Positions 1 through 64,000 of a stretch of 64,000 nucleotides of DNA are shown here, one piece after another. The notes below the pieces were generated by a model that did no database searches, was not told where the DNA came from, and saw only the letters and a program-made list of their open reading frames with translations. Position 1 is the stretch's first letter. Each line of letters opens with the position of its first letter. The stretch lies in assembly GCA_963827635.1 (NCBI GenBank), contig CAWHBV010000020.1:29318-93317 (forward strand), in the 5' to 3' direction. This stretch comes from an uncultured bacterium (GTDB taxonomy: Bacteria > Acidobacteriota > Aminicenantia > Aminicenantales > Saccharicenantaceae). The position numbers were made by a program, and so were the translations under genes.

Positions 1-351
1 GAGCTCCGGCGGCACGACGAAACCGCCGTTGTCCCGGACGCCGTGGAAGGGCGGCAGCGTCCCGGTCAGGATGGTCGTGTGCGAGGGCAGGGTCAGGGGG
101 GTTTGGCTGATGCAGTTCTCGAAACGGATGCCCCCGGCGGCCAGGGCGTCCATGGCCGGGGTCCGGACGGAAGGATTGCCGTAACAGCCGACCTTGTCGG
201 CCCGGAGCGTGTCCACGGTGACGAGGATGACGTTGAAATCCCGGTCGCCCCGGAGCCGGGCGAAGTCGGCCCGCCCCGGCTTGAGCACGAACAGGAAGGT
301 CGCGGCCACGGCCAGGACGGCAGCCCCGCCGATCAGGATCTTCTTGCGCAT
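1..351 (-). CDS. sulfatase-like (alkaline-phosphatase superfamily) hydrolase/transferase, N-terminal fragment; the gene runs off the left edge
   Basis: Reverse-strand ATG at 351..349. My own translation is MRKKILIGGAAVLAVAATFLFVLKPGRADFARLRGDRDFNVILVTVDTLRADKVGCYGNPSVRTPAMDALAAGGIRFENCISQTPLTLPSHTTILTG. It has a TM anchor plus the DTLRAD and T-L-P-S-H motifs typical of sulfatase-fold enzymes. It is absent from the ORF track because it is truncated. Confidence 0.7.
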   Translation of the reverse strand, partial: MRKKILIGGAAVLAVAATFLFVLKPGRADFARLRGDRDFNVILVTVDTLRADKVGCYGNPSVRTPAMDALAAGGIRFENCISQTPLTLPSHTTILTGTLPPFHGVRDNGGFVVPPEL

Positions 352-381
352 CGCGAGCCTCACTGGCGACCATTCTAGCAT

Positions 382-414
382 AAAAAAAAGCCCCGGGCGG
401 CAGGGCCGCCCGGG
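382..414 (-). terminator. rho-independent terminator of TBDR-like copy 1
   Basis: 10-bp GC stem CCCGGGCGGC (392-401) / GCCGCCCGGG (405-414) with a 3-nt loop. On the minus strand it is followed by a T8 run (A8 at 382-389). It lies 26 nt after the stop at 440. Confidence 0.8.
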
Positions 415-439
415 ACTGGAGCGCGTGCGAAGCCCGGGA

Positions 440-3210
440 TCAGAACGTCAGGCGGATGCCGAGCCGGGCCCGTCTCGGGAGCGTCAGGCCGTAGAGCTCG
501 TGGCCGTCGGTCGACGGGTAATCGCCGTCGAAGTACCAGTCGTAGCCGGCCCGGTTCCCCCAGGACGTGATGGTGTCGGCGTTGAAGACGTTGAAGACGT
601 CCAGGATCAGCCCGATCTTGTACTTTTGGGCCAGGCTGAACGTCTTTTCGAGCCTCAGGTCGAGCTGCGTGTCCATGGGCATGTGGTAGAGGCCGCGTTG
701 CTCGGCCAGGAAGGTCACCCGGCCCTGGGCCAGCCGGGAGCTCCGGACCCGGGTCGTCCAGGCGTCGCCGGTGATGGCGTGGAAGTAGGCGTTGAAGTAG
801 ATGTCGAGCGGCAGCTGGTAGGTGCCCTGGAGCTTGATCATGTGCGTCGGGTCGTTGGTCGAGTTGCCTTCGGCGTTGATGAAGAAGTTGGGGTTGAAGA
901 CGTAGTTGTCGGCCGAGCCGATGCCGTAGCCGACGTCGTCCGACGATCCGTTGTCGAGGTTGCCGAAGGCCTTGCCGTAGACGTAGGAGGCCATCAGCTG
1001 CCAGCGGTCGGAGAAGCGCTTGTTGAACAGGACCTCGAGGCACCAATACTTGCGGTAGAGGCCGACGGGGATGCCGTTGCGGGGGACGTCGACGTTGCCG
1101 ATCCAGTAGTCGTGGACGTCGCCCGAGGTCAGCTCGTAGATGTCGAAATCCCGGTCGAGCGCCGAGTTGTAGATCGTGGCGATCTCCCACGTCGCCGCGT
1201 TGTCCCAGGCCCCGATCGGGTTCTTCCAGCGGCGGTTGACGTAGGTCACGGACAGGGAGGCGTCCTTGAACATCTCCCGCTCGAGGCCGACCGTGAACTG
1301 GTTGAGGTAGGGATGCTTGATGTCGGGGTCGAGGCGCCAGACGCCGTGGGTCGTCCGGTTGTACTCGGACCAGTCCTCGCCGTCCCAGTAGTAATCGATC
1401 CGGTCGGCGACGTCGGGATTGAGGCGGTCGTACATGTAGGCGTACATGCCCTCGGTGAACTGGCCGTAGTGGCCCTTGAGGACCGTGCTCTTGTCGCCGA
1501 GGACGTCGAAGGTGAAGCCGAGGCGCGGCGCGATCCGGTTGGTGTTCCAGGGCACGCCCGGGACGTCCCGGGCCGTCCCCCAGTTCTGGCTGAGGCGCAG
1601 GCCCAGGCTGATGTTCAGCCGCTTCGTCACCTGCCAGTTGTCCTGGGCGAAGGCCTCCAGACGGACGAACCGGGTGTCGAAGTTGTAGCCCGCGTACTCG
1701 TAGGCCAGGTACGGCCCGTTGTAGCCGTACTCGGGGTACCAGTAATCGACGTAGTAGCGGTGGTTCACGCCGGTGTAGCCGTAGCGGTCCTGGACGATGG
1801 ACCGCTCGAACTCCGCGCCGAACTTGAAGTCGTGGGAGCCGGCGATGAAGTCCTCGGCGTAGTGGGTGAAGCTGGCGTTGACCTGGTAGCGGGTCCGGGG
1901 ATGTTCGGCCCAGTAGCCGGAGCTGTAATGGCGCTGGTTGCCGTCGTCCTCAGGCGTGTCGGGATTGTCGTTCTGGAAGAAGTGGCCGGCGACGTCCCGG
2001 CTGACCTTGGGCTCCAGGTTGTAGGTGCCGTCGAAGAAGGCGCCCTTGACGTCGAAGAACGAGTTCGTGGAGAGGACGTGGGTCAGGTTGAAGTTGAGGA
2101 CCCATTCCGGGCCCGGTCTGGTTCACCGTCGATTCGGGCAGGGTCGTGGCCGAGGCGCCGCGGTTCGTCCGCTCGTAGGTGTCGCGCTCGACGGAGAAGC
2201 TGAAATTCGTCTTCGGGCTGAACTGGGAGGTCAGCTTGATGAATCCCCGGGGCTCGTTGTACTTGTCGGCCTCGGGGAATCCGGTGGCGTACCACCACTC
2301 CTTGAACATCTGGGCGCCCAGGAAGAACCAGAGCTTGTCCTTGATGATCGGGCCGCCCAGCTGGAAGTTGGCGTCCAGCATCGAGTCGATGGGCGCCGTG
2401 ATGTCCGGGAATTCCGAGGCGTAGGCGCCGTTGTTGATGGTCTGCCAGAGGCCCTTGGGCTTGTCGGTCTGCTTGCCCTGGAAGAGGAATTCGACGTGCC
2501 CGGAGAGCTTGTTGCCGCCGGACTTCGTCACCAGGTTGAAGATGACGCCGGTGAAGTTGCCGTATTCGGCCGGCAGGCCGATCCCCATGACCTTGGCTTC
2601 CTCGATGGTGTTGTGGTTGAGGAAGACCCACGACGTCCCGCCGGCCGGGTCGCCGACGCCGACGCCGTCCATCTGCCAGGAGATGCCCGTGCCCGACGAG
2701 GCCCCGTAGGCCGTGTCGTTGTTGACGGCCGGGGCCATGTTGACGATGTCCGAGGTGAACTGGCTGTAGGGGATGTTGCGCAGGATCTCGCTCGAGAGCG
2801 TGACCGACGCCGTCTCGGTCGACTTGACGTCGACGGTCGGCGACTGGGCGACGACCGTGATCTCCTCGGCCACCGTCCCCGGCTTGAGGACGAAGTCGAT
2901 GTTGAGCGTCTGCGTGGTCGTCAGCCGGATGCTCTCCTGCACGTAGGTCCCGAACCCGCCCAACTCGGCCCGGAGCGCATAGGTGCCGGGTGGAAGTGCG
3001 GGAAATCGGAAATCTCCGTTGGCGTCGCTGACGAACGACCTCGTGCCCATCAGGTTCGGGCTGGTCAGGGACACGGCGACGCCGGGCAGGGGGGCGCCCT
3101 GATCGTCCGTGACCTTGCCCCTGATGGCCCCCGTGTCGCGCGACTGGGAGACGAGGAGAGGGGCGACGAGAAGGAGCAGGACGGCCGACGCGATCAGTGA
3201 TTTTTCTCAT
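440..3210 (-). pseudogene. CarboxypepD_reg + plug + beta-barrel TonB-dependent-receptor-like outer membrane protein, copy 1; disrupted by two +1 frameshifts (or sequence errors)
   Basis: ORFs 440..1768 and 1950..3074 together align along the whole length of the intact paralogs at 3525..6275 and 6401..9151. ATG at 3210 is preceded by GGAGGG. Shift 1 is in the A5 run (T5 at 3201-3205): with A4 the reading is MRKSLIASAVLLLLVAPLLVSQSRDTGAIRGKVTDDQGAPLPGV. Shift 2 is near 2105-2116 (GGGCCCGGAATGGG): removing one base gives TGPEWVLNFNLTHVL, matching SPDWLVGFNLNKIF in copy 2. Start-to-stop length is 2771 nt = 3n+2. The C-terminus is ...RLGIRLTF. Confidence 0.8.
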
Positions 3211-3466
3211 GGTTCCCTCCGATCTGAGATGTGTAAAGCCTGACATCCGGGATATGCGGGGATCGCTGGAGTTCGGCGCGCTTCACCTCCTGGGACGGGT
3301 TTCATGATACGGGAATTCGGGGGTTAGAGGCCGGGATTGAGGACGTAAGCCAGCCGGCTGGTCTGCCGGCGCCTGTCCCTCGAAGCCGAGATGACGATCA
3401 CTGTGATCCCGATTATGGGCGAAGCGAGAGGCGAATGTCAAGGGCGGAGGCCTCCCCGGCGCAGAT

Positions 3467-3499
3467 AAAAAAAGCCCCGGAAGGCAGGCCTTCCGGGGC
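3467..3499 (-). terminator. rho-independent terminator of TBDR-like copy 2
   Basis: Stem GCCCCGGAAGGC (3474-3485) / GCCTTCCGGGGC (3488-3499), with an A7 run at 3467-3473 (T7 on the minus strand). Confidence 0.8.
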
Positions 3500-3524
3500 T
3501 GAAGCGTCTGCGAGGAGCGAGGGC

Positions 3525-6275
3525 TCAGAAGATGAGGCGGAGGCCGACGCGGGCCTGCCGGGGACTGGCGATGCTGTAGAGCTCGTGGCCGTCCGTGGAG
3601 GGATAGTCGCCTTCGTTCCAGTCGTACCCGATGCGGGTGCCCCAGGAGTTGATGGTGTCGTCGTTGAAGACGTTGAAGACGTCGGCCATCACGCCGAGGC
3701 GGTACTTCTTGGCGATGGTGAAGATCTTCTCCAGCCTCAGGTCGAGGTTCTTGGCCATGGGGTAGTGGTTGGCGCCGCGCTCTTCGGCGAAGAAGGTGAT
3801 CCGGCCCTGGTTGAACCGCGAGGTCCGGACGCGCGTCGTCCAGGCGTTGCCCGTGATGCCCCGGAAGTAGACGTTGAAGTTGATGTCGAGGGGCAGGACG
3901 TAGGTGCCCTGGATCTTGAGCATGTGGGTCGGGTCGTTCGTGAGCGTTCCCTCGCCGTTGATCCAGAAGTTCGGATCGTAGATGCTCCCGCCGTAGCCGA
4001 TGTCGTCGGCGAAGCCGTTGTCGATCGTGCCCGTGGCGTGGCCGTAGACGTAGGAGGCCAGGAGCTGCCAGCGGTTGGAGAAGCGCTTGTTGAACATGAC
4101 CTCGATGCCCCGGAATTTCCGGTAGGGATCCAGGAGGATGTTGGGGTAGGCCGTGTCCTTCCTGATGTTGGTGATGAGGTAGTTGGAGATCCCGAGGGTT
4201 TCCTCGGTCCGTTCGTAGACGGTGAAGGACTCGTCGAGAGCGGAGGAGTAGTACGACTCCTGGGTGTATTCCCCGTTGGTGTCGTAGTGGCCGATGATGT
4301 TGTTCCACTTCCGGTCGATGTAGGTCAGGCTGAGGGACGTGTCCTTGAAGAGCTCCCGTTCGAGGCTGACCGTGAACTGGGCCATGTAGGGGTGCTTGAT
4401 GTTCGGGTCCATCGTGTAGGGCTGATGGACGTCCCGGAACATCTCGACCCACTCCTCGGCGCCGAGGTCCCAGTAGTAGCCGGTGTAGTCGCCGAAGTTC
4501 GCCGTCGGGTTCATCTTGTCGTGGTAGACGGTCAGCATGGCCTCGGAGAAGTGCCCGTAGTGGGCCTTGAGGACGGTCGTCTTGTCGCCCAGGATGTCGA
4601 AGGTGAAGCCCAGGCGGGGGGCCAGGCGGTTCGACTTGAAGACGGTGCCGTTGACGCCCTTGACGTCGCCCCAGTTCATGCTGTAGCGCAGGCCGAGGTT
4701 GAGGTTGAGCCGTTTCCCGATCTGCCACGAATCCTGGACGAAGGTCTCGAGGCGGGTGTAGCGGGTGTTGGTGTCGTAACCCGAGTACTGGTAGGCCAGG
4801 TAGGGCCCCGAGTAGCCGTAGCTGTAGTAGTCGTAGTAATTGACGTTGTCGCCCAGCTCACCGCCCGTGCCGGTGAAGCCGTACCGGCTGCGGGCCATGG
4901 ACCTCTCGAACTCGGCGCCGAACTTGAACTCGTGCGAGCCGATCAGGAAGTCTTCGGCGTAGTGGGTCACGCTGGCGTTGGTCCCGAAGCGGGCCCGGTC
5001 GGCGTAGTAGAAGTAGCCGGCGCTGTCGTAGAGCATGTTGTCGTCTATGACGTTGTGGGCATAGACGTCGAATCCGACCTCGGGATCGAGGTAGTAGATG
5101 CCCTCGAAGTAGTTGCTCTTGAGGTCGAAGAAGGTCGTCGGGCTGAAGATCTTGTTCAGGTTGAAGCCGACCAGCCAGTCCGGCGAATCCTGGGTGACCG
5201 TGGCCTCGGGGGAGACCGTGGAGCCGGCGCCGCGGTTCGTGCCCTGATACTTGGTCCGCTGGAACATGACGCTCATGTTCAGGGTGGGCGTCAGCTGGGA
5301 GGTCAGCTTGATGAACATCCGCGGCTGCTTGTAATCGACGTCCTCGGGGAAGCCGGAGGGGCGGTCCTGGGTCCGGTAGAACTGGCCGCCGCCGTAGAAC
5401 CAGAGCTTGTCCTTGACGATGGGCCCGCCGATGTGGGCGTTGATGTCCATGAGCTTCGAGCTCGGCGAGCTCATGGCCGGGAAGTCGTCCAGGTAGGCGG
5501 CGTTGTTGTTCGCCTGCCAGAACTTCGAGTCGGCCTGATAGCCCTGGAAATTGAACTCGAAGTGGCCGGAGAACGCGTTGCCGCCGGACTTCGTCACCAG
5601 GTTGAAGATGACGCCGGTGAAGTTGCCGTACTCGGCCGGCAGGCCGATGCCCATGACCTTGGCCTCCTCGATGATGTTGTGGTCCGAGAAGACCCAGGCC
5701 GAGCCGGCCTCGGGGTCGGCGACGTTGACGCCGTCCATGGTGTAGGCGATGCCCGTGTTCTGGGACGCGCCGAAGGCGACGTTGTTGTCGATGCCGGGGG
5801 CCAGGTTGACGATGTCCGCCGTGAACTGGTTGTAGGGGATGTTCCGGAGGATCTCGTTCGACAGCGTGACGGACGCCGACTCGGTGGATTTGACGTCGAC
5901 GGTCGGCGACTGGGCGATGACCGTGACTTCCTCGCTCACCGTCGCGGGCTTCATCTGGATGGTCAGGGCCAACGTGGCCGTCGTGGTCACCCGGATCTTC
6001 TCCTGCACGACCGTCCCGAAGCCCGCCAGCTCGACCTTGATCTGGTATTCGCCGGGCGGCAGGGCCGGGAAACGGAACTCGCCGTTGGCGTCGGTGACGG
6101 ATGTGCGGACGCCCATGAGGTTCGCGCCCGAGATCGTCACGTTGACGCCGGGCAGGGGGGCGTTCTGGTCGTCCGTCACCACGCCGCCGACGGCGCCGGT
6201 GTCCCGGGACTGGGAAAAGGCGATCGGGGCGAGGAGGAGAAGGACGGTTAGGATGGATAAGAACTTGTTCCTCAA
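3525..6275 (-). CDS. CarboxypepD_reg-domain TonB-dependent-receptor-like outer membrane protein, copy 2 (916 aa)
   Basis: Intact ORF. Signal peptide MRNKFLSILTVLLLLAPIAFSQ. N-terminal carboxypeptidase-regulatory-like fold (GVVTDDQNAPLPGVNVT...ANGEFRFPALPPGEY). Plug-like segment (EILRNIPYNQFTADIVNLAPG). Long aromatic/Gly-rich barrel ending ARVGLRLIF. TTG start with GGAGG 5 nt upstream. Confidence 0.85.
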   Translation of the reverse strand: MRNKFLSILTVLLLLAPIAFSQSRDTGAVGGVVTDDQNAPLPGVNVTISGANLMGVRTSVTDANGEFRFPALPPGEYQIKVELAGFGTVVQEKIRVTTTATLALTIQMKPATVSEEVTVIAQSPTVDVKSTESASVTLSNEILRNIPYNQFTADIVNLAPGIDNNVAFGASQNTGIAYTMDGVNVADPEAGSAWVFSDHNIIEEAKVMGIGLPAEYGNFTGVIFNLVTKSGGNAFSGHFEFNFQGYQADSKFWQANNNAAYLDDFPAMSSPSSKLMDINAHIGGPIVKDKLWFYGGGQFYRTQDRPSGFPEDVDYKQPRMFIKLTSQLTPTLNMSVMFQRTKYQGTNRGAGSTVSPEATVTQDSPDWLVGFNLNKIFSPTTFFDLKSNYFEGIYYLDPEVGFDVYAHNVIDDNMLYDSAGYFYYADRARFGTNASVTHYAEDFLIGSHEFKFGAEFERSMARSRYGFTGTGGELGDNVNYYDYYSYGYSGPYLAYQYSGYDTNTRYTRLETFVQDSWQIGKRLNLNLGLRYSMNWGDVKGVNGTVFKSNRLAPRLGFTFDILGDKTTVLKAHYGHFSEAMLTVYHDKMNPTANFGDYTGYYWDLGAEEWVEMFRDVHQPYTMDPNIKHPYMAQFTVSLERELFKDTSLSLTYIDRKWNNIIGHYDTNGEYTQESYYSSALDESFTVYERTEETLGISNYLITNIRKDTAYPNILLDPYRKFRGIEVMFNKRFSNRWQLLASYVYGHATGTIDNGFADDIGYGGSIYDPNFWINGEGTLTNDPTHMLKIQGTYVLPLDINFNVYFRGITGNAWTTRVRTSRFNQGRITFFAEERGANHYPMAKNLDLRLEKIFTIAKKYRLGVMADVFNVFNDDTINSWGTRIGYDWNEGDYPSTDGHELYSIASPRQARVGLRLIF

Positions 6276-6311
6276 AAAGGCCTCCTTGCAGAAATGAATA
6301 GAGAGCCCGGA

Positions 6312-6341
6312 ATACTAACAAAAAAAGGGGGACCATGGCAA
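6312..6341 (-). promoter_or_regulatory. candidate sigma-70 promoter of TBDR-like copy 2
   Basis: The minus strand reads TTGCCA (6341..6336), an 18-nt spacer, then TAGTAT (6317..6312). It sits about 35 nt upstream of the start at 6275 and immediately downstream of the copy 3 terminator. Confidence 0.4.
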
Positions 6342-6342
6342 G

Positions 6343-6375
6343 AAAAAAAACCCCGGGCGGCCGGGCCGCCCGGGG
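6343..6375 (-). terminator. rho-independent terminator of TBDR-like copy 3
   Basis: GC hairpin CCCCGGGCGG (6351-6360) / CCGCCCGGGG (6366-6375), with an A8 run at 6343-6350 (T8 on the minus strand). The 25 nt between stop and hairpin are nearly identical to those of copy 2 (GAAGCGTCTGCG[A/G]GGAGCG[A/G]GGG). Confidence 0.8.
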
Positions 6376-6400
6376 CGAAGCGTCTGCGGGGAGCGGGGGA

Positions 6401-9151
6401 TCAGAAGATCAGCCGGAGGCCGACGCGGGCCTGCCGGGGCTGGCCGATGCTGTAGAGCTCGTGCCCGTCCGTGGAGGGGTAGTCGCCTTCGTTCCAGTCG
6501 TAGCCGATGCGCGTGCCCCAGGATGTGACGGTGTCGTCGTTGAAGACGTTGAAGATGTCGGCCATCACGCCCAGGCGGTACTTCCGGGCGATGGTGAAGA
6601 TCTTCTCCAGCCTCAGGTCGAGGACCTTGCGCATGGGGTAGTGGTTGGAGCCGCGCGGCTCGGTGAAGAAGGTGATCCGGCCCTGGTTGAACCGTCCCGT
6701 CCGGAGCTGGGTCGTCCAGGCGTTGCCCGTGATGCCCCGGAAGTAGGCGTTGAAGTTGATGTCGAAAGGCAGGACGTACGTGCCCTGGATCTTGATCATG
6801 TGGGTCGGGTCGTTGGTCAGGTTGCCCTGGCCGTTGATCCAGCCGTTGGGGTCGCTCTTGGTCCCGCCCCAGCCGATGTCGCCGCCGAAGCTGTTGTTCA
6901 CGGTCCCCGACGCCTTGCCGTAGACGTAGGAGGCCAGCAGCTGCCAGCGGCTGGAGAAGCGCTTGTTGAACAGGACCTCGATGCCCTCGTATGCGCGGTA
7001 GGGATCCAGGAGGACGTAGGGGTAGTCCGCGCCCTTCGCGAGGTTGGTGATGTAGTAGTTGACCGTTTCGAGAGATTCCTCGGTCCGCTCGTAGACGGTG
7101 AAGGTCTGGTCGAGGTCGGGCGAGTAGGCCGAAGCCTCCGTGTAGACGGCCGTGGTGTCGTAGCGGCCGATGAGGTCCTTCCACTTCCGGTGGATGTAGG
7201 TGACGCCCAACGAGGTGTCCTTGAAGAGCTCCCGTTCGATGCCGATCGTATACTGCTCCATGAAGGGGTGCTTGACGTCCGGGTCCATCACGTAAGGATT
7301 GGGCACAACGCGGAACATCTCGTACCATGCCTCGTCGAATTGGTCGTAGTAGTACCCGATGTAATCGCCGAAGTTCGAGATCGGGTTCATCTTGTCGTGG
7401 TAGGCGGTCAGCATGGCCTCGGTGAAGTGGCCGTAGTGGGCCTTGAGGACGGTCGTCTTGTCGCCCAGGATGTCGAAGGTGAAGCCCAGGCGGGGGGCCA
7501 GGCGGTTGGTCTTGAAGACCGTCCCGCTGCCGCCCTTGACGTCGCCCCAGTTCTGGCTGTAGCGCAGGCCCAGGCTGATGTTGAGCCGTTTCCCGATCTG
7601 CCAGGAATCCTGGAGAAAGGCTTCGAGCCGGGTGTAGCGGGTGTTCGTGTCGTAGCCCGAGTACTGGTAGGCCAGGTAGGGGCCCGTGTAGCCGTAGCTG
7701 TAGTAGTCGATGTACTTGACGTTGTCGCCAAGGTCCCCGCCCGTGCCCGTGTAGCCGTAGCGGCTCCGGGCCATGGACCGTTCGAATTCGGCCCCGAACT
7801 TGAACTCGTGGGAGCCGGCCAGGAAGTCCTCGGCGTAGTGGGTCAGGCTGACGTTGGTCCCGAACCGGGCCCGGTCGGCCCAATAGAAGTACCCGGCGCT
7901 GTCGAAGAGCATGTTGTCGTCGAGATTGAAATGCGAGTAGGTGTCGAAGCCGACCTCGGGATCGAGGTAGTAGATGCCCTCGAAGTAGTTGGTCTTGAGG
8001 TCGAAGAACGTCGTCGGGCTGAAGATCTTGGTCAGGTTGAAGCCGACCAGCCAGTCCGGCGAGTCCTGGGTGACCGTGGCTTCGGGGGAAGTCGTGGAGT
8101 CGGCGCCGCGGTTCGTGCCCTGGTACTTGGTCCGCTGGAACATGATGCTCATGTTCAGCGTCGGGGCCAGCTGGGAGGTCAGCTTGGCGAAGATGCGGGG
8201 CTGCTTGTAGTCGACGTCCTCCGGGAAGCCCGTCGGGCGGTTTTGGGTCCGGTAGAACTGGCCGCCGGCGTAGAACCAGAGCTTGTCCTTGACGACCGGC
8301 CCGCCCATGTGGGCGTTGATGTCCATCAGCTTCGAGGTCGGCGAGGTCAGGTCGGGGAAATCGTCGAGGTAGGCGGCGTTGTTCGTCGCCTGCCAGAACT
8401 TGGAATCGTCCCGGTAGCCCTGGAAGTTGAATTCGAAGTGGCCGGAGAACTCGTTGCCGCCGGACTTCGTCACCAGGTTGAAGATGACGCCGGTGAAGTT
8501 GCCGTACTCGGCCGGCAGGCCGACGCCCATGACCTTGGCCTCCTCGATGATGTTGTGGTCCGAGAAGACCCAGGCCGAGCCGGCCTCGGGGTCGGCCACG
8601 TTGACGCCGTCCATGGTGTAGGCGATGCCCGTGTTCTGGGAGGCGCCGTAGGCGACGTTGTTGGTGACGCCGGGGGCCAGGTTGACGATATCCGCCGTGA
8701 ACTGGTTGTAGGGGATGTTCCGGAGGATCTCGTTCGACAGCGTGACGGACGCCGTCTCGGTCGACTTGACGTCGACGGTCGGCGACTGGGCGACGACCGT
8801 GATCTCCTCGCTCACGGCCGAGGCCTTGAGCTGGATGTCGACGGCCAGCGTGGACGTGGTCGTCACGCGGATCTTCTCGCGGATGGCCGTCCCGAATCCC
8901 TGGAGCTCGGCCTTGATCTGGTATTCGCCGGGCGGCAGGGCCGGGAAGCGGAACTCGCCGTTGGCGTCGGTGACGAAGGTCCGGACGCCCATGAGGTTCG
9001 CGCCCGAGATCGTCACGTTGACGCCGGGCAGGGGGGCGTTCTGATCGTCCGTCACGACGCCGCCGACGGCGCCGGTGTCCCGGGATTGGGAGAACGCCAG
9101 GGGGGCGAGGAGGAGAACGATGGCCAAGAATGATAAGAACCCTTTTCTCAT
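6401..9151 (-). CDS. CarboxypepD_reg-domain TonB-dependent-receptor-like outer membrane protein, copy 3 (916 aa)
   Basis: Same length as copy 2 and offset from it by exactly 2876 bp; long identical peptide stretches. I chose the start at ATG 9151 (MRKGFLSFLAIVLLLAPLAFSQ), which has AAGGAGG upstream, rather than the track start at 9196. Confidence 0.85.
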   Translation of the reverse strand: MRKGFLSFLAIVLLLAPLAFSQSRDTGAVGGVVTDDQNAPLPGVNVTISGANLMGVRTFVTDANGEFRFPALPPGEYQIKAELQGFGTAIREKIRVTTTSTLAVDIQLKASAVSEEITVVAQSPTVDVKSTETASVTLSNEILRNIPYNQFTADIVNLAPGVTNNVAYGASQNTGIAYTMDGVNVADPEAGSAWVFSDHNIIEEAKVMGVGLPAEYGNFTGVIFNLVTKSGGNEFSGHFEFNFQGYRDDSKFWQATNNAAYLDDFPDLTSPTSKLMDINAHMGGPVVKDKLWFYAGGQFYRTQNRPTGFPEDVDYKQPRIFAKLTSQLAPTLNMSIMFQRTKYQGTNRGADSTTSPEATVTQDSPDWLVGFNLTKIFSPTTFFDLKTNYFEGIYYLDPEVGFDTYSHFNLDDNMLFDSAGYFYWADRARFGTNVSLTHYAEDFLAGSHEFKFGAEFERSMARSRYGYTGTGGDLGDNVKYIDYYSYGYTGPYLAYQYSGYDTNTRYTRLEAFLQDSWQIGKRLNISLGLRYSQNWGDVKGGSGTVFKTNRLAPRLGFTFDILGDKTTVLKAHYGHFTEAMLTAYHDKMNPISNFGDYIGYYYDQFDEAWYEMFRVVPNPYVMDPDVKHPFMEQYTIGIERELFKDTSLGVTYIHRKWKDLIGRYDTTAVYTEASAYSPDLDQTFTVYERTEESLETVNYYITNLAKGADYPYVLLDPYRAYEGIEVLFNKRFSSRWQLLASYVYGKASGTVNNSFGGDIGWGGTKSDPNGWINGQGNLTNDPTHMIKIQGTYVLPFDINFNAYFRGITGNAWTTQLRTGRFNQGRITFFTEPRGSNHYPMRKVLDLRLEKIFTIARKYRLGVMADIFNVFNDDTVTSWGTRIGYDWNEGDYPSTDGHELYSIGQPRQARVGLRLIF

Positions 9152-9247
9152 TAAGACCTCCTTTGCTTGTCTGAGGATCGAGCCTGCGGACGCCAAGGAT
9201 CGGGATGTGCCTCTACCGATTCACACCTCCTTGCTGAGCGGATATCC

Positions 9248-9263
9248 AGCAAATTCAGTGCCA
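9248..9263 (-). promoter_or_regulatory. candidate sigma-54 (RpoN) -24/-12 promoter upstream of TBDR-like copy 3
   Basis: The minus strand reads CTGGCAC-TGAAT-TTGCT, which matches TGGCAC-N5-TTGCW with correct spacing. It lies about 97 nt upstream of ATG 9151 in a lower-GC divergent intergenic region. Confidence 0.55.
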
Positions 9264-9430
9264 GTTGCGACTTGAGCTTATCCTGTTGTTAGTCAATGAG
9301 ATAGCTAGAGCCGAAAAGTTCCCCTCTCCATATTGTTGGATTTTATCCGGAAAAATGGAGCATTTCAAGCGATTTGTAAAGGTCCCGTCCGTGTGCTATC
9401 GTAGTTTTTGAAAGGCCGATCGTTTCCGCC

Positions 9431-11506
9431 ATGAAAACCCGAGCCCTCGGCATCGCTCTTCTCGTCATCGCCGCGGCCGGCGTCCTGGCCGCCGCAGAGA
9501 AGATCTCGCCCGACCTCCAGCTCTGGCTCGAGGACGCCGGGCCGATCCTGACCAAGACCGAGCGGGCCGTCTTCAACAGGCTCCAAACCAACGTCGACCG
9601 GGCCAAATTCGTCCGTTTTTTCTGGCGGATGCGGGACCCCTACCCCGATACGGCCGAGAACGAGTTCCAGAAGGAATACGAGGAGCGCATCCGGTTCGCC
9701 GACAAGACCTTCGGCCACTTCTCGCCGAAGCGGGGCAGCCAGACCGACCGGGGCTACTTCCATGTTGTCCTCGGAAAGCCCCTCGAGCGGACGCAGTACA
9801 CGACGCAGTCCCAGGTCTGGCCCCTCGAGCTGTGGTTCTACAAAGGGGCCGAGGAGTACGGTCTGCCGGCCTATTTCTACCTGATCTTCTACCAGCCCGA
9901 CGGGATCGGCGACTTCCGCCTCTATTCCCCGACCGTCGAGGGCCCGGAGAAGCTCGTCATCCCCGCCCTCGGGAGCGGGGTGGCCGTGACCCGTTCGACC
10001 GCCCTCAACGCCATCAAGGGCGTCGGCCCGGAGCTGGCCAACGCCTCTCTGAGCTATCTGCCCAGCGATTCCTCGACGGGGACGGCTTCGTTCTCCTCCG
10101 ACACCATCATCGCCTCAGTCCGCGGCCTCCCGGAGAAGAAATTCTCCGATAACTACGCCCGCTCCTACATGAACTACAAGGACTACATCGAGACCGACTA
10201 TACGGACAACTACCTCCAGAGCGTCTTCCGGGTCCGGGTATTCCGGGCGGCCGGCCAGACCTTCCTCCATTGGGCCATCGAGCCGGAGAAGATGAACTTC
10301 GCCACCCAGGACGACGCGATCTACGCCAGCTTCGAGTTCGTCCTGAGGCTCGAGGACGGCCGGGGCCGGATGATCCACGAGACGACCGAAGAGATCCCGT
10401 TGAGGATCAGCCCCGAACAGTACAAGGCCCACGAGCGCCAACGCTTCTGCTTCCAGGACCTGCTGGCGGTGGCTCCGGGCGAGTATCGGGCTTTGTTCCT
10501 GCTCAAGAACAAGACCGCCAAGGACTTTTCGTCCTTCGAGACCCGGATCTCCGTGCCGCCAGACGGGGCGGCCGACCGGCCGGCGCTCGGCGCGCCGCTC
10601 CTCGCCTTTTCCCGGAGCGCGGTGCCCGAGGCCCAGAAGAGGAACCTCAAAGCCTTCGCCTTCGGCGGCCAGGATTATCTCGTCGGCGCCCGCAACGAGT
10701 TCACCCAGGCTTCGACCCTCGTCGCTCTCATCCAGGCCCGGAGTGACGCCGGCTCCGCGGCGGGGGCCCGGCCTTCGTTCGTCCTCGACCTCGTTTCGCT
10801 CGACACGGGCGAATCGAGCGGGACCTTCCCCTTGACCGAGGCGGCCGCCGATCCGGGTGACGCCTCGACGCTCCTCGTGTCGGGCTCGGCCCCGCTCAAA
10901 GACGTCAGGCCCGGCTACTATCGGGCGGAGGTCTCCGCCCGAGATGCCGACGGGCAGGTCCTCGCCGCGGCGAACGAGAATTTCGTCGTCCTGTCCCAGC
11001 CCGTCCCCGTCGTCCCCTGGGTCTACGGACGTCTGCACGGGCCGTTCCCGGGTCCCGAGCACCTCAAGGTCCTCGGCTCCCAGTACTTCCTCCAAGGGGA
11101 GTACGTCAAGTCCCGGCAGGTCCTGGAAAGGGTCCTCGAAAACCGGGAAGATCCGGCCGCCCGGCTGCTTCTCGCAAAAGTCCTCTACGGCCTGGGTCTC
11201 TTCAAGGAATCGCTTGCGCAGGCCGCCCCCCTCTACGAGCGCGGCGGGGACAGGGAGGCGGCCAAGGTGGCCGCCCTGGCCCACGCCGGCCTGAAGGACT
11301 GGAGCGCGGCCCTGCCGTATCTCGAGCGTCTTCTCGGCGAAGCGACCGAAGTCCCGGTCCTCAACCTGGCGGCCGAATGCCACCTGGCTCTGGGCCAGCC
11401 CGAAAGGGCCCTACCCCTCATCCTGAAATCACTCGCCCTCGCTCCCGACCAGCCCGCCGTCAAGGCGATGGAGGAGCAGGCGAAAAAACGCATCGAGCCA
11501 CGATAG
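9431..11506 (+). CDS. GWxTD-domain exported protein with beta-sandwich repeats and C-terminal TPR repeats
   Basis: Signal peptide. FVRFFWRMRDPYPDTAENEFQKEYEERIRFADKTFGHFSPKRGSQTDRGYFHVVLGKP matches the GWxTD-domain pattern (W replaced by S). TPR-like C-terminus (LGSQYFLQGEYVKSRQVLERVLE...). Confidence 0.7.
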   Translation: MKTRALGIALLVIAAAGVLAAAEKISPDLQLWLEDAGPILTKTERAVFNRLQTNVDRAKFVRFFWRMRDPYPDTAENEFQKEYEERIRFADKTFGHFSPKRGSQTDRGYFHVVLGKPLERTQYTTQSQVWPLELWFYKGAEEYGLPAYFYLIFYQPDGIGDFRLYSPTVEGPEKLVIPALGSGVAVTRSTALNAIKGVGPELANASLSYLPSDSSTGTASFSSDTIIASVRGLPEKKFSDNYARSYMNYKDYIETDYTDNYLQSVFRVRVFRAAGQTFLHWAIEPEKMNFATQDDAIYASFEFVLRLEDGRGRMIHETTEEIPLRISPEQYKAHERQRFCFQDLLAVAPGEYRALFLLKNKTAKDFSSFETRISVPPDGAADRPALGAPLLAFSRSAVPEAQKRNLKAFAFGGQDYLVGARNEFTQASTLVALIQARSDAGSAAGARPSFVLDLVSLDTGESSGTFPLTEAAADPGDASTLLVSGSAPLKDVRPGYYRAEVSARDADGQVLAAANENFVVLSQPVPVVPWVYGRLHGPFPGPEHLKVLGSQYFLQGEYVKSRQVLERVLENREDPAARLLLAKVLYGLGLFKESLAQAAPLYERGGDREAAKVAALAHAGLKDWSAALPYLERLLGEATEVPVLNLAAECHLALGQPERALPLILKSLALAPDQPAVKAMEEQAKKRIEPR

Positions 11507-11515
11507 GAGTCATCG

Positions 11516-12433
11516 ATGACATCCAAGAAAGCCGCATTCATCGTCCTTCTCGTACTCGCGTCCGTCGTCTCGGCCTGGCCCCAGTTCCAGGGCAAGGTCG
11601 CCGGAAAAGTCCTCGATCCGGCCGGGACTCCCGTCGAAAAGGCCGAGGTGAGCGTCATCTCGCAGAAAACCTCGTCCGTCCGTTACGAGTTCAAGACGGA
11701 CAAGGAAGGCCGCTTCCTCCAGATCGGGCTTATGCCCGGCTACTACATGATCACTGTCAAGAAGACCGGCTTCGTCTCGACCTCCAAGGAGATCCACATC
11801 GGCGTCGCGGGGGAGGAGGTTTTCGAGATCACGCTCAAGTCGGCGGCGGGCGAAGCGGAAAAGGCCTATTCCGCGGCCGACAAGGCCTTTCTCAAGGGCA
11901 ACAAGCTCTTCGCCGAGCAGAAGTTCGACGAGGCGGCCGCCGCTTACGGCGAAGCCATCGGGCTCGATCCGGCCAACTGGGCCTACCGGCTGAATCTCGG
12001 ACTGGCCCACAAGAAAGCCGGCCAGGCCGAGGCGGCCCTGGCCGAGTTCCGCAAGGCGGTCGAGCTCAATCCCGAGAGCTACAGCGCCAACAAGGAGACC
12101 GGCGAGTCCCTGGCCAAGGCCGACCAGTTCGCCGAGGCCAAGCCGTTCTACGAGAAGGCCGCCGGGCTGAGCCCCGAGGATCCCGACGCCCATTACAACC
12201 TCGGGGTCTGCCTGGTGAACGTCGGGGAGTCGGAGGCGGCCCTGCCCCGTTTCCAGAAGGCCGTGGAGCTCAAGTCCGATTACGCCGACGCCTACTACCA
12301 GATGGGGACCATCCTCATCGGACAGAACAAGGCCCCCGAGGCGATCGCCAGCCTGGAGCGTTTCCTGGCCCTGGCTCCCGAGCACGAGAAGGCCGGCATC
12401 GCCAGGCAGCTCCTGGAATTCCTTAAGAAGTAG
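11516..12433 (+). CDS. exported carboxypeptidase-regulatory-like domain + TPR repeat protein
   Basis: Signal peptide. GKVLDPAGTPVEKAEVSV...DKEGRFLQIGLMPGYYMITVKKTGF (CarboxypepD_reg fold), followed by several TPR units (AYRLNLGLAHKKAGQAEAALAEFRKAVELNP...). Starts 9 nt after the GWxTD gene. Confidence 0.7.
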   Translation: MTSKKAAFIVLLVLASVVSAWPQFQGKVAGKVLDPAGTPVEKAEVSVISQKTSSVRYEFKTDKEGRFLQIGLMPGYYMITVKKTGFVSTSKEIHIGVAGEEVFEITLKSAAGEAEKAYSAADKAFLKGNKLFAEQKFDEAAAAYGEAIGLDPANWAYRLNLGLAHKKAGQAEAALAEFRKAVELNPESYSANKETGESLAKADQFAEAKPFYEKAAGLSPEDPDAHYNLGVCLVNVGESEAALPRFQKAVELKSDYADAYYQMGTILIGQNKAPEAIASLERFLALAPEHEKAGIARQLLEFLKK

Positions 12434-12434
12434 A

Positions 12435-12478
12435 CAAAAAAAAGGGCCGCCCCGGGCGGGGGCGGCCCTCGTTCGTTA
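12435..12478. terminator. bidirectional rho-independent terminator between convergent genes
   Basis: Stem GGGCCGCCCC (12444-12453) / GGGGCGGCCC (12459-12468). Flanked by A8 on the left and a T-rich stretch (TCGTTCGTT) on the right. Confidence 0.7.
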
Positions 12479-12490
12479 TCTAGGCAGTGA

Positions 12491-13561
12491 TCACTTCACG
12501 ACGAAAGCCATGCGGGCTTCGCCCTTCTTGCCGGAGACCTTGTCCGCGATCGTGGCCACGAGGCCGTACTTGCCCGCGGGCAGGGGCTTCTTTTCGGTGC
12601 TCAGGACCGTGCCCTTCTCGTCCATCTTCTGGAGCGTCTGGACGAGCGGCAGAGGCTGGTTGACGAAGTAGGCCTCGTAGGTCTGGGGGGCCCACTTGAT
12701 GGCGGTCTTGCCTTCCCCGTCCAGGACTTCGAAATTGACTTCGAGGTCCAGCACCGGCCGCGGCGCGGCGGGATCCTTGAAGGCGGCGCCGAGGACGAAG
12801 AAGAAGACCTCGAGGTCCTGGCCGACCGCGATCTCGCCGCTGATGTTGGCGACGAACTTGATCGCGCCCCAGGTGAAGAAGCCGCGATGGAGCGTCGGGC
12901 GCTGATCGGGCTCGACCTGTTCCATGCCGGTCACGATGACCGGATCGGTCGGCGCCAGGGAAGCCTCGTAGGTTTCCGGGCCGTTCAGGGTGACGTCGGC
13001 GTAGGCGACGCTGAGCTTCTTCATGTCGGGCGTGCTGAGGACCAGAGCCAGCGTGTACTGGCCGGCGGGCATGCCGAGGCCGAAGGAATACCAATCCTCC
13101 TTCTCGGCGCTGTATTCGGCGCCGGGGATCGTCAGCACGACTTGGGACTTGCCGCCCATCTTGGGGGCCATGGTGCCGTCGGCGGCCGGCTGGAAGAACT
13201 GGAAGAAGGCGACGAGGTTCGCCTCCATGTCCCCCGTGCCGGAAGCCGCGGGCGCGAAGCCGAGGTCGGCGTTCTTGGCCTTGATGAAGAAGACGGGGTA
13301 GTTGTTGTTCCCCTGGGCCGGGAGCACGAGCTGTTTGAAGAAGCTGAAGGGGATGTCCTGACGACCCTGCCGGGTGGCCAGGCCTTCCTGGATCACAGCC
13401 GCGATCTCTTTGGGCAAACCGGACTTGGCCGGGGCCTTGGCCGCCACCTTGGCGTCCTGTTTCTTGCCTTGGATTCCGGGCGCCGCCTGCACGGAAACGG
13501 TGACGATGCCGATCACGAATAGGAACGCGAGCGCGGCCGCGAACGTTCTGGAAGTCTTCAT
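12491..13561 (-). CDS. hypothetical exported protein (355 aa)
   Basis: I chose the start at ATG 13561 (AGGAGGA 5 nt upstream; MKTSRTFAAALAFLFVIGIVTVSVQA signal peptide). No recognisable catalytic motif. The C-terminal segment PLPAGKYGLVATIADKVSGKKGEARMAFVV resembles repeat modules in the adjacent GWxTD protein. Confidence 0.6.
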   Translation of the reverse strand: MKTSRTFAAALAFLFVIGIVTVSVQAAPGIQGKKQDAKVAAKAPAKSGLPKEIAAVIQEGLATRQGRQDIPFSFFKQLVLPAQGNNNYPVFFIKAKNADLGFAPAASGTGDMEANLVAFFQFFQPAADGTMAPKMGGKSQVVLTIPGAEYSAEKEDWYSFGLGMPAGQYTLALVLSTPDMKKLSVAYADVTLNGPETYEASLAPTDPVIVTGMEQVEPDQRPTLHRGFFTWGAIKFVANISGEIAVGQDLEVFFFVLGAAFKDPAAPRPVLDLEVNFEVLDGEGKTAIKWAPQTYEAYFVNQPLPLVQTLQKMDEKGTVLSTEKKPLPAGKYGLVATIADKVSGKKGEARMAFVVK

Positions 13562-13751
13562 TTTTCCTCCTGAAATTTTCATCTCATTCACTTCCACTTT
13601 CTACTAGAGCAATTCTCATGCCAACTTTCCCGGCAGGAGCGCCCTCTCTCTCGGGGATGCCCGGCGGTCGGTGTAAAGGACTTTTACAGCCTTTATACGT
13701 TCCGCGCTGCGGCTTCCGGGGAGGCGGAAAGGATGAGTAATATATCAAATT

Positions 13752-14774
13752 TCATTTATTTTTCAATTCCCGATAGGCCCGCACGGCGTCGAGATGCTCG
13801 CCAAGGGTCCGGCTGAAATTGTGACGGCCGTCGCCGCGGGCGACGAAGTAGAGATATTTCGCCGCCGCGGGGTGGAGGGCCGCGTCGATGCTCGACTTCC
13901 CGGGATTCGAAATGGGCCCCGGCGGGAGTCCGGCGTGGAGGTAGGTGTTGTAGGGCGACGGGAACTTGAGGTCGCGCAGGAGGAGCCGGCCCGTGTACCG
14001 GCCTTCGCGCTTGAGGGCGTAGGCGATGGTCGGATCGCAGTCGAGCTTCATCCCGATCCTCAGCCGGTTGTGAAAGACGGCCGAGACGAGCGGCCGCTCT
14101 TCGGGGACGGCCGTCTCCTCCTCGATGAGCGAAGCCAGCGTCACGACGTCCCGGACGCTCAGTCCCAGCTCCGCGGCGCGCCGCCGGCGGCTCTCGTCGA
14201 AGATTCCGCGGAATCCTTCGACCATGGCCGCGACGATGTCGGACTCGGTCGCGCCGCGCGGCAGGTGGTAGGTGTCCGGAAAGAGGTAGCCTTCGAGGTC
14301 CCGGGCCCGGGGGTCCCATTCGGCCGCAAGGCCGGCGTCGAGGAACGCCCGGCGGAAGGCCGCGGCGCCGTCGGGATCGCCGGGCCGGAGGAGGTCCTCG
14401 ATCTCCTGCCCGGTCAGGCCCTCGGGGACCGTGACGGGCCGGAGGTGGACGCGGCCGCCGAAGATGCGGAAGAGCATGTCCTTGGGCGGAAGCGCGGGCG
14501 AAAGCATGTACTCGCCGGCTTTGAAGCTTTCGTCGGGGAAGTAGAGGCGGCCGGCCAGACGGAGCGGCAGGGCCGCGCGGACGAGGCCGCGTTCGCGGAG
14601 GCCTTCGACGACGCCGCGGGCGGTCGTCCCCTTCCCGACGTCGAAGAGCGCGGACGCGGCGCCCCTGTCCGCGGGCGTGGCCAGCTCCCGCGCGAGCCAG
14701 CCGGTGAGAGCCGCCACGAGGAAGACGGCGGCCAGCAGGAGGGACTTAATCGCCTTCGGGACCACGGGCCTCAC
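13752..14774 (-). CDS. mltG: endolytic murein transglycosylase MltG (YceG family)
   Basis: N-terminal TM anchor. YceG-like core with ...LASLIEEETAVPEERPLVSAVFHNRLRIGMKLDCDPTIAY...PYNTYLHAGLPPGPISNPG...YLYFVARGDGRHNFS. Confidence 0.85.
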   Translation of the reverse strand: MRPVVPKAIKSLLLAAVFLVAALTGWLARELATPADRGAASALFDVGKGTTARGVVEGLRERGLVRAALPLRLAGRLYFPDESFKAGEYMLSPALPPKDMLFRIFGGRVHLRPVTVPEGLTGQEIEDLLRPGDPDGAAAFRRAFLDAGLAAEWDPRARDLEGYLFPDTYHLPRGATESDIVAAMVEGFRGIFDESRRRRAAELGLSVRDVVTLASLIEEETAVPEERPLVSAVFHNRLRIGMKLDCDPTIAYALKREGRYTGRLLLRDLKFPSPYNTYLHAGLPPGPISNPGKSSIDAALHPAAAKYLYFVARGDGRHNFSRTLGEHLDAVRAYRELKNK

Positions 14775-15186
14775 CGCGCTTGCGCTCGAGGTAGGTCGAA
14801 AGGATGATGACCGCCGCCACCTGGTCCTCCCAGACCTTCTTTTTCTTTCCGCGGAGCCTGTCGTCGTCGAGGTCCTTGAGCGCCTGCCGGGTCGTCAGCC
14901 GCTCGTCGAGCAGCACGACAGGCAGGCCCAACACTTTCTTCAGCCAGGCGGCGAAGGACCGGGCCTTCCCGGACCGCGTTCCGGTGCTGCCGTCCATGAG
15001 CAGGGGATCCCCGAGGACGATCTCGCCGACGTCGTGCCGGGCGACGAGGTCCTGGAAGTAGCGCCGGTCGACGTCCTCGCGGCCCGTGAGCGTGTAGGAG
15101 GCGAAGGGCTGGGCGGTGATGAGCAGAGGATCGCTCAGGGCCAGGCCGACGTGGCGGTCGCCGTGGTCGATCCCCAGGATCCGCAT
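14746..15186 (-). CDS. ruvX: Holliday-junction-resolvase-like nuclease RuvX (YqgF)
   Basis: MRILGIDHGDRHVGLALSDPLLITAQPF...GDPLLMDGSTGTRSGKARSFAAWL...LLDERLTTRQA. Only the C-terminal 146 codons of track ORF 14746..15798 are used. The ATG shares one base with the ddl stop (TGATG). Confidence 0.85.
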   Translation of the reverse strand: MRILGIDHGDRHVGLALSDPLLITAQPFASYTLTGREDVDRRYFQDLVARHDVGEIVLGDPLLMDGSTGTRSGKARSFAAWLKKVLGLPVVLLDERLTTRQALKDLDDDRLRGKKKKVWEDQVAAVIILSTYLERKRGEARGPEGD

Positions 15187-16250
15187 CAGCGGTCCCTTTC
15201 GACGCAGGCTTTCCTGGCGCGGTGCCGTTCGAAGCCGAGCTCGACGAGCCGGTCGAGAAGCCGCGGGAACGGCAGGCCCGAGACGGCCCAGAGCTTGGGG
15301 TACATGCTGATCTCGGTGAAGCCCGGGATGGTGTTGATCTCGTTGATGTAGAGGCGGCCCGTGCTCTTCTCGAGGAAGAAGTCGACCCGGGCCATCCCGG
15401 AGCAGGCCAGGGCCTCGAAGGCGGCGACGGCGAGCGTCCGGATGCGGGCGAGGGTCCGCGGTGCGAGCGCGGCCGGGATGACGAAGGTCGTCTTGCCGTC
15501 CTCGTACTTGTCGCTGTAGTCGTAGAACTCCCGGTGGGGGATGATCTCTCCGGGGAGCGACGCCTCGGGCACGTCGTTCCCGAGGACACTGACCTCGAGC
15601 TCGCGGCCGGAGATGCCCTTCTCGACGAGGGCGACGGCATCGTAGCGGAAGGCGGTCTCGAGCGCGGCGGCGAGGTCCTCGTGACGCTTGACCTTGGTGA
15701 TGCCGACGCTCGAGCCGAGGTTCGCGGGCTTGACGAAGAGCGGCAGGGGCAGCGACCGCCGGACGCGGCGGAGGAACTGCGGGGCGTCCGCCCGCCACTC
15801 CGTCTCGCGCACGACGAGGCAGGGGACGACGGGCAGGCCGCGGTCGCGAAGGACCGACTTGGCCAGGGCTTTGTCCATGCCCAGGGCCGACCCGGCGACG
15901 CCGGCCCCGACGTAGGGGACGCCGGCCATCTCGAACAGCCCCTGGACTGTGCCGTCCTCGCCGAAGGGGCCGTGGAGGACGGGGAAATAGATGTCGATCT
16001 CGGGCCCCCCGGCCGGGGCCCCGGCTTTCCAGGGGAGGAAAGAGCGGGCCGGACCGGCCTCGAGAGCCCGGATGTCCGTCGAGGGCGCCTCGACGGCCTT
16101 CCAGAGGCCGTTGCGGGTGATGTAGATCGACCGGACGTCGTATTTGCCCCGGTCCAGGTTCCCGTGGACGGCCACAGCCGAGACCAGGGAGACCTCGTGC
16201 TCGGCCGACCGCCCCCCGAAGACCAGGCCGACGGTGGTTTTTTTTGACAT
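15186..16250 (-). CDS. ddl: D-alanine--D-alanine ligase
   Basis: VGLVFGGRSAEHEVSLVSA...FPVLHGPFGEDGTVQGLFE...ATP-grasp...YINEINTIPGFT. Confidence 0.95.
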   Translation of the reverse strand: MSKKTTVGLVFGGRSAEHEVSLVSAVAVHGNLDRGKYDVRSIYITRNGLWKAVEAPSTDIRALEAGPARSFLPWKAGAPAGGPEIDIYFPVLHGPFGEDGTVQGLFEMAGVPYVGAGVAGSALGMDKALAKSVLRDRGLPVVPCLVVRETEWRADAPQFLRRVRRSLPLPLFVKPANLGSSVGITKVKRHEDLAAALETAFRYDAVALVEKGISGRELEVSVLGNDVPEASLPGEIIPHREFYDYSDKYEDGKTTFVIPAALAPRTLARIRTLAVAAFEALACSGMARVDFFLEKSTGRLYINEINTIPGFTEISMYPKLWAVSGLPFPRLLDRLVELGFERHRARKACVERDR

Positions 16251-16340
16251 TCGGGCCCTCGGCGCGACTAATTATATGGTTTGAATCATTTTATTGGAAT
16301 CGGGGTCGATTGTCCATCGGGAGCGGGTGCTAACTATGTG

Positions 16341-16370
16341 TTGACAGCCGCTCGAACCGGCCCCTATAAT
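16341..16370 (+). promoter_or_regulatory. near-consensus sigma-70 promoter
   Basis: TTGACA (16341-16346), 18-nt spacer, TATAAT (16365-16370). About 39 nt upstream of ATG 16409. Confidence 0.6.
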
Positions 16371-16408
16371 AGCGCCGGGTGGAACTTCTTCGGCCGAGAG
16401 GTGTGACG

Positions 16409-17215
16409 ATGAGCAGAAAACAGATCCTTAGCGGGTGCCTGAGCCTTTGTGTCCTCGCCGGTCTCGTCCTGGCCGTGCCGGGACGTCCGCTCGCCCAGGA
16501 GGTCGCGCAGGACCAGATCCGGAGGGCGAAGATCTTCGACGAAAATTACCAGCTCATCAACGAATCCGATCTCAACTGCTCCTTCTACATGCAGGAGGAG
16601 GGGAAGCTCCTGCCCGACATCCAGATCATCGGCGCCGCGCGGATGAACGAGAAGAGCCTCTTCGAGGACGGCGACGTCATCTACATCAACAAGGGCGCGG
16701 CCGACGGGATCGAGATCGGCCAGCTCTTCCTCACGGTCGGGCTCCGGGCCAAGGTCGGCAAGCTCGGCACCGTCATGGAGCGCCACGGCCGGGCCCGCAT
16801 CGTCCGCCTGGACGACGGCATGGCCACGGCCAAGGTCGAAAAGGGCTGCGGCACGATCAAGGTCGGCGACTTCCTGCTTCCGTTCGAGGAAGGGGAGGGC
16901 GAGATCGGCAGCGACCTCGGCTACGGCGACATGGACCCCAACGCCAGCAAGAAGGGCAAGGTCGTCTACATCGAGAACGATTTCCACATCTCCGGCTCCG
17001 GGCAGTGGGCCCTGATCGACATGGGCCGCCAGCACTGCGTCCAGATCGGCGACCAGCTCAACGTCTACCACCGGGCCAAGACCAACCTGCCGCGCGAGGC
17101 CGTCGCCAGCGCCATCATCATCGACGTCCGCGGCGCGACCTCGACGATCAAGATCCTCGGCGCCCGCGACGTCGTCGACATCGGCAGCGAAGTCCAGATC
17201 AACCTGGCCAAGTAA
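16409..17215 (+). CDS. hypothetical exported protein (268 aa)
   Basis: ATG 16409 with GAGAGG upstream. Signal peptide MSRKQILSGCLSLCVLAGLVLAVPGRPLAQE. Normal, non-repetitive composition. No family recognised. Confidence 0.6.
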   Translation: MSRKQILSGCLSLCVLAGLVLAVPGRPLAQEVAQDQIRRAKIFDENYQLINESDLNCSFYMQEEGKLLPDIQIIGAARMNEKSLFEDGDVIYINKGAADGIEIGQLFLTVGLRAKVGKLGTVMERHGRARIVRLDDGMATAKVEKGCGTIKVGDFLLPFEEGEGEIGSDLGYGDMDPNASKKGKVVYIENDFHISGSGQWALIDMGRQHCVQIGDQLNVYHRAKTNLPREAVASAIIIDVRGATSTIKILGARDVVDIGSEVQINLAK

Positions 17216-17258
17216 GCGTCGGGACGGGGATCGGACATGTCCCGTCTCCCGCTTCCGG

Positions 17259-17287
17259 TTGACAGCCCCCCGGGATTCTGTTAGTTT
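17259..17287 (+). promoter_or_regulatory. candidate sigma-70 promoter of the tRNA pair
   Basis: TTGACA (17259-17264), 17-nt spacer, TAGTTT (17282-17287). About 34 nt upstream of tRNA-Gly. Confidence 0.45.
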
Positions 17288-17320
17288 AAGGCGTGCTGTC
17301 CCCCGAAAAGGGACGAGCGG

Positions 17321-17395
17321 GCGGGCGTAGTTCAGTGGTAGAACGTCTGCTTGCCATGCAGAAGGTCGTGGGTTCAAGTCCCATCGCCCGCTCCA
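17321..17395 (+). tRNA. tRNA-Gly (anticodon GCC)
   Basis: Hand-folded cloverleaf: acceptor GCGGGCG/CGCCCGC, D arm GTTC..GAAC, anticodon stem TCTGC/GCAGA with loop TTGCCAT, T arm GTGGG-TTCAAGT-CCCAT, encoded CCA. Confidence 0.9.
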
Positions 17396-17423
17396 AGCAT
17401 CTTCCTTCACTCATGTCGGAACT

Positions 17424-17499
17424 GGCGCGGTACCCAAGCGGCTAAGGGAGAGGTCTGCAAAACCTTTATTCGTCGGTTCGAGTCCGACCCGCGCCTCCA
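17424..17499 (+). tRNA. tRNA-Cys (anticodon GCA)
   Basis: Acceptor GGCGCGG/CCGCGCC, anticodon stem GAGGT/ACCTT with loop CTGCAAA, T arm GTCGG-TTCGAGT-CCGAC, encoded CCA. Confidence 0.85.
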
Positions 17500-17592
17500 T
17501 TTTCCCCCGTCCTCCCGATCGGCGCTGCCGCCGCATTGACTCCCTTCCGCCCCGCGGTATATAGTCGGGCCGCACGCAGGAAGGAGGCCCCT

Positions 17593-18183
17593 ATGGATAT
17601 CGTCGCGAGAGTCCAGTCGATCATCCTGAACCCCAAAGAGGAGTGGGTCCGGATCAAGGCCGAGCCGGCGACCGTCCGCGATCTCTTCCGGTCCTACATC
17701 ATGATCCTCGCGGCCGTGCCGGCCGTCGGCCAGCTCCTCGGGCACATCCTCGTCGGCCGCCGTCTGCCCATGATCGGCCGCTACAGGGGGCCGATCGGCA
17801 GCGCCCTGGCCAACGCCATCCTGACCTATGTCCTGGCGCTGGCGGCCGTCTATCTCTTCGCCCTGATCATCAACGAGCTGGCCCCGAGCTTCGCCTCGAC
17901 CAAGAACATGACGGCGGCCCTGAAGCTCGCCGCCTACAGCATGACGCCGGCCTGGGTGGCGGGGATCCTGTACATCGTCCCCGGTCTCGCCAACCTGGTC
18001 ATCCTGGCGTCCCTCTACGGCCTGTACCTGCTCTACCTGGGATTCGCGACGCCCATGATGGAGACGCCCAAGGACAAGGTCCCGGCCTACGTGGGGATCA
18101 GCTTCGTCGTCGCCGTCGTCCTCTTCGGCGTCCTCGGCTGGGTCCTGAGGGTGATCTTCGCCGTCCGTTACGGCCGGCTCTGA
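17593..18183 (+). CDS. Yip1-family integral membrane protein
   Basis: ATG 17593 preceded by AAGGAGG. MDIVARVQSIILNPKEEWVRIKAEPATVRDLFRSYIMILAAVPAV..., followed by five hydrophobic helices. This is the typical Yip1/DUF1282 layout. Confidence 0.65.
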   Translation: MDIVARVQSIILNPKEEWVRIKAEPATVRDLFRSYIMILAAVPAVGQLLGHILVGRRLPMIGRYRGPIGSALANAILTYVLALAAVYLFALIINELAPSFASTKNMTAALKLAAYSMTPAWVAGILYIVPGLANLVILASLYGLYLLYLGFATPMMETPKDKVPAYVGISFVVAVVLFGVLGWVLRVIFAVRYGRL

Positions 18184-18893
18184 CCGATCTCCTCGGCGAT
18201 CCTGAGGAAGGCCTCGTTCGGCGACGGCGCGCCGGTGATGGGGCGCCCGATGACGAGATAATCCGCGCCCTTGGCCACGGCCTCGGCCGGGGTCATGATC
18301 CGCTTCTGGTCCTGGGCCGCCGCCCAGACGGGCCGTATCCCCGGCGTGACGATGACCAGCTCCCGGCCGTATTCCTTGCGCAGGACCTCGATCTCCTGGG
18401 GCGAGCAGACGACGCCGTCCAGGCCCGCCGCCTTGGCCAGGCCCGCGAGGCGCAGGACCTGCGAAGCGACGTCCGAGCCCATCCCGACCTCCTCGAGGTC
18501 CGCTCCCTTCAGGCTCGTCAGCACGGTGACGCCGAGCAGGATGGGTTTCGGCCCCTGTCCGGCATCGGCCGCGGCTCTGGCCGCCTCGGCGGCCTTGGCC
18601 ATCATCTCCCGCCCGCCCGAGGTGTGCAGGGTCATCATCTGGACGCCGTGCTTGGAGGCGGAACGGACGGCCCCGGCCACGGTGTTGGGGATGTCGTGGA
18701 GCTTGAGGTCGAGGAAGATGTCCTTGCGCAGGACCTTGAGCTTGCGGAAAAGAGCGGGCCCCTCGGCCGTGAAGAGCTCCAGGCCGACCTTGAACGTCCG
18801 GGCGTCCGCGAGCCGCCCCACCAGGGCGATGCCCTCCTCCTTCGTCGGCACGTCGAGGGCGATGATGATGCGGTCGGCGGGGGATGGGGTCAT
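18168..18893 (-). CDS. pyrF: orotidine 5'-phosphate decarboxylase
   Basis: IIIALDVPT...FKVGLELF...IFLDLKLHDIPNTV...VIGRPIT. Start at ATG 18893 (MTPSPADR), internal to the track ORF. Confidence 0.9.
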   Translation of the reverse strand: MTPSPADRIIIALDVPTKEEGIALVGRLADARTFKVGLELFTAEGPALFRKLKVLRKDIFLDLKLHDIPNTVAGAVRSASKHGVQMMTLHTSGGREMMAKAAEAARAAADAGQGPKPILLGVTVLTSLKGADLEEVGMGSDVASQVLRLAGLAKAAGLDGVVCSPQEIEVLRKEYGRELVIVTPGIRPVWAAAQDQKRIMTPAEAVAKGADYLVIGRPITGAPSPNEAFLRIAEEIGQSRP

Positions 18894-18913
18894 GGGAGGT
18901 CCTTTCTCTCCGT

Positions 18914-19846
18914 TCAGGATGTCTCGAGCGTTCCCACGAGGTCGCGGACGGCCGCGACGCCGTGGGCGTCGCACCAGCGCTCCATCTCGGCGACGATGCG
19001 GACGGCGGCGTCGGGGTCGACGAAATTGGCCGTCCCGACCTCGACCGCCGAGGCGCCGGCGACCAGGAACTCCAGGGCGTCCGTCCCGGTCATGATGCCG
19101 CCCATGCCGACGACCGGCACCTTCAGGCGCGAGGCCACCTGGTGGACCATGCGCAGGGCGATCGGCTTGATGGCCGGGCCGCTCAGGCCGCCGTACACGT
19201 TCCCGAGCTTGGGCCGGCGCGTCTCGAGGTCGACGGCCATGGCCAGGAAGGTGTTGACGAGCGCGACGGCGTCCGTCCCGGCTTCTTCGGCCGCCTGGGC
19301 GATCTCGACGATGCTGGTGACGTTGGGCGAGAGCTTGGTGATGAGGGGCCGGCGGCTCGCGGCCTTGATCCTTTTCACCAGGTCGAAGGTCGTCCGCGGC
19401 GAGAGGGCCGGGCAGGCGCCTTCCTTCTTGACGTTGGGGCAGGAGATGTTGAGCTCGTAGGCGGCGATGCCCTCCTGCCGGTCCAGGAACTCGACGACCG
19501 CGGCGTACTCGTCGTCGTCCGCGCCGCAGACGTTGACGATGACGGCCGTGTCGAAGCGCCGGAGCTTCGGCAGGACCTTGGCGGCGAAGGCCTCGACGCC
19601 GACGCCCTGCAGGCCGATGGCGTTGATGAGACCGCTCGCCGTCTCGACGAGCCGCGGCGGGGGATTGCCTTCGCGCGGCTTGTCATAGAGGCCTTTCACG
19701 ACGAACCCGCCGAGCTTGGCGAGTTCGAGATAGGGCTCGAACTCGAGGCCGTAGCCGAAGGTGCCGCTGGCCGTGAGGACGGGATTGCGGAGCTTCAGGA
19801 AGCCCAGGTCCACCGAGAGGTCGACGCCCTTCGCGGTCACGGCCAT
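18914..19846 (-). CDS. pyrD: dihydroorotate dehydrogenase, class 1B catalytic subunit
   Basis: LRNPVLTASGTFGYG...ELNISCPNVK...GGLSGPAIKPIALRMV...VGMGGI. The ATG at 19846 overlaps the pyrK stop by 10 nt (ATGGCCGTGA). Confidence 0.9.
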   Translation of the reverse strand: MAVTAKGVDLSVDLGFLKLRNPVLTASGTFGYGLEFEPYLELAKLGGFVVKGLYDKPREGNPPPRLVETASGLINAIGLQGVGVEAFAAKVLPKLRRFDTAVIVNVCGADDDEYAAVVEFLDRQEGIAAYELNISCPNVKKEGACPALSPRTTFDLVKRIKAASRRPLITKLSPNVTSIVEIAQAAEEAGTDAVALVNTFLAMAVDLETRRPKLGNVYGGLSGPAIKPIALRMVHQVASRLKVPVVGMGGIMTGTDALEFLVAGASAVEVGTANFVDPDAAVRIVAEMERWCDAHGVAAVRDLVGTLETS

Positions 19847-20622
19847 AGGATGCGCTCCCCGGGGAAGACCGGGCCTTCCTCGCAGATCTTGACCCAGCCG
19901 TCCCCGCTCTCGCCGCGAATGCGGTGGACGCAGCCCCAGCAGGCGCCGACGCCGCAGCCCATGATCGATTCGAGGGAGAACTCGGCCGGGACACCGTGCT
20001 CCGCGACGATCGCGGCCAGGGCTTTCATCATCGGGTCCGGGCCGCAGGCGTAGACGAAGGCCGGCTTTTCCCGGGCGATCTCGCGGCCGGCGAGCCCGGT
20101 GACGAAGCCGGCGAAGCCGAAGCTGCCGTCGTCGGTCGACGCCAGGAGCTCGAAGCCGGCGCTCGCGAACTTGTCGCGGAGCGGGATGTCGGCGGCCGTC
20201 CGGCCGCCGTAGAAGACGACGGGCTTGGCGCCGGCCGAGGCCAGCTCGCGGGCCAGGAAGTAGAGCGGGGCGATACCCCGGCCTCCGCCGACGAGGAAGA
20301 CGCGCTTCCCGCGCATCGCGGCATCGACCGTAAAGCCTTGCCCGAGCGGTCCGATGACGTCGAGCCGGTCTCCCGGCTTCTTCTGCGACAGGATCTCCGT
20401 GCCCCGGCCGGCGACCGCGAAGAAGAGCTCGATGCCGCCCGGACCCGCGTCGTGGATGCCCAGGGGCCGGCGGAGAAGGGGGAAAGTCCCCTCGGAAACC
20501 TTGACCATGACGAACTGCCCCGGCCTCGCGCCGGCCCCGAGCGCCGGCGCGTCGATGGCGAACCGGAAATAATCGCCCCAACTCTGGACTTCGCGGAGGC
20601 GGGCGTCGCGTTCGATGGGCAT
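19837..20622 (-). CDS. pyrK: dihydroorotate dehydrogenase electron-transfer subunit (FAD / 2Fe-2S)
   Basis: Ferredoxin-reductase-like fold (RRPLGI, GGGRGIAPL) and a C-terminal Cys cluster (MGCGVGACWGCV). Sits directly upstream of pyrD. Confidence 0.85.
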   Translation of the reverse strand: MPIERDARLREVQSWGDYFRFAIDAPALGAGARPGQFVMVKVSEGTFPLLRRPLGIHDAGPGGIELFFAVAGRGTEILSQKKPGDRLDVIGPLGQGFTVDAAMRGKRVFLVGGGRGIAPLYFLARELASAGAKPVVFYGGRTAADIPLRDKFASAGFELLASTDDGSFGFAGFVTGLAGREIAREKPAFVYACGPDPMMKALAAIVAEHGVPAEFSLESIMGCGVGACWGCVHRIRGESGDGWVKICEEGPVFPGERILWP

Positions 20623-20751
20623 GGCGGTTCCGGGGCTCTTTTCGCCCCTTAAACTAGCAGAAACCCCCGGCCGTTGGCAATCGGAATGTTCGTCCGGAGC
20701 CCATCCGCCCGCTTGACGAAGGGCGAGGAAATCTCATATATATAACGGGCG

Positions 20752-22134
20752 ATGAGAACCCCCCGCCTGCCGGTCCTGGCCGTCGTTTCCCTCCTCGCCC
20801 TGGCCCCGCTGGCCAGGCCCCAGGACAGCCACTACTGGACCAACCAGTACGGGACGCGGGCGACCCTGCTCGGGGGGGCGGTCATCGGCAGCGTCCTCGA
20901 CCTCTCCGGCACCTTCTACAATCCGGGCGGTCTGAGCCTCATCGAGAAGCCCGCCACGATCATGGCCACCCAGATCTTCCATTATCCCCGGCTGACCCTG
21001 ACCGGGTACGGCAAGAACGTCGTCCCCCAGAACGCCCATAACCTGGGCCCGGCGCCGTCGCTCGTCGCCGGCACCATCCGCGTCCGCGGCCTCGATAAGC
21101 ACTGGTTCGGCTATTCCTTCCTGGCCCGCCAGAGCGTCAAGCTCGGCGCTTCGGTCTCCTCGACCGGCGTCCGGGACGTCCTTCCGGGCCTCGCCGGAGC
21201 GGAGGAGTACGCGTCACAGTTCAAGCTCGAAGAGAAGATCGCCGAAAGCTGGTTCGGCCTGACCTGGTCCTACAAGATATCCAGGAAGGTCGGCGTCGGC
21301 GTCAGCCAGTACGTCGCCGCCCGGTCCCACCGGGCCTACGTCCAGGAGCTCGTCGAGGCTCTCGGCGCCGGAGGCGGGCTGGCCGTCGCCCTGGGCTCCC
21401 GGCAGTACCGGTACAGCCACTTCCGGATCCTCTGGAAGATCGGGATGGCCGCCGACTACGACGACATCACCCTGGGCCTGACCATGACCACTCCCAGCGT
21501 GGGCCTGTCCGGGACCGGCTCGACAGGTGTCAACTCGAGCGTGGCCGCCCTCGACATGGACGGCGACGGCGTCGGGGACGACTACCTGGCCTCCGACTAC
21601 CAGGACAACCGGTCCGCGACCTACCGGTCGCCCTTTTCCCTGGCGGCCGGCGTGACCGTCAAGATCCAAAAGGTCCGCCTCTACGGCAGCGCGGAGTGGT
21701 TCGGCCGGGTGCCGGCCTACACCGTCGTCGACTCCGCCGATTTCCAGGCCCAGAGCACGGGGGAGACGATCTCGACCGACGTCACGCAGGAGCTCGGGTC
21801 CGTGCTCAACGCGGGCGTCGGCCTCGAATGGTTCTATACCGCCCGGTTCAAGGGCTACGCCAGCTTCACGACCGATTATTCGGCGAAGAGGTCGGGGACG
21901 GTGACGAACGTCGCGTTGACCGACTGGGACATCCACCACTTCGTCACCGGGGCCGAATTCTTCATCAACAAGTCGGCCCTGACCGTCGGCCTCGGGTTCT
22001 CGTTCGGCAACCGGGAGATCGGCACGCGGCCCGACATCATCGGACGCGGCGGGCTCGCCGGCATGTGGGACCCGTTCGACAGCCTGAGGTTCCGCTTCAC
22101 GACCTACAAGCTCATCGTGGGATTCGCCATCTAG
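20752..22134 (+). CDS. hypothetical outer-membrane beta-barrel protein (460 aa)
   Basis: Signal peptide MRTPRLPVLAVVSLLALAPLARPQ. Alternating Gly/aromatic/Ser-Thr-rich strands throughout, ending ...FRFTTYKLIVGFAI. Confidence 0.55.
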   Translation: MRTPRLPVLAVVSLLALAPLARPQDSHYWTNQYGTRATLLGGAVIGSVLDLSGTFYNPGGLSLIEKPATIMATQIFHYPRLTLTGYGKNVVPQNAHNLGPAPSLVAGTIRVRGLDKHWFGYSFLARQSVKLGASVSSTGVRDVLPGLAGAEEYASQFKLEEKIAESWFGLTWSYKISRKVGVGVSQYVAARSHRAYVQELVEALGAGGGLAVALGSRQYRYSHFRILWKIGMAADYDDITLGLTMTTPSVGLSGTGSTGVNSSVAALDMDGDGVGDDYLASDYQDNRSATYRSPFSLAAGVTVKIQKVRLYGSAEWFGRVPAYTVVDSADFQAQSTGETISTDVTQELGSVLNAGVGLEWFYTARFKGYASFTTDYSAKRSGTVTNVALTDWDIHHFVTGAEFFINKSALTVGLGFSFGNREIGTRPDIIGRGGLAGMWDPFDSLRFRFTTYKLIVGFAI

Positions 22135-22222
22135 CCCGGGCTGAGAGGCGTTGCCTTTCCCCTCGCTTATTGCCTATAATGACCCCTAGCGCATTCAGGC
22201 CGTCACCAGGGAGGAATCAGCC

Positions 22223-23419
22223 ATGATCGTTTCGAAGCGCGGGCGCGACATCCAGGCGTCCCCCATCCGGAAGCTCAAGCCCTACGCCGACGCCGCCAAG
22301 GCCAAAGGCGTCAAGGTCTTCCATCTCAACATCGGCGACCCCGACATCCCCGCTCCCGGTCCGGTGATGGACACTTTCCACAACTGGAGCCAGCCCGTCC
22401 TGGGCTACGGCCCGGCCCAGGGCTTCCTGGAGCTCCGCGAGGCCGTCACCCGTTACTTCGCGAAATACGACATCCCGCTCGGGCCCGACGAGGTCCTCAT
22501 CACCACGGGCGGATCCGAGGCCATCCACTTCACCTTCTCCGTCATCGGCGACGTCGGCGACGAGATCGTCATCCCCGAGCCCTACTACACGAACTACAAC
22601 GGCTACGCCGCCTTCGCCGGGTTGAAGATCGTGCCCCTGCCGCTCTCGGTCGAGGACGGCTTCCGGCTGCCGCCGAGCGAGGCCATCGAGGCCTGCATCA
22701 CGCCCCGGACCAAGGCCATCCTGCTCTGCTCGCCGAACAACCCCACGGGCACGGTCTACACGCCCGAGGAGCTCGAGCGGGTCGTCGCTCTGGTCAGGAA
22801 GCACGACCTCTTCCTCGTCGGCGACGAGGTCTACAAGGAGTTCATCTACGACGGCCTCAAGCACAAGAGCATCCTCGAATACGCCGAGATCGAGGACCGG
22901 GTCGTCGTCGTCGACAGCATTTCCAAGCGCTTCAGCTGCTGCGGGGCGCGGATCGGCATGATCATCACCCGCAACAAGGACGTCTACGCGTCCGCCCTCA
23001 AGTTCGCCCAGGCCCGGCTCTGCCCGCCCTCGGTCGAACAGATGGCCGCCCTGGCCGCCTACAACATGCCCATGGAGTACTTCGCGGGCGTCCGCGCCGA
23101 GTACGACCGCCGCCGCAACGTCCTCTACGAGGGGCTCAAGGACATCCCCGGCGTCGTCATCCGCAAGCCCCAGGGCGCCTTCTACGTCATCATCCGCCTG
23201 CCGGTCAAGGACGTCGAGCACTTCGCCGTCTGGCTGCTCTCGGACTTCTCGCTCGACGGCAAGACGGTCATGATCGCCCCGGCCCCCGGCTTCTACTCGA
23301 CGCCCAGCCTGGGCACGGACGAGGCCCGCATCGCCTACGTCATCAACGAGACCGACCTGCGCGAGGCCGTCCGCGTCTTCAAGGCGGCGCTCGAGAAGTA
23401 CCGGGCGATCTACGGGTGA
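22223..23419 (+). CDS. PLP-dependent aminotransferase, class I/II (aspartate/aromatic type)
   Basis: LNIGDPD...GY.PAQG...NPTGTVY...SISKRFSCCGARIG (PLP-lysine motif). Confidence 0.85.
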   Translation: MIVSKRGRDIQASPIRKLKPYADAAKAKGVKVFHLNIGDPDIPAPGPVMDTFHNWSQPVLGYGPAQGFLELREAVTRYFAKYDIPLGPDEVLITTGGSEAIHFTFSVIGDVGDEIVIPEPYYTNYNGYAAFAGLKIVPLPLSVEDGFRLPPSEAIEACITPRTKAILLCSPNNPTGTVYTPEELERVVALVRKHDLFLVGDEVYKEFIYDGLKHKSILEYAEIEDRVVVVDSISKRFSCCGARIGMIITRNKDVYASALKFAQARLCPPSVEQMAALAAYNMPMEYFAGVRAEYDRRRNVLYEGLKDIPGVVIRKPQGAFYVIIRLPVKDVEHFAVWLLSDFSLDGKTVMIAPAPGFYSTPSLGTDEARIAYVINETDLREAVRVFKAALEKYRAIYG

Positions 23420-23423
23420 CCAT

Positions 23424-23921
23424 GTGGGGACGGTGAGCGACGCGCGGCGGGTGCTGGCCCAGGCCGCGGCCTTTGTCGCACTGAGCGTCCTCGTCGGCGC
23501 GGCCGTCCACTTCCCCCTGGTCGGGCGCTTTGCGCGGGGCGAGTTCCGCGAGACGTTCTTCCAGGCTTCGGAGTACTCTGGGATCCGTCTGATCTCGCTC
23601 GAAGAGGCGGAGGACATCTGGCGGACCCAGGTGGCCGTCTTCATCGACGCCCGACGGAACGAACTTTATCGCGAAGGACACGTGCCCCGGTCGCTGAACC
23701 TCCCGGCTAACGGGTCAGCCAGGACGCTGCCCTCCCTGGTTATGACCTTTCGCGAGGGAACGGTCGTCGTTTATTGCGAGGGCGGCGATTGCCAGTCGAG
23801 CTTGGACCTGGCCAAGCGCCTACATGAGGCGGGCTTCCGCGATATCCGCGTCTCCACCGGCGGCTGGGACGAGTGGCGGGCGGCCGGCCTGCCCGAGGAG
23901 AAGAGCGATGCTCCGGAATAA
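23424..23921 (+). CDS. membrane-anchored rhodanese-domain protein
   Basis: GTG start. One TM helix, then a rhodanese fold: FIDARRNELYREGHVPRSLNLP...VVVYCEGGDCQSS (active-site Cys loop)...GGWDEW. Confidence 0.75.
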   Translation: MGTVSDARRVLAQAAAFVALSVLVGAAVHFPLVGRFARGEFRETFFQASEYSGIRLISLEEAEDIWRTQVAVFIDARRNELYREGHVPRSLNLPANGSARTLPSLVMTFREGTVVVYCEGGDCQSSLDLAKRLHEAGFRDIRVSTGGWDEWRAAGLPEEKSDAPE

Positions 23922-24321
23922 GGGAGTTCTCCTCGCCTTCCGCCTCGTCCTCGGAGGCCTCTTCGTCTATGCCGGCGCCGTCAAGGTCCTGGAGCCGCTC
24001 GACTTCGCCCAGAACATCCGCAACTATCAGCTCGTCGGACAGTCACTGTCGTTCGTCGCCGCGATCGTCCTGCCCTGGCTCGAGATCCTGGCCGGCCTGG
24101 CCCTCATCCTCGGCGTCTGGACGCGCGGCGCGGCGCTCGTCGTCACGGGCCTCCTCGTCTTCTTCATCGTCCTGACCGCCGTGACCATGGTCCGCGGGCT
24201 CGATGTCGATTGCGGCTGCTTCGGCTCGCTCAGCCGCAAGTCCGGCTGGGGCGTCATCCTCGAGGACCTGGGGATGCTCGTCCTGGGCCTCGCGCTGCTT
24301 CTCGCGCCCAAGAAAAGATAG
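23908..24321 (+). CDS. MauE/DoxX-family membrane protein
   Basis: Start MLRNKGVLLAFRLVLGGLFVYAGAVKVLEP... at ATG 23908, overlapping the rhodanese stop by 14 nt. Four TM helices and a CGCFG motif typical of MauE-like proteins. Confidence 0.65.
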   Translation: MLRNKGVLLAFRLVLGGLFVYAGAVKVLEPLDFAQNIRNYQLVGQSLSFVAAIVLPWLEILAGLALILGVWTRGAALVVTGLLVFFIVLTAVTMVRGLDVDCGCFGSLSRKSGWGVILEDLGMLVLGLALLLAPKKR

Positions 24322-24426
24322 GCGACACGTACCCGAGGTACATATCCCGGGACAGGTCCCCGAATTGAATTTCGGGGGGAATCCGTGTATATTTTCATAA
24401 ATATTTCACCGATCAGGAGATGACCG

Positions 24427-27186
24427 ATGGCCAAGAAGTACGTTTATTTCTTCGGGGCCGGCGCCGCCGAAGGCAATATGAAGATGAAGGAGACCCTGGG
24501 CGGCAAGGGCGCCAACCTGGCCGAGATGGCCGGGATCGGCCTGCCCGTCCCCCCGGGATTCACCGTCTCGACGGAAGTCTGCATCCTTTACTATAAGAAC
24601 AGGAAGAGGATCCCCGAGGCCGTCCGCCTCGAGGTCGAGAAGAACCTCAAGAAGCTCGAGAAGGCCGTCGGACAGTCGTTCGGCGACCCCAAGAACCCCC
24701 TGCTCGTCTCCGTCCGCTCGGGCGCCCGGGCCTCCATGCCGGGCATGATGGACACCATCCTCAACCTCGGACTCAACGACCGGACGGCCGCGGCCCTCGT
24801 CGCCAAGACCAAGAACGAGCGCTTCGTCTTCGACTGCTACCGCCGCTTCGTCCAGATGTACGGCGACGTCGTCCTGGGCCTCAAGCCCGTCCACAAGGAC
24901 GACATCGACCCGTTCGAAGAGATCATCGAGGCCAAGAAGCACAGCCGGGGCATCAAGAGCGACGCCGACCTCACCGCGGCCGACCTCAAGGACCTCGTCG
25001 CCCGTTTCAAGGCCGCCATCAAGGAGAAGACCGGCCAGGAGTTCCCCGACGATCCCAAGAAGCAGCTCTGGGGCGCGATCGGGGCCGTCTTCGGCTCTTG
25101 GATGAACGACCGGGCCATCGCCTACCGCCGGATGTACGACATCCCCGAAGCCTGGGGCACGGCCGTCAACGTCCAGCTGATGGTCTTCGGCAACATGGGC
25201 AACGACTCCGGCACCGGCGTCGCCTTCACCCGCGACGCGGCCACCGGCGAGAACGTCTTCTACGGCGAGTATCTGATGAACGCCCAGGGCGAGGACGTCG
25301 TCGCCGGCACCCGGACGCCCAAGCCGATCGTCGAGCTCAAGAAGGACGACGCCAAGGCCTACGCGGAGCTCGAAAAGATCCGCCACACGCTCGAGAAGCA
25401 CTACACCGACATGATGGACGTCGAGTTCACCATCCAGCAGGGCAAGCTCTATATGCTCCAGTGCCGGGTGGGCAAGCGGACGGCCTTCGCCGCCATCAAG
25501 ATCGCGGTCGACATGGTCGATGAGAAGCTCATCGGCGAGAAGGAAGCCCTGTCCCGCATCGAGCCCGACCAGCTCAACCAGCTCCTCCGGCCCATCTTCG
25601 CCCCGGCCGAGAAGCAGGCCGCCGTCAAGGCCGGCCGGCTCCTGGCCAAGGGCCTCAACGCCGGCCCCGGCGCCGCCACGGGCCGCATCGTCTACAACTC
25701 CGTCGACGCCGAGGCCTGGGCCAAGAAGGGCGAGAAGGTCATTCTGACCCGGATCGAGACGTCGCCCGAGGACATCAAGGGCATGAGCGCGGCCGAGGGC
25801 ATCCTGACCGCCCGCGGCGGCATGACCTCCCACGCCGCCCTCGTGGCCCGGCAGATGGGCCGGGTCTGCGTCGCCGGCTGCGGCGAACTCGTCATCGACT
25901 ACGCCGCACACACCCTGACCGTCAAGGGCCGGACGCTCAAGGAAGGCGACTGGATCTCGATCGACGGCTCGACCGGCGAGGTCATCGAGGGCCGGCTCAA
26001 CACCCGCCCCTCCGAGGTCCTCCAGGTCCTCATCGAGAAGACGCTCGACCCGGCCAAGGCCCCGGTCTACCAGACCTTCGCCAAGGTCATGGCCTGGGCC
26101 GACAAGTACCGGACCCTCAAGATCCGGACCAACGCCGACCAGCCCGACCAGTCCGCGAACGCCGTGGCCTTCGGCGCCGAGGGCATCGGCCTCTGCCGGA
26201 CCGAGCACATGTTCTTCGGCGAGGGCAAGATCGGCCCGATGCGCGAGATGATCCTGGCCGACACCGTCGAGCAGCGCCGGGCCGCCCTGGCCAAGCTCCT
26301 GCCTCTCCAGCGCAAGGACTTCGCCGGCATCTTCGAGGTCATGGCCGGGCGTCCCGTGACGATCCGGACGATCGACCCGCCGCTCCACGAGTTCCTGCCC
26401 CACGAGGAGAAGGAGCAGCGCGAGGTGGCGGCGCAGATGGGCCTGCCCTACGAGAAGGTCCGGGAGCGCGTCGCATCGCTCCACGAGTTCAACCCCATGC
26501 TCGGCTTCCGCGGCTGCCGCCTGGGCATCATCTACCCCGAGATCACCGAGATGCAGGCCCGGGCCATCTTCGAGGCCGCCGCGGCCACGAAGAAGAAAAA
26601 GATCCCGGTCCTGCCCGAGGTCATGATCCCGCTCGTCGGCCACGTCAAGGAGCTGGCCAACCAGGAGAAGCTCGTCCGGGCGACGGCCGAGGCGGTCATG
26701 AAGGAGCAGGGCGTCAAGTTCGACTACCTCGTCGGGACGATGATCGAGGTCCCGCGCGGCGCCATCACGGCCGACGAGATCGCGGCCGTGGCCGAGTTCT
26801 TCAGCTTCGGCACGAACGACCTGACCCAGATGACGCTCGGGGTCAGCCGCGACGACGCGGCCCGCTTCCTCGTCCCCTACGTCGAGAGGGAGATCTACGC
26901 CAAGGACCCGTTCGAGGTCATCGACCGGGACGGCGTCGGCCAGCTCATGCGGATGGCCGTCGAGCGCGGCCGCAAGACGCGGCCGGCGATCAAGCTCGGC
27001 ATCTGCGGCGAGCACGGCGGCGACCCCTCGTCGGTCGAGTTCTGCCACCTCATCGGCCTGAACTACGTCAGCTGCTCGCCCTTCCGGGTGCCCATCGCCC
27101 GGCTGGCGGCGGCCCGGGCGGCCATCCTCAACGCCCCCAAGGTCGGAGGGAAGAAGCCGGCAAAAAAGGCCGCCCGCAAGCGCTGA
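24427..27186 (+). CDS. ppdK: pyruvate, phosphate dikinase
   Basis: [10 protein letters not shown]...[27 protein letters not shown]...[15 protein letters not shown] (catalytic His)...GLCRTEHMF...C-terminal PEP-utilising TIM barrel. 919 aa. Confidence 0.95.
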
Positions 27187-27287
27187 GCCAGAGGATATTC
27201 CCGAGCAAAGCCGGAGAGAGGGCCTTCCTGTCATCCGGAGAAGAATCTCTTTTTTCGGGGGCAGTTTTTTGATATTGTGAGGTCCCC

Positions 27288-28283
27288 ATGGGCGACCTGC
27301 TCGATCTCTTCAAGGTGCTGGTCGGCAAGCGCTTCCCGTTCCAGCTCGTCTTCAGCAACGAGTACTGGATGGTCGAGACCGGCAAGCACGTCTTCCCCCT
27401 CCAGAAGTACCGCCTCGTCTACGAGAACCTCCTGGCCATGGGCGCCAAGAAGGAGAACTTCCTCCGGCCCCGGCCGGCGCCCGACGAGGACATCCTCCTC
27501 GTCCACACGGCCCGCTACCTGCGGCACATCAAGGCCGGCAGCCTGAGCGCCGCCGAGCTCAAGGCCCTCGAGGTCCGTTTCTCGCCCGAGCTCATCCGCC
27601 TGGCCCTGCTCTCGGTCGGGGGGACGACCCTGGCCGCCCGCAAGGCCCTCGAGTGCGGCCTGGCCGTCCACATCGGCGGCGGCTTCCACCACGCCTTCCC
27701 CGACCACGGCGAGGGCTTCTGCCTCCTCAACGACGTCGCCGTGGCCGCCCGCAAGGTCGTCAAGGACGGGCTGGCCGAGCGGGTCATGATCGTCGACTGC
27801 GACCTGCACCACGGCAACGGCACGGCGGCGGCCCTCGCCGGCCTCCCCGGGATCTTCACGCTGTCCATCCACCAGATGGACATCTACCCCGAGGAAAAGC
27901 CCGCCAGCACCCTCGACATCCCCCTCTATGCCGGCGACGGCGACGCCAAGTACCTGGCCGGCCTGCGGGCCCACATCCCCAAGGTCTACAGGGAGTTCCG
28001 CCCGCACCTCGTCATCTACCTGGCCGGGGCGGACCCCTACGAAAAGGACCAGCTCGGCGGATTGGCGGTGACGAAGGCGGGATTGAAGGAACGGGACAAG
28101 CTCGTCATCGAGAACGCCCGGCGGCTGGGCATCCCCGTCGCGGTGGTCCTGGCCGGCGGTTACGCCCTGGACATCAAGGACACCGTGGACATCCACCTCA
28201 ACACGGTGCGGATCGCCCAGCGCGTCCAGAGGATCTACCCCGAGCCGCCTTCGCCGCTCGCCGCGGTGCACCGACCCGTCTAG
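27288..28283 (+). CDS. histone-deacetylase-family (arginase-fold) deacetylase
   Basis: GGGFHHAFPDHGEGFCLLNDVAVAA...VDCDLHHGNGT...GADPYEKDQLG. Confidence 0.85.
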   Translation: MGDLLDLFKVLVGKRFPFQLVFSNEYWMVETGKHVFPLQKYRLVYENLLAMGAKKENFLRPRPAPDEDILLVHTARYLRHIKAGSLSAAELKALEVRFSPELIRLALLSVGGTTLAARKALECGLAVHIGGGFHHAFPDHGEGFCLLNDVAVAARKVVKDGLAERVMIVDCDLHHGNGTAAALAGLPGIFTLSIHQMDIYPEEKPASTLDIPLYAGDGDAKYLAGLRAHIPKVYREFRPHLVIYLAGADPYEKDQLGGLAVTKAGLKERDKLVIENARRLGIPVAVVLAGGYALDIKDTVDIHLNTVRIAQRVQRIYPEPPSPLAAVHRPV

Positions 28284-28322
28284 GCGCCGCGCCCGGGGCC
28301 TGCGAGCCGCGTCCGGTCCGGC

Positions 28323-29561
28323 TCAGTCCTGCAGGAAAATGTGGCCGTAGACCTTGGCGTCCCCGACCATGTTGTCGATGATGCAGTACTCGTTCGGCTG
28401 GTGGGCGGTCTCGTCGAGCTTGGACCAGCAGGCCGCCGGGAATCCGGCCCGGCGGAACACGGCCGCCACGGTCCCGCCCCCGATGCCCATGGCCCGGGCT
28501 TCCTTCCTGTAGACGGCCTTGACGGCCTTCTTGAGGGCCAGGACGACGGGGGCCTGGGGCGAGGTCGGCGGCGCGGCCGGGGCCTTCTGCACGATCTCCA
28601 TGTGGATCTTGACCTTGAACTTCCGCTCGATCTGCGAGGCCATCGTCCGGATGGTCTTCTCGACGTCCTGGACCTTGACGTCCGGCAGGATGCGCGAGTC
28701 GGTGTAGAAGACGTCCTCGCCGGGGATGGTGTTGACGTTGGGGACGTTGGCTTCCTTCTTGGTCGGCTCGAAGGTGGAGATGGGCGGGTCGAAGAGCTTG
28801 TCCTTGCCCGGGTAGATCTTGTAGAGGTCGTTCAGGGCGGCGATGAAGAAGCTCCCGGCCTTGAAGCTGTTGATGCCCCGCTCGGGGGTCGAGCCGTGGG
28901 CCTGCTTGCCGAGGACCTTGAACTTGAGCCAGAGCAGGCTCTTCTCGGCCACTTCGATCATCGTCCCGGTCTCGTTGCCGGCGTCGGGGACGACGATGAG
29001 GTCCTGGCGGCGGAAGACCTTGTGGTTCTGGAGGACGTAGTCGATGCCCTTGCGGCTGCCCGTCTCCTCGTCGGCGACCAGGGCGATGCCGATGTCGCAG
29101 TTGGGGACGATGCCCTCGGCCTGGAGGGCCTTGATGGCGTAGAGCGACGCGACCATGTCCTGCTGGTTGTCCTCGACGCCGCGGCCGTAGATCCGGCCCT
29201 TTTCGATCCAGGCCTTGAAGGGATTGCCGCGCCAGAGCGACATCTCGCCGGGCGGGACGACGTCGGTGTGGGTCATGATCCAGACGGTCCGGGCCGAGCT
29301 CTTGCCGCGGAAGTAGGCCAGGACGTTGGGGCGATAGCCGTCGGGCGCGTCGAGGTCGGGGGCCTTGATCAGGGAGATGTCGACGAAGCCGTTGGCGCCG
29401 AGCCAGTCGACGAGGAAGGCGGCCTTTTTGGCCTCGCCCTCGCCGCCGCTCGACGGGGCGATGGCCGGGATGGCGCAGAGCTTCATCTGGAGGTCGACCA
29501 TCTCGTCGCGGAACTGCTCGATCCGGCGGGAAAGCTTATCGAAGTTCGAGGGGAGGTTCAT
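28323..29561 (-). CDS. M20-family metallopeptidase/deacylase (ArgE/DapE-like)
   Basis: WIMTHTDVVPPG...GRGVEDNQQDMVA...VADEETGS...PDAGN.... Start taken at ATG 29561 (AGGAG 8 nt upstream); the track ORF begins at 29585. Confidence 0.8.
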   Translation of the reverse strand: MNLPSNFDKLSRRIEQFRDEMVDLQMKLCAIPAIAPSSGGEGEAKKAAFLVDWLGANGFVDISLIKAPDLDAPDGYRPNVLAYFRGKSSARTVWIMTHTDVVPPGEMSLWRGNPFKAWIEKGRIYGRGVEDNQQDMVASLYAIKALQAEGIVPNCDIGIALVADEETGSRKGIDYVLQNHKVFRRQDLIVVPDAGNETGTMIEVAEKSLLWLKFKVLGKQAHGSTPERGINSFKAGSFFIAALNDLYKIYPGKDKLFDPPISTFEPTKKEANVPNVNTIPGEDVFYTDSRILPDVKVQDVEKTIRTMASQIERKFKVKIHMEIVQKAPAAPPTSPQAPVVLALKKAVKAVYRKEARAMGIGGGTVAAVFRRAGFPAACWSKLDETAHQPNEYCIIDNMVGDAKVYGHIFLQD

Positions 29562-29634
29562 GCGGGCGCTCCTGGGTGCGGACATGAGAGGGAAATCTTA
29601 TCACGGCGGGGCGAAAAAGCAAAGAAGGCCGGCC

Positions 29635-30604
29635 TCACACGGAACGTGCCGGACCGTTCTCGCCGCCGTAGACGCCGATCCTGTGGATGAGCTGGTGGCG
29701 GCTCTTGACGTCCATCTTGCGGTACAGGCTGTAGACGTGGCTCTTGACCGTGTGGATGGAGATGTGGAGCGCCGTCTCGATCTCCTTGTAGCTCTTGCCG
29801 TCGATCATGAGCTCCAGGATCTCCATCTCGCGGGCGGTGAGGCCGCGGGCCCGGCCGATCGCGGGCAGGTCGAACCTCCCGCCCATGACCTTCCCCAAGC
29901 CGCCTGCCCAGGGCAGGAACCAGGCCTTGAGCCAGATGAGGGGCGCGAGGTTCGTGTACAGGCCGAGGAGCCGGGTGAGCGACAGGGCCCAGATCTCCGC
30001 CCCGGCCGGCGTCCAGACGCTCAGGGCCAGGTGGACGGGATAGCGGGCCAGGAACAGCCAGGCGAACGCGGCATCGACCTTCCGCCGGCCCGGATCGGCG
30101 GACTTCCGGCTTGACGGCCAGCAGCCAGCCGAGACAGGCCATGTCGAGGAGGCCCGGGGGCCAGACGAGCGCGAGCCAGAAGGTGTTGTCCGGCCTCGGC
30201 GGCGCCAGGGCCGGGAACTTCAGGGCCAGGAAGTACCAGGCCAGCACCGCGGCGGCGAAGACCCCCGCGACGGGCACGAGCCACGGCGGCACGGCCCTGT
30301 CCCGGCGCCGGAAGATGAACACGTACAGCGAGATGTGGACGGCCAGAACGAGGCCGGTGAGGACCGGCCATTCGACGAACCTGTACCAGAGGGAGAGGCC
30401 CGCCTGCTGGTCCGGGGTCAGGTTGCTCTGCCCGTAGGCGCCGAGAAAGGTCACCACGGCCAGGGCGTTGTAGAAGACCAGGAAGAGCCAAAGCCCGCCC
30501 AGCCGGTGCCGGGGGAAGAGGCGGGACCGCTGGCGGAACTCGACGAGGACCCAGATCCCGACGACGAGGATCAGGCCCATGGTCAGGACGTTGAAGTGCT
30601 TCAA
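29635..30604 (-). pseudogene. polytopic-membrane LuxR/GerE-family HTH regulator, interrupted by one +1 frameshift (or sequence error)
   Basis: The N-terminal frame (30604 downward) gives MKHFNVLTMGLILVVGIWVLV... with several TM helices. The C-terminal frame (ORF 29635..29898) gives LTAREMEILELMIDGKSYKEIETALHISIHTVKSHVYSLYRKMDVKSRHQLI (GerE HTH). That frame also reads through additional TM helices upstream (VDAAFAWLFLARYPVHLALSVW...). The junction is about 30085-30115. Length is 970 nt = 3n+1. Confidence 0.65.
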
Positions 30605-30781
30605 TTCCGGGTTTTACCCTTGACGGGAGGGGATTATAGGGGAACGGGGGTGCCGGTGGCAAGAAGGCCCTCGAAGGCCTCGGGAATCGGTATGAATTCC
30701 GGAGTTCATGCCGTTTCCCGATTGCCGTCCCCGGCCGCCGGGGCGTATAGTCCAACGCATGACCGTACTAAAGGAGCATCC

Positions 30782-31330
30782 ATGACCAAGAACCAAAAGC
30801 AAAGTCGGCGGAGTTTTCTCGGGCAATGCGCGAATGGCGGCGGCGCCTTTTGCGCCCTGCTGGTCCTCGGCCGGATCTCGGGAGCGCAGGAGAGCGCGAC
30901 GGCAAAGCCGGGACAGACCCAGAAGCCCGTCGATCCGAAGGCCCTGTGCTATTGCGGCATCCCCCAGGCCTACTGCGAGCAGCAGTGTGAGCTGTTCAAG
31001 GCCACCCGCGAGAACGACGTCGAGCTGAAGAAGGCCGTCTACGAGCGGTGGGAGATGAAGAAGAAATTCGGGGTCGATTGGGATCCCGACAAGATCTTCT
31101 GCTACGGCTGCAAGCCGGGCGACAAGCCTTTGAAGGTCGGCATGGCCGAATGTCCCGTCCGCGCCTGCCCGTCGGCCAACGGCCTCGAGTCGTGCGTCCA
31201 ATGTCTCGATCTGGCTTCGTGCGACAAGGCGTTCTGGAAGGACTGGCCGAACGCGTTCGATCTGGCCAAGAAGCTGCAAGCCCGGTACGCGGGCCAGCCC
31301 GGCGCGACGCTCAAACACGTGCGGACATAA
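30782..31330 (+). CDS. Tat-signal, Cys-rich DUF3795-like protein
   Basis: MTKNQKQSRRSFLGQCANGGGAFCALLVLG (twin-arginine motif). The mature part has 11 Cys in CxC/CxxC-type spacings (FCYGCKPG...ECPVRACPS...SCVQCLDLASC). AAAGGAG upstream of the ATG. Confidence 0.55.
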   Translation: MTKNQKQSRRSFLGQCANGGGAFCALLVLGRISGAQESATAKPGQTQKPVDPKALCYCGIPQAYCEQQCELFKATRENDVELKKAVYERWEMKKKFGVDWDPDKIFCYGCKPGDKPLKVGMAECPVRACPSANGLESCVQCLDLASCDKAFWKDWPNAFDLAKKLQARYAGQPGATLKHVRT

Positions 31331-31350
31331 ACGGGATCGGGGGCGAAAAC

Positions 31351-32278
31351 GTGAAAACCGCGAACCTCCCCGGTCTCGTCCGCGCGCTCGGCTTGACGGC
31401 CGCGCTGGGCGTCCTGGGGCCGCCGGCCTTGGCCCAAGCCGTTTCCCCCGCCAAAGCCGCCCGCCCGCCCATCTCCCAGGTCCGCGTCGAGCGGATCGCC
31501 TCGGCGCGTCTCGGCGAGACGCGGGAGGCCTGGGTGTCCCTGCCCGACCGCTACGATGAAACGCAAGACAGATACCCGGTCCTCTACATGCTGGACGGAG
31601 AGATCAATTTCAACTCGGGCGTCATCGGCGGCCTCCGCCAGGCGGGCTTCCTGGGCGAGATGCCCGATCTTCATCGTCGTCGGCGTGGTCAACACCGATC
31701 GCTCCAAGGACATCTTCCCCGAAGTCGTGACCTATGGCGACGGGACCAAGGACGGCGGCCGGGCCGACGCGTTCCTTGGCTTCATCGGCGAAGAGCTCGT
31801 TCCCCGGATCGAGAAGACCTACCGGACCGAGCCGTTCCGCGTTCTGTACGGGACGTCCAATACGGGCTTCACCGCCGTCTACGCGCTCTTTAAGGACCCC
31901 CGGCTGGCCAATGTCACCATTGCCGCGAGCGCTACGCTCTCCGTTCCCATTCTCCGCGACAATCGTGACGCGTGGATCCGCGATTTCAAGGCAGAGGACA
32001 AGCGCCTGATCCTGATCATGGGCGAGAACGATCTGCCCACCGTCTTGAGCCAGAACGGCGCGCTGAAAGAGCAATGCGACCTCATCGCCCCGGCCGGCCT
32101 GTCCTGCCGGCTGGCCGTCCTCCGCGGCGGCGGCCACGTCCCCGGGAACTCCCTGGTCGAAGGCCTGCGCCTCGCCTTCGAGGGCTGGAAGAAAGCCGTC
32201 GCGCGGTCTGCCGACCGAGGCGAATCCTCGGCCCGGCTCGAGGCGAGCGGAGATAAGCGAGAAGGACGGGGGGCATGA
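31351..32278 (+). pseudogene. secreted esterase (alpha/beta hydrolase, putative-esterase family), interrupted by one +1 frameshift (or sequence error)
   Basis: GTG 31351 gives VKTANLPGLVRALGLTAALGVLGPPALAQA...YPVLYMLDGEINF...FLGEMP. Frame +1 then continues IFIVVGVVNTDRSKD...LYGTSNTGFTAVYA (nucleophile elbow)...GGGHVP. Deleting one C of the CCC at 31662-31664 restores the frame. Length is 928 nt = 3n+1. Confidence 0.7.
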
Positions 32279-33243
32279 GGATCGCGGTCATCGGCGCGGG
32301 CGGCGTCGGCGGGTATTTCGGGGGACGGCTCGCGGCCGCCGGGAACGACGTGGTCTTCGTCGCCCGCGGGGCCCATGGGCGGGCGATCCGCGATCGCGGA
32401 TTGACCGTCAGGAGCGTTCTCGGGGATCTCCTGATCGAACCGGCGAAGGCCGTCGAGGACATCGCCGCCATCGGGAATGCGGACCTGATCCTCCTGGGGG
32501 TCAAGGCCTGGCAGGTCCAAGGCGTCGCCGCCGAGCTGCGCGGCGCCATCGGCGACCAGGCGACCGTCCTGCCGCTGCAGAACGGCGTCATGGCCGCCCA
32601 AGAGGTCGACGAGGCGTTGGGTCCCGGGCGCGTCGTCGGCGGCCTCTGCCGGATCCTCAGCCGGATCGAGTCGCCCGGCGTGATCCTCCATTCGGGCCTC
32701 GAGCCCTTCATCGCTTTCGGCGAGATGGACGGGCGGAGGACGGGCCGATGCCTGGCGATCCGGGACTGCCTCGCGGGAGCCGGGATCTCCGTGCTCCTCG
32801 AGGACGACATCCGTGCGGCGCTCTGGAAGAAGTTCATGGCCATCTGCGTCAGCGGCTTGCTGGCCTTGGCCCGGTCGCCCTACGGGGTCGTCCGGGAGAT
32901 GGCGGAAACCCGCGCGCTGATGATAGGGCTGCTGTCCGAGATCTACGCGGTCGCGTCACGGCTGGAGATCCTGAAAGATCCCGGCCTCGTCGACGAGACG
33001 ATGGCCTTGATCGACTCCTACCCCCCCGATTCCGTTTCGTCCTTGACCAGGGACGTCATGGAGGGAAGGCCTTCGGAGATCGAATACCAGAACGGGACGG
33101 CCATCCGATTCGCCGCGGAGCTCGGCATCGACGCCCCGATCAACCGCTTCGTCTACGGCTGCATCCTGCCCATGGAGCGGGCCGCCCGCGCCCCAGGCCT
33201 GGGACCGACGGGAGCGCGAACCTCGGAGGGAGGAAGACCATGA
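32275..33243 (+). CDS. panE: 2-dehydropantoate 2-reductase (ApbA/PanE family)
   Basis: MRIAVIGAGGVGGYFGGRLAAAGNDVVFVARG... Rossmann N-terminus and ApbA C-terminal domain. ATGA overlap with the upstream stop. Confidence 0.8.
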   Translation: MRIAVIGAGGVGGYFGGRLAAAGNDVVFVARGAHGRAIRDRGLTVRSVLGDLLIEPAKAVEDIAAIGNADLILLGVKAWQVQGVAAELRGAIGDQATVLPLQNGVMAAQEVDEALGPGRVVGGLCRILSRIESPGVILHSGLEPFIAFGEMDGRRTGRCLAIRDCLAGAGISVLLEDDIRAALWKKFMAICVSGLLALARSPYGVVREMAETRALMIGLLSEIYAVASRLEILKDPGLVDETMALIDSYPPDSVSSLTRDVMEGRPSEIEYQNGTAIRFAAELGIDAPINRFVYGCILPMERAARAPGLGPTGARTSEGGRP

Positions 33244-34232
33244 AAGCCATCGTCTACACCGAATTCGGTTCCCCCGACGTCCTTCGGCTCGAGGAGACCC
33301 CAAGGCCCGAGCCGAAGCGCAACGAGATCCTCGTCCGGGTCCGGGCCGCCGGCGTCAACTTCGGGGACATCATGGCCCGGAGCTTCCGGTCCGTGACGCC
33401 CCGCGGCTTCAACATGCCGTTCCTGTTCTGGCTCCCGGCCAAGATGGCCATCGGCTGGAGGAAGCCCCGGGTCCGCGTCCTGGGCAACGAGTTCGCCGGG
33501 GACGTCGAGTCGGCCGGCCGGGACGTCACCCGCTTCAAGCCCGGCGACGCGGTCTTCGGTTATACCGGCGAGCGCTTCGGCGCCCACGCCGAGTTCCTCC
33601 GCCTGTCTGAAAACGCGCCGGTGGCCCTCAAGCCCGCCAACCTGTCCTACGAAGAGGCCGCCGTCATCCCCTACGGGGCTCTGATGGCCCTCTCTCTCCT
33701 GCGCCGGGTGGACCTCCGGCCGGGCCGGAGGATCCTCATCAACGGGGCCAGCGGCGGCATCGGCTCGGCCGCGGTGCAGATCGCCAAGCATCTCGGGGCC
33801 GACGTGACCGCGGTCTGCGGCGGCCCCCGGCTCGCATACGTCCGGGCCCTGGGCGCGGACCGGGCCATCGACTACGCCGAAGAGGACTTCACCCGCGGCG
33901 CCGACACCTACGATGTCGTCTTCGACGTCTTGGGCCGGGCGCCCGTCTCCCGGGTCAGGCGCGTCCTGGAGCCCCGCGGCGTCCATCTCTGCGCGAGCTT
34001 CAAGACCCGGCACCTCGTGGCGATGGCCCGCACATCCCTCGCCCGCGGCCGGCGGGTCGTCTGCGCGCTGGCGCCCGGACGCCTCGAGGACCTGCTCACG
34101 GTCCGCGAGCTGGCCGAGGCGGGCGCGATCCGGGCCATCGTCGACCGGCGCTTCCCGATGGAGGAGGCCGCCGAGGCCGTCCGCTATCTCGAATCGGGAC
34201 GCGCCGAAGGCAAGGTCGTTCTCGTGATGTGA
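33240..34232 (+). CDS. NAD(P)H-dependent quinone oxidoreductase / zinc-type alcohol dehydrogenase-like (MDR family)
   Basis: MKAIVYTEFGSPDVLRLEETPRPEP...VRVRAAGVNFGD...INGASGGIGSAAVQIAK. ATGA overlap with the panE stop. Confidence 0.8.
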   Translation: MKAIVYTEFGSPDVLRLEETPRPEPKRNEILVRVRAAGVNFGDIMARSFRSVTPRGFNMPFLFWLPAKMAIGWRKPRVRVLGNEFAGDVESAGRDVTRFKPGDAVFGYTGERFGAHAEFLRLSENAPVALKPANLSYEEAAVIPYGALMALSLLRRVDLRPGRRILINGASGGIGSAAVQIAKHLGADVTAVCGGPRLAYVRALGADRAIDYAEEDFTRGADTYDVVFDVLGRAPVSRVRRVLEPRGVHLCASFKTRHLVAMARTSLARGRRVVCALAPGRLEDLLTVRELAEAGAIRAIVDRRFPMEEAAEAVRYLESGRAEGKVVLVM

Positions 34233-34238
34233 AGAGGG

Positions 34239-34814
34239 CTAAGAAGCCGGCCGCTCCTCGCGGAGGATGCGGACGCCGATGAAGCCGTACTGGACGAAGG
34301 ACGCGGCGGTCAGCAGGGCCGTCAGGATGTAGCACCACTTCAGGGCCACGGGCGTCAGCCCGGCGGCGTTGGCGTAGAGGACGTAATACAGCAGGAAGAC
34401 CTGGCAGATCGTGCTGGCCTTGCCGGCGAGGGTGGGCGGGAACGACCGCTTGCCCCGGAGGGCCATGATGAGACAAGCCCCGGCGGCGATGGCCACGTCG
34501 CGTCCCACGCAGAGGGCCGTCAGCCACAGGGGCAGGGCGTTCGGCCGGGCCAGCGCCGGCAGGGTCAGGACGACGAAGCCGGTCGTCAGCAGGACCTTGT
34601 CGCCGATCGGGTCGAGCCACAGGCCGAGCGTCGATTTGAGCTTGAGCGCCCGGGCGGTGAAGCCGTCGAGGGCGTCGGTCGCGCCGGCGACGAGGAAGAC
34701 GGCGAAGGCCGCCCACGGCCTGTGCTGGACCATCATGAGGACGAAGACGGGCGCGAGCAGGATGCGGGAGAGGGACAGGAGGTTGGGCAGGGTGAAGAGG
34801 CCGCTCATGGTCAC
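34239..34814 (-). CDS. pgsA: CDP-alcohol phosphatidyltransferase (PgsA-like)
   Basis: GATDALDGFTARALKLKSTLGLWLDPIGDKVLL matches D-x2-DG-x2-AR...G-x3-D-x3-D. Multi-TM protein. Confidence 0.8.
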   Translation of the reverse strand: MTMSGLFTLPNLLSLSRILLAPVFVLMMVQHRPWAAFAVFLVAGATDALDGFTARALKLKSTLGLWLDPIGDKVLLTTGFVVLTLPALARPNALPLWLTALCVGRDVAIAAGACLIMALRGKRSFPPTLAGKASTICQVFLLYYVLYANAAGLTPVALKWCYILTALLTAASFVQYGFIGVRILREERPAS

Positions 34815-36133
34815 TTGGCCAGTCCGTGGATGATGTCCATGACCCGGATGGCCTCCTCGCCGGAGACGGTCCGTTCGGGCTCGAAGTTCCGCCCCGGGGT
34901 CAGGGTCATGACCTGGTAGGCGAGGGCCTTGGTGATCGCCGCGAAATAGAAATTGTCGGGAGAGACGTCGGCGATCTGGATGCGCCGCGTCTCGACGAGG
35001 GGCACGAACTTCGCCCCCCTCTTCTGGAGGACGGCGATGAGCCGGACGGCCGCGTCGGCCAGGTCGGCCCGGTTGATGATCCGCCGGGGCTGGAAGGTGT
35101 GGTTGACCGAGGCGGGCATGATCTCGAGCGAAGCGACCTTGACGATGAACCTCTGGGCCCAGGACGTCGCGATGTCGACCAGGATCTCGGTCCGCCCGCC
35201 GGGGGCTTCGAGGACATCGCCGAACTTGACCCCGATGAGGGCGGCCAGGTCCTCCCGGGTGACGGCCTCCAGGGCCGGGATGCCGTCGTACTGGCTGGGC
35301 AGCTCGTAGACGCCCAGCTTGGACTTGATCTCCTCGACCCGCTTGCCGATCGCCGCATCCTTCGGCTCGGCCGCCGCGAGGCGTTCGAGGATCTCCAGAC
35401 TCCGCCCGAGATCGCCGCCCTCGGCCAGGGCGTCGGCGTATTCCTTCAGGAGGGCCTTGTCCGCCTTCCGGCCCTCGACGGCCGATTTGTAGTGGAGGAG
35501 CGCGGACGGCATGTTCTTCTCCTGCCGGAAGAGCCGGGCCAGCTCGAGGTGGATCGCGGGCGTGTCGGGCGCGTAGTTCAGGACCTTGAGGAACTCCCTT
35601 TTCGCCGTCTCGCGGTTGCCCGCGGCGTAGGCCTCGCGGGCGGCGGCCGTGGCTTCCCGGACGAGGTCGTTCTGCAGGGCCTCGAAGCGCGGCGCGGCCC
35701 AGCGGTGGTCCGGTTCCCGCTCGAGGATGATCCGAAGCTCGCTGAAGGCCTTGTCCCGCTCCCGCCGCGATTCGTAGATCTGGACGAGCCCGACCCTCGA
35801 CGGCGTCATGCCGGGTGTTCCGGCCAGCGAGGACCTGAACCGGGCTTCGGCGGCCTGGAGGTTCCCGGTGCAGAGGTCGACGTAGGCCAGCCCGACTTCG
35901 CGGACGGGATTGGCCGTCCCCAGCTTCATCAGGTTCTTCCGGGCCAGGTCGTACCGCCCGGCCTTGAGCGCGTCCCAGGCGTCCTCGGCCGCGATCCGGT
36001 CGTCCAGCCGCAGGCGCGTGGCCGTGTCCGCCGGCAGGTCCTCGACGAAGAACGCCGGCGGGGCGGTCGGCGCCGTGGCGCAGGACCAGGCCCCCAGGAG
36101 GGCCAGGCCGACGACGGCGATTCTCTTCACCAT
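34811..36133 (-). CDS. lipoprotein with TPR repeats and C-terminal SLH-like domains
   Basis: MVKRIAVVGLALLGAWSC (lipobox-like). TPR units in the middle. C-terminal ...ADVSPDNFYFAAITKALAYQVMTL...FEPERTVSGEEAI resembles S-layer-homology repeats. Confidence 0.55.
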   Translation of the reverse strand: MVKRIAVVGLALLGAWSCATAPTAPPAFFVEDLPADTATRLRLDDRIAAEDAWDALKAGRYDLARKNLMKLGTANPVREVGLAYVDLCTGNLQAAEARFRSSLAGTPGMTPSRVGLVQIYESRRERDKAFSELRIILEREPDHRWAAPRFEALQNDLVREATAAAREAYAAGNRETAKREFLKVLNYAPDTPAIHLELARLFRQEKNMPSALLHYKSAVEGRKADKALLKEYADALAEGGDLGRSLEILERLAAAEPKDAAIGKRVEEIKSKLGVYELPSQYDGIPALEAVTREDLAALIGVKFGDVLEAPGGRTEILVDIATSWAQRFIVKVASLEIMPASVNHTFQPRRIINRADLADAAVRLIAVLQKRGAKFVPLVETRRIQIADVSPDNFYFAAITKALAYQVMTLTPGRNFEPERTVSGEEAIRVMDIIHGLAK

Positions 36134-37395
36134 GACGCGTCTCCTTGCTCGATGTAGGGCAGGAAGTTGACGATCCCCGCCGGTTCGGCCATGACCTTGA
36201 ACTCGACGAAGCCCTCGCTCTCCCGCCGCTTCAGGACGAGCGAGCGGCGGGCGAGGGAGTCGGTGATCTCGCGGGTCTCCTTGGGGACCCGGATGTAATA
36301 GAGCTTGTAGCCGCCGAAGAGCACCTCGCGGAGCCGGCGCAGGAGGTCCGGGACGCCCTCGCCCGTCCGGGCCGAGATGGCGATCGTCCGGGTCTCCCGG
36401 TCGGCGTTCCGCCGGAGGAGAAGCGTCCGTTCCTCGTCGGCGAGGAGATCGATCTTGTTGAGGATCTTGACGACCGGGACGTCCGCGATGCCGAGGTCGG
36501 CCAGGATGGCCTCCACGGAGGCCAGCTGGTGCTCCGCCGCGGGCGAGGCGGCGTCGACGACGTGGCAGATGCAGTCGGCTTCGCCGACCTCCTCGAGGGT
36601 CGCCCGGAAAGACGTGACCAGCTCGACGGGAAGCTTCTTGATGAAGCCGACCGTGTCGGTCAGGAAGAAGAACGTCCCGTCCGGGAGGGAGACGCGGCGA
36701 AGCAGGGGGTCCAGGGTGGAGAAGAGGTTCGACGACGTGTAGCGCTTCTCTTCGGCCAACAGGTTGAAAAGAGTGGATTTGCCGGCGCTCGTGTACCCGA
36801 CGAGGGAGACCGTGGGCACGGGGCTCTCCCGGCGGCTCTCGCGCTGGCTGGAGCGGCGCCTGCCGAGTCCGTCGATGTCCCGCTTGAGCCGGGTGATGCG
36901 GTCGGTGATGCGGCGTCGGTCGACCTCGAGCTTCTTCTCGCCGGGGCCTCGCGTGCCGATGCCGGCGCCCTGCTGGGTCAGGCTCAGCCCCTTGCCCCGC
37001 AGGCGCGGCAGCTGATAGCTCAGCTGGGCCAGCTCCACCTGGAGCTTGCCCTCGTTCGTCCGGGCCCGCTGGGCGAAGATGTCGAGGATGAGCTGGGTCC
37101 GGTCGACGACCTTGACCTTGATCTCCTCTTCCAGGTTCTGCTGCTGGGAGGCATTGAGGTTCCGGTCGAAGATCACCATGTCGGCATCGGCTTCGCGGGC
37201 CGCGTGGGCGATCTCTTCGACCTTGCCCTCACCGACGAGCCAGCGGGGATTGAGACGGGGCCGGACCTGGAAGATCCGGCCGGCGACTTCGGCCCCGGCG
37301 GCGACGGCCAGCCCGGCGAGCTCCTCGACGGACTCCTCCGCTTCGTTCTTTTCCGCCTTGGTGACGGCCACGTTGACGAGTATCGCGCGTTCCAT
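36127..37395 (-). CDS. hflX: GTPase HflX
   Basis: HflX N-domain (DRTQLILDIFAQRARTNEGKLQVELAQLSYQLPRL). G-domain with LVGYTSAGKSTLFN and DTVGF. Confidence 0.9.
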   Translation of the reverse strand: MERAILVNVAVTKAEKNEAEESVEELAGLAVAAGAEVAGRIFQVRPRLNPRWLVGEGKVEEIAHAAREADADMVIFDRNLNASQQQNLEEEIKVKVVDRTQLILDIFAQRARTNEGKLQVELAQLSYQLPRLRGKGLSLTQQGAGIGTRGPGEKKLEVDRRRITDRITRLKRDIDGLGRRRSSQRESRRESPVPTVSLVGYTSAGKSTLFNLLAEEKRYTSSNLFSTLDPLLRRVSLPDGTFFFLTDTVGFIKKLPVELVTSFRATLEEVGEADCICHVVDAASPAAEHQLASVEAILADLGIADVPVVKILNKIDLLADEERTLLLRRNADRETRTIAISARTGEGVPDLLRRLREVLFGGYKLYYIRVPKETREITDSLARRSLVLKRRESEGFVEFKVMAEPAGIVNFLPYIEQGDASW

Positions 37396-37409
37396 GGGAT
37401 CCCGGGGTC

Positions 37410-38333
37410 CTATTGTAATTGGTTTCGGAGGTGTTGCTCAAGTCCCGGTCCGTCGTCGGGGGCGAACCAGGCCACCTCGGCCATCTTCCGGAACCAGGTC
37501 ATCTGCCTTTTGGCGTACTGGCGGGTGTCGGCTTTGGTCAGCGCCACGGCCTCGTCGAGGCCGAGCCCGCCCCGGAGATGCGCCAAGACGTGGCGGTAGC
37601 CCAGGGCCCGGAAGGGCGGGGCGTCCTCGGGGATGCCCTTCTCGAGGAGGCCCCGGACCTCGCCGACGAGGCCCCGGGCGAACATCCGGTCGACCCGGTC
37701 CTCGATGCGCCGGACGAGCACGGCCCGCTCGAGACGGAGGCCGATGCGGACGACTTTCCGGCCCGCGACGGGCGACGCGGTCGCCAGGAAGTGCTCGGAG
37801 ATCGGCCGGCCGGTCGCCGCGTGGACTTCGAGGGCCCGGACGATCCGGACGCGGTCGCGGTCCCTGATCTTCGCCGCGTAGGCCGGGTCCACTTCCTCGA
37901 GCCGGCGGAAAAGGGCGTCGAGCCCTTTCTCGCGGGCCTCGGCCTCGAGGGCCGCCCGCACGGCCGGGTCGCGGCCGGGACCGGGGAAGAGCCCGTCGAC
38001 GAGGGCCTTGAGGTAGAGCCCGGTGCCCCCGGCGACGATGGGCAGCCGGCCGCGGGAGGATATATCCTGGGCCGCGGCCAGGGCCTCCCGGACGAAATCG
38101 GCCGCGGTGAACTGGACCGTCGGATCGACGGTGTCGATGAGGTGGTGCGGGACGCCGCGCCGCTCGGCGGGCGAGGGCTTGTCCGTGCCGATGTCGAAGC
38201 CGCGGTAGACCTGGATGGAATCGCCGCTGATGATCTCGCCGCCGAAACAGAGGGCCAGGTCGACGGCGACGCGGCTCTTGCCGACGGCGGTCGGACCGAG
38301 GACGACGACCAGGGCGGGGGCTTCAGGTTCCAA
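37410..38333 (-). CDS. miaA: tRNA dimethylallyltransferase
   Basis: VVLGPTAVGKSRVAVDLA...SGDSIQVYRGFDIGTDKP...HHLID. Only a TTG (38333) is available as start because TGA lies three codons upstream in frame. Confidence 0.9.
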   Translation of the reverse strand: MEPEAPALVVVLGPTAVGKSRVAVDLALCFGGEIISGDSIQVYRGFDIGTDKPSPAERRGVPHHLIDTVDPTVQFTAADFVREALAAAQDISSRGRLPIVAGGTGLYLKALVDGLFPGPGRDPAVRAALEAEAREKGLDALFRRLEEVDPAYAAKIRDRDRVRIVRALEVHAATGRPISEHFLATASPVAGRKVVRIGLRLERAVLVRRIEDRVDRMFARGLVGEVRGLLEKGIPEDAPPFRALGYRHVLAHLRGGLGLDEAVALTKADTRQYAKRQMTWFRKMAEVAWFAPDDGPGLEQHLRNQLQ

Positions 38334-38399
38334 TTTCGATCAGGATCCAGACGGCGAGCAGGGACGCGAAGACGAGGAGGGCGAGAAGCTGCCGCCGCT

Positions 38400-39506
38400 T
38401 CACGCGGCCTCCCCGATCTTCTCCAGGCTCCGGACGAGCGCGGATTCCTGGTCCGGGCCGAGCGTCTTTCTGACGACCAGGACCTCGGCGGCCAGGACTT
38501 CGTCCATGCTCCGGAGCAGGCTCAGGCGGCCCTCGTCGCCGGCGATGTTGGCGCTGACCCTGAGCGGCGACCTGAGCTCGAGGCGGCCGTCGGGCTTGAG
38601 CTCCGCGGCCTGGAAGGCCGGATCGAGCCGGGCCCGGATCTCGTCCAGGGCTTTGCCGATGAGGGGGAAGGCCACCGGGCCGACCTCCTTCGAGACGTGC
38701 TTGAAGACGAACGCGCACTTGGCGTTGAACAGGCCCATGAGCTTGTCCATGCCGGCGAGCGACATGTCGGCGCCGAGCTTGCCCGTTTTCGGCTTGGGCG
38801 CGGACGTCCCGGCCAGGCCCAGGAGCATCAGGGCGTAGAGCGCCCGGCGGGTCTCCTCCTCGCCGGCGTCGCTGTCGCCGCAGACCTCGGCCAGGGTCCG
38901 CGGCGGTTCGAGAAGGCCGAGGACGTATTTCTCGGTGAGCGACAGCCCGAAGGCGTCCGGCGGGCAGACGGACAGTCGCCGGACCGTCTCGCCGGGGCCG
39001 GGCAGGCCTTTGTCGAGCGCCTCGTCGTCCTTCGTTCCGCGGACGCTCTCGAGGAGGAGCCCGGGCACGTCGATCGCGTCGACGTAGACGCGGCCGGCCG
39101 GTCCGCTCCGGGTGTGGAACTCGCGCTCGACGCCGCCGTCGGCGAGGAGCGCGAGGGCCTCGCCGCGGGCATGGGCTTCGAGGAGGCGCCAGAGGCGCTC
39201 CGGCGCGAGGACGGAGGTCTCGACGAGGGCCCGGAGCGTGGAGCCGTCCGTCCTCTGGGCCTGCTCCTCGACCCGGGTCAGGGCGATGAGGTCCGTCTCG
39301 CCCGTGGTCAGGAGGAAGCGCAGGAAGTCCTTCTCCTCGAAGGACACGGAGTCGAGGACGAGCGAGCCGCGCTCGAACGAGAGGCACTTCGGGACGCCGT
39401 CCGCCCGGACGTAGAGGGAGCCGCTCAGCCCCTGCCGCCAGATCTCGGCCAGGACCCTGGCCAGGGGGGCGCGGGAGAATTCGGCGGAGGCGAACCAGTC
39501 GTCCAT
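38400..39506 (-). CDS. hypothetical protein with DUF4388/PATAN-like N-terminal domain
   Basis: Start taken at ATG 39506 (MDDWFASAEFSRAPLARVLAEIWRQGLSGSLYVRADGVPKCLSFERGSLV), which resembles the DUF4388 pattern. The rest has no recognised motif. Confidence 0.45.
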   Translation of the reverse strand: MDDWFASAEFSRAPLARVLAEIWRQGLSGSLYVRADGVPKCLSFERGSLVLDSVSFEEKDFLRFLLTTGETDLIALTRVEEQAQRTDGSTLRALVETSVLAPERLWRLLEAHARGEALALLADGGVEREFHTRSGPAGRVYVDAIDVPGLLLESVRGTKDDEALDKGLPGPGETVRRLSVCPPDAFGLSLTEKYVLGLLEPPRTLAEVCGDSDAGEEETRRALYALMLLGLAGTSAPKPKTGKLGADMSLAGMDKLMGLFNAKCAFVFKHVSKEVGPVAFPLIGKALDEIRARLDPAFQAAELKPDGRLELRSPLRVSANIAGDEGRLSLLRSMDEVLAAEVLVVRKTLGPDQESALVRSLEKIGEAA

Positions 39507-39567
39507 GTCTTTAATGTATCGTCCGGAAGGCGGTAAGTCAATCGAGGCAGGGCCCGCTCCGGAGAGG

Positions 39568-40276
39568 TTACCGGAGGAAGGCCGTGCCGACAAGACCCAT
39601 GCCGATGTTGACCAGGGCCTTGAGGAACCACAGCCCGTAGGACAGGATCAGGGCCTTCTTGATGCCGATCTTCAGGATCGCCGCGAGGCCGAAGGCCAGG
39701 ACGCCGAACATCCAGAGCTGGAAGATGTCGATCTGGGCCAGCACGATGTAGAGCGTCGACGTGACCTCCAGGTTCGGGAAGGCCAGGGCCAGGCTGGTCG
39801 AGGTCTGCATGAGAGAGCCGCGGACGAGCGCGAGGACCAGGCGGACGGCGTTCCCGAGGAGCTTGTCGATGAGACTGGCGTGGACGAGGGCGGACAGCGC
39901 CTGGACGTACTTCCCCTGGGTCCGAGAGGAACCGGCCGAAGATGAGCAGGAACAGGCTCTGGAGCAGGATGGCGACGATGGTGTAGAGGGGCGTGATGAC
40001 GAAGGTCTGCATGATCCGGCTGGTCTGCGACGGATTCTCCGTCCGTTCGATCATCTTGGCATAGGAGTCCTCGCCCAGACGCTCCTTGAGCGCCGCGTTG
40101 TCCTTCATGAGCGCGAGCTGGTCCCTCTGCATGTAAGGCGCGACGACGAGGTTGAAGGCGATGAGGGCGAGCAGGATGACGACGAGCGTGTCGATCCAGA
40201 CCGGCTTGGCGGCCAGGCCCTCGAAGGTCGGGCGCGGCTCGAAGAAAACTCCCTGGATGCGCTTGAGGAGGCTCAT
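39568..40276 (-). pseudogene. Yip1-family membrane protein, interrupted by one +1 frameshift (or sequence error)
   Basis: N-frame: MSLLKRIQGVFFEPRPTFEGLAAKPVWIDTLVVILLALIAF...LLIFGRFLSD. C-frame: QGKYVQALSALVHASLIDKLLGNAVRLVLALVRGSLMQTSTSLALAFPNLE...LVGTAFLR (ORF 39568..39810). The junction is at the CCCAGGGG tract, about 39913-39923. Length is 709 nt = 3n+1. Confidence 0.65.
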
Positions 40277-40279
40277 GGG

Positions 40280-40978
40280 CTAGGCTCCTTTCCGTTCGTC
40301 TTTCTCGATCTGACCGTCGCGGATGTGGATGATGCGCTGGGCCTGGTCGGCGACCTCGCGGTCGTGGGTGACCATGATGATGGTGTTGCCCTGCTCGTGG
40401 ATCCTGTGGAAGAGGTTGAGGATCTCCCGGCCCGTGCGCGAATCGAGGTTCCCGGTGGGCTCGTCGGCGAGCAGGAGGGAGGGCTCGTTGACCAGGGCCC
40501 GGGCGACGGCCACGCGCTGGCGTTCGCCGCCGGAGAGCTCGGCCGGCTTGTGCGTCATCCGGTCCTTCATCTCGACCCGCTCCAGGGCCCGCCGGGCCTT
40601 GGCCTCGCGCTCGGCCTTCTTCATGCCCGCGTAGATGAGCGGCAGCTCGACGTTGCGGAAGGCCGAGGCCCGGGAGAGGAGGTTGAAGACCTGGAAGACG
40701 AAGCCGATCTCGCGGTTCCGGGTGAAGGCCAGCTCGTCCTCGGACATGGCGCTGACGAGCTTGCCGTTGAGCCGGTAGGTGCCGGAGGTCGGCGTGTCGA
40801 GGCAGCCGATGAGGTTCATCAGGGTCGACTTGCCCGAGCCGGACGGGCCCATGATGGCCGCGAACTCGCCCCGCTCGACCGTCAGGGTCACGCCCCGGAG
40901 GGCCTCGACCTTCTGTTCGTCGAGCTGGTAGACCCGCCAGAGGTCCTCGGCGAGGATGACGGGATCGGCGCCGCTCAT
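40280..40978 (-). CDS. ABC transporter ATP-binding protein (MacB/LolD-type NBD, stand-alone)
   Basis: Walker [11 protein letters not shown]-loop, signature [15 protein letters not shown], Walker B LLLADEPT. The motif FVFQVFNLL is typical of the MacB/Lol/FtsE clade. Confidence 0.9.
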
Positions 40979-42222
40979 GATGTCTTGGCGTCCTTCTTCG
41001 CGTCCGCCTTGATCAGGACGCCGTCCTTGAGCTCGCGCAGGGAGGCGTAGGGGCCGGTGACGATGTCCTGCCCCTCGTCGAGGCCGGAGACGATCTCGAT
41101 CAGCATGCCGCCGGCGATGCCCTTCGCGACCGGGACGAACTTGACCCGTTCGTTGGCGACGACGTAGACGCCCTCTTCCTCCTTCGCTTCGGCCGGCGCG
41201 GTCTTGTCGGCCGCGGGCTTGTCCCGGAGGACGAGGGCGGAGATCGGCACGGCCAGCGCCTGCTTCTTCTCGGCCACGACGATGTCGGCCGAGGCCGACA
41301 GTCCGGGCTTGAGCTTGCGCGAGGGGTCGTCCAGGGTGACGACGACCTTGAAGTCCTTCGATTCCTGGGTGGAGGTGACGCCCGTCGTCGGCTGAAGGGC
41401 GGAGCTGCCGATCTCGGTGACCTTGCCCGTGAAGACCGTGTCCGGGAAGGCGTCGACGCGGATCTTGGCCGTCTGGTCGAGGGTGACCCCGACGACGTCC
41501 GTTTCGTCGACCTCGACCTCGACCTCCATGACGGACAGGTCGGCGATGGTCAGGAGGACCGTGCCCGGGTTGTTCATGGTGCCGATGATGGCCACCTCGC
41601 CCTCCTCGACGCGGAGGCTGGTGATGACCCCGTCGATCGGGGAGTTGTAGGTCGTCTTGGTCAGGCTGTCCATCGTGCTCTTGAGGGAGGCCTCGGCCTG
41701 CTTGATCTGGAAGCCGATGGCGTTGGTCTGGGCCTGGGAGACGTCGAACTGGGCTTGGGCCCCTTCGAGCTGTTCCTTGGAGATGAGGTCTTCGGCGAAG
41801 AGCTTCTGCTGGCGGTCGAGGGCGTTCTTGTCCCTCTGCAGCCGGGCCTCGGACTGGATCATGTCGGCGCGGGCGGCCCGGATGAAGTTCTGGTCGCGGT
41901 CGGCGTTGGCTTCGTACTGGGTCGAATCGAGCTTGAGCAGGAAATCGCCGGCCTTGACGTCCTGGCCCTCGACGACGCCGATCTTGATGATCCGGCCGGG
42001 GACCTGGGCGCTGATGTTGATGTTCTTCTTGGGCTTGATCTCGCCGGAGGCCGAGATGATGGAGGTCAGGTCGTGTTTTTCGACCTTGCCGACGGTCACC
42101 TTGACCGACTTCTCGCGCCGCGACCGGAGGTTGGCCATGACGACCACGCCCAGGGTCAGAAGAACGGCCAGGACGATCAGCGGCTTTTTGTGCCGCCTGA
42201 AGAAGCTCGTTTTTTCGGTCAT
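40975..42222 (-). CDS. efflux periplasmic adaptor (HlyD/MacA membrane-fusion family)
   Basis: N-terminal TM. Lipoyl and coiled-coil hairpin ([35 protein letters not shown]). Beta-barrel and MP domains. ATGA overlap with the ABC gene. Confidence 0.85.
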
Positions 42223-42335
42223 GGAGATAAGCCTTTCCTCTCGAGAATGCGGTCGTTCGTCTATTATACTACGGATTTCTGCGGAGTCGGTTCAGGGTTG
42301 CCCGACAGGGGAGGAATTGATAAGATAGTTACACG

Positions 42336-42863
42336 ATGGGCTCTAAAACCGGTCTTGGGATCATTTTCGCCGCGGCCCTCGGGATCGCAGCTTTCTCCGC
42401 CGCGGGACTCCCGGCACAAGACCCGGTCCAGGCCATCCCCGTCCCGCCGCTTCTCGAGAAAACGGTCGCCGTCCCGGCCGCCGCCGGCTGGGTGGACACG
42501 GGGATCGACGTCGAGCCGGGCCAGGAGCTCCGTTTCACCGCATCCGGCCGGATCGACCTGCAGAAGGGCAACCCCGAAGCGTCCTGCGGCCCCGAAGGGA
42601 TCGATCTCATCACCGTCGAACAGCCCGTCCCGAACGCCAACCTGGGGGCCCTCGTCGGCAAGGTGGTCCAGCTCGTCGCCAGTCGGATCGACGAGGATTC
42701 GGGGATGGAGGTCCGCGACGAGATCTTCGTCCTCTTCCCGGTCGGTCCGGAAGGGGCCCTGACCGTGTCCTTCAAGGGCCGGCTCTATCTGGGGGTCAAC
42801 GAGAACGTCCTCCGGGACAACGGGGGCGAATACTCGGTCGTCGTCGTCCGCCGCCCGGTCTGA
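42336..42863 (+). CDS. small secreted protein, PA-IL/LecA-like beta-sandwich (putative lectin)
   Basis: Signal peptide. GWVDTGIDVEPGQELRFTASGRIDL...LGALVGKV...GRLYLGVNENVLRDNGGEYSVVV resembles the PA-IL-like domain pattern. Confidence 0.45.
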   Translation: MGSKTGLGIIFAAALGIAAFSAAGLPAQDPVQAIPVPPLLEKTVAVPAAAGWVDTGIDVEPGQELRFTASGRIDLQKGNPEASCGPEGIDLITVEQPVPNANLGALVGKVVQLVASRIDEDSGMEVRDEIFVLFPVGPEGALTVSFKGRLYLGVNENVLRDNGGEYSVVVVRRPV

Positions 42864-42876
42864 GCCGGGCGGGCCC

Positions 42877-44235
<1,359 letters not shown>

Positions 44236-44241
44236 CGGGCC

Positions 44242-44772
44242 TCAGCTCGAGGGCAGGATGGAGAAGAGCTTCTGCCCGAACTCCACGGGCCGGGCGTTGT
44301 CGACGAAGATCTCGACGATCGTCCCGTCGACGTCGGCCTCGATCTCGTTCATCAGCTTCATGGCCTCGATGATGCAGAGCGTCTTGCCCTTCTTGACGAC
44401 GTCCCCGATGTCGACGAAGGGCGGGGAGGTCGGGTCGGGGGCCCGGTAGAACGTCCCGACCATGGGGGACGTGATGAGGTGATGGCCCTTGGCGATCTCG
44501 GCCGCCTGGATCCGGGCTTCGGCGGCCGCGGCGGTCTCCGGGGCCGCGCCGGCCGGCGGGGCCGGCAGGGGGGCGGGTCCGGGCGCCGGGGCGGCCTGGT
44601 TCCGGGCGATCTTGACCTTGAGGCCCTCGACCTCGAGCTCGAAGACGGCCAGGTTCTTCTCCTCGAGCAGGCCGACGAGCTTGCGGATCTCGTCGTAGTC
44701 GATCTTCCCGTTCATGGCGCTTTCCTCCGGTTCGACAGGCTTGCCGTTCTTGTCGCTCATGCCCTTATCCAC
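44242..44772 (-). CDS. accB: acetyl-CoA carboxylase, biotin carboxyl carrier protein
   Basis: Pro/Ala-rich linker and a C-terminal biotinyl domain with [14 protein letters not shown]. Confidence 0.9.
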
Positions 44773-44871
44773 CTCGCGAGAGTGACCCTAAGGTATCGGC
44801 ATCCCCCGCGTTTGTCAAGAAGCGGCTCTTAAGCCGTCTCCCCCTCGCGAGGACAGCCCGAACCCGGAGAT

Positions 44872-44900
44872 TTGACTGAGGATGCCCCTTCTTTTAAGAT
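44872..44900 (+). promoter_or_regulatory. candidate sigma-70 promoter of ffh
   Basis: TTGACT (44872-44877), 17-nt spacer, TAAGAT (44895-44900). 20 nt upstream of ATG 44921. Confidence 0.5.
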
Positions 44901-44920
44901 GGCCCGAGGGATAAACCGCC

Positions 44921-46243
44921 ATGTTCGACCAGCTGTCCGGACGCCTCGAGAAGATGATGAAGTTCCTCCGGGGCGAGGTCAAGGTCACGGACAAGAACAT
45001 GGCCGAGGCCTTGAAGATGATGCGCCTGGCCTTCCTCGAGGCCGACGTCAACTACAAGGTGGTCAAGGACTTCGAAGCCCGGATCAAGGCCAAGGCCCTG
45101 GGCGAGGAGGTCCTCGGCGGCCTGAATCCCGCCCAGCAGGTCATCAAGATCGTCCACGACGAGCTGGCCGCGATCCTCGGGGGGGCCCAGAAGCCCCTTC
45201 AGTTCGCCGGCCGCCCGCCCTCGATCTTCATGCTCGTCGGCCTCCAGGGCAGCGGCAAGACCACGACCTGCGGCAAGCTGGCCCGCTGGGTCTCCGGCAT
45301 CGGCAAGAACCCCCTGCTCGTCTCCTTCGACCTCAAGCGGCCGGCCGCCCAGGACCAGCTCAGGACGATCGCCGCCTCCGTCGGCGCCCCCTTTTACGAG
45401 ATGACGTCCGCCCGGATGGCCTCCCCGCAGGAAGCCCTCAAGGAGCTCCGGACCTACACGGCCAACCGGGCCTTCGATCCCCTCATCGTCGACACCGCCG
45501 GGCGCCTCCACGTCGACGACGAGCTCATGGACGAGCTGCGCCTCGTCCGGGACATCCTCGCTCCGGTCGAGGTGATCTACGTCGGCGACGCCATGACCGG
45601 GCAGGACGCCGTGCGCAGCGCCCAGGCCTTCGAGGAGAGGATCGGTTTGACCGCGGTCGTCCTGACCAAGCTCGACGGCGACGCCCGGGGAGGGGCGGCC
45701 CTGTCGATCGTCTCGGTGACCGGGCGGCCCATCAAGTTCATCGGCGTCGGCGAGAAGAGCGACAAGCTCGAGGTCTTCCACCCCGAGCGCATGGCTTCGC
45801 GGATCCTGGGCATGGGCGACATCCTCACGCTCGTCGAGAAGGCCCAGGGCGAGGCCGACCTCGCCGAGGCCGAGGAGATGGCCCGCAAGCTCCGCAAGCA
45901 GGAGTTCACCCTCGAGGATTTCAAGAAGCAGATCGGCCAGATGAAGAAGATGGGCTCGATGTCCGACCTCCTCGGGCACCTGCCCCAGGTCGGTCCCTTC
46001 AAGAACCTGGCCAAAGCTCAGGTCGACGAGCGCAAGGTCGTCCACTTCGAGGCCATCATCGACTCCATGACCCCGGCGGAGCGGGCCGACCCGAGGATCC
46101 TCAACGGCAGCCGCCGGGCCCGCATCGCCCGGGGCAGCGGCCGGCCGGTCCACGAGATCAACCAGCTGGTGAAGCAGTTCCTGGAGATGCGGAAGATGAT
46201 GAAGAGCTCGTCGGTCCGCAAGCTCCTCGGCGGCCTTAAATAA
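44921..46243 (+). CDS. ffh: signal recognition particle protein Ffh
   Basis: MFDQLSGRLEKMMKFLRG...GLQGSGKTTTCGKLA...DTAGR...Met-rich M domain. Confidence 0.95.
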   Translation: MFDQLSGRLEKMMKFLRGEVKVTDKNMAEALKMMRLAFLEADVNYKVVKDFEARIKAKALGEEVLGGLNPAQQVIKIVHDELAAILGGAQKPLQFAGRPPSIFMLVGLQGSGKTTTCGKLARWVSGIGKNPLLVSFDLKRPAAQDQLRTIAASVGAPFYEMTSARMASPQEALKELRTYTANRAFDPLIVDTAGRLHVDDELMDELRLVRDILAPVEVIYVGDAMTGQDAVRSAQAFEERIGLTAVVLTKLDGDARGGAALSIVSVTGRPIKFIGVGEKSDKLEVFHPERMASRILGMGDILTLVEKAQGEADLAEAEEMARKLRKQEFTLEDFKKQIGQMKKMGSMSDLLGHLPQVGPFKNLAKAQVDERKVVHFEAIIDSMTPAERADPRILNGSRRARIARGSGRPVHEINQLVKQFLEMRKMMKSSSVRKLLGGLK

Positions 46244-46274
46244 GGATCTTCTCCCGATTCCGGGATGTCCCTCT

Positions 46275-47069
46275 CTACGGCTTTCCTTCGAGGACGTGGT
46301 CGACGCACTCGAGCCAGAACGCGGCGTAGTCTTCCCAGAAGACGAAGTTGAGGCCCCAGTGCGGGGCGGGGTCGGACATGAAGGCCAGGACGCGGCCGCG
46401 GCCGCATGTGCGGACGGCCAGCAGCGGGTCTCCCGTGTCCCGGACCTCGAGCAGGACCCGTCCTTCGGGGATCGGCATCGTCTTGTTGTAGCCCAGGAGG
46501 GGCGGCATCGTTCTCAGGTTGATGGACTTGAAGAACCGCTCGCCGGCCGCGGTCAGCTCGGCGTCGAATCCCTCCGTGCTCTCGACCAGGTCTTCGTGGT
46601 CGAGGCAGCGGACGGGGAGGATCTCGCGGAGGCGGGTCCGGCCCCAGCCGCCCTTGCCCAGCTCGCCGGTGAAGGAATACCAGCCGCCGAGGAACATGGC
46701 CGCCTTGCCCTCCTTGACGGCCTCGACGGTCAGCCGGATCCGGTCCGGGTAGGTCAGGACGGCCTGGCCGAATTTCTCCCGGTCGAAGAAGTTCGGGGCC
46801 AGCTGGAAGAGCTTGGCGTCGACGTCGCTGAATATGATGATGTCGTGCCCGGCCAGGATCCTCTCGTAGTCCCCCGGTCCGAGCTTGTTGTAGAAATCCC
46901 AGGCCGGGACGGACTCGACCTCGTGCTTGCCGGTCGATTCCAGGGCCTCCTTCAGCCACTTGCCGTAATTGAAGATGTCCAGGCCCTTGGGCGAGTGGTA
47001 GAAGGGGGTTTCGGCGAACACGGGTCCCGTCAGGACGGCCCAGTCGCCCACGTAATAGATCTTGGCCAT
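46275..47069 (-). CDS. GATase1-like (DUF1355-type) putative glutamine amidotransferase-fold protein
   Basis: Start at ATG 47069 (MAKIYYVGDWAVLTGP...). The motif IIIFSDVDA...FLGGWYSF...APHWG resembles the putative-GATase family. The upstream part of track ORF 46275..47450 is low-complexity and was not used. Confidence 0.45.
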   Translation of the reverse strand: MAKIYYVGDWAVLTGPVFAETPFYHSPKGLDIFNYGKWLKEALESTGKHEVESVPAWDFYNKLGPGDYERILAGHDIIIFSDVDAKLFQLAPNFFDREKFGQAVLTYPDRIRLTVEAVKEGKAAMFLGGWYSFTGELGKGGWGRTRLREILPVRCLDHEDLVESTEGFDAELTAAGERFFKSINLRTMPPLLGYNKTMPIPEGRVLLEVRDTGDPLLAVRTCGRGRVLAFMSDPAPHWGLNFVFWEDYAAFWLECVDHVLEGKP

Positions 47070-47172
47070 GACCTTGTCTCCTTCCGCGGGGATAGGATAA
47101 CAGAGAACAGGGGCGAGCGGAAGGGCTTTCCGGGGGGGTGTCCTCTTCCGGGGACATCCCCCTGATTTCCTG

Positions 47173-47201
47173 TTGACTTGCCCCTCGAAATCCGCTATTA
47201 T
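47173..47201 (+). promoter_or_regulatory. candidate sigma-70 promoter of the rpsP operon
   Basis: TTGACT (47173-47178), 17-nt spacer, TATTAT (47196-47201). Confidence 0.55.
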
Positions 47202-47240
47202 TTTCGAGCAAAATACCTCTATCGCGGAAGTGAAACCACA

Positions 47241-47507
47241 ATGATGACCATGCGCTTGCAGAGATTCGGCACGAAGAAAAAGCCCACCTACCGGATCGTG
47301 GTGATGGAGGCGAAGACCGCCCGCCAGAGCCAGGCCCTGGACACGCTGGGCACCTACACGCCCCTCAACGACCCGGCCGGAGTCAAGATCGACCTCGAGA
47401 AGGCCAAGCAGTGGATCGCCAAGGGCGTCCGCCCGTCGGCGACCGTTCAATCCCTCTTGGACAGGGTCTCCAAGTCCGCGAAACCCGCTTCGAGCGCGAA
47501 ATCCTAA
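47241..47507 (+). CDS. rpsP: 30S ribosomal protein S16
   Basis: [41 protein letters not shown]. The start could be any of ATG 47241, 47244 or 47250. Confidence 0.9.
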
Positions 47508-47518
47508 AGGAGGTCAGC

Positions 47519-47755
47519 GTGAAAGAACTCGTCGAGCTCATCGCCAAAGCGCTTGTGGACCAGCCGGACAAGGTGGTCGTGACCCAGCTCGAAGGCGAGC
47601 AGACGACGGTCCTCGAACTCAAGGTCGCCCCTGAAGACCTCGGCAAGGTGATCGGGAAGCAGGGCCGGACGGCGCGCGCGATCCGCATCCTCCTCGGCGC
47701 CGGGGGCATGAAGCTCAAGAGGCGCTACAACCTCGAGATCATTGAAAAAGGCTGA
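47519..47755 (+). CDS. KH-domain RNA-binding protein (UPF0109/YlqC)
   Basis: GTG start after [29 protein letters not shown]...[18 protein letters not shown]. Conserved position between rpsP and rimM. Confidence 0.85.
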
Positions 47756-48263
47756 CCTCGTCGCCCTCGGCAAGGTCGTCCGGAGCCAGGGACGCGACGG
47801 GCGCGTCAAGCTCAAGCTCAACGCAAAGGGACCCACAGGATTCGGGGGCGCCACGGTCTACATCCGGCGCCCCGGCGGGCTCGAGGCTTTCGAGGTGGAA
47901 TCGCTCGACCTCGATAGGAACTCGTACTTCCTGAAGCTCAAGGGCGTCGACACGCTGGCCGCGGCCGACGCCCTGGCCGGTACGGAGATACTGGCCTCCG
48001 GGGCCGATTTCAAGCGGCCCGGTGAGGACCGGTTTTACGACTTCGAGGTCATCGGCTGCCGGGTGGTCACCCGGGACGGGGCCGGGGTCGGCGACGTCGC
48101 GGCCCTGCTCGATGCGGGGAGCCGGACGCTTCTCGTCGTGAGACGGGGGGCGGAGGACGTGTACGTCCCCTTCAGCGAGCCGATCCTCGTGAAGGTCGAC
48201 ATCGAAGCCCGGGAGATCGTGATCGATCCCCCGGACGGTCTTTTGGAGTTGAATGAGATTTGA
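47742..48263 (+). CDS. rimM: 16S rRNA processing protein RimM
   Basis: [21 protein letters not shown]... plus a PRC-barrel C-terminus. TTG start overlapping the KH gene stop. Confidence 0.85.
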
Positions 48264-48990
48264 TATAATCACGATCTTCCCCGAGATGTTCGCCGGAGTT
48301 TTTTCGGGGGGGGTCGTCAAGAAGGCCCTGGACAAGGATGTCGTCCGGATCGCCGTGCACGACCTGAGGGACTTCACCACGGACAAACACCGGCAGGTCG
48401 ACGACCGGCCCTTCGGGGGCCTGGAAGGAATGGTCTTGAAGCCCGAGCCGATCTTTCGCGCCGTCGAGGCCGTTCGCGGCCCCGGGCGGAGCAAGGTCTA
48501 TCTGCTCTCGCCTCAGGGCCGGCCCCTCGACGCCGCGATGGCCTGCGCGCTCGCGGCGGAAGAGCAGGTGATCCTCATCTGCGGCCGCTACGAGGGCGTG
48601 GACGAGCGCGTCGTCGAGCACCTGGCCGACGGCGAGATCTCGATCGGGGACTACGTCCTGTCGGGCGGGGAGCTGGCCGCGGCGGTCGTCGTCGACGCGG
48701 CGGCGCGGTTCGTGCCCGGCGTCGTCGGCAAAGAAGGCTCGGTGAAGAACGATTCCTTCGCCGCGGGGACGCTCGATTGCCCCCAGTACACGCGGCCGCG
48801 CGAGTTCCGGGGCTTCAAGGTGCCGCCCGTGCTCTTCTCGGGCGATCACCGGCGGATCGAGCGCTGGCGGCGGAAGAAGGCTTTGGAAAAGACGGCCCGG
48901 CAGAGGCCGGACCTGATCAGGAATATCGCGCTGTCCCCGGAGGACCGGCGTCTTCTGGAGGAAATCTCGGAGGAAAGGAAGGACGAATGA
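48253..48990 (+). CDS. trmD: tRNA (guanine37-N1)-methyltransferase
   Basis: [13 protein letters not shown]...[17 protein letters not shown]...[10 protein letters not shown]...[13 protein letters not shown]. Confidence 0.95.
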
Positions 48991-49331
48991 ACCTGGTCAA
49001 CGCTGTTGAGGATAAACATCTCAGGAAGGACCTCGCGGATTTCAACGTCGGCGACACGGTCAAGGTCCACTACATCATCCGGGAAGGCGACAAGGAACGC
49101 GTCCAGATCTTCCGGGGCGACGTCATCGCCAAGCGGGGCGGCAGCGTGAAGGCCACCTTCACCGTCCGCAAGGTCTCGTTCGGCGTCGGCGTCGAGCGCG
49201 TCTTCCCCCGCCACTCCAAGATGATCAAGACGATCGAGGTCGTGCGCAAGGCCAGCGTCCGCAGGGCCAAGCTCTACTACCTCCGCGACCTCAAGGGCAA
49301 GGCTGCCCGCCTCAAAGAAGACCAAGGCTGA
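48987..49331 (+). CDS. rplS: 50S ribosomal protein L19
   Basis: [48 protein letters not shown] overlap with the trmD stop. Confidence 0.95.
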
Positions 49332-49441
49332 CCTGGCGCTTCATGAAAACGCCGTTTTGCCTTTTCACACAAGAAAAGCCAAGACCGCCGTTTTCACCCT
49401 CGGGCACTCGCGCCTCGGTGTGAAGCATCCAGGCTAGAGCC

Positions 49442-50053
49442 GTGGCCACCCTCAGGCTCGAAAAAGAGCTCTACCGGGGTGGCGCCCGGCTCGTCGCCGG
49501 GATCGACGAGGTCGGCCGCGGCTCGCTGTTCGGGCCGGTCGTGGCCGCCGCGGTCATCCTGCCCGAAGAGTGGCTAACCGGCCGGCCGCCGGCCTGGGCC
49601 GGGGCCGTCAACGACTCCAAGCTCCTGACGCCCGCCCGGCGCGAGGCGCTCGCCGCCGTCCTCCTGGGGGAGGTCCGGGCGGTGGGCCTGGGCCTGGCCT
49701 CCGCGACCGAGATCGACGCCCTGAACATCCACCAGGCCACCCGCTTGGCCATGCTCCGGGCCGTCGAGAGCCTGCCCGAAACCCCCGAAGTCCTCCTGGT
49801 TGACGGATTCCCGCTAAAAGATGTAAAGTACCGCCAGATGGGGATCCCGCAGGGCGACCGGAAATCCCGGTCGATCGCCGCGGCCTCCATCGTGGCCAAG
49901 GTCTTCCGCGACGGGCTGATGGGACTCTTCGACGCCCTCTACGAAGGCTACGGACTGGCCAGGAACAAGGGCTACGGCACGGAAGAACACATCCGGGCTC
50001 TGAGGGAGCGGGGGCCGACGGGCCTCCATCGGACCTCCTTCAAGCTCGGCTGA
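49442..50053 (+). CDS. rnhB: ribonuclease HII
   Basis: GTG start. VAGIDEVGRGSLFGPVVAAAV...DSKLLTP...GDRKSRSIAAASIVAKV. Confidence 0.9.
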   Translation: MATLRLEKELYRGGARLVAGIDEVGRGSLFGPVVAAAVILPEEWLTGRPPAWAGAVNDSKLLTPARREALAAVLLGEVRAVGLGLASATEIDALNIHQATRLAMLRAVESLPETPEVLLVDGFPLKDVKYRQMGIPQGDRKSRSIAAASIVAKVFRDGLMGLFDALYEGYGLARNKGYGTEEHIRALRERGPTGLHRTSFKLG

Positions 50054-50065
50054 GGACGGGACGCC

Positions 50066-52273
50066 ATGAGCGCACGGGCCGACCGGGTCAAGGTCATCGA
50101 GCAGGCCGAGAAGTACGTCCGCGGCGGCCGGGTCCGGGAAGCCATCGCCGAGTACGAGAAGCTCGCGCTCGCCGATCCGCAGGACGTCGGGACGCTCAAC
50201 ATCATCGGCGACCTCTACATCCGGGCCGGACAGAACGACAGGGCCGTCCATTTCTTCCTCAAGGTCGCCGACGAGTACGAGCGGCGGGGGCTCTACTCCC
50301 AGGCCCTGGCCATCTGCAAGAAGATCCACCGTCTCTACCCCGACAACGCGGACTACGCGATCAAGCTGGCCGACCTCTACGCCCAGCAGGGCTTCGCCGC
50401 CGAGGGCAAGGCCGTCTACGCGGCCGTCGCCGGCCGGATGGCCGATGCGGGCCGGGCCGAAGAGGCCGCCGCGATCTACGAGAAGATCGTCAAGATCGAC
50501 CGGGAGGACCACGACGCGCGGAAGGCCCTGGCCGGCATCTACCGGGTCCTCGGCAACGTCGACGCGGCCCTCGAACACCTGAACGCCAGCGCCGACGTCC
50601 GCGTCGAGAAGGGCCAGTTCGAGGCCGCCGAGGCGGTCCTCCGCGAGGCCCTGACCGTCCGGCCCGGGGACGTCCGTACCCTGGCCGGCCTGGTCGAGGT
50701 CTTCAAGAAGCAGGGGCAGCCTACCCGGGCCGTCGCGCTCCTGGAGGGGGAGGTGGCCGCGGCCCCCGACAGCGTCCAGCTCCTCAACATCCTCGGCAAC
50801 ATCCACTTCGAGGCCGGGGAGACGAAGAAGGCGGAGGAGATCTTCACCCGGATCGTCACCGGCCACCCCCTCAACGTCAACGCCCGCATCAAGCTCGGAC
50901 GGATCCAGATCCTCAAGGACAAGCTCGACCAGGCCTACGAGCTCTTCGAGCCCCTGATCAACAACCTGGTCAAGAAGCACAAGGACGAGAAGGCCATCGG
51001 CCTGCTCGGGCTCATCCTGGAGAGCCAGAAACCCCACCTGCCGGCCCTGGAGCGCCTGGCCCTCATCTACCGGTCGAACAAAGAGGTCAAGAAGCTCGAG
51101 GTGGTGGACCGGGCCATCATCGACGAGCTGCGCAAGATCGGCGAGAAGGAGCGGATGGTCGGGATCTACAACGAGCTCGTCGAGCTGCGGCCCGACGACG
51201 CCGACCTCGTCCGGGAGGCCCAGGCCCTGCGCAAGGAGATGGGCCTCGTCGTCGAGGAGGTCCGGGACGAGACGCCCGGGCTCTCGGACAAGGACCGCGA
51301 GGCGATCCGCGAGGTCATGGACCAGGCCGACCTCTACCTCCAGCAGGGCCTCGTCCGGATCGCCCGCCGGCTCCTCGAGAACCTCCGTTTCCGCTATCCG
51401 GAAGATCCCCAGATCGTGAGGAAGATCGCCGTCATCGACGAGGTCCGGACGCACATGGACGAGGACGAGATCCGCCGCCGCGTCGAGAAGACCACCCTCC
51501 TCGAAGCGCAGATCAGGGAGAAGGCGGCCGGGAAGAAGGCGGAGGACAAGAAAGCCGTCGAGAAGGCCGCGGCCGCGAAGGCCGAGCCGGTCAAGGTCGA
51601 GGAGAAGGCGCCCGCGCCGGTCCCGCCCGAGCCGAGAAAGCCGGCCAACCCCTTCAAGAACGACGTCCTCGACGGCGAGAAGGTCAGCACCGCCGACATC
51701 TTCGCCGAGACGGACATCATCCCCTTCGTCAGCGAGAGCTCCGTCGCGCGGACCTACTACGACCTGGCGCGGGCGGTGGCCGAAGAGCTGCGCTGGATCG
51801 CCGCGATCCGGGACCGCCAGCTCCGGGGCGACGCCTCGCCGCTCGAACGGGAGCTCACGGGGATCGTCGCCGACTTCCGCAAGGACCTCAAGGCGCGGGG
51901 CGGCGCCCCGGATGCCGAGACCCATTACCAGCTCGGGCTGGCCTTCATGAGCCAGGGCCTGACCGTCGAAGCGGTCGAGGAGCTGACCCGCGCGGCCGAG
52001 GACAAGAAGCTGGCCGTCGAGAGCTACACCCTCATCAGCCAGTGCTTCCGGCAGAAGCGGAATTTCGACGAGGCCGCGAAGTGGATGAAGACGGCCATGG
52101 CCGAGACCAGGTCAGGCACCGATCCGTATTTCGCCCTCGTCTACGAGCTGGCGGAGATCCTGGAGGCGTCCGACGACCGGGCCGGCGCCGCGGCGCTCTA
52201 CCGCGAGATCCGCGACTGGAATCCCGGCTTCCGGAACGCCGCCGCCCGGCTCGAGAGCCTCGAAAAGCTCTAG
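50066..52273 (+). CDS. large TPR-repeat protein with a central Lys/Glu/Ala/Pro-rich linker (735 aa)
   Basis: Many TPR-like helical pairs (GDLYIRAGQNDRAVHFFLKVADEYERRGLYSQALAICKKI...). Linker AAGKKAEDKKAVEKAAAAKAEPVKVEEKAPAPVPPEP. C-terminal TPRs. Confidence 0.7.
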   Translation: MSARADRVKVIEQAEKYVRGGRVREAIAEYEKLALADPQDVGTLNIIGDLYIRAGQNDRAVHFFLKVADEYERRGLYSQALAICKKIHRLYPDNADYAIKLADLYAQQGFAAEGKAVYAAVAGRMADAGRAEEAAAIYEKIVKIDREDHDARKALAGIYRVLGNVDAALEHLNASADVRVEKGQFEAAEAVLREALTVRPGDVRTLAGLVEVFKKQGQPTRAVALLEGEVAAAPDSVQLLNILGNIHFEAGETKKAEEIFTRIVTGHPLNVNARIKLGRIQILKDKLDQAYELFEPLINNLVKKHKDEKAIGLLGLILESQKPHLPALERLALIYRSNKEVKKLEVVDRAIIDELRKIGEKERMVGIYNELVELRPDDADLVREAQALRKEMGLVVEEVRDETPGLSDKDREAIREVMDQADLYLQQGLVRIARRLLENLRFRYPEDPQIVRKIAVIDEVRTHMDEDEIRRRVEKTTLLEAQIREKAAGKKAEDKKAVEKAAAAKAEPVKVEEKAPAPVPPEPRKPANPFKNDVLDGEKVSTADIFAETDIIPFVSESSVARTYYDLARAVAEELRWIAAIRDRQLRGDASPLERELTGIVADFRKDLKARGGAPDAETHYQLGLAFMSQGLTVEAVEELTRAAEDKKLAVESYTLISQCFRQKRNFDEAAKWMKTAMAETRSGTDPYFALVYELAEILEASDDRAGAAALYREIRDWNPGFRNAAARLESLEKL

Positions 52274-53445
52274 AAGCCGAAGATCAAGCCCGTCCCCAAC
52301 CTCAGGTGTTCCCCGTAAAGCCCCCGGAAGGCGTATGTCGCCTCGGCCGTCACCCGGACGTTCCGCCGGAGGAGATAGCCGACGTGGGCCGTGGCCGCGG
52401 AGTAGCGGAGGTCGATCTGGTCGGAATCCACCCAGTTGAAGAGCCCGGCCCCGTACCAGCGGCTGTCGTCCCCCTTGGGCAGGTAGACGAGCTCGGCGAA
52501 GGCGCCCCGGGTCATGACCTTCTCGATGGGCAGGATGGTGGCGAAGTACGGGTTGGTGTCGCGCCGCTCGACGTACTGGACGTTGAGCTCGAAGGGCTTG
52601 ACCGAGAGCGTCGCGTCGCCGCCGTACATCGTGACCGAGTTGACGGTCTCGTCGGGCCGCTCCTTGCCCAGGAAGCCGAAGGCGCCGACGCGGAAAGCCG
52701 GGGCCACCTCCTGGGAGACGCGGAGGAGGACGTTCTTGTAGGGGTCGTCGTCGAAGCCGCGGAAGACGTTGGCCTCGCCGATGCCCGTGCCGTTGAGGAC
52801 CTCGAAGGTGACGTCGGTGCCGGTCGGGAAGCCGTAGGTCAGCATGACGCCGCGGTCGTAGGTCAGGTTGAGCCGGGAGTCGCCGGGCGTCACCCGGTAG
52901 ATCTGGTAGTCCTCGAAGGGCAGGCGGACCTCGCGCTTGAAGAGCGGATCGGAGACCTGGAACTGGCCGACGTAGAGGTCGAGGTCGGAGCCGAAGAGCT
53001 CGTTGAACATGACGAAGGCGTCCTCGATCCCGGCGACCTCGCCCCGCTCGCTGAGGAAGAAGTAGAAGTAGTAGGCGATGTTCTTGGCGATGGCCCCGCC
53101 CGAGAGGAACTTCAGGAGGTAGGGCGCGAGGAAATCCGTCTGGCGGACGTTGGCGTTGTTCCAGGCCAGGAAGCCCTCGAGGCGCAGGGCGATGGGGAGG
53201 TTCCGGAGAAGGGACAGGGACGCGTCGCCGGTGTCGATGGTGTCGCGCGGCGTGTCCTTGTCCTTGATGACGAACCCGTTCGCGGCGAATTCCTCGCCGT
53301 AGGGCTTGAGCTTGGGGAACGGCGCGTGGCAGGTCTTGCAGGACATGCTGTACTTGCGGGCGAAGGCGGGCATGGCCTGGAGGCTGCCGAGGGAGACCGC
53401 GGCGAGCAGCACGGCGGCGAAGGCGGTGCGCAGGATGTTCTTCAT
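52270..53445 (-). CDS. Cyc2-like fused monoheme cytochrome c / outer-membrane beta-barrel porin (391 aa)
   Basis: ATG 53445. Signal peptide MKNILRTAFAAVLLAAVSLGSLQA. A single CKTCH lies 13 residues into the mature protein (MPAFARKYSMSCKTCHAPFPKLKPYG). The remainder is strand-like and rich in Gly and aromatics, ending GTGLIFGF. Only the C-terminal half of track ORF 52270..54660 is used. Confidence 0.6.
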   Translation of the reverse strand: MKNILRTAFAAVLLAAVSLGSLQAMPAFARKYSMSCKTCHAPFPKLKPYGEEFAANGFVIKDKDTPRDTIDTGDASLSLLRNLPIALRLEGFLAWNNANVRQTDFLAPYLLKFLSGGAIAKNIAYYFYFFLSERGEVAGIEDAFVMFNELFGSDLDLYVGQFQVSDPLFKREVRLPFEDYQIYRVTPGDSRLNLTYDRGVMLTYGFPTGTDVTFEVLNGTGIGEANVFRGFDDDPYKNVLLRVSQEVAPAFRVGAFGFLGKERPDETVNSVTMYGGDATLSVKPFELNVQYVERRDTNPYFATILPIEKVMTRGAFAELVYLPKGDDSRWYGAGLFNWVDSDQIDLRYSAATAHVGYLLRRNVRVTAEATYAFRGLYGEHLRLGTGLIFGF

Positions 53446-53462
53446 GGCGTGGCGTTCCTTTC

Positions 53463-54833
53463 TCAGGGGGCGTCGTCGACGACCGTGACCGTCGTCGCAT
53501 GCCGGTTGACCTCGACGACCGCGGCCTCGTCCGGCGGGACGCCGAGGAAATCGGCGACGGGCTTGACCAGCTTCTGGTAGTTGAGGACGGCCGTGACCGT
53601 GAGCTCGCCGATGGCGACGCCGTCGGGGAGCCGGAAGGTGCAGGTCTCGAGCTTGGTCTCGCGCGGCCCGAGCCGGTAGTCCGTCCCCTGGGATTTCGTG
53701 TTCCACTGCTGGATGGTCATGCGGCCTTGGGGATCGAAGTAGGCCATGCGGAAGATGCGGTCGCCGACGGGAATGCCGTCCCGCTGGACCCCCTTGAAGG
53801 CGGGATCGTTCAGGGCGATGCCCATGTCCTGGTAGGCGAGCGTGTCGGCGCCGATGGTGTACTCCTCGCCGGCGAAGCCCTTCTTGTCGACGGGCAGATG
53901 GTAGACGGTGCCCTTGCTGTCCACGGCCTCGACGTGCATCCAGACGATGCGGTCCTCGACGGAACCGGAGGGGAACTTGTGGCCCGTCTTTTGGTTGAAG
54001 AGGGCGACCGTGAACTTGACCGGGTCGCCGGGCGCGGCCTCGCGGACGTCGGGGTGGATGCGGAGCTCGATCGTGCCCTTGACCTTCCCGTCGTCGTGGG
54101 CGCCGTGGAAGAGGTGCTGGCGGACGTCGGGGTAGGCGTTGCCCATGGCCGCCGACTTGCCCGGGGCGTAGGTCATGTGGCAGTCCTGGCACTTGACGCC
54201 CTGCTTGGCGTAGGGGCCCTCTTTCCACTCGAGGTGGGTCGACTTGACCCAGACGTTGTAGGGGCTCATCTCGTTGTGGCAGGTGCCGCAGAATTCGGCC
54301 GTGCCGAGGAAGTCCGACTTGGCCAGATTGTGCTCCGGCGAGTTCTTGCCCTCGCGCGGGCCGTACTTGGTCTTGCCCGGCGACGAGACGAAGTTGAAGT
54401 TGTAGGGCGTGTCGCCCGCGAAGCCGGTCACCGTGTGGCAGACCTCGCAGGAGACGGACTCGTTGGCCCGGCTGTTCTTGGACGGGAGGGGCGGCGGGAC
54501 GTCGCCGGCGAGAAAGGCGATGGGCGCGTGGCAGCCGTTGCAGCCGGCCTTGACCCCGGCGACGACGCTGTCCTTCTCGGCGTGGGGCACGGCCAGCTTG
54601 AAGTACTCGATCTCGTCCCAGTGGTGGGTGTAGGCCTGGGACATCATGGCCTGCTGCCACTGCCGGTAGATGTCGGTGTGGCAGGCCGTGCCGCAGAACT
54701 GCGGCGTCTGGTAGTCGCCGTACTTGCGCGTCCCGAGCGCGGCGTCCCCGGCCTTGGGCGCCTGGGCGGCGGCGAGGGCGAGGAAAAAGACGGCGGCGAA
54801 AACGAGCACGACGGGCATGGCGGATCGTCTCAC
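53463..54833 (-). CDS. secreted multiheme cytochrome c (four CXXCH + one CX3CH) with a non-heme C-terminal domain
   Basis: GTG 54833 four nt after GGAGAGGAGG. Signal peptide. Heme motifs CGTACH (CX3CH; codons TGC GGC ACG GCC TGC CAC checked), CNGCH, CEVCH, CGTCH and CQDCH. About 200 aa of beta-rich C-terminal region without Cys motifs. Confidence 0.8.
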   Translation of the reverse strand: MRRSAMPVVLVFAAVFFLALAAAQAPKAGDAALGTRKYGDYQTPQFCGTACHTDIYRQWQQAMMSQAYTHHWDEIEYFKLAVPHAEKDSVVAGVKAGCNGCHAPIAFLAGDVPPPLPSKNSRANESVSCEVCHTVTGFAGDTPYNFNFVSSPGKTKYGPREGKNSPEHNLAKSDFLGTAEFCGTCHNEMSPYNVWVKSTHLEWKEGPYAKQGVKCQDCHMTYAPGKSAAMGNAYPDVRQHLFHGAHDDGKVKGTIELRIHPDVREAAPGDPVKFTVALFNQKTGHKFPSGSVEDRIVWMHVEAVDSKGTVYHLPVDKKGFAGEEYTIGADTLAYQDMGIALNDPAFKGVQRDGIPVGDRIFRMAYFDPQGRMTIQQWNTKSQGTDYRLGPRETKLETCTFRLPDGVAIGELTVTAVLNYQKLVKPVADFLGVPPDEAAVVEVNRHATTVTVVDDAP

Positions 54834-54870
54834 GGGGCCTCCTCTCCGGGGGTCTCTTTGGTCCGGGCCT

Positions 54871-54898
54871 ATTCTATCAAAACGGCCCAGGCCGTCAA
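54871..54898 (-). promoter_or_regulatory. candidate sigma-70 promoter (extended -10) of the cytochrome operon
   Basis: The minus strand reads TTGACG (54898..54893), a 16-nt spacer ending TGA, then TAGAAT (54876..54871). About 38 nt upstream of GTG 54833. Confidence 0.55.
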
Positions 54899-54914
54899 TG
54901 TTCGGAATGTTCGG
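54897..54914 (-). repeat. tandem 9-nt direct repeat CCGAACATT x2 abutting and overlapping the -35
   Basis: The plus strand reads aatgttcgg aatgttcgg (54897-54905 and 54906-54914), a perfect duplication. Confidence 0.8.
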
Positions 54915-55058
54915 GGTCGGACCTCGGGATGTCTCTGTAAATAAACAATTTAATCGTTGAAAGTGCGCAATTTAGAGGCGTTTTTTGATGTTTTTATGGC
55001 CAAAAACATAAAAAGTGGATAAGAAGAAAAGGGACGAAAGCGGGGACAGATCTTGAAC

Positions 55059-55108
55059 GGGGACACGTCCCTCGGGCTACCCCGGAGGGCTCCGAGGGAC
55101 GTGTCCCC
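55059..55108 (-). terminator. perfect 17-bp hairpin downstream of the ECF operon (likely terminator)
   Basis: GGGGACACGTCCCTCGG (55059-55075) / CCGAGGGACGTGTCCCC (55092-55108) with a 16-nt loop. Begins 25 nt after the stop at 55133. A T-rich tract (CCCTTTTCTTCTT) follows further downstream on the minus strand. Confidence 0.6.
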
Positions 55109-55132
55109 GATCGAGAGGCCGGAGGGAAGTCC

Positions 55133-56129
55133 CTAGTCGACGATCTTGGCGGAGATGATGAGGATGAGCCCCTTGTCGCCGCCGTCGAGCTTGCTGACGC
55201 CGACGACCGTGCGGTCGCCCGATTTGATGTTGAGCGTGCTCTCGATCAAGGTGGTCACTTCGGTCTTGGCGACGGTCGGTTCCTCCTGGACGACGACCGC
55301 CACCTTAGGGTCCTTGAGGTACTTTCCCCCGAGGAGTTCGGTCAGCTTTTGAGCGACGCCTGCTTGGGTCAGCCCCGCGACATCGACCCGCCCGAGGAGC
55401 GGGACTGAGATCTGGCCGTCCTTGGCGACACGGACCGTCTTATTGAGATCGGGGACCTGGAAAACAGTTATATAGAGCAGGTCCCCAGGGCCGATCTTAT
55501 AAGTCGCCGTGGTTTTGTCGGATATCAGCGAATTGACCTGGATCTGACGCAGCCGGACCTCGGTCTTGATGACCGGCAGCTTGGCGTCCCCGGCGACATC
55601 CGGCTTGAGGTATGAGCTCGAATTCGGCCTTCGGGCCGAACTTGACCTCCGCACTCTCCCTGTTGATGGTGCGCACCAGCGTGACATCGAGAAGCGTGTA
55701 GCCCTTGAAACGGAGGAGCTTGCGGAGCTCCTTGACGATGGGGTCGGATTGGAGCTCGGCGTCGGTCGCGGCGTCGGCCTCCGAGCCCAGGACGAGCTGG
55801 ACCGTGTAGAGGACGTCGGCCGGCTTGACGTCGATCTCGCGGATGGCGGCCAGGATCTTCTCGACGTTCTCGGGCGTGTCGCTGACCGAAAGGACCGACG
55901 GCAGGTTGGGATTGAACTGGATGTGCCCGTCGCGGCTGACGTAGGCATAGAGCAGGTTCTGGATGTCCTGGGCCCGGACGTACTTGAGCTTGACGATCTC
56001 CTTGCGGAGGTTCTTAACTTCGTCTTTTTGGGCCTGCGCCGGCGTCACGGCCGGGTCCTCGGCGAAAGCCGGAACGACGACGGCCAGAGTGAACGCCAGG
56101 GCGAGCAGGGCGATCATTGTTCTTTTCAT
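55133..56129 (-). pseudogene. exported protein with secretin_N-like and Poly_export (Wza-like) domains, interrupted by one +1 frameshift (or sequence error)
   Basis: N-frame: MKRTMIALLALAFTLAVVVPAFA...KLKYVRAQDIQNLLYAYVSRDGHIQFNPNLPSVLSVSDTPENVEKILAAIREIDVKPADVLYTVQLV (secretin N-domain pattern). C-frame: YKIGPGDLLYITVFQVPDLNKTVRVAKDGQISVPLLGRVDVAGLTQAGVAQKLTELLGGKYLKDPKVAVVV (Poly_export pattern). The junction is about 55605-55625. Length is 997 nt = 3n+1. ATGA overlap with the anti-sigma stop. Confidence 0.6.
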
Positions 56130-56647
56130 TCCTGTTCTCCTTTGTAATCGAAATTCTTGTCGAGGAACCAGACGACCTGGAGCCCCGTTTCCTGCGAGAC
56201 CATGGTCATGGCCACGACGTCCTGTTCCCGGGCCGCGGCCGCCGGTTCGCCCGTCCGGCCGCCGGCCGCAAAGCGTCCCTCCGGGCGGGGGACCGGACCC
56301 CGGACGAGCACGCCGAGGACCACGAGCCCGACGAGGACTCCCGCGGCGGAAGCCGCGGCCCAGCCCGGCCATGGGGCCTGTCCTGCGTTCGCCGCTCCCT
56401 TTGCGCCGGTCCCGGCCTGCGCCGTCGCCCGGACCATCAGGGCCTTCCATTCGCCCTCGCTCCAGTCCGGGACGGCCTCTTCCTTGGCCGCCGCCTTGAT
56501 CCGGGCCAGGGCTTCCCGGAGCTCCCCGAGCTCGCGGCGGCAGGCCGGGCAGGCGTCGACGTGCGACCGGACCGCCCGCGTCCGGCGCGGCCCGAGGTCG
56601 TCACCGGCGAGAAGGGGCATGAGCTTGCGGACTTTGCGGCACGTCAT
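56126..56647 (-). CDS. anti-sigma factor (zf-HC2 type, single TM)
   Basis: MTCRKVRKLMPLLAGDDLGPRRTRAVRSHVDACPACRREL (H-x3-C-x2-C). TM segment WAAASAAGVLVGLVVLGVLV. The ATG overlaps the sigma-factor TGA (ATGA). Confidence 0.8.
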   Translation of the reverse strand: MTCRKVRKLMPLLAGDDLGPRRTRAVRSHVDACPACRRELGELREALARIKAAAKEEAVPDWSEGEWKALMVRATAQAGTGAKGAANAGQAPWPGWAAASAAGVLVGLVVLGVLVRGPVPRPEGRFAAGGRTGEPAAAAREQDVVAMTMVSQETGLQVVWFLDKNFDYKGEQE

Positions 56648-57230
56648 CGTCCTTCCTCCAGGTGGGGAAAATCGCGGCGCAGAACCTCGGCGAGCTTCCG
56701 GCGGGCCTTGGACAGATGGACACGGACGGCGATCGCCGAACACCCGAGCGCCCGGGCCGTCTCCGCGACGTCGAGGTCCTCGAGGTCCCGGAGCACCAGG
56801 ACCTCGCGCTCCCGGGGGCTGAGGACGGCGAGCGAGCGCAGGATGTCCGAACGGATCTCCTGCCTGTCGCGCTCCGCTTCGGGGCCCGTCGGCCGCCGAC
56901 CCGGCCGTCGCGGACGGCGCCCGTTCGACGACGTCCCCGAAGGCCGCCGTCTCCCGCGCCCTTTTCCGGTAACGGTCCCGGGCTTCGTTCGCGGCGATCT
57001 GGAAGAGCCAGTTCCGGAAGCTCCGGGAGGCGTCGTAGCCGGCCGAGCGAGCGGAAGGCCCGCAGGAGCGCCTCCTGGGCCACTTCCCGGGCGTCCTCGG
57101 CGTTGCGGGTCAGCCGCCAGGCCAGGCCCAGGAGGGGCCGCCGGTACGGTCCGACCAGCGGTTCGAACGCCTCAGTGTGACCGGCCAGGACCATGGCGAC
57201 GAGCTCCTTCTCCGTCTCGTTCATTCGCAT
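56644..57230 (-). pseudogene. ECF-type sigma-70 family sigma factor, interrupted by two +1 frameshifts (or sequence errors)
   Basis: Three frame segments read in order. First: MNETEKELVAMVLAGHTEAFEPLVGPYRRPLLGLAWRLTRNAEDAREVAQEALLRAFRSLG. Second: YDASRSFRNWLFQIAANEARDRYRKRARE... (region 2). Third: EAERDRQEIRSDILRSLAVLSPREREVLVLRDLEDLDVAETARALGCSAIAVRVHLSKARRKLAEVL (region 4). The junctions are at GGCCGGC (57038-57044) and at the C4 run (GGGG on the plus strand, 56881-56884). Length is 587 nt = 3n+2. Confidence 0.75.
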
Positions 57231-57282
57231 GGTTCTACCCCGGCCGCGGGGAAAACGTTAAGGCGGGACGCGCGCTTTTCGC

Positions 57283-58020
57283 CTATTCTCTGGTGCCGAC
57301 GATGATGAGGTTGTCGGTGTCGACGAAACAGGTGCCGTTCTGGAAGGTCATGTCGTAGGCCGCCTTGACCTTGTCCGGCGCGTTGCGGTGCATGTTCAGG
57401 ATGAGCGTCTGCTTGGCCTTGTGGAGGCCGGAGTTGACCAGCCAGTTGTTGATGTTGAAGCGCTTCATCTTGTACTTGTAGGCCCGGACGTCCTGGAAGC
57501 CGTTCTTGGCGAAGTGGTGGACGAGGAGGGTCTTGGTGAAGGTCCGCCGGGTCTCCTTGTGCTTGAACATCTCCGTGTACCAGTCGATGACCTCGGGGTC
57601 CTCGCTCGGCGGCACGCCCTCGGCGATGACGAGCCGGCCCCGCCTCTTGAGGAGGTCGTAGCAGCGCAGGAAGGCCCGGTCGAGGTTGTCGAGGATGTGG
57701 TGGAAGACCATGCGGCCGACGATCTTGTCGAACATGTGGTTCTGGAACAGGCATTCGTTGAGGTCCCACTTGACCATCGAGATGCCGTCCCACTTGCCCC
57801 GCTTGAGCATGGAATCGGAGAAATCCATGCCGACGACGTGGCGGACGTGGGGCCGGATCGAGCGGGCCATGGCCCCCGTCCCCGTGCCGACGTCGAGGAC
57901 GAGATCGTTGCGCGAGAACTTGGCGACCTCGATGATCCTCTCGATGTAGCCGGCGTCCTTGGTCCAGTAGAGCCGGTCGTAGTTCTTGGCCCGGATGTTC
58001 CAGAAGTGCTTGTCGGGCAT
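57283..58020 (-). CDS. class I SAM-dependent methyltransferase
   Basis: VLDVGTGTGAMA (motif I)...VVGMDFS...GRLVIAEG. Lys/Asn/Phe/His/Trp-rich, and visibly less GC-rich than its neighbours. Confidence 0.8.
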   Translation of the reverse strand: MPDKHFWNIRAKNYDRLYWTKDAGYIERIIEVAKFSRNDLVLDVGTGTGAMARSIRPHVRHVVGMDFSDSMLKRGKWDGISMVKWDLNECLFQNHMFDKIVGRMVFHHILDNLDRAFLRCYDLLKRRGRLVIAEGVPPSEDPEVIDWYTEMFKHKETRRTFTKTLLVHHFAKNGFQDVRAYKYKMKRFNINNWLVNSGLHKAKQTLILNMHRNAPDKVKAAYDMTFQNGTCFVDTDNLIIVGTRE

Positions 58021-58035
58021 CGCGCCGTCCCCGGC

Positions 58036-59268
58036 TCAGTCGCCGACGTGGACGAGGTCCTTGACCTTGCGGAAGACCGCCAGGACCTTGTCGACCTGTT
58101 CGTCGGTGTGGGTGGCCATGTAGCTCGTCCGCAGGCACGAGAACTCGGGCGTGACGGAGGGCGGCAGGGCGACGTTGGTGTAGATGCCGGCCTCGAAGAA
58201 GACCTTCCAGGCCTGCAGGGCCTTCATCATGTCGCCGATGACGATGGGGATGATGGGCGTCTCGGACTCGCCGAGGTTGTAGCCCATGGCCCTGAGCTCG
58301 GTCCGGACGCGCGCGCCGATCTGGTTGACCCGTTCGACCCGCTCGGGCTCCTGCTCGAGGACGTCCAGGCAGGCCAGCACCGTGGCCACGTTGGACGGCG
58401 GCAGGCTGGCGCTGAACATGAACGGGCGGGCGAACATCTGGATGAAGTGGACGGCCTCCTTGGGGCCGGCGATGAAGCCGCCGACCGAGGCCAGGGACTT
58501 GCTGAACGTGCCCATGACCAGGTCGACGTCCTTCTGCAGGCCGAAGTGCCAGCCCGTGCCGCGCCCGCCGCCGAGGACGCCGATGGCGTGGGCGTCGTCG
58601 GACAGCAGCCGGGCGCCGTACGTCTTGCACAGGGGGACGATCTCGGGCAGCTTGGCGATGTCGCCGCCCATGCTGAACACGCCGTCGACGATGACGAGCT
58701 TGGCCGGAGCGGCGGGCAGCGACTTCAGGACGGCCTCGAGGTCGGCCATGTCGTTGTGCTTGTAGGTGCGGATCTGGACGTTCTTGAGGGCCTTGGCCAT
58801 GCGGACGCCGTCGATGATGCTGGCGTGGACCTCTTTGTCGGTGACGATGATATCGTCTTTATCCATGATGGCCGGGATGGTGCCCAGGTTGACCTGGAAC
58901 CCGGTGCTGAAGACCAGGGCGGCCTCCATCCCGACGTACTTGGCCAGGCGCGCTTCGAGCTCGAGATGGAGGTCGAGGGTGCCGTTGAGGAACCGGGAGC
59001 CCGTGCAGCTCGTGCCGTACTTCCGGATGGCCTCGATCGCCGCCTCCTTGACCTTGGGGTGGTTGGTCAGCCCGACGTAGTTGTTCGAGCCGATCATGAT
59101 GTACTTCTTGCCCTGGATGTAGACCTCGGTCCCCTCGGCGTGCTCGATGGGGATGAAGTAGGGGAAGAGCCCCATGGCCTGGGCGGCGCGAGGGGTGATC
59201 GGATAGCCGTATCGGAGGCCCCCCTGGGGGTCGTCGTAGAAGGCCTTGCATTTCTCGAAGAGGTCCAT
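58036..59268 (-). CDS. alpha-oxoamine synthase family PLP enzyme (serine palmitoyltransferase / KBL / BioF-like)
   Basis: GLFPYFIPIEHAEGTEVYIQGKKYIMIGSNNYVGLTNHPKV...YGTSCTGSRFLNGT...DKEVHASIIDG...DDAHAIG...GTFSKSLASVGGF (PLP Lys). Start taken at ATG 59268 (AAGGA upstream); the track ORF starts at TTG 59301. Confidence 0.8.
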   Translation of the reverse strand: MDLFEKCKAFYDDPQGGLRYGYPITPRAAQAMGLFPYFIPIEHAEGTEVYIQGKKYIMIGSNNYVGLTNHPKVKEAAIEAIRKYGTSCTGSRFLNGTLDLHLELEARLAKYVGMEAALVFSTGFQVNLGTIPAIMDKDDIIVTDKEVHASIIDGVRMAKALKNVQIRTYKHNDMADLEAVLKSLPAAPAKLVIVDGVFSMGGDIAKLPEIVPLCKTYGARLLSDDAHAIGVLGGGRGTGWHFGLQKDVDLVMGTFSKSLASVGGFIAGPKEAVHFIQMFARPFMFSASLPPSNVATVLACLDVLEQEPERVERVNQIGARVRTELRAMGYNLGESETPIIPIVIGDMMKALQAWKVFFEAGIYTNVALPPSVTPEFSCLRTSYMATHTDEQVDKVLAVFRKVKDLVHVGD

Positions 59269-59331
59269 TTTCACGTCCTTGGGAAGGATTTCAGCCCCCA
59301 AGTATAGGATTCCGGGCCCGATAAGTCAATT

Positions 59332-60204
59332 TCAGCGACGGAACGGGCGGGTCAGACAGGTCGGGCCGCCGGCGCCCTTGACGGAGATCTCCGTCCCCTC
59401 GTAGGTCAGGACCTCGATCCCGGCCTTTTCCAGGATCCCGGCCGTCCGGGGGTTCCCGGCGATCGCCAGGCACCGGCCCGGGCCCAGCGCGAGGACGTTC
59501 GTGGCCATCGTCGCATACTCCGCATCCGGCACCTCGAGGAGTTCGAAGCCCGCCGCGAGCAGGCGCTTGCGGAAGGGGACCGGGAGGAGACGGGAATAGA
59601 CCAGGAGCTTCCTCTCGGCGACCGGGCTGAGCATGGACATCAGGTGCAGGACGTCCCCGGGCCCGTCCCAGTGGGGCAGCGGGACCTCGACGACCTCGCA
59701 CCCGTCCGCCGCGACGATCTCGCGGAACTGGCGGATGCCCTCGGCGTCGGTCCGGTAGCCGTGACCGATCGCCGCGGTCCGCGCGTCGAGCCAGACGACG
59801 TCGCCGCCCTCGAGCGTGCCGGGTTCGCGGATCTCCCCGACGACCGGCCAGCCGGCCCGGTCGCAGAACTCCCGGACCGCGCCCGGTTCGCCCCGCCGGA
59901 GCTCTTTGCCCATCCGGCAGAGGACGACCCCCCGCGGCGCGACACAGGCCGCGTCCCGGACGTAGATGGAGTCGAGGCCCGTTCCCTCCGCAACGGGGAG
60001 GAAGCGGATGTCCGGCACGGACCGCCGCAGGATCCCGACGAAGGCCTCGTATTCGTCGCAGGCCTTGGCCAGGTCCGGCTCCTCGGTGTAGCGCAGGGCC
60101 GTCCATTGCCGGCGGATATTCTCCCGGTCGCGCCACGCCTCCCGGGGGTGCTTGAGGAGGAGGCTCCCGATCGGCGCGACTTCGGACGGGGCGAACTGGA
60201 CCAT
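59332..60204 (-). CDS. amidinotransferase-fold enzyme (dimethylarginine dimethylaminohydrolase / arginine deiminase-like)
   Basis: ...SIYVRDA...LEGGDVVWLD...AIGHGYRTD...VLHLMS...NVLALGPG...GGPTCLTRP (C-terminal catalytic Cys motif). Confidence 0.7.
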   Translation of the reverse strand: MVQFAPSEVAPIGSLLLKHPREAWRDRENIRRQWTALRYTEEPDLAKACDEYEAFVGILRRSVPDIRFLPVAEGTGLDSIYVRDAACVAPRGVVLCRMGKELRRGEPGAVREFCDRAGWPVVGEIREPGTLEGGDVVWLDARTAAIGHGYRTDAEGIRQFREIVAADGCEVVEVPLPHWDGPGDVLHLMSMLSPVAERKLLVYSRLLPVPFRKRLLAAGFELLEVPDAEYATMATNVLALGPGRCLAIAGNPRTAGILEKAGIEVLTYEGTEISVKGAGGPTCLTRPFRR

Positions 60205-60300
60205 GGCGGCATATTACCGCCGCGGCGGGAAAAGGACAAGACTCTGGATTTTCTTTCGAGGATAGGGTAAAATCCCCGAAATCTACAGTTAGGAGGAAAA

Positions 60301-61620
60301 ATGAAATCAATCGTCCGCGTCTCTATCGTCCTGGCCCTGGCGGCCGTCCTCACGACGGGTCTCTTCGCCAACGGCCTCAACCTGAACGGATTCGGCGCCC
60401 GGGCCGCGGCCATGGGCGGCGCCTTCGTCGGCCTGGCCAACGACTACACGGCCGTCTACTGGAACCCGGCCGGCCTGGCCCTCATCAAGCAGCCGACCTT
60501 CGGGCTCACCGGCGACATCCTCATCCCCAAGGCCACCTACGCCGTGGGCGAGTACGAGATGTCGACCAAGTCCAAGATGTACCCGGCCGGCCTGCTCGGC
60601 TTCTTCACGCCGATCGGCGAGAACATCGTCGTCGGCGTCGGCGCCTACACCCTGTCCGGGCTCGGCGCCGCCTGGGACAATACGGGACTCGAGGCCGCCC
60701 TCGTCTCCCCCTATCCGCCGGCCGCCTTCACGCCCACCCTCGAGCCCTCGAAGTGGGAGAGCTTCATCGGCTCGGTCACCCTCGCGCCCTCGATCGCCGT
60801 CAAGCTCAGCGAGATGATCTACCTCGGCGCGACCTTCAACATCAACTACGGCTTCTTCAAGACCGACCAGTGGGGCAAGTACATGGCCCTGGGGATCGGC
60901 ACGCCTCCCGCCGAAGGCCGGGTCGCCGCGGCGCCCATGCTCATCAACTTCGGCCAGCAGACCCTGAACGTCAAGGGCTGGGGCTTCGGCGCGACCTTCG
61001 GCCTCCTGATCAAGCCGGCCGATTGGATCAGCTTCGGCGCCACCTACCGGACCGAGTCCAAGATGAAGCTCTCCGGGACGACCGAGATCGAGAACATCAA
61101 TCTCCTCGGCCTGGAGAACGAATCCAACACCAAGATGAGCGTCGCCAGCCCGATGTGGCTGGCCGGCGGAGTCGCCGTCAAGCCCATGAACGAGCTGACG
61201 CTGACCTTCGACGCCCAGTACACCAACTGGAAGAAGATCCAGGAGATCGCCCTCGAGTTCGAGGACCCCTACTGGGCCGCAGGGCTGGGCGAGGAAGCCG
61301 CTCTCATCCTGAATTGGAACAATAAGACCCAGCTCCGGTTCGGCGCCGAGTACGACCTCGGCAACTTCGCCGTCCGCGGCGGCTACTACTACGACCCCGC
61401 TCCCGCCCCGGACGCCACGCTGAACATCCTGACGCCGAGCTTCACCTTCAACAGCGTCACCGCCGGCTTCGGCTTCAAGAGCGGCGGACTCAACATCGAC
61501 TTCGCCCTGGAATATCTCATGGGCAAGGACCGGACGGTCGCTCCTTCCGGCGACAACCTGCCCGGAACCTATCAGATGAACATCCTCGTCCCGATGTTCG
61601 CTCTGAGCTTCGGCTGGTAA
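60301..61620 (+). CDS. outer-membrane transport protein, OMPP1/FadL/TodX family
   Basis: Signal peptide. NGLNLNGFGARAAAMGGAFVGLANDYTAVYWNPAGLA (family N-terminal signature). Barrel ending MFALSFGW. Confidence 0.8.
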   Translation: MKSIVRVSIVLALAAVLTTGLFANGLNLNGFGARAAAMGGAFVGLANDYTAVYWNPAGLALIKQPTFGLTGDILIPKATYAVGEYEMSTKSKMYPAGLLGFFTPIGENIVVGVGAYTLSGLGAAWDNTGLEAALVSPYPPAAFTPTLEPSKWESFIGSVTLAPSIAVKLSEMIYLGATFNINYGFFKTDQWGKYMALGIGTPPAEGRVAAAPMLINFGQQTLNVKGWGFGATFGLLIKPADWISFGATYRTESKMKLSGTTEIENINLLGLENESNTKMSVASPMWLAGGVAVKPMNELTLTFDAQYTNWKKIQEIALEFEDPYWAAGLGEEAALILNWNNKTQLRFGAEYDLGNFAVRGGYYYDPAPAPDATLNILTPSFTFNSVTAGFGFKSGGLNIDFALEYLMGKDRTVAPSGDNLPGTYQMNILVPMFALSFGW

Positions 61621-61641
61621 GCCCGCTTATCGCGTCGACCC

Positions 61642-61676
61642 GGGGGGAGGGCGCGGGCCCTCCCCCCGTTTTCTCT
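61642..61676 (+). terminator. rho-independent terminator after the FadL-like gene
   Basis: GGGGGGAGGG (61642-61651) / CCCTCCCCCC (61658-61667), followed by GTTTTCTCTCC. Confidence 0.7.
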
Positions 61677-61696
61677 CCTTCCTCTCTCCGTCCCGT

Positions 61697-61726
61697 TTGA
61701 CCCCTGTCGCGGCTTTGTGCTATAAG
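61697..61726 (+). promoter_or_regulatory. candidate sigma-70 promoter (extended -10) upstream of the Gfo/Idh/MocA gene
   Basis: TTGACC (61697-61702), an 18-nt spacer ending TGC, TATAAG (61721-61726). Implies a 5' leader of about 140 nt. Confidence 0.45.
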
Positions 61727-61872
61727 CCCTCTTGGCATCGCAGTGCCGGAACTCATGGCCATCATCGCCGACCCGCCGTCCCGAGATCTCTCCCTCATTC
61801 TTCATTCCTGGGCCCTCCCGATGCCTCCGGTCCCGCCGATCATCAAATCTCATCGATAAGGAAGGTCACAAC

Positions 61873-63279
61873 ATGGACGAGACGAAGAAAACCGCAACGC
61901 CCGCCGAGCCGTCCTGGAGCCGGCGGAAGTTCCTCGGCGCGGCCTCGACCGCCGCGGCCGGGCTCATGGTCGTGCCCCGCCACGTCGTCGGGGCGACCCA
62001 GAAGAAGGGCGCCAAGAAGGCCCCGAGCGACACCCTCAACATCGCCTGCGTCGGCGTCGGCGGCATGGGCGCGGCGGACACCCGGGGCTGCCGCTCGCAG
62101 AACATCGTCGCCCTCTGCGACGTCGACGACGAGAGCGTGGCCAAGCTCCTCCGCCGCGACGACCTCGAGCCCAACGAGAAGGCCATGTACGACAAGGCGG
62201 CCAAGTACCGCGATTTCCGCCGCATGCTCGAGAAGGAAAAGGGCATCGACGCCATCACCGTGTCGACCCCCGACCACAACCACGCCGTCATCGCCATGGC
62301 CGCCATCAAGCTGGGCAAGCACGTCTACGTCCAGAAGCCCCTGACCCACACCATCAAGGAAGCCCGCGTCCTGGCCGAGGCGGCCAAGGCGGCCAACGTC
62401 GTCACCCAGATGGGCAACCAGGGCCACGCCGGCGAGGGCGCGCGCCTCGTCTGCGAATGGATCAGGGACGGCGCCATCGGCAACGTCTTCGAGGTCCACT
62501 GCTGGACCAACCGCCCGATCTGGCCCCAGGGGGAGATCGACGCTCCCAAGGAAGTCCCCTCGGTGCCCTCGACCCTCGACTGGGACGTCTGGCTCGGCCC
62601 GAGCCCCTTCCGTCCCTACCATCCCGCCTACCACCCCTTCAAGTGGCGCGGTCTCTGGGACTTCGGCACCGGCGCGCTCGGCGACATGGGCGCCCACATC
62701 ATGGACCAGCCCTTCTGGGCCCTGGACCTCAAGGCCCCGGTCAGCGTCGAGGCCTCCTCGACCGTGTTCTCGAAGGATTACGCGCCCGCGGCCGAGGTCG
62801 TGACCTACGAGTTCGCCGCCCGCGGCTCGATGCCTCCCGTGAAGCTGACCTGGTGGGACGGCGGCCTGATGCCGCCCCGGCCGGCCGAGCTCGAGCCGGG
62901 CCGGATGGTCGGCGACGACGGCGGCGGCTGCTTCTTCCGCGGCGACAAGGGCCTGCTCATGTGCGGCACCTACGGCGAGAATCCGAGGCTCGTCCCCGAG
63001 ACCCGGATGCAGGACTACAAGCGGCCGGAGAAGACCATGCCCCGGTCGAAGGGCATCCGCGAGGAGTGGTTCGAGGCCATCAAGAACGGGACGAAGTCGA
63101 CGACCGATTTCTCCTACTCGGGCCCGCTGACCGAGACCATGCTCCTGGCCAACGTCGCCGTCCGCCTCAAAGACAAGAACATGAAGCTCCTGTGGGACGC
63201 GGCGAAGATGGAGTTCACGAACCTCCCCGAGGCCAACGAGCTCCTCCACTTCCAGTACCGGCCCGGCTGGAGCCTCTGA
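61873..63279 (+). CDS. Tat-exported Gfo/Idh/MocA-family oxidoreductase
   Basis: ATG 61873. SRRKFLGAASTAAAGLMVV (twin-arginine). Rossmann motif IACVGVGGMGA...STPDHNHAVIAMAAIKLGKHVYVQKPL. Confidence 0.85.
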   Translation: MDETKKTATPAEPSWSRRKFLGAASTAAAGLMVVPRHVVGATQKKGAKKAPSDTLNIACVGVGGMGAADTRGCRSQNIVALCDVDDESVAKLLRRDDLEPNEKAMYDKAAKYRDFRRMLEKEKGIDAITVSTPDHNHAVIAMAAIKLGKHVYVQKPLTHTIKEARVLAEAAKAANVVTQMGNQGHAGEGARLVCEWIRDGAIGNVFEVHCWTNRPIWPQGEIDAPKEVPSVPSTLDWDVWLGPSPFRPYHPAYHPFKWRGLWDFGTGALGDMGAHIMDQPFWALDLKAPVSVEASSTVFSKDYAPAAEVVTYEFAARGSMPPVKLTWWDGGLMPPRPAELEPGRMVGDDGGGCFFRGDKGLLMCGTYGENPRLVPETRMQDYKRPEKTMPRSKGIREEWFEAIKNGTKSTTDFSYSGPLTETMLLANVAVRLKDKNMKLLWDAAKMEFTNLPEANELLHFQYRPGWSL

Positions 63280-63344
63280 CGCGCGATGGATCGCAGGGGG
63301 ACGGCCCTCGCCCGGGCCGTCCCCCTTTTTATTGGAGGATAGCC

Positions 63345-64000
63345 ATGAACGCGAAATTCGGTAAGCGCCTGGCGCTCCTCGCCGCCGCGGCGGCGATGGT
63401 CTCTCGCCGGCATCGCGTGTCGGCCCAGGAGCAGCTGGCCGGTCCACGATCCGTCGAGGCCCCTGCCGACCGTCGTGGCCCCGGGTCCGGCCGGGCCGCC
63501 CGTGCCCGCGCCGGCCGACGCCATCGTCCTTTTCGACGGCCGGGACCTCGGCCGCTGGACGGACGCCAAGGGCCAGCCGGCCCGTTGGAAGGTCGAGAAC
63601 GGCTATATGGAGGTCGTTCCCAAGACGGGCGGCATCCGGACGGTCGACGGCTACGGCGACTGCCAGCTCCACGTCGAGTGGATGGCCCCGTCGCCGGCCA
63701 AGGGGACCGGGCAGGACCGCGGCAACAGCGGCGTCTTCCTGATGGACACCTACGAGGTCCAGGTCCTCGACTGTTACGGCAACAAGACCTACGCCGACGG
63801 CACGGCCGCGGCCATCTACGGGCAGTTCCCGCCGGCGGTCAACGCCTGCCGGCCGCCCGGCGAATGGCAGACGTACGACATCGTCTTCCACCGGCCGCGG
63901 TTCGCAAGCGACGGCACGCTCGCCTCGCCGGCGCGGATGACCGTCTTCCACAACGGCATCCTCGTCCACGACGGCGCCGTCCTGACCGGGCCGACCGCCC
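63345..64000 (+). pseudogene. DUF1080 (3-keto-disaccharide hydrolase-like) exported protein; 3' end beyond the window; apparent +1 frameshift near the signal peptide (or sequence error)
   Basis: ATG 63345 gives MNAKFGKRLALLAAAAAMV.... The domain is in frame +1: WPVHDPSRPLPTVVAPGPAGPPVPAPADAIVLFDGRDLGRWTDAKGQPARWKVENGYMEVVPKTGGIRT...GNSGVFLMDTYEVQVLD...YGQFPP. That frame has no start codon upstream of the conserved WPVHD segment. The junction is somewhere in 63395-63445. Confidence 0.65.

What the first reader, a model, noticed from the sequence alone, without database searches (positions are those of the whole stretch)
52270..54833. Two-gene candidate trans-envelope electron conduit: secreted pentaheme cytochrome plus Cyc2-like monoheme cytochrome-porin fusion
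Two minus-strand genes lie 17 nt apart behind one strong promoter.

The first encodes a 456-aa secreted protein. It has four CXXCH motifs (CNGCH, CEVCH, CGTCH, CQDCH), one variant CX3CH (CGTACH, confirmed codon by codon) and a roughly 200-aa non-heme C-terminal domain.

The second encodes a 391-aa protein. It has a signal peptide, a single CKTCH 13 residues after the predicted cleavage site, and then only strand-like Gly/aromatic-rich sequence ending in ...GLIFGF (terminal Phe, as in OM beta-barrels).

Signal peptide + one heme + a porin of about 400 aa is the defining architecture of Cyc2-type fused cytochrome-porins, the outer-membrane Fe(II) oxidases of Acidithiobacillus, Zetaproteobacteria and Gallionellaceae. 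Pairing such a protein with a dedicated periplasmic multiheme partner in one operon, in an apparently Acidobacteriota-like genome, would make a compact and poorly characterised extracellular electron-transfer module. The direction of electron flow (Fe(II) oxidation or reduction of an external acceptor) cannot be told from sequence.
Basis: partly seen in the sequence, partly recalled or inferred. Interest (0 to 1): 0.78.

Follow-up and report, generated by a model that had tools for sequence, protein, structure and literature searches.

The report
Cyc2 cytochrome-porin with dedicated pentaheme partner
This two-gene operon encodes an outer-membrane pore with one built-in heme (a Cyc2-type protein, the usual marker for iron oxidation) and a five-heme periplasmic partner, and the same pair recurs in about 80 sediment-bacteria genomes from several phyla, so it is probably a compact but untested route for moving electrons across the outer membrane.

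Summary
Genes A (53463-54833, 456 aa) and B (52270-53445, 391 aa) lie on the minus strand, 17 nt apart, behind one sigma-70-like promoter, in a Candidatus Aminicenantes genome.

B meets every sequence and structure criterion published for Cyc2:
- a signal peptide;
- a single CKTCH;
- the AxPxFAR[Q/K][T/Y] motif (AMPAFARKY) and the PxL motif;
- a length above 365 aa;
- a confident 16-strand barrel whose best solved match is OprO.

A is a periplasmic pentaheme cytochrome of the PHC fold (five-heme cap plus Ig-like stem). It is homologous over its full length to the polysulfide reductase MccSep/ExtKL (hhalign E 9e-30). It lacks MccSep's heme-ligating Cys, and it has an invariant Ser where the catalytic Sec/Cys sits.

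The new result is the pairing. Of 80 species genomes carrying a close B relative, 78 have A immediately upstream. A and B co-vary, and A is always the better conserved. More distant Cyc2-like genes have no A next to them.

Cyc2 hits in Aminicenantes were already reported by FeGenie surveys. I found no description of the obligate PHC partner.

Function and direction of electron flow are inferred, not shown.

The parts
54871..54898 (-). Sigma-70-like promoter: TTGACG, 16-nt spacer, TG-n-TAGAAT.
   Evidence: the only match in 52000-55300, against 0.2 expected from shuffles. This is a consensus match, not a demonstrated promoter.
54838..54847 (-). Ribosome-binding site GGAGAGGAGG of gene A, 4 nt before the GTG start.
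   Evidence: Read from the sequence.
53463..54833 (-). Gene A: secreted (Sec signal, AQA|PK) periplasmic pentaheme cytochrome of the PHC fold, 456 aa.
   Evidence: hhalign against the MccSep family gives probability 99.85%, E 8.9e-30, over 375 columns. The closest solved structure by sequence is PDB 5ZE8 (E 5e-7 with the family profile).
54678..54695 (-). Heme-1 motif CGTACH (CX3CH).
   Evidence: Invariant in all 69 orthologues that are not truncated here. MccSep and T. tepidum c552 have CXXCH at this position.
54177..54542 (-). Stretch holding heme motifs 2-5: CNGCH 54528-54542, CEVCH 54435-54449, CGTCH 54276-54290, CQDCH 54177-54191.
   Evidence: The motifs are collinear with the five MccSep motifs.
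53961..53984 (-). Loop GHKFPSGS (aa 284-291), equivalent to the MccSep active-site loop GHSIPDGU. Ser291 replaces Sec325.
   Evidence: MAFFT and hhalign agree on this alignment. Ser291 is present in 74 of 74 orthologues.
53466..54086 (-). Non-heme C-terminal domain (about aa 250-456), homologous to the Ig-like stem of MccSep, with insertions of about 40 aa in total.
   Evidence: The description of the MccSep stem is from PMC13510729.
53446..53462 (-). 17-nt intergenic spacer carrying the AAAGGAA ribosome-binding site of gene B.
   Evidence: The median A-B spacer across 72 loci is 17.5 nt.
52270..53445 (-). Gene B: Cyc2-family fused monoheme cytochrome-porin, 391 aa.
53308..53376 (-). Cyc2 signature region: AMPAFARKY (53350-53376), CKTCH (53326-53340) and PKL (53308-53316).
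   Evidence: Matches the consensus in PMC8406198. All 80 orthologues carry the FAR-type motif with a single CXXCH. 76 of the 80 also match the strict pattern with PxL at +4; the other four have one extra residue before PKL.
52273..53193 (-). 16-strand outer-membrane beta-barrel (aa 85-391) ending in a C-terminal Phe.
   Evidence: AlphaFold2 secondary structure shows 16 strands, with pLDDT mostly above 90. Foldseek matches OprO, OmpT, OmpU, PorB and OmpF at E down to about 1e-11.

Best explanation
The operon encodes a two-component module that carries electrons across the outer membrane.

B is a Cyc2-family protein: a 16-strand outer-membrane porin whose N-terminal 60-residue segment binds one c-type heme. 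By analogy with characterised Cyc2 proteins, that heme exchanges single electrons with a small soluble redox species at the cell surface. The most likely species is Fe(II)/Fe(III).

A is its dedicated periplasmic partner: a soluble pentaheme cytochrome with a PHC fold (five-heme cap plus Ig-like stem). A takes the place that a small soluble periplasmic cytochrome c such as Cyc1 holds in the classical Cyc2 pathways of iron oxidisers. It would relay or buffer electrons between B's heme and an inner-membrane partner that is not encoded here.

On direction, I weakly favour inward flow, with Fe(II) or another external donor feeding the respiratory chain, over outward reduction, at roughly 55:45.

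Shown here: the architecture of both proteins, their family relationships, and the obligate co-inherited pairing. Inferred: A-B electron transfer, the substrate, and the direction.
For: B is Cyc2-type:
- It has the exact published motifs, a single heme motif and sufficient length.
- A 16-strand barrel is predicted with pLDDT 88.
- OprO is the top structural match, as published for Cyc2 of PV-1.
- Its profile is homologous to canonical FARQTG-type Cyc2 homologues.

A is a secreted five-heme protein:
- It is homologous end to end to MccSep/ExtKL and more weakly to T. tepidum c552.
- It has no lipobox, so it is probably soluble in the periplasm, as shown experimentally for MccSep.

A looks like an electron carrier rather than a MccSep-type enzyme:
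- The heme-2 Cys ligand (C239) has no Cys counterpart, and A has no conserved Cys outside its heme motifs.
- Sec325 is replaced by an invariant Ser291, and R83 by an invariant Asp73.
- Seven invariant or near-invariant His/Met residues outside the motifs (M64, H70, H168, H240, H246, H285, H312) are enough to six-coordinate all five hemes.

The pairing is real:
- A sits immediately upstream on the same strand in 78 of 80 species genomes from Aminicenantes, Ignavibacteria, Bacteroidota, Zixibacteria, Gemmatimonadales, Holophagae and others.
- The two exceptions are a contig edge and a locus that keeps a remnant of A's last codons.
- The median spacer is 17.5 nt.
- All 3 loci chosen through A have B downstream.
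- The A and B distance matrices correlate (Spearman 0.59; 0 of 300 Mantel permutations reach it).
- No third gene is conserved next to the pair.

Hints on direction:
- The three Cyc2 homologues with biochemical evidence (A. ferrooxidans Cyc2, Leptospirillum Cyt572, Mariprofundus Cyc2PV-1) all oxidise iron.
- A has Met64 where MccSep has the conserved non-motif His74, and 2 of 72 orthologues keep His there. From general knowledge, His/Met ligation raises heme potential.
Against: - There is no biochemical, expression or genetic evidence for this clade.
- No inner-membrane quinol-linked partner lies in the operon, in the 64-kb window, or conserved near the pair in other genomes.
- A is unusually well conserved for a simple electron carrier: mean pairwise identity is 68% against 55% for B, and A is the better conserved in 99.9% of genome pairs. 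Its nearest characterised relative is an enzyme.
- The structure model of A failed (pLDDT 46), so the heme ligation is inferred from alignments only.
- From general knowledge, the host lineages are mostly anaerobic or facultative organoheterotrophs and include iron reducers. That fits outward transfer at least as well as iron oxidation.
- The position of B's heme segment relative to the pore was not examined.
Confidence: 0.6

Rival explanations
1. A is the business end: a periplasmic multiheme enzyme with an active site remodelled from the MccSep template, acting on a small solute. B would mainly be its supply line, either importing the substrate through the pore or feeding or draining electrons through its heme. 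This would parallel the genetic linkage of ExtKL (MccSep) with the outer-membrane porin ExtI in Geobacter.
For: - A is homologous over its full length to a proven enzyme (PMC13510729).
- A is markedly better conserved than B.
- The loop equivalent to the MccSep active-site loop is invariant in the close A homologues aligned (G290-S291-V292-E293-D294-R295; Ser291 also in 74 of 74 orthologues). So are Asp73 (the R83 position) and Glu202.
- Position 200, next to the C239-equivalent site, varies between His, Gln, Val and Tyr. It is therefore not an obligate sixth ligand for heme 2.
- A PHC-family protein linked to an outer-membrane barrel also occurs in Geobacter extHIJKL.
Against: - Both hallmark catalytic residues of MccSep, the Cys ligand and Sec/Cys, are absent.
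- There are enough invariant His/Met residues to make all five hemes six-coordinate.
- B is not a plain porin: it keeps the full Cyc2 heme signature in all 80 orthologues.
- None of the Sec-type MccSep loci fetched contains a Cyc2-like gene, so the two contexts are distinct.
Confidence: 0.25
2. The same module runs outward. It would dispose of respiratory or fermentative electrons onto soluble extracellular acceptors such as chelated Fe(III), humic quinones or flavins in anoxic sediment. In this clade cyc2 would then not be a marker of iron oxidation. This is a variant of the best explanation with the direction reversed.
For: - Carriers include Ignavibacteriaceae and Melioribacter relatives, groups that surveys describe as Fe(III) reducers and that carry Cyc2 homologues. 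[quoted passage not shown]
- FeGenie itself flags cluster 3 Cyc2 as 'possible iron reduction', and Geobacter species carry cyc2.
- T. tepidum c552, a relative of A, is described as low-potential (title cited).
Against: - Every Cyc2 tested so far oxidises iron.
- The His-to-Met change in A suggests at least one higher-potential heme.
- Sequence alone cannot settle direction.
Confidence: 0.3
3. The pairing has no functional meaning. On this view B is a structural porin that happens to carry a heme motif, and A is an unrelated cytochrome that is merely adjacent.
For: None beyond the lack of experimental data.
Against: - The pair is adjacent in 78 of 80 genomes across several phyla, with a short spacer.
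- The two proteins have correlated divergence.
- The reciprocity check held in 3 of 3 loci.
- The heme motif is invariant in all 80 B orthologues.
Confidence: 0.02

Closest known systems
Cyc2 fused cytochrome-porins (A. ferrooxidans Cyc2, Leptospirillum Cyt572, Mariprofundus Cyc2PV-1; Keffer et al. 2021, PMC8406198; McAllister et al. 2020, PMC7029218)
   Same: B shares the signal peptide, the single N-terminal CXXCH, the AxPxFAR[Q/K][T/Y] and PxL motifs, a length of about 400 aa, and a predicted 16-strand OprO/OprP-like barrel. Its profile is homologous to canonical FARQTG-type homologues.
   Different: - B's clade has the FARKY variant of the motif.
- It occurs in Aminicenantes, Ignavibacteria, Bacteroidota and Zixibacteria rather than in classical iron oxidisers.
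- It is always preceded by a pentaheme PHC gene. In classical pathways the proposed partners are small soluble cytochromes such as Cyc1. The Ralstonia homologue is followed by a c4-like gene with two CXXCH motifs.
- Cluster 1/2/3 placement was not determined.
- Iron oxidation is untested.
MccSep / ExtKL (GSU2937-GSU2936), the pentaheme selenoprotein polysulfide reductase of Geobacter sulfurreducens (Mihara et al. 2026, PMC13510729)
   Same: A and MccSep share five collinear heme motifs, a C-terminal Ig-like stem, the GHx[IF]PxG loop, and secretion to the periplasm (shown for MccSep, predicted for A). hhalign gives E 8.9e-30 over 375 columns. NCBIfam NF040886 scores 1e-13, below its cut-off.
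   Different: - A has Ser291 in place of Sec325 and no Cys in place of the heme-2 ligand C239.
- Asp73 replaces R83, and Met64 replaces His74.
- Heme 1 uses CX3CH.
- A lacks the helical insert between hemes 2 and 3 and has extra insertions in the Ig domain.
- The equivalent of K372 is ambiguous: Asp336 by MAFFT, Thr379 by hhalign, and I read Lys380 by hand from the shared KS.
- The genomic context differs: a Cyc2-type gene here, against ExtH, ExtI and ExtJ in Geobacter.
PHC family as proposed for cable bacteria, Geobacter (ExtKL, Gsu2801) and Thermochromatium tepidum cytochrome c552 (PDB 5ZE8) (PMC11976967)
   Same: A shares the pentaheme domain plus Ig-like domain architecture. 5ZE8 is the only solved structure that A's sequence or family profile hits significantly (E 7.5e-6 and 5e-7).
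   Different: Similarity to 5ZE8 is weak. Neither c552 nor the cable-bacteria PHCs has a known function or a Cyc2 neighbour. Pairing of a PHC with a Cyc2-type porin is not mentioned in that paper.
Porin-cytochrome complexes of the MtrAB / PioAB / MtoAB and Geobacter Omb-Oma-Omc type
   Same: In both, an outer-membrane beta-barrel gene lies next to a periplasmic multiheme cytochrome gene, with a proposed role in extracellular electron transfer.
   Different: From general knowledge, those porins have about 20-26 strands and no heme of their own, and a deca- or octaheme cytochrome threads through the barrel. Here the barrel has 16 strands and carries its own heme. The partner is a 5-heme protein with a bulky Ig domain, which is unlikely to insert into the barrel.

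Membership tests
Cyc2 fused cytochrome-porin family (criteria of Keffer et al. 2021) | N-terminal signal peptide that directs export. | tested here: met
   The N-terminus MKNILRTAFAAVLLAAVSLGSLQA|MP is hydrophobic and ends in an AxA-type cleavage site. AlphaFold2 models residues 2-19 as a helix followed by a low-confidence linker at 20-26. No dedicated signal-peptide predictor was available.
Cyc2 fused cytochrome-porin family (criteria of Keffer et al. 2021) | Exactly one CXXCH, near the N-terminus of the mature protein. | tested here: met
   CKTCH at aa 36-40 is the only heme motif in B. All 80 orthologues have a single CXXCH.
Cyc2 fused cytochrome-porin family (criteria of Keffer et al. 2021) | AxPxFAR[Q/K][T/Y] motif just upstream of CXXCH, and PxL just downstream. 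| tested here: met
   B has A24-M-P-A-F-A-R-K-Y32, then SMS, then CKTCH, then APF, then P44-K-L46 (criteria). 76 of 80 orthologues match a strict pattern, and the other four have one extra residue before PKL.
Cyc2 fused cytochrome-porin family (criteria of Keffer et al. 2021) | Length of at least 365 aa, with a C-terminal 16-strand porin that is structurally OprO/OprP-like. | tested here: met
   B is 391 aa. DSSP on the AlphaFold2 model (pLDDT 88, pTM 0.84) gives 16 strands between residues 85 and 390. The Foldseek top hit is OprO 4RJW at E 1.3e-11.
Cyc2 fused cytochrome-porin family (criteria of Keffer et al. 2021) | Detectable homology to accepted Cyc2 sequences, or a FeGenie Cyc2 HMM hit above its cut-off, with assignment to cluster 1, 2 or 3. 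| tested here: inconclusive
   - hhalign of B's family against Ralstonia and Paraburkholderia FARQTG-type homologues gives probability 98%, E 1.8e-13, over 341 columns. Keffer et al. name these genera as Cyc2-bearing.
- BLASTP similarity is confined mostly to the heme segment (E 2e-12).
- The FeGenie HMMs and the sequences of the three biochemically tested Cyc2 proteins were not available, so cluster placement is unknown.
Cyc2 fused cytochrome-porin family (criteria of Keffer et al. 2021) | Fe(II) oxidase activity and outer-membrane localisation of the holo-protein. | not testable with these tools
   This needs heme staining, fractionation and redox assays.
MccSep multiheme seleno/cysteine polysulfide reductase family (Mihara et al. 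2026) | [quoted passage not shown] | tested here: met
   The five motifs are collinear with MccSep's and the C-terminal domain is homologous. Heme 1 uses CX3CH instead of CXXCH.
MccSep multiheme seleno/cysteine polysulfide reductase family (Mihara et al. 2026) | Conserved Sec/Cys (U325) in the GHxIPDG[U/C]P loop. | tested here: not met
   A has Ser291 at this position in both the MAFFT and the hhalign alignments. Ser is present in 74 of 74 orthologues.
MccSep multiheme seleno/cysteine polysulfide reductase family (Mihara et al. 2026) | [quoted passage not shown] | tested here: not met
   C239 aligns with Leu201 in MAFFT and with a gap in hhalign. A has no conserved Cys outside its heme motifs.
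MccSep multiheme seleno/cysteine polysulfide reductase family (Mihara et al. 2026) | NCBIfam NF040886 (ExtKL) score above the curated cut-off. | tested here: not met
   The score is 50.5 bits against a cut-off of 250.
MtrAB-type porin-cytochrome complex | A large heme-free barrel (20 or more strands) enclosing a multiheme (8-10 or more hemes) periplasmic cytochrome. | tested here: not met
   B's barrel has 16 strands and its own heme. A has five hemes plus an Ig-like domain. Pfam and NCBIfam hits to MtrC, DmsE and GSU2203 are all far below their cut-offs.

The most novel reading that the evidence does not exclude
This Cyc2 subclade, together with its PHC partner, would be a distinct and horizontally mobile two-gene extracellular electron-exchange cassette of anaerobic sediment heterotrophs such as Aminicenantes, Ignavibacteria, Bacteroidota and Zixibacteria.

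In this reading the PHC protein is not a passive relay. It would be either a remodelled catalytic or metal-handling cytochrome built on the MccSep active-site scaffold with changed chemistry (Cys and Sec lost; Arg83 replaced by Asp), or an oligomeric periplasmic wire.

Either way, 'cyc2' hits in these lineages would report a process other than classical lithotrophic iron oxidation.
Probability: 0.2. Interest if true: 0.8.

Novelty: new variant of a known kind. Interest (0 to 1): 0.55.

Why it matters
Metagenomic surveys use cyc2 as the marker gene for microbial iron oxidation, for example through FeGenie. Those surveys have already labelled Aminicenantes and Ignavibacteria as putative iron oxidisers on the strength of this gene.

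This clade of cyc2 always travels with a strongly conserved pentaheme partner related to a sulfur-reducing enzyme, and it sits in lineages better known as fermenters and iron reducers. That raises a concrete question about what these abundant sediment bacteria do with it.

It also defines the smallest porin-cytochrome module known so far: six hemes, two genes, and no other conserved neighbour.

The question is testable, because a cultured isolate (Rosettibacter primus) and genomes assigned to two cultured species (Melioribacter roseus and Ignavibacterium album) carry the pair.

Tried and rejected
- Pfam and NCBIfam on B gave nothing usable: BBP2 at E 0.006 and omptin at E 0.03. Neither library returned a Cyc2-specific hit.
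- The PDB sequence search with B gave nothing.
- AlphaFold2 on A with a shallow alignment (all sequences at least 74% identical) failed, with pLDDT 46.
- A PDB search with A's C-terminal domain alone returned only chance BamA hits.
A narrower alignment worked.
- I tried to obtain sequences of the biochemically tested Cyc2 proteins. The supplements of Keffer et al. hold none. Cluster-member names for distant representatives were uninformative.
- The supplements of the MccSep paper are not held. I recovered MccSep-type sequences from a metagenome DNA-pattern scan built on the published Sec peptide.
- The MAFFT mapping of MccSep K372 to Asp336, and the 'charge-reversed pocket' idea built on it, was downgraded. 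hhalign and the shared GDR...KS anchors place K372 at or next to Lys380. Only R83 to Asp73 is consistent between methods.
- A sigma-54 promoter upstream of A was rejected as a general feature. Some loci have neighbouring sigma-54 activators or histidine kinases, but only 3 of 72 loci have a -24/-12 match and the window has none.
- The Melioribacter roseus multi-omics paper does not mention these genes.
- Exact-sequence contig look-up of B and of its 100%-identical database entry returned nothing.
- A classical MtrAB-like complex was rejected on strand number and heme count.

Full report
**1.

On the minus strand, ORF A runs 53463..54833 (456 aa) and ORF B runs 52270..53445 (391 aa). A's TGA stop and B's ATG are 17 nt apart.

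A carries CGTACH, CNGCH, CEVCH, CGTCH and CQDCH, followed by about 235 residues with no heme motif. B carries a single CKTCH at residues 36-40. That is twelve residues after a plausible SLQA|MP signal-peptide cleavage site. B ends in ...GLIFGF.

The 300-nt AT-rich region upstream of A holds the only sigma-70-like match in the area: TTGACG, a 16-nt spacer, then TG-n-TAGAAT, at 54898..54871. Shuffled sequence gives 0.2 such matches.

A 25-nt-arm inverted repeat at 55051-55116 separates the operon from the upstream gene. A convergent TPR gene (50066..52273) abuts B's stop codon. The pair is therefore a self-contained transcription unit.

These are the only two ORFs with c-type heme motifs in the 64-kb window. 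The rest of the window is housekeeping and heterotroph-type genes: Ddl, PPDK, Ffh, biotin carboxylase, TonB-dependent-like outer-membrane proteins and a FadL-like transporter.

Named homologues place the window in Candidatus Aminicenantes.

**2. What B is**

Pfam and NCBIfam returned no Cyc2-specific hit, only weak chance-level matches. I therefore tested the criteria Keffer et al. 2021 give for recognising Cyc2 (PMC8406198):
- a signal peptide;
- one CXXCH;
- an AxPxFAR[Q/K][T/Y] motif just upstream and a PxL motif just downstream;
- at least 365 residues;
- a 16-strand porin with OprO/OprP-like structure.

B reads ...A-M-P-A-F-A-R-K-Y-SMS-CKTCH-APF-P-K-L..., an exact match.

AlphaFold2 with a 48-sequence alignment gave pLDDT 88 and pTM 0.84. 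It shows 16 beta-strands between residues 85 and 390, preceded by a small helical heme segment. Foldseek against the PDB puts OprO (4RJW) first at E 1.3e-11, followed by other 16-strand general porins. OprO is one of the two porin structures (with OprP) that Keffer et al. matched to Cyc2PV-1.

An exhaustive HMMER search found 1,667 cluster representatives at E up to 1e-3. All full-length ones listed carry the IPAFAR(K/Q)Y...C..CH signature.

A tblastn search of plasmids recovered canonical 'AVPAFARQTGMACMACH...PEL' genes on a Ralstonia solanacearum megaplasmid and a Paraburkholderia plasmid. Profile-profile comparison of B's family with these gives probability 98% and E 1.8e-13 over 341 columns, that is, over the barrel as well as the heme segment.

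I could not run the FeGenie HMMs, and I could not obtain the three biochemically tested Cyc2 sequences. Cluster placement therefore stays open.

**3. What A is**

A has a Sec-type signal peptide (AQA|PK) and no lipobox. Family hits are weak and generic: c554, NapC/NirT and c7. The informative ones are:
- NCBIfam NF040886 'multiheme c-type cytochrome (seleno)protein ExtKL', at E 1e-13 but far below its cut-off;
- PDB 5ZE8, the pentaheme cytochrome c552 of Thermochromatium tepidum.

ExtKL was characterised in 2026 as MccSep, a periplasmic tetrameric polysulfide reductase. It has a five-heme helical cap and an Ig-like stem. Its active site combines a Cys239-ligated heme 2 with Sec325, plus R83 and K372 (PMC13510729). 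A 2025 paper groups ExtKL, Gsu2801, T. tepidum c552 and cable-bacteria proteins into a 'PHC family' (PMC11976967).

This returned at least 120 loci; of the 80 I parsed, 46 gave complete read-through ORFs with five heme motifs.

The comparison of A with these sequences shows:
- tblastn of A against the loci gives E down to 6e-15.
- hhalign of the two families gives probability 99.85% and E 8.9e-30 over 375 columns.
- The five heme motifs and the C-terminal domain are collinear.

The catalytic equipment, however, is not retained:
- Sec325 aligns with Ser291, within GHKFPSGS against GHSIPDGU. Both alignment methods agree, and Ser is present in 74 of 74 orthologues.
- Cys239 aligns with Leu201 (MAFFT) or with a gap (hhalign), and A has no conserved non-motif Cys.
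- R83 aligns with an invariant Asp73.
- The equivalent of K372 is ambiguous: Asp336 by MAFFT, Thr379 by hhalign, and I read Lys380 by hand from the shared KS.

A also has its own signatures:
- an invariant CX3CH at heme 1;
- Met64 where MccSep has the conserved His74 (2 of 72 orthologues keep His);
- enough invariant His/Met residues (M64, H70, H168, H240, H246, H285, H312) to six-coordinate all five hemes.

The AlphaFold2 model of A was unusable (pLDDT 46), so the ligation is inferred from alignments only.

**4. The pairing is the real finding**

A scan of one genome per GTDB species found 589 relatives of B, and the best 80 loci were kept. They come from:
- Aminicenantes, including Ca. Saccharicenans;
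- many Ignavibacteria, including genomes assigned to Ignavibacterium album and Melioribacter roseus and the isolate Rosettibacter primus;
- Bacteroidota, Zixibacteria, Gemmatimonadales, Holophagae, Kapabacteria and Glassbacteria.

An A homologue lies immediately upstream on the same strand in 78 of the 80 loci. One exception starts at a contig edge. The other (L045) still has the last roughly 15 codons of A in front of B, so A was lost secondarily there.

Further measures of the pairing:
- The median spacer is 17.5 nt.
- No third gene is conserved next to the pair. Histidine kinases or sigma-54 activators flank it in some Ignavibacteria, but a -24/-12 promoter is not general.
- All three loci chosen through A rather than B have B downstream.
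- Pairwise identity matrices of A and B correlate (Spearman 0.59; 0 of 300 Mantel permutations reach it).
- A is the better conserved in 99.9% of genome pairs, with mean identity 68% against 55%.
- Six more distant Cyc2-like representatives, 32-41% identical to B, have no A-like neighbour. The Ralstonia homologue is followed by a c4-like gene with two CXXCH motifs. None of the MccSep loci fetched contains a Cyc2-like gene.

The pairing therefore defines one subclade of Cyc2 and one subclade of PHC proteins.

**5. Mechanism**

The best-supported reading (confidence about 0.6) is a two-component outer-membrane electron module. In it, B's porin-embedded heme exchanges electrons with a soluble external redox species, most plausibly iron. 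A is the dedicated periplasmic relay or buffer, taking the role proposed for small soluble cytochromes such as Cyc1 in classical Cyc2 pathways. The inner-membrane partner is encoded elsewhere.

Direction cannot be read from sequence. I lean slightly towards inward flow for two reasons. Every Cyc2 with biochemical evidence oxidises iron. The His-to-Met ligand change in A also suggests a higher-potential heme.

The ecology of the carriers keeps outward transfer nearly as likely, because they are anaerobic or facultative heterotrophs and include iron reducers.

The main rival (about 0.25) is that A is a catalytic cytochrome with a remodelled MccSep-type site and B serves it. The arguments for it are A's unusual conservation, the invariant remodelled loop, and the variable residue at position 200 beside the lost Cys ligand.

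**6. Comparison with what is known, and novelty**

B is a member of the Cyc2 family by every testable published criterion.

A is a member of the broad PHC fold family. It is not a member of the MccSep enzyme family, because two of that family's defining features were tested and not met.

The module is not an MtrAB-type porin-cytochrome complex. Its barrel has 16 strands and carries its own heme, and the partner has only five hemes.

Cyc2 hits in Aminicenantes and Ignavibacteriaceae are already published from FeGenie-type surveys (PMC7005843; Bothnian Sea bioreactor study; PMC6344600).

Among the papers I could search, I found no description of the conserved PHC partner or of this Cyc2 subclade as a two-gene cassette. 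That search covers open-access papers only.

I rate this a new variant of a known kind, with interest 0.55. It is not categorically new. It is widespread, sharply defined and testable in cultured strains, and it bears directly on how cyc2 is used as an iron-oxidation marker.

Noticed in passing
window 55051-55116: An inverted repeat with 25-nt arms (92% complementary, 16-nt loop) lies just downstream of the gene that ends at 55133. It has no T-run. It could be a terminator or a REP-like element insulating the A-B operon.
   Followed up: partly
window 54897-54914 and 54983-55014: A tandem 9-mer, AATGTTCGG twice, overlaps the -35 hexamer of the operon promoter. An AT-rich 13-nt-arm palindrome lies about 90-120 nt upstream of it. 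Both are candidate operator sites for an unknown regulator.
   Followed up: no
window 55133-56450 (-): Two overlapping ORFs lie in different frames. One has a Secretin_N domain (55497-56165) and the other a Poly_export domain (55133-55948). This may be a single gene with a frameshift, or a sequencing error.
   Followed up: no
window 56126-57230 (-): An ECF-type sigma factor (Sigma70_r2) and a zf-HC2 anti-sigma factor lie upstream on the same strand as the cytochrome operon. No link to the operon is established, and this upstream side did not appear among the neighbour-gene families conserved across related loci.
   Followed up: partly
window 440-9196 (-): Three tandem paralogous outer-membrane genes carry CarboxypepD_reg plus OMP_b-brl_4 / TonB-dependent-like barrels. 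The first appears split or truncated (440-1768 and 1950-3074).
   Followed up: no
L045 5923-7149 (Ignavibacteria bacterium RIFOXYB12_FULL_35_14): This is the only complete locus without A. The reading frame in front of B still encodes ...ESEIIKVNKHTTSL, the C-terminal tail of A, so A was deleted secondarily. A histidine-kinase-like gene now sits upstream.
   Followed up: partly
L208 2917-4916 (Ralstonia solanacearum CFBP2957 megaplasmid); L209 2893-4278 (Paraburkholderia phytofirmans pOLGA1): Both carry canonical Cyc2-type genes (AVPAFARQTGMACMACH...PEL, 446-461 aa). The gene is unannotated in the PLSDB table for Ralstonia. In pOLGA1 the annotated 'cytochrome C' CDS starts downstream of the heme motif, so it is probably mis-started. 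The Ralstonia gene is followed by a cytochrome gene with two CXXCH motifs.
   Followed up: partly
L088-L207 (JGI/ENA metagenome contigs): Sec-type MccSep genes (AGHxIPDG-UGA-P with five CxxCH) are very common in sediment and aquifer metagenomes. L137 appears to hold two paralogous copies.
   Followed up: partly
L211 1565-2956; L212 1450-2874; about 14-16 Ignavibacteria loci among L001-L080: A histidine kinase and/or a GAF-plus-sigma-54 activator (NtrC/NorR-like) flanks the A-B pair in several Ignavibacteria and other lineages. A -24/-12 promoter is found upstream of A in only 3 of 72 loci.
   Followed up: partly
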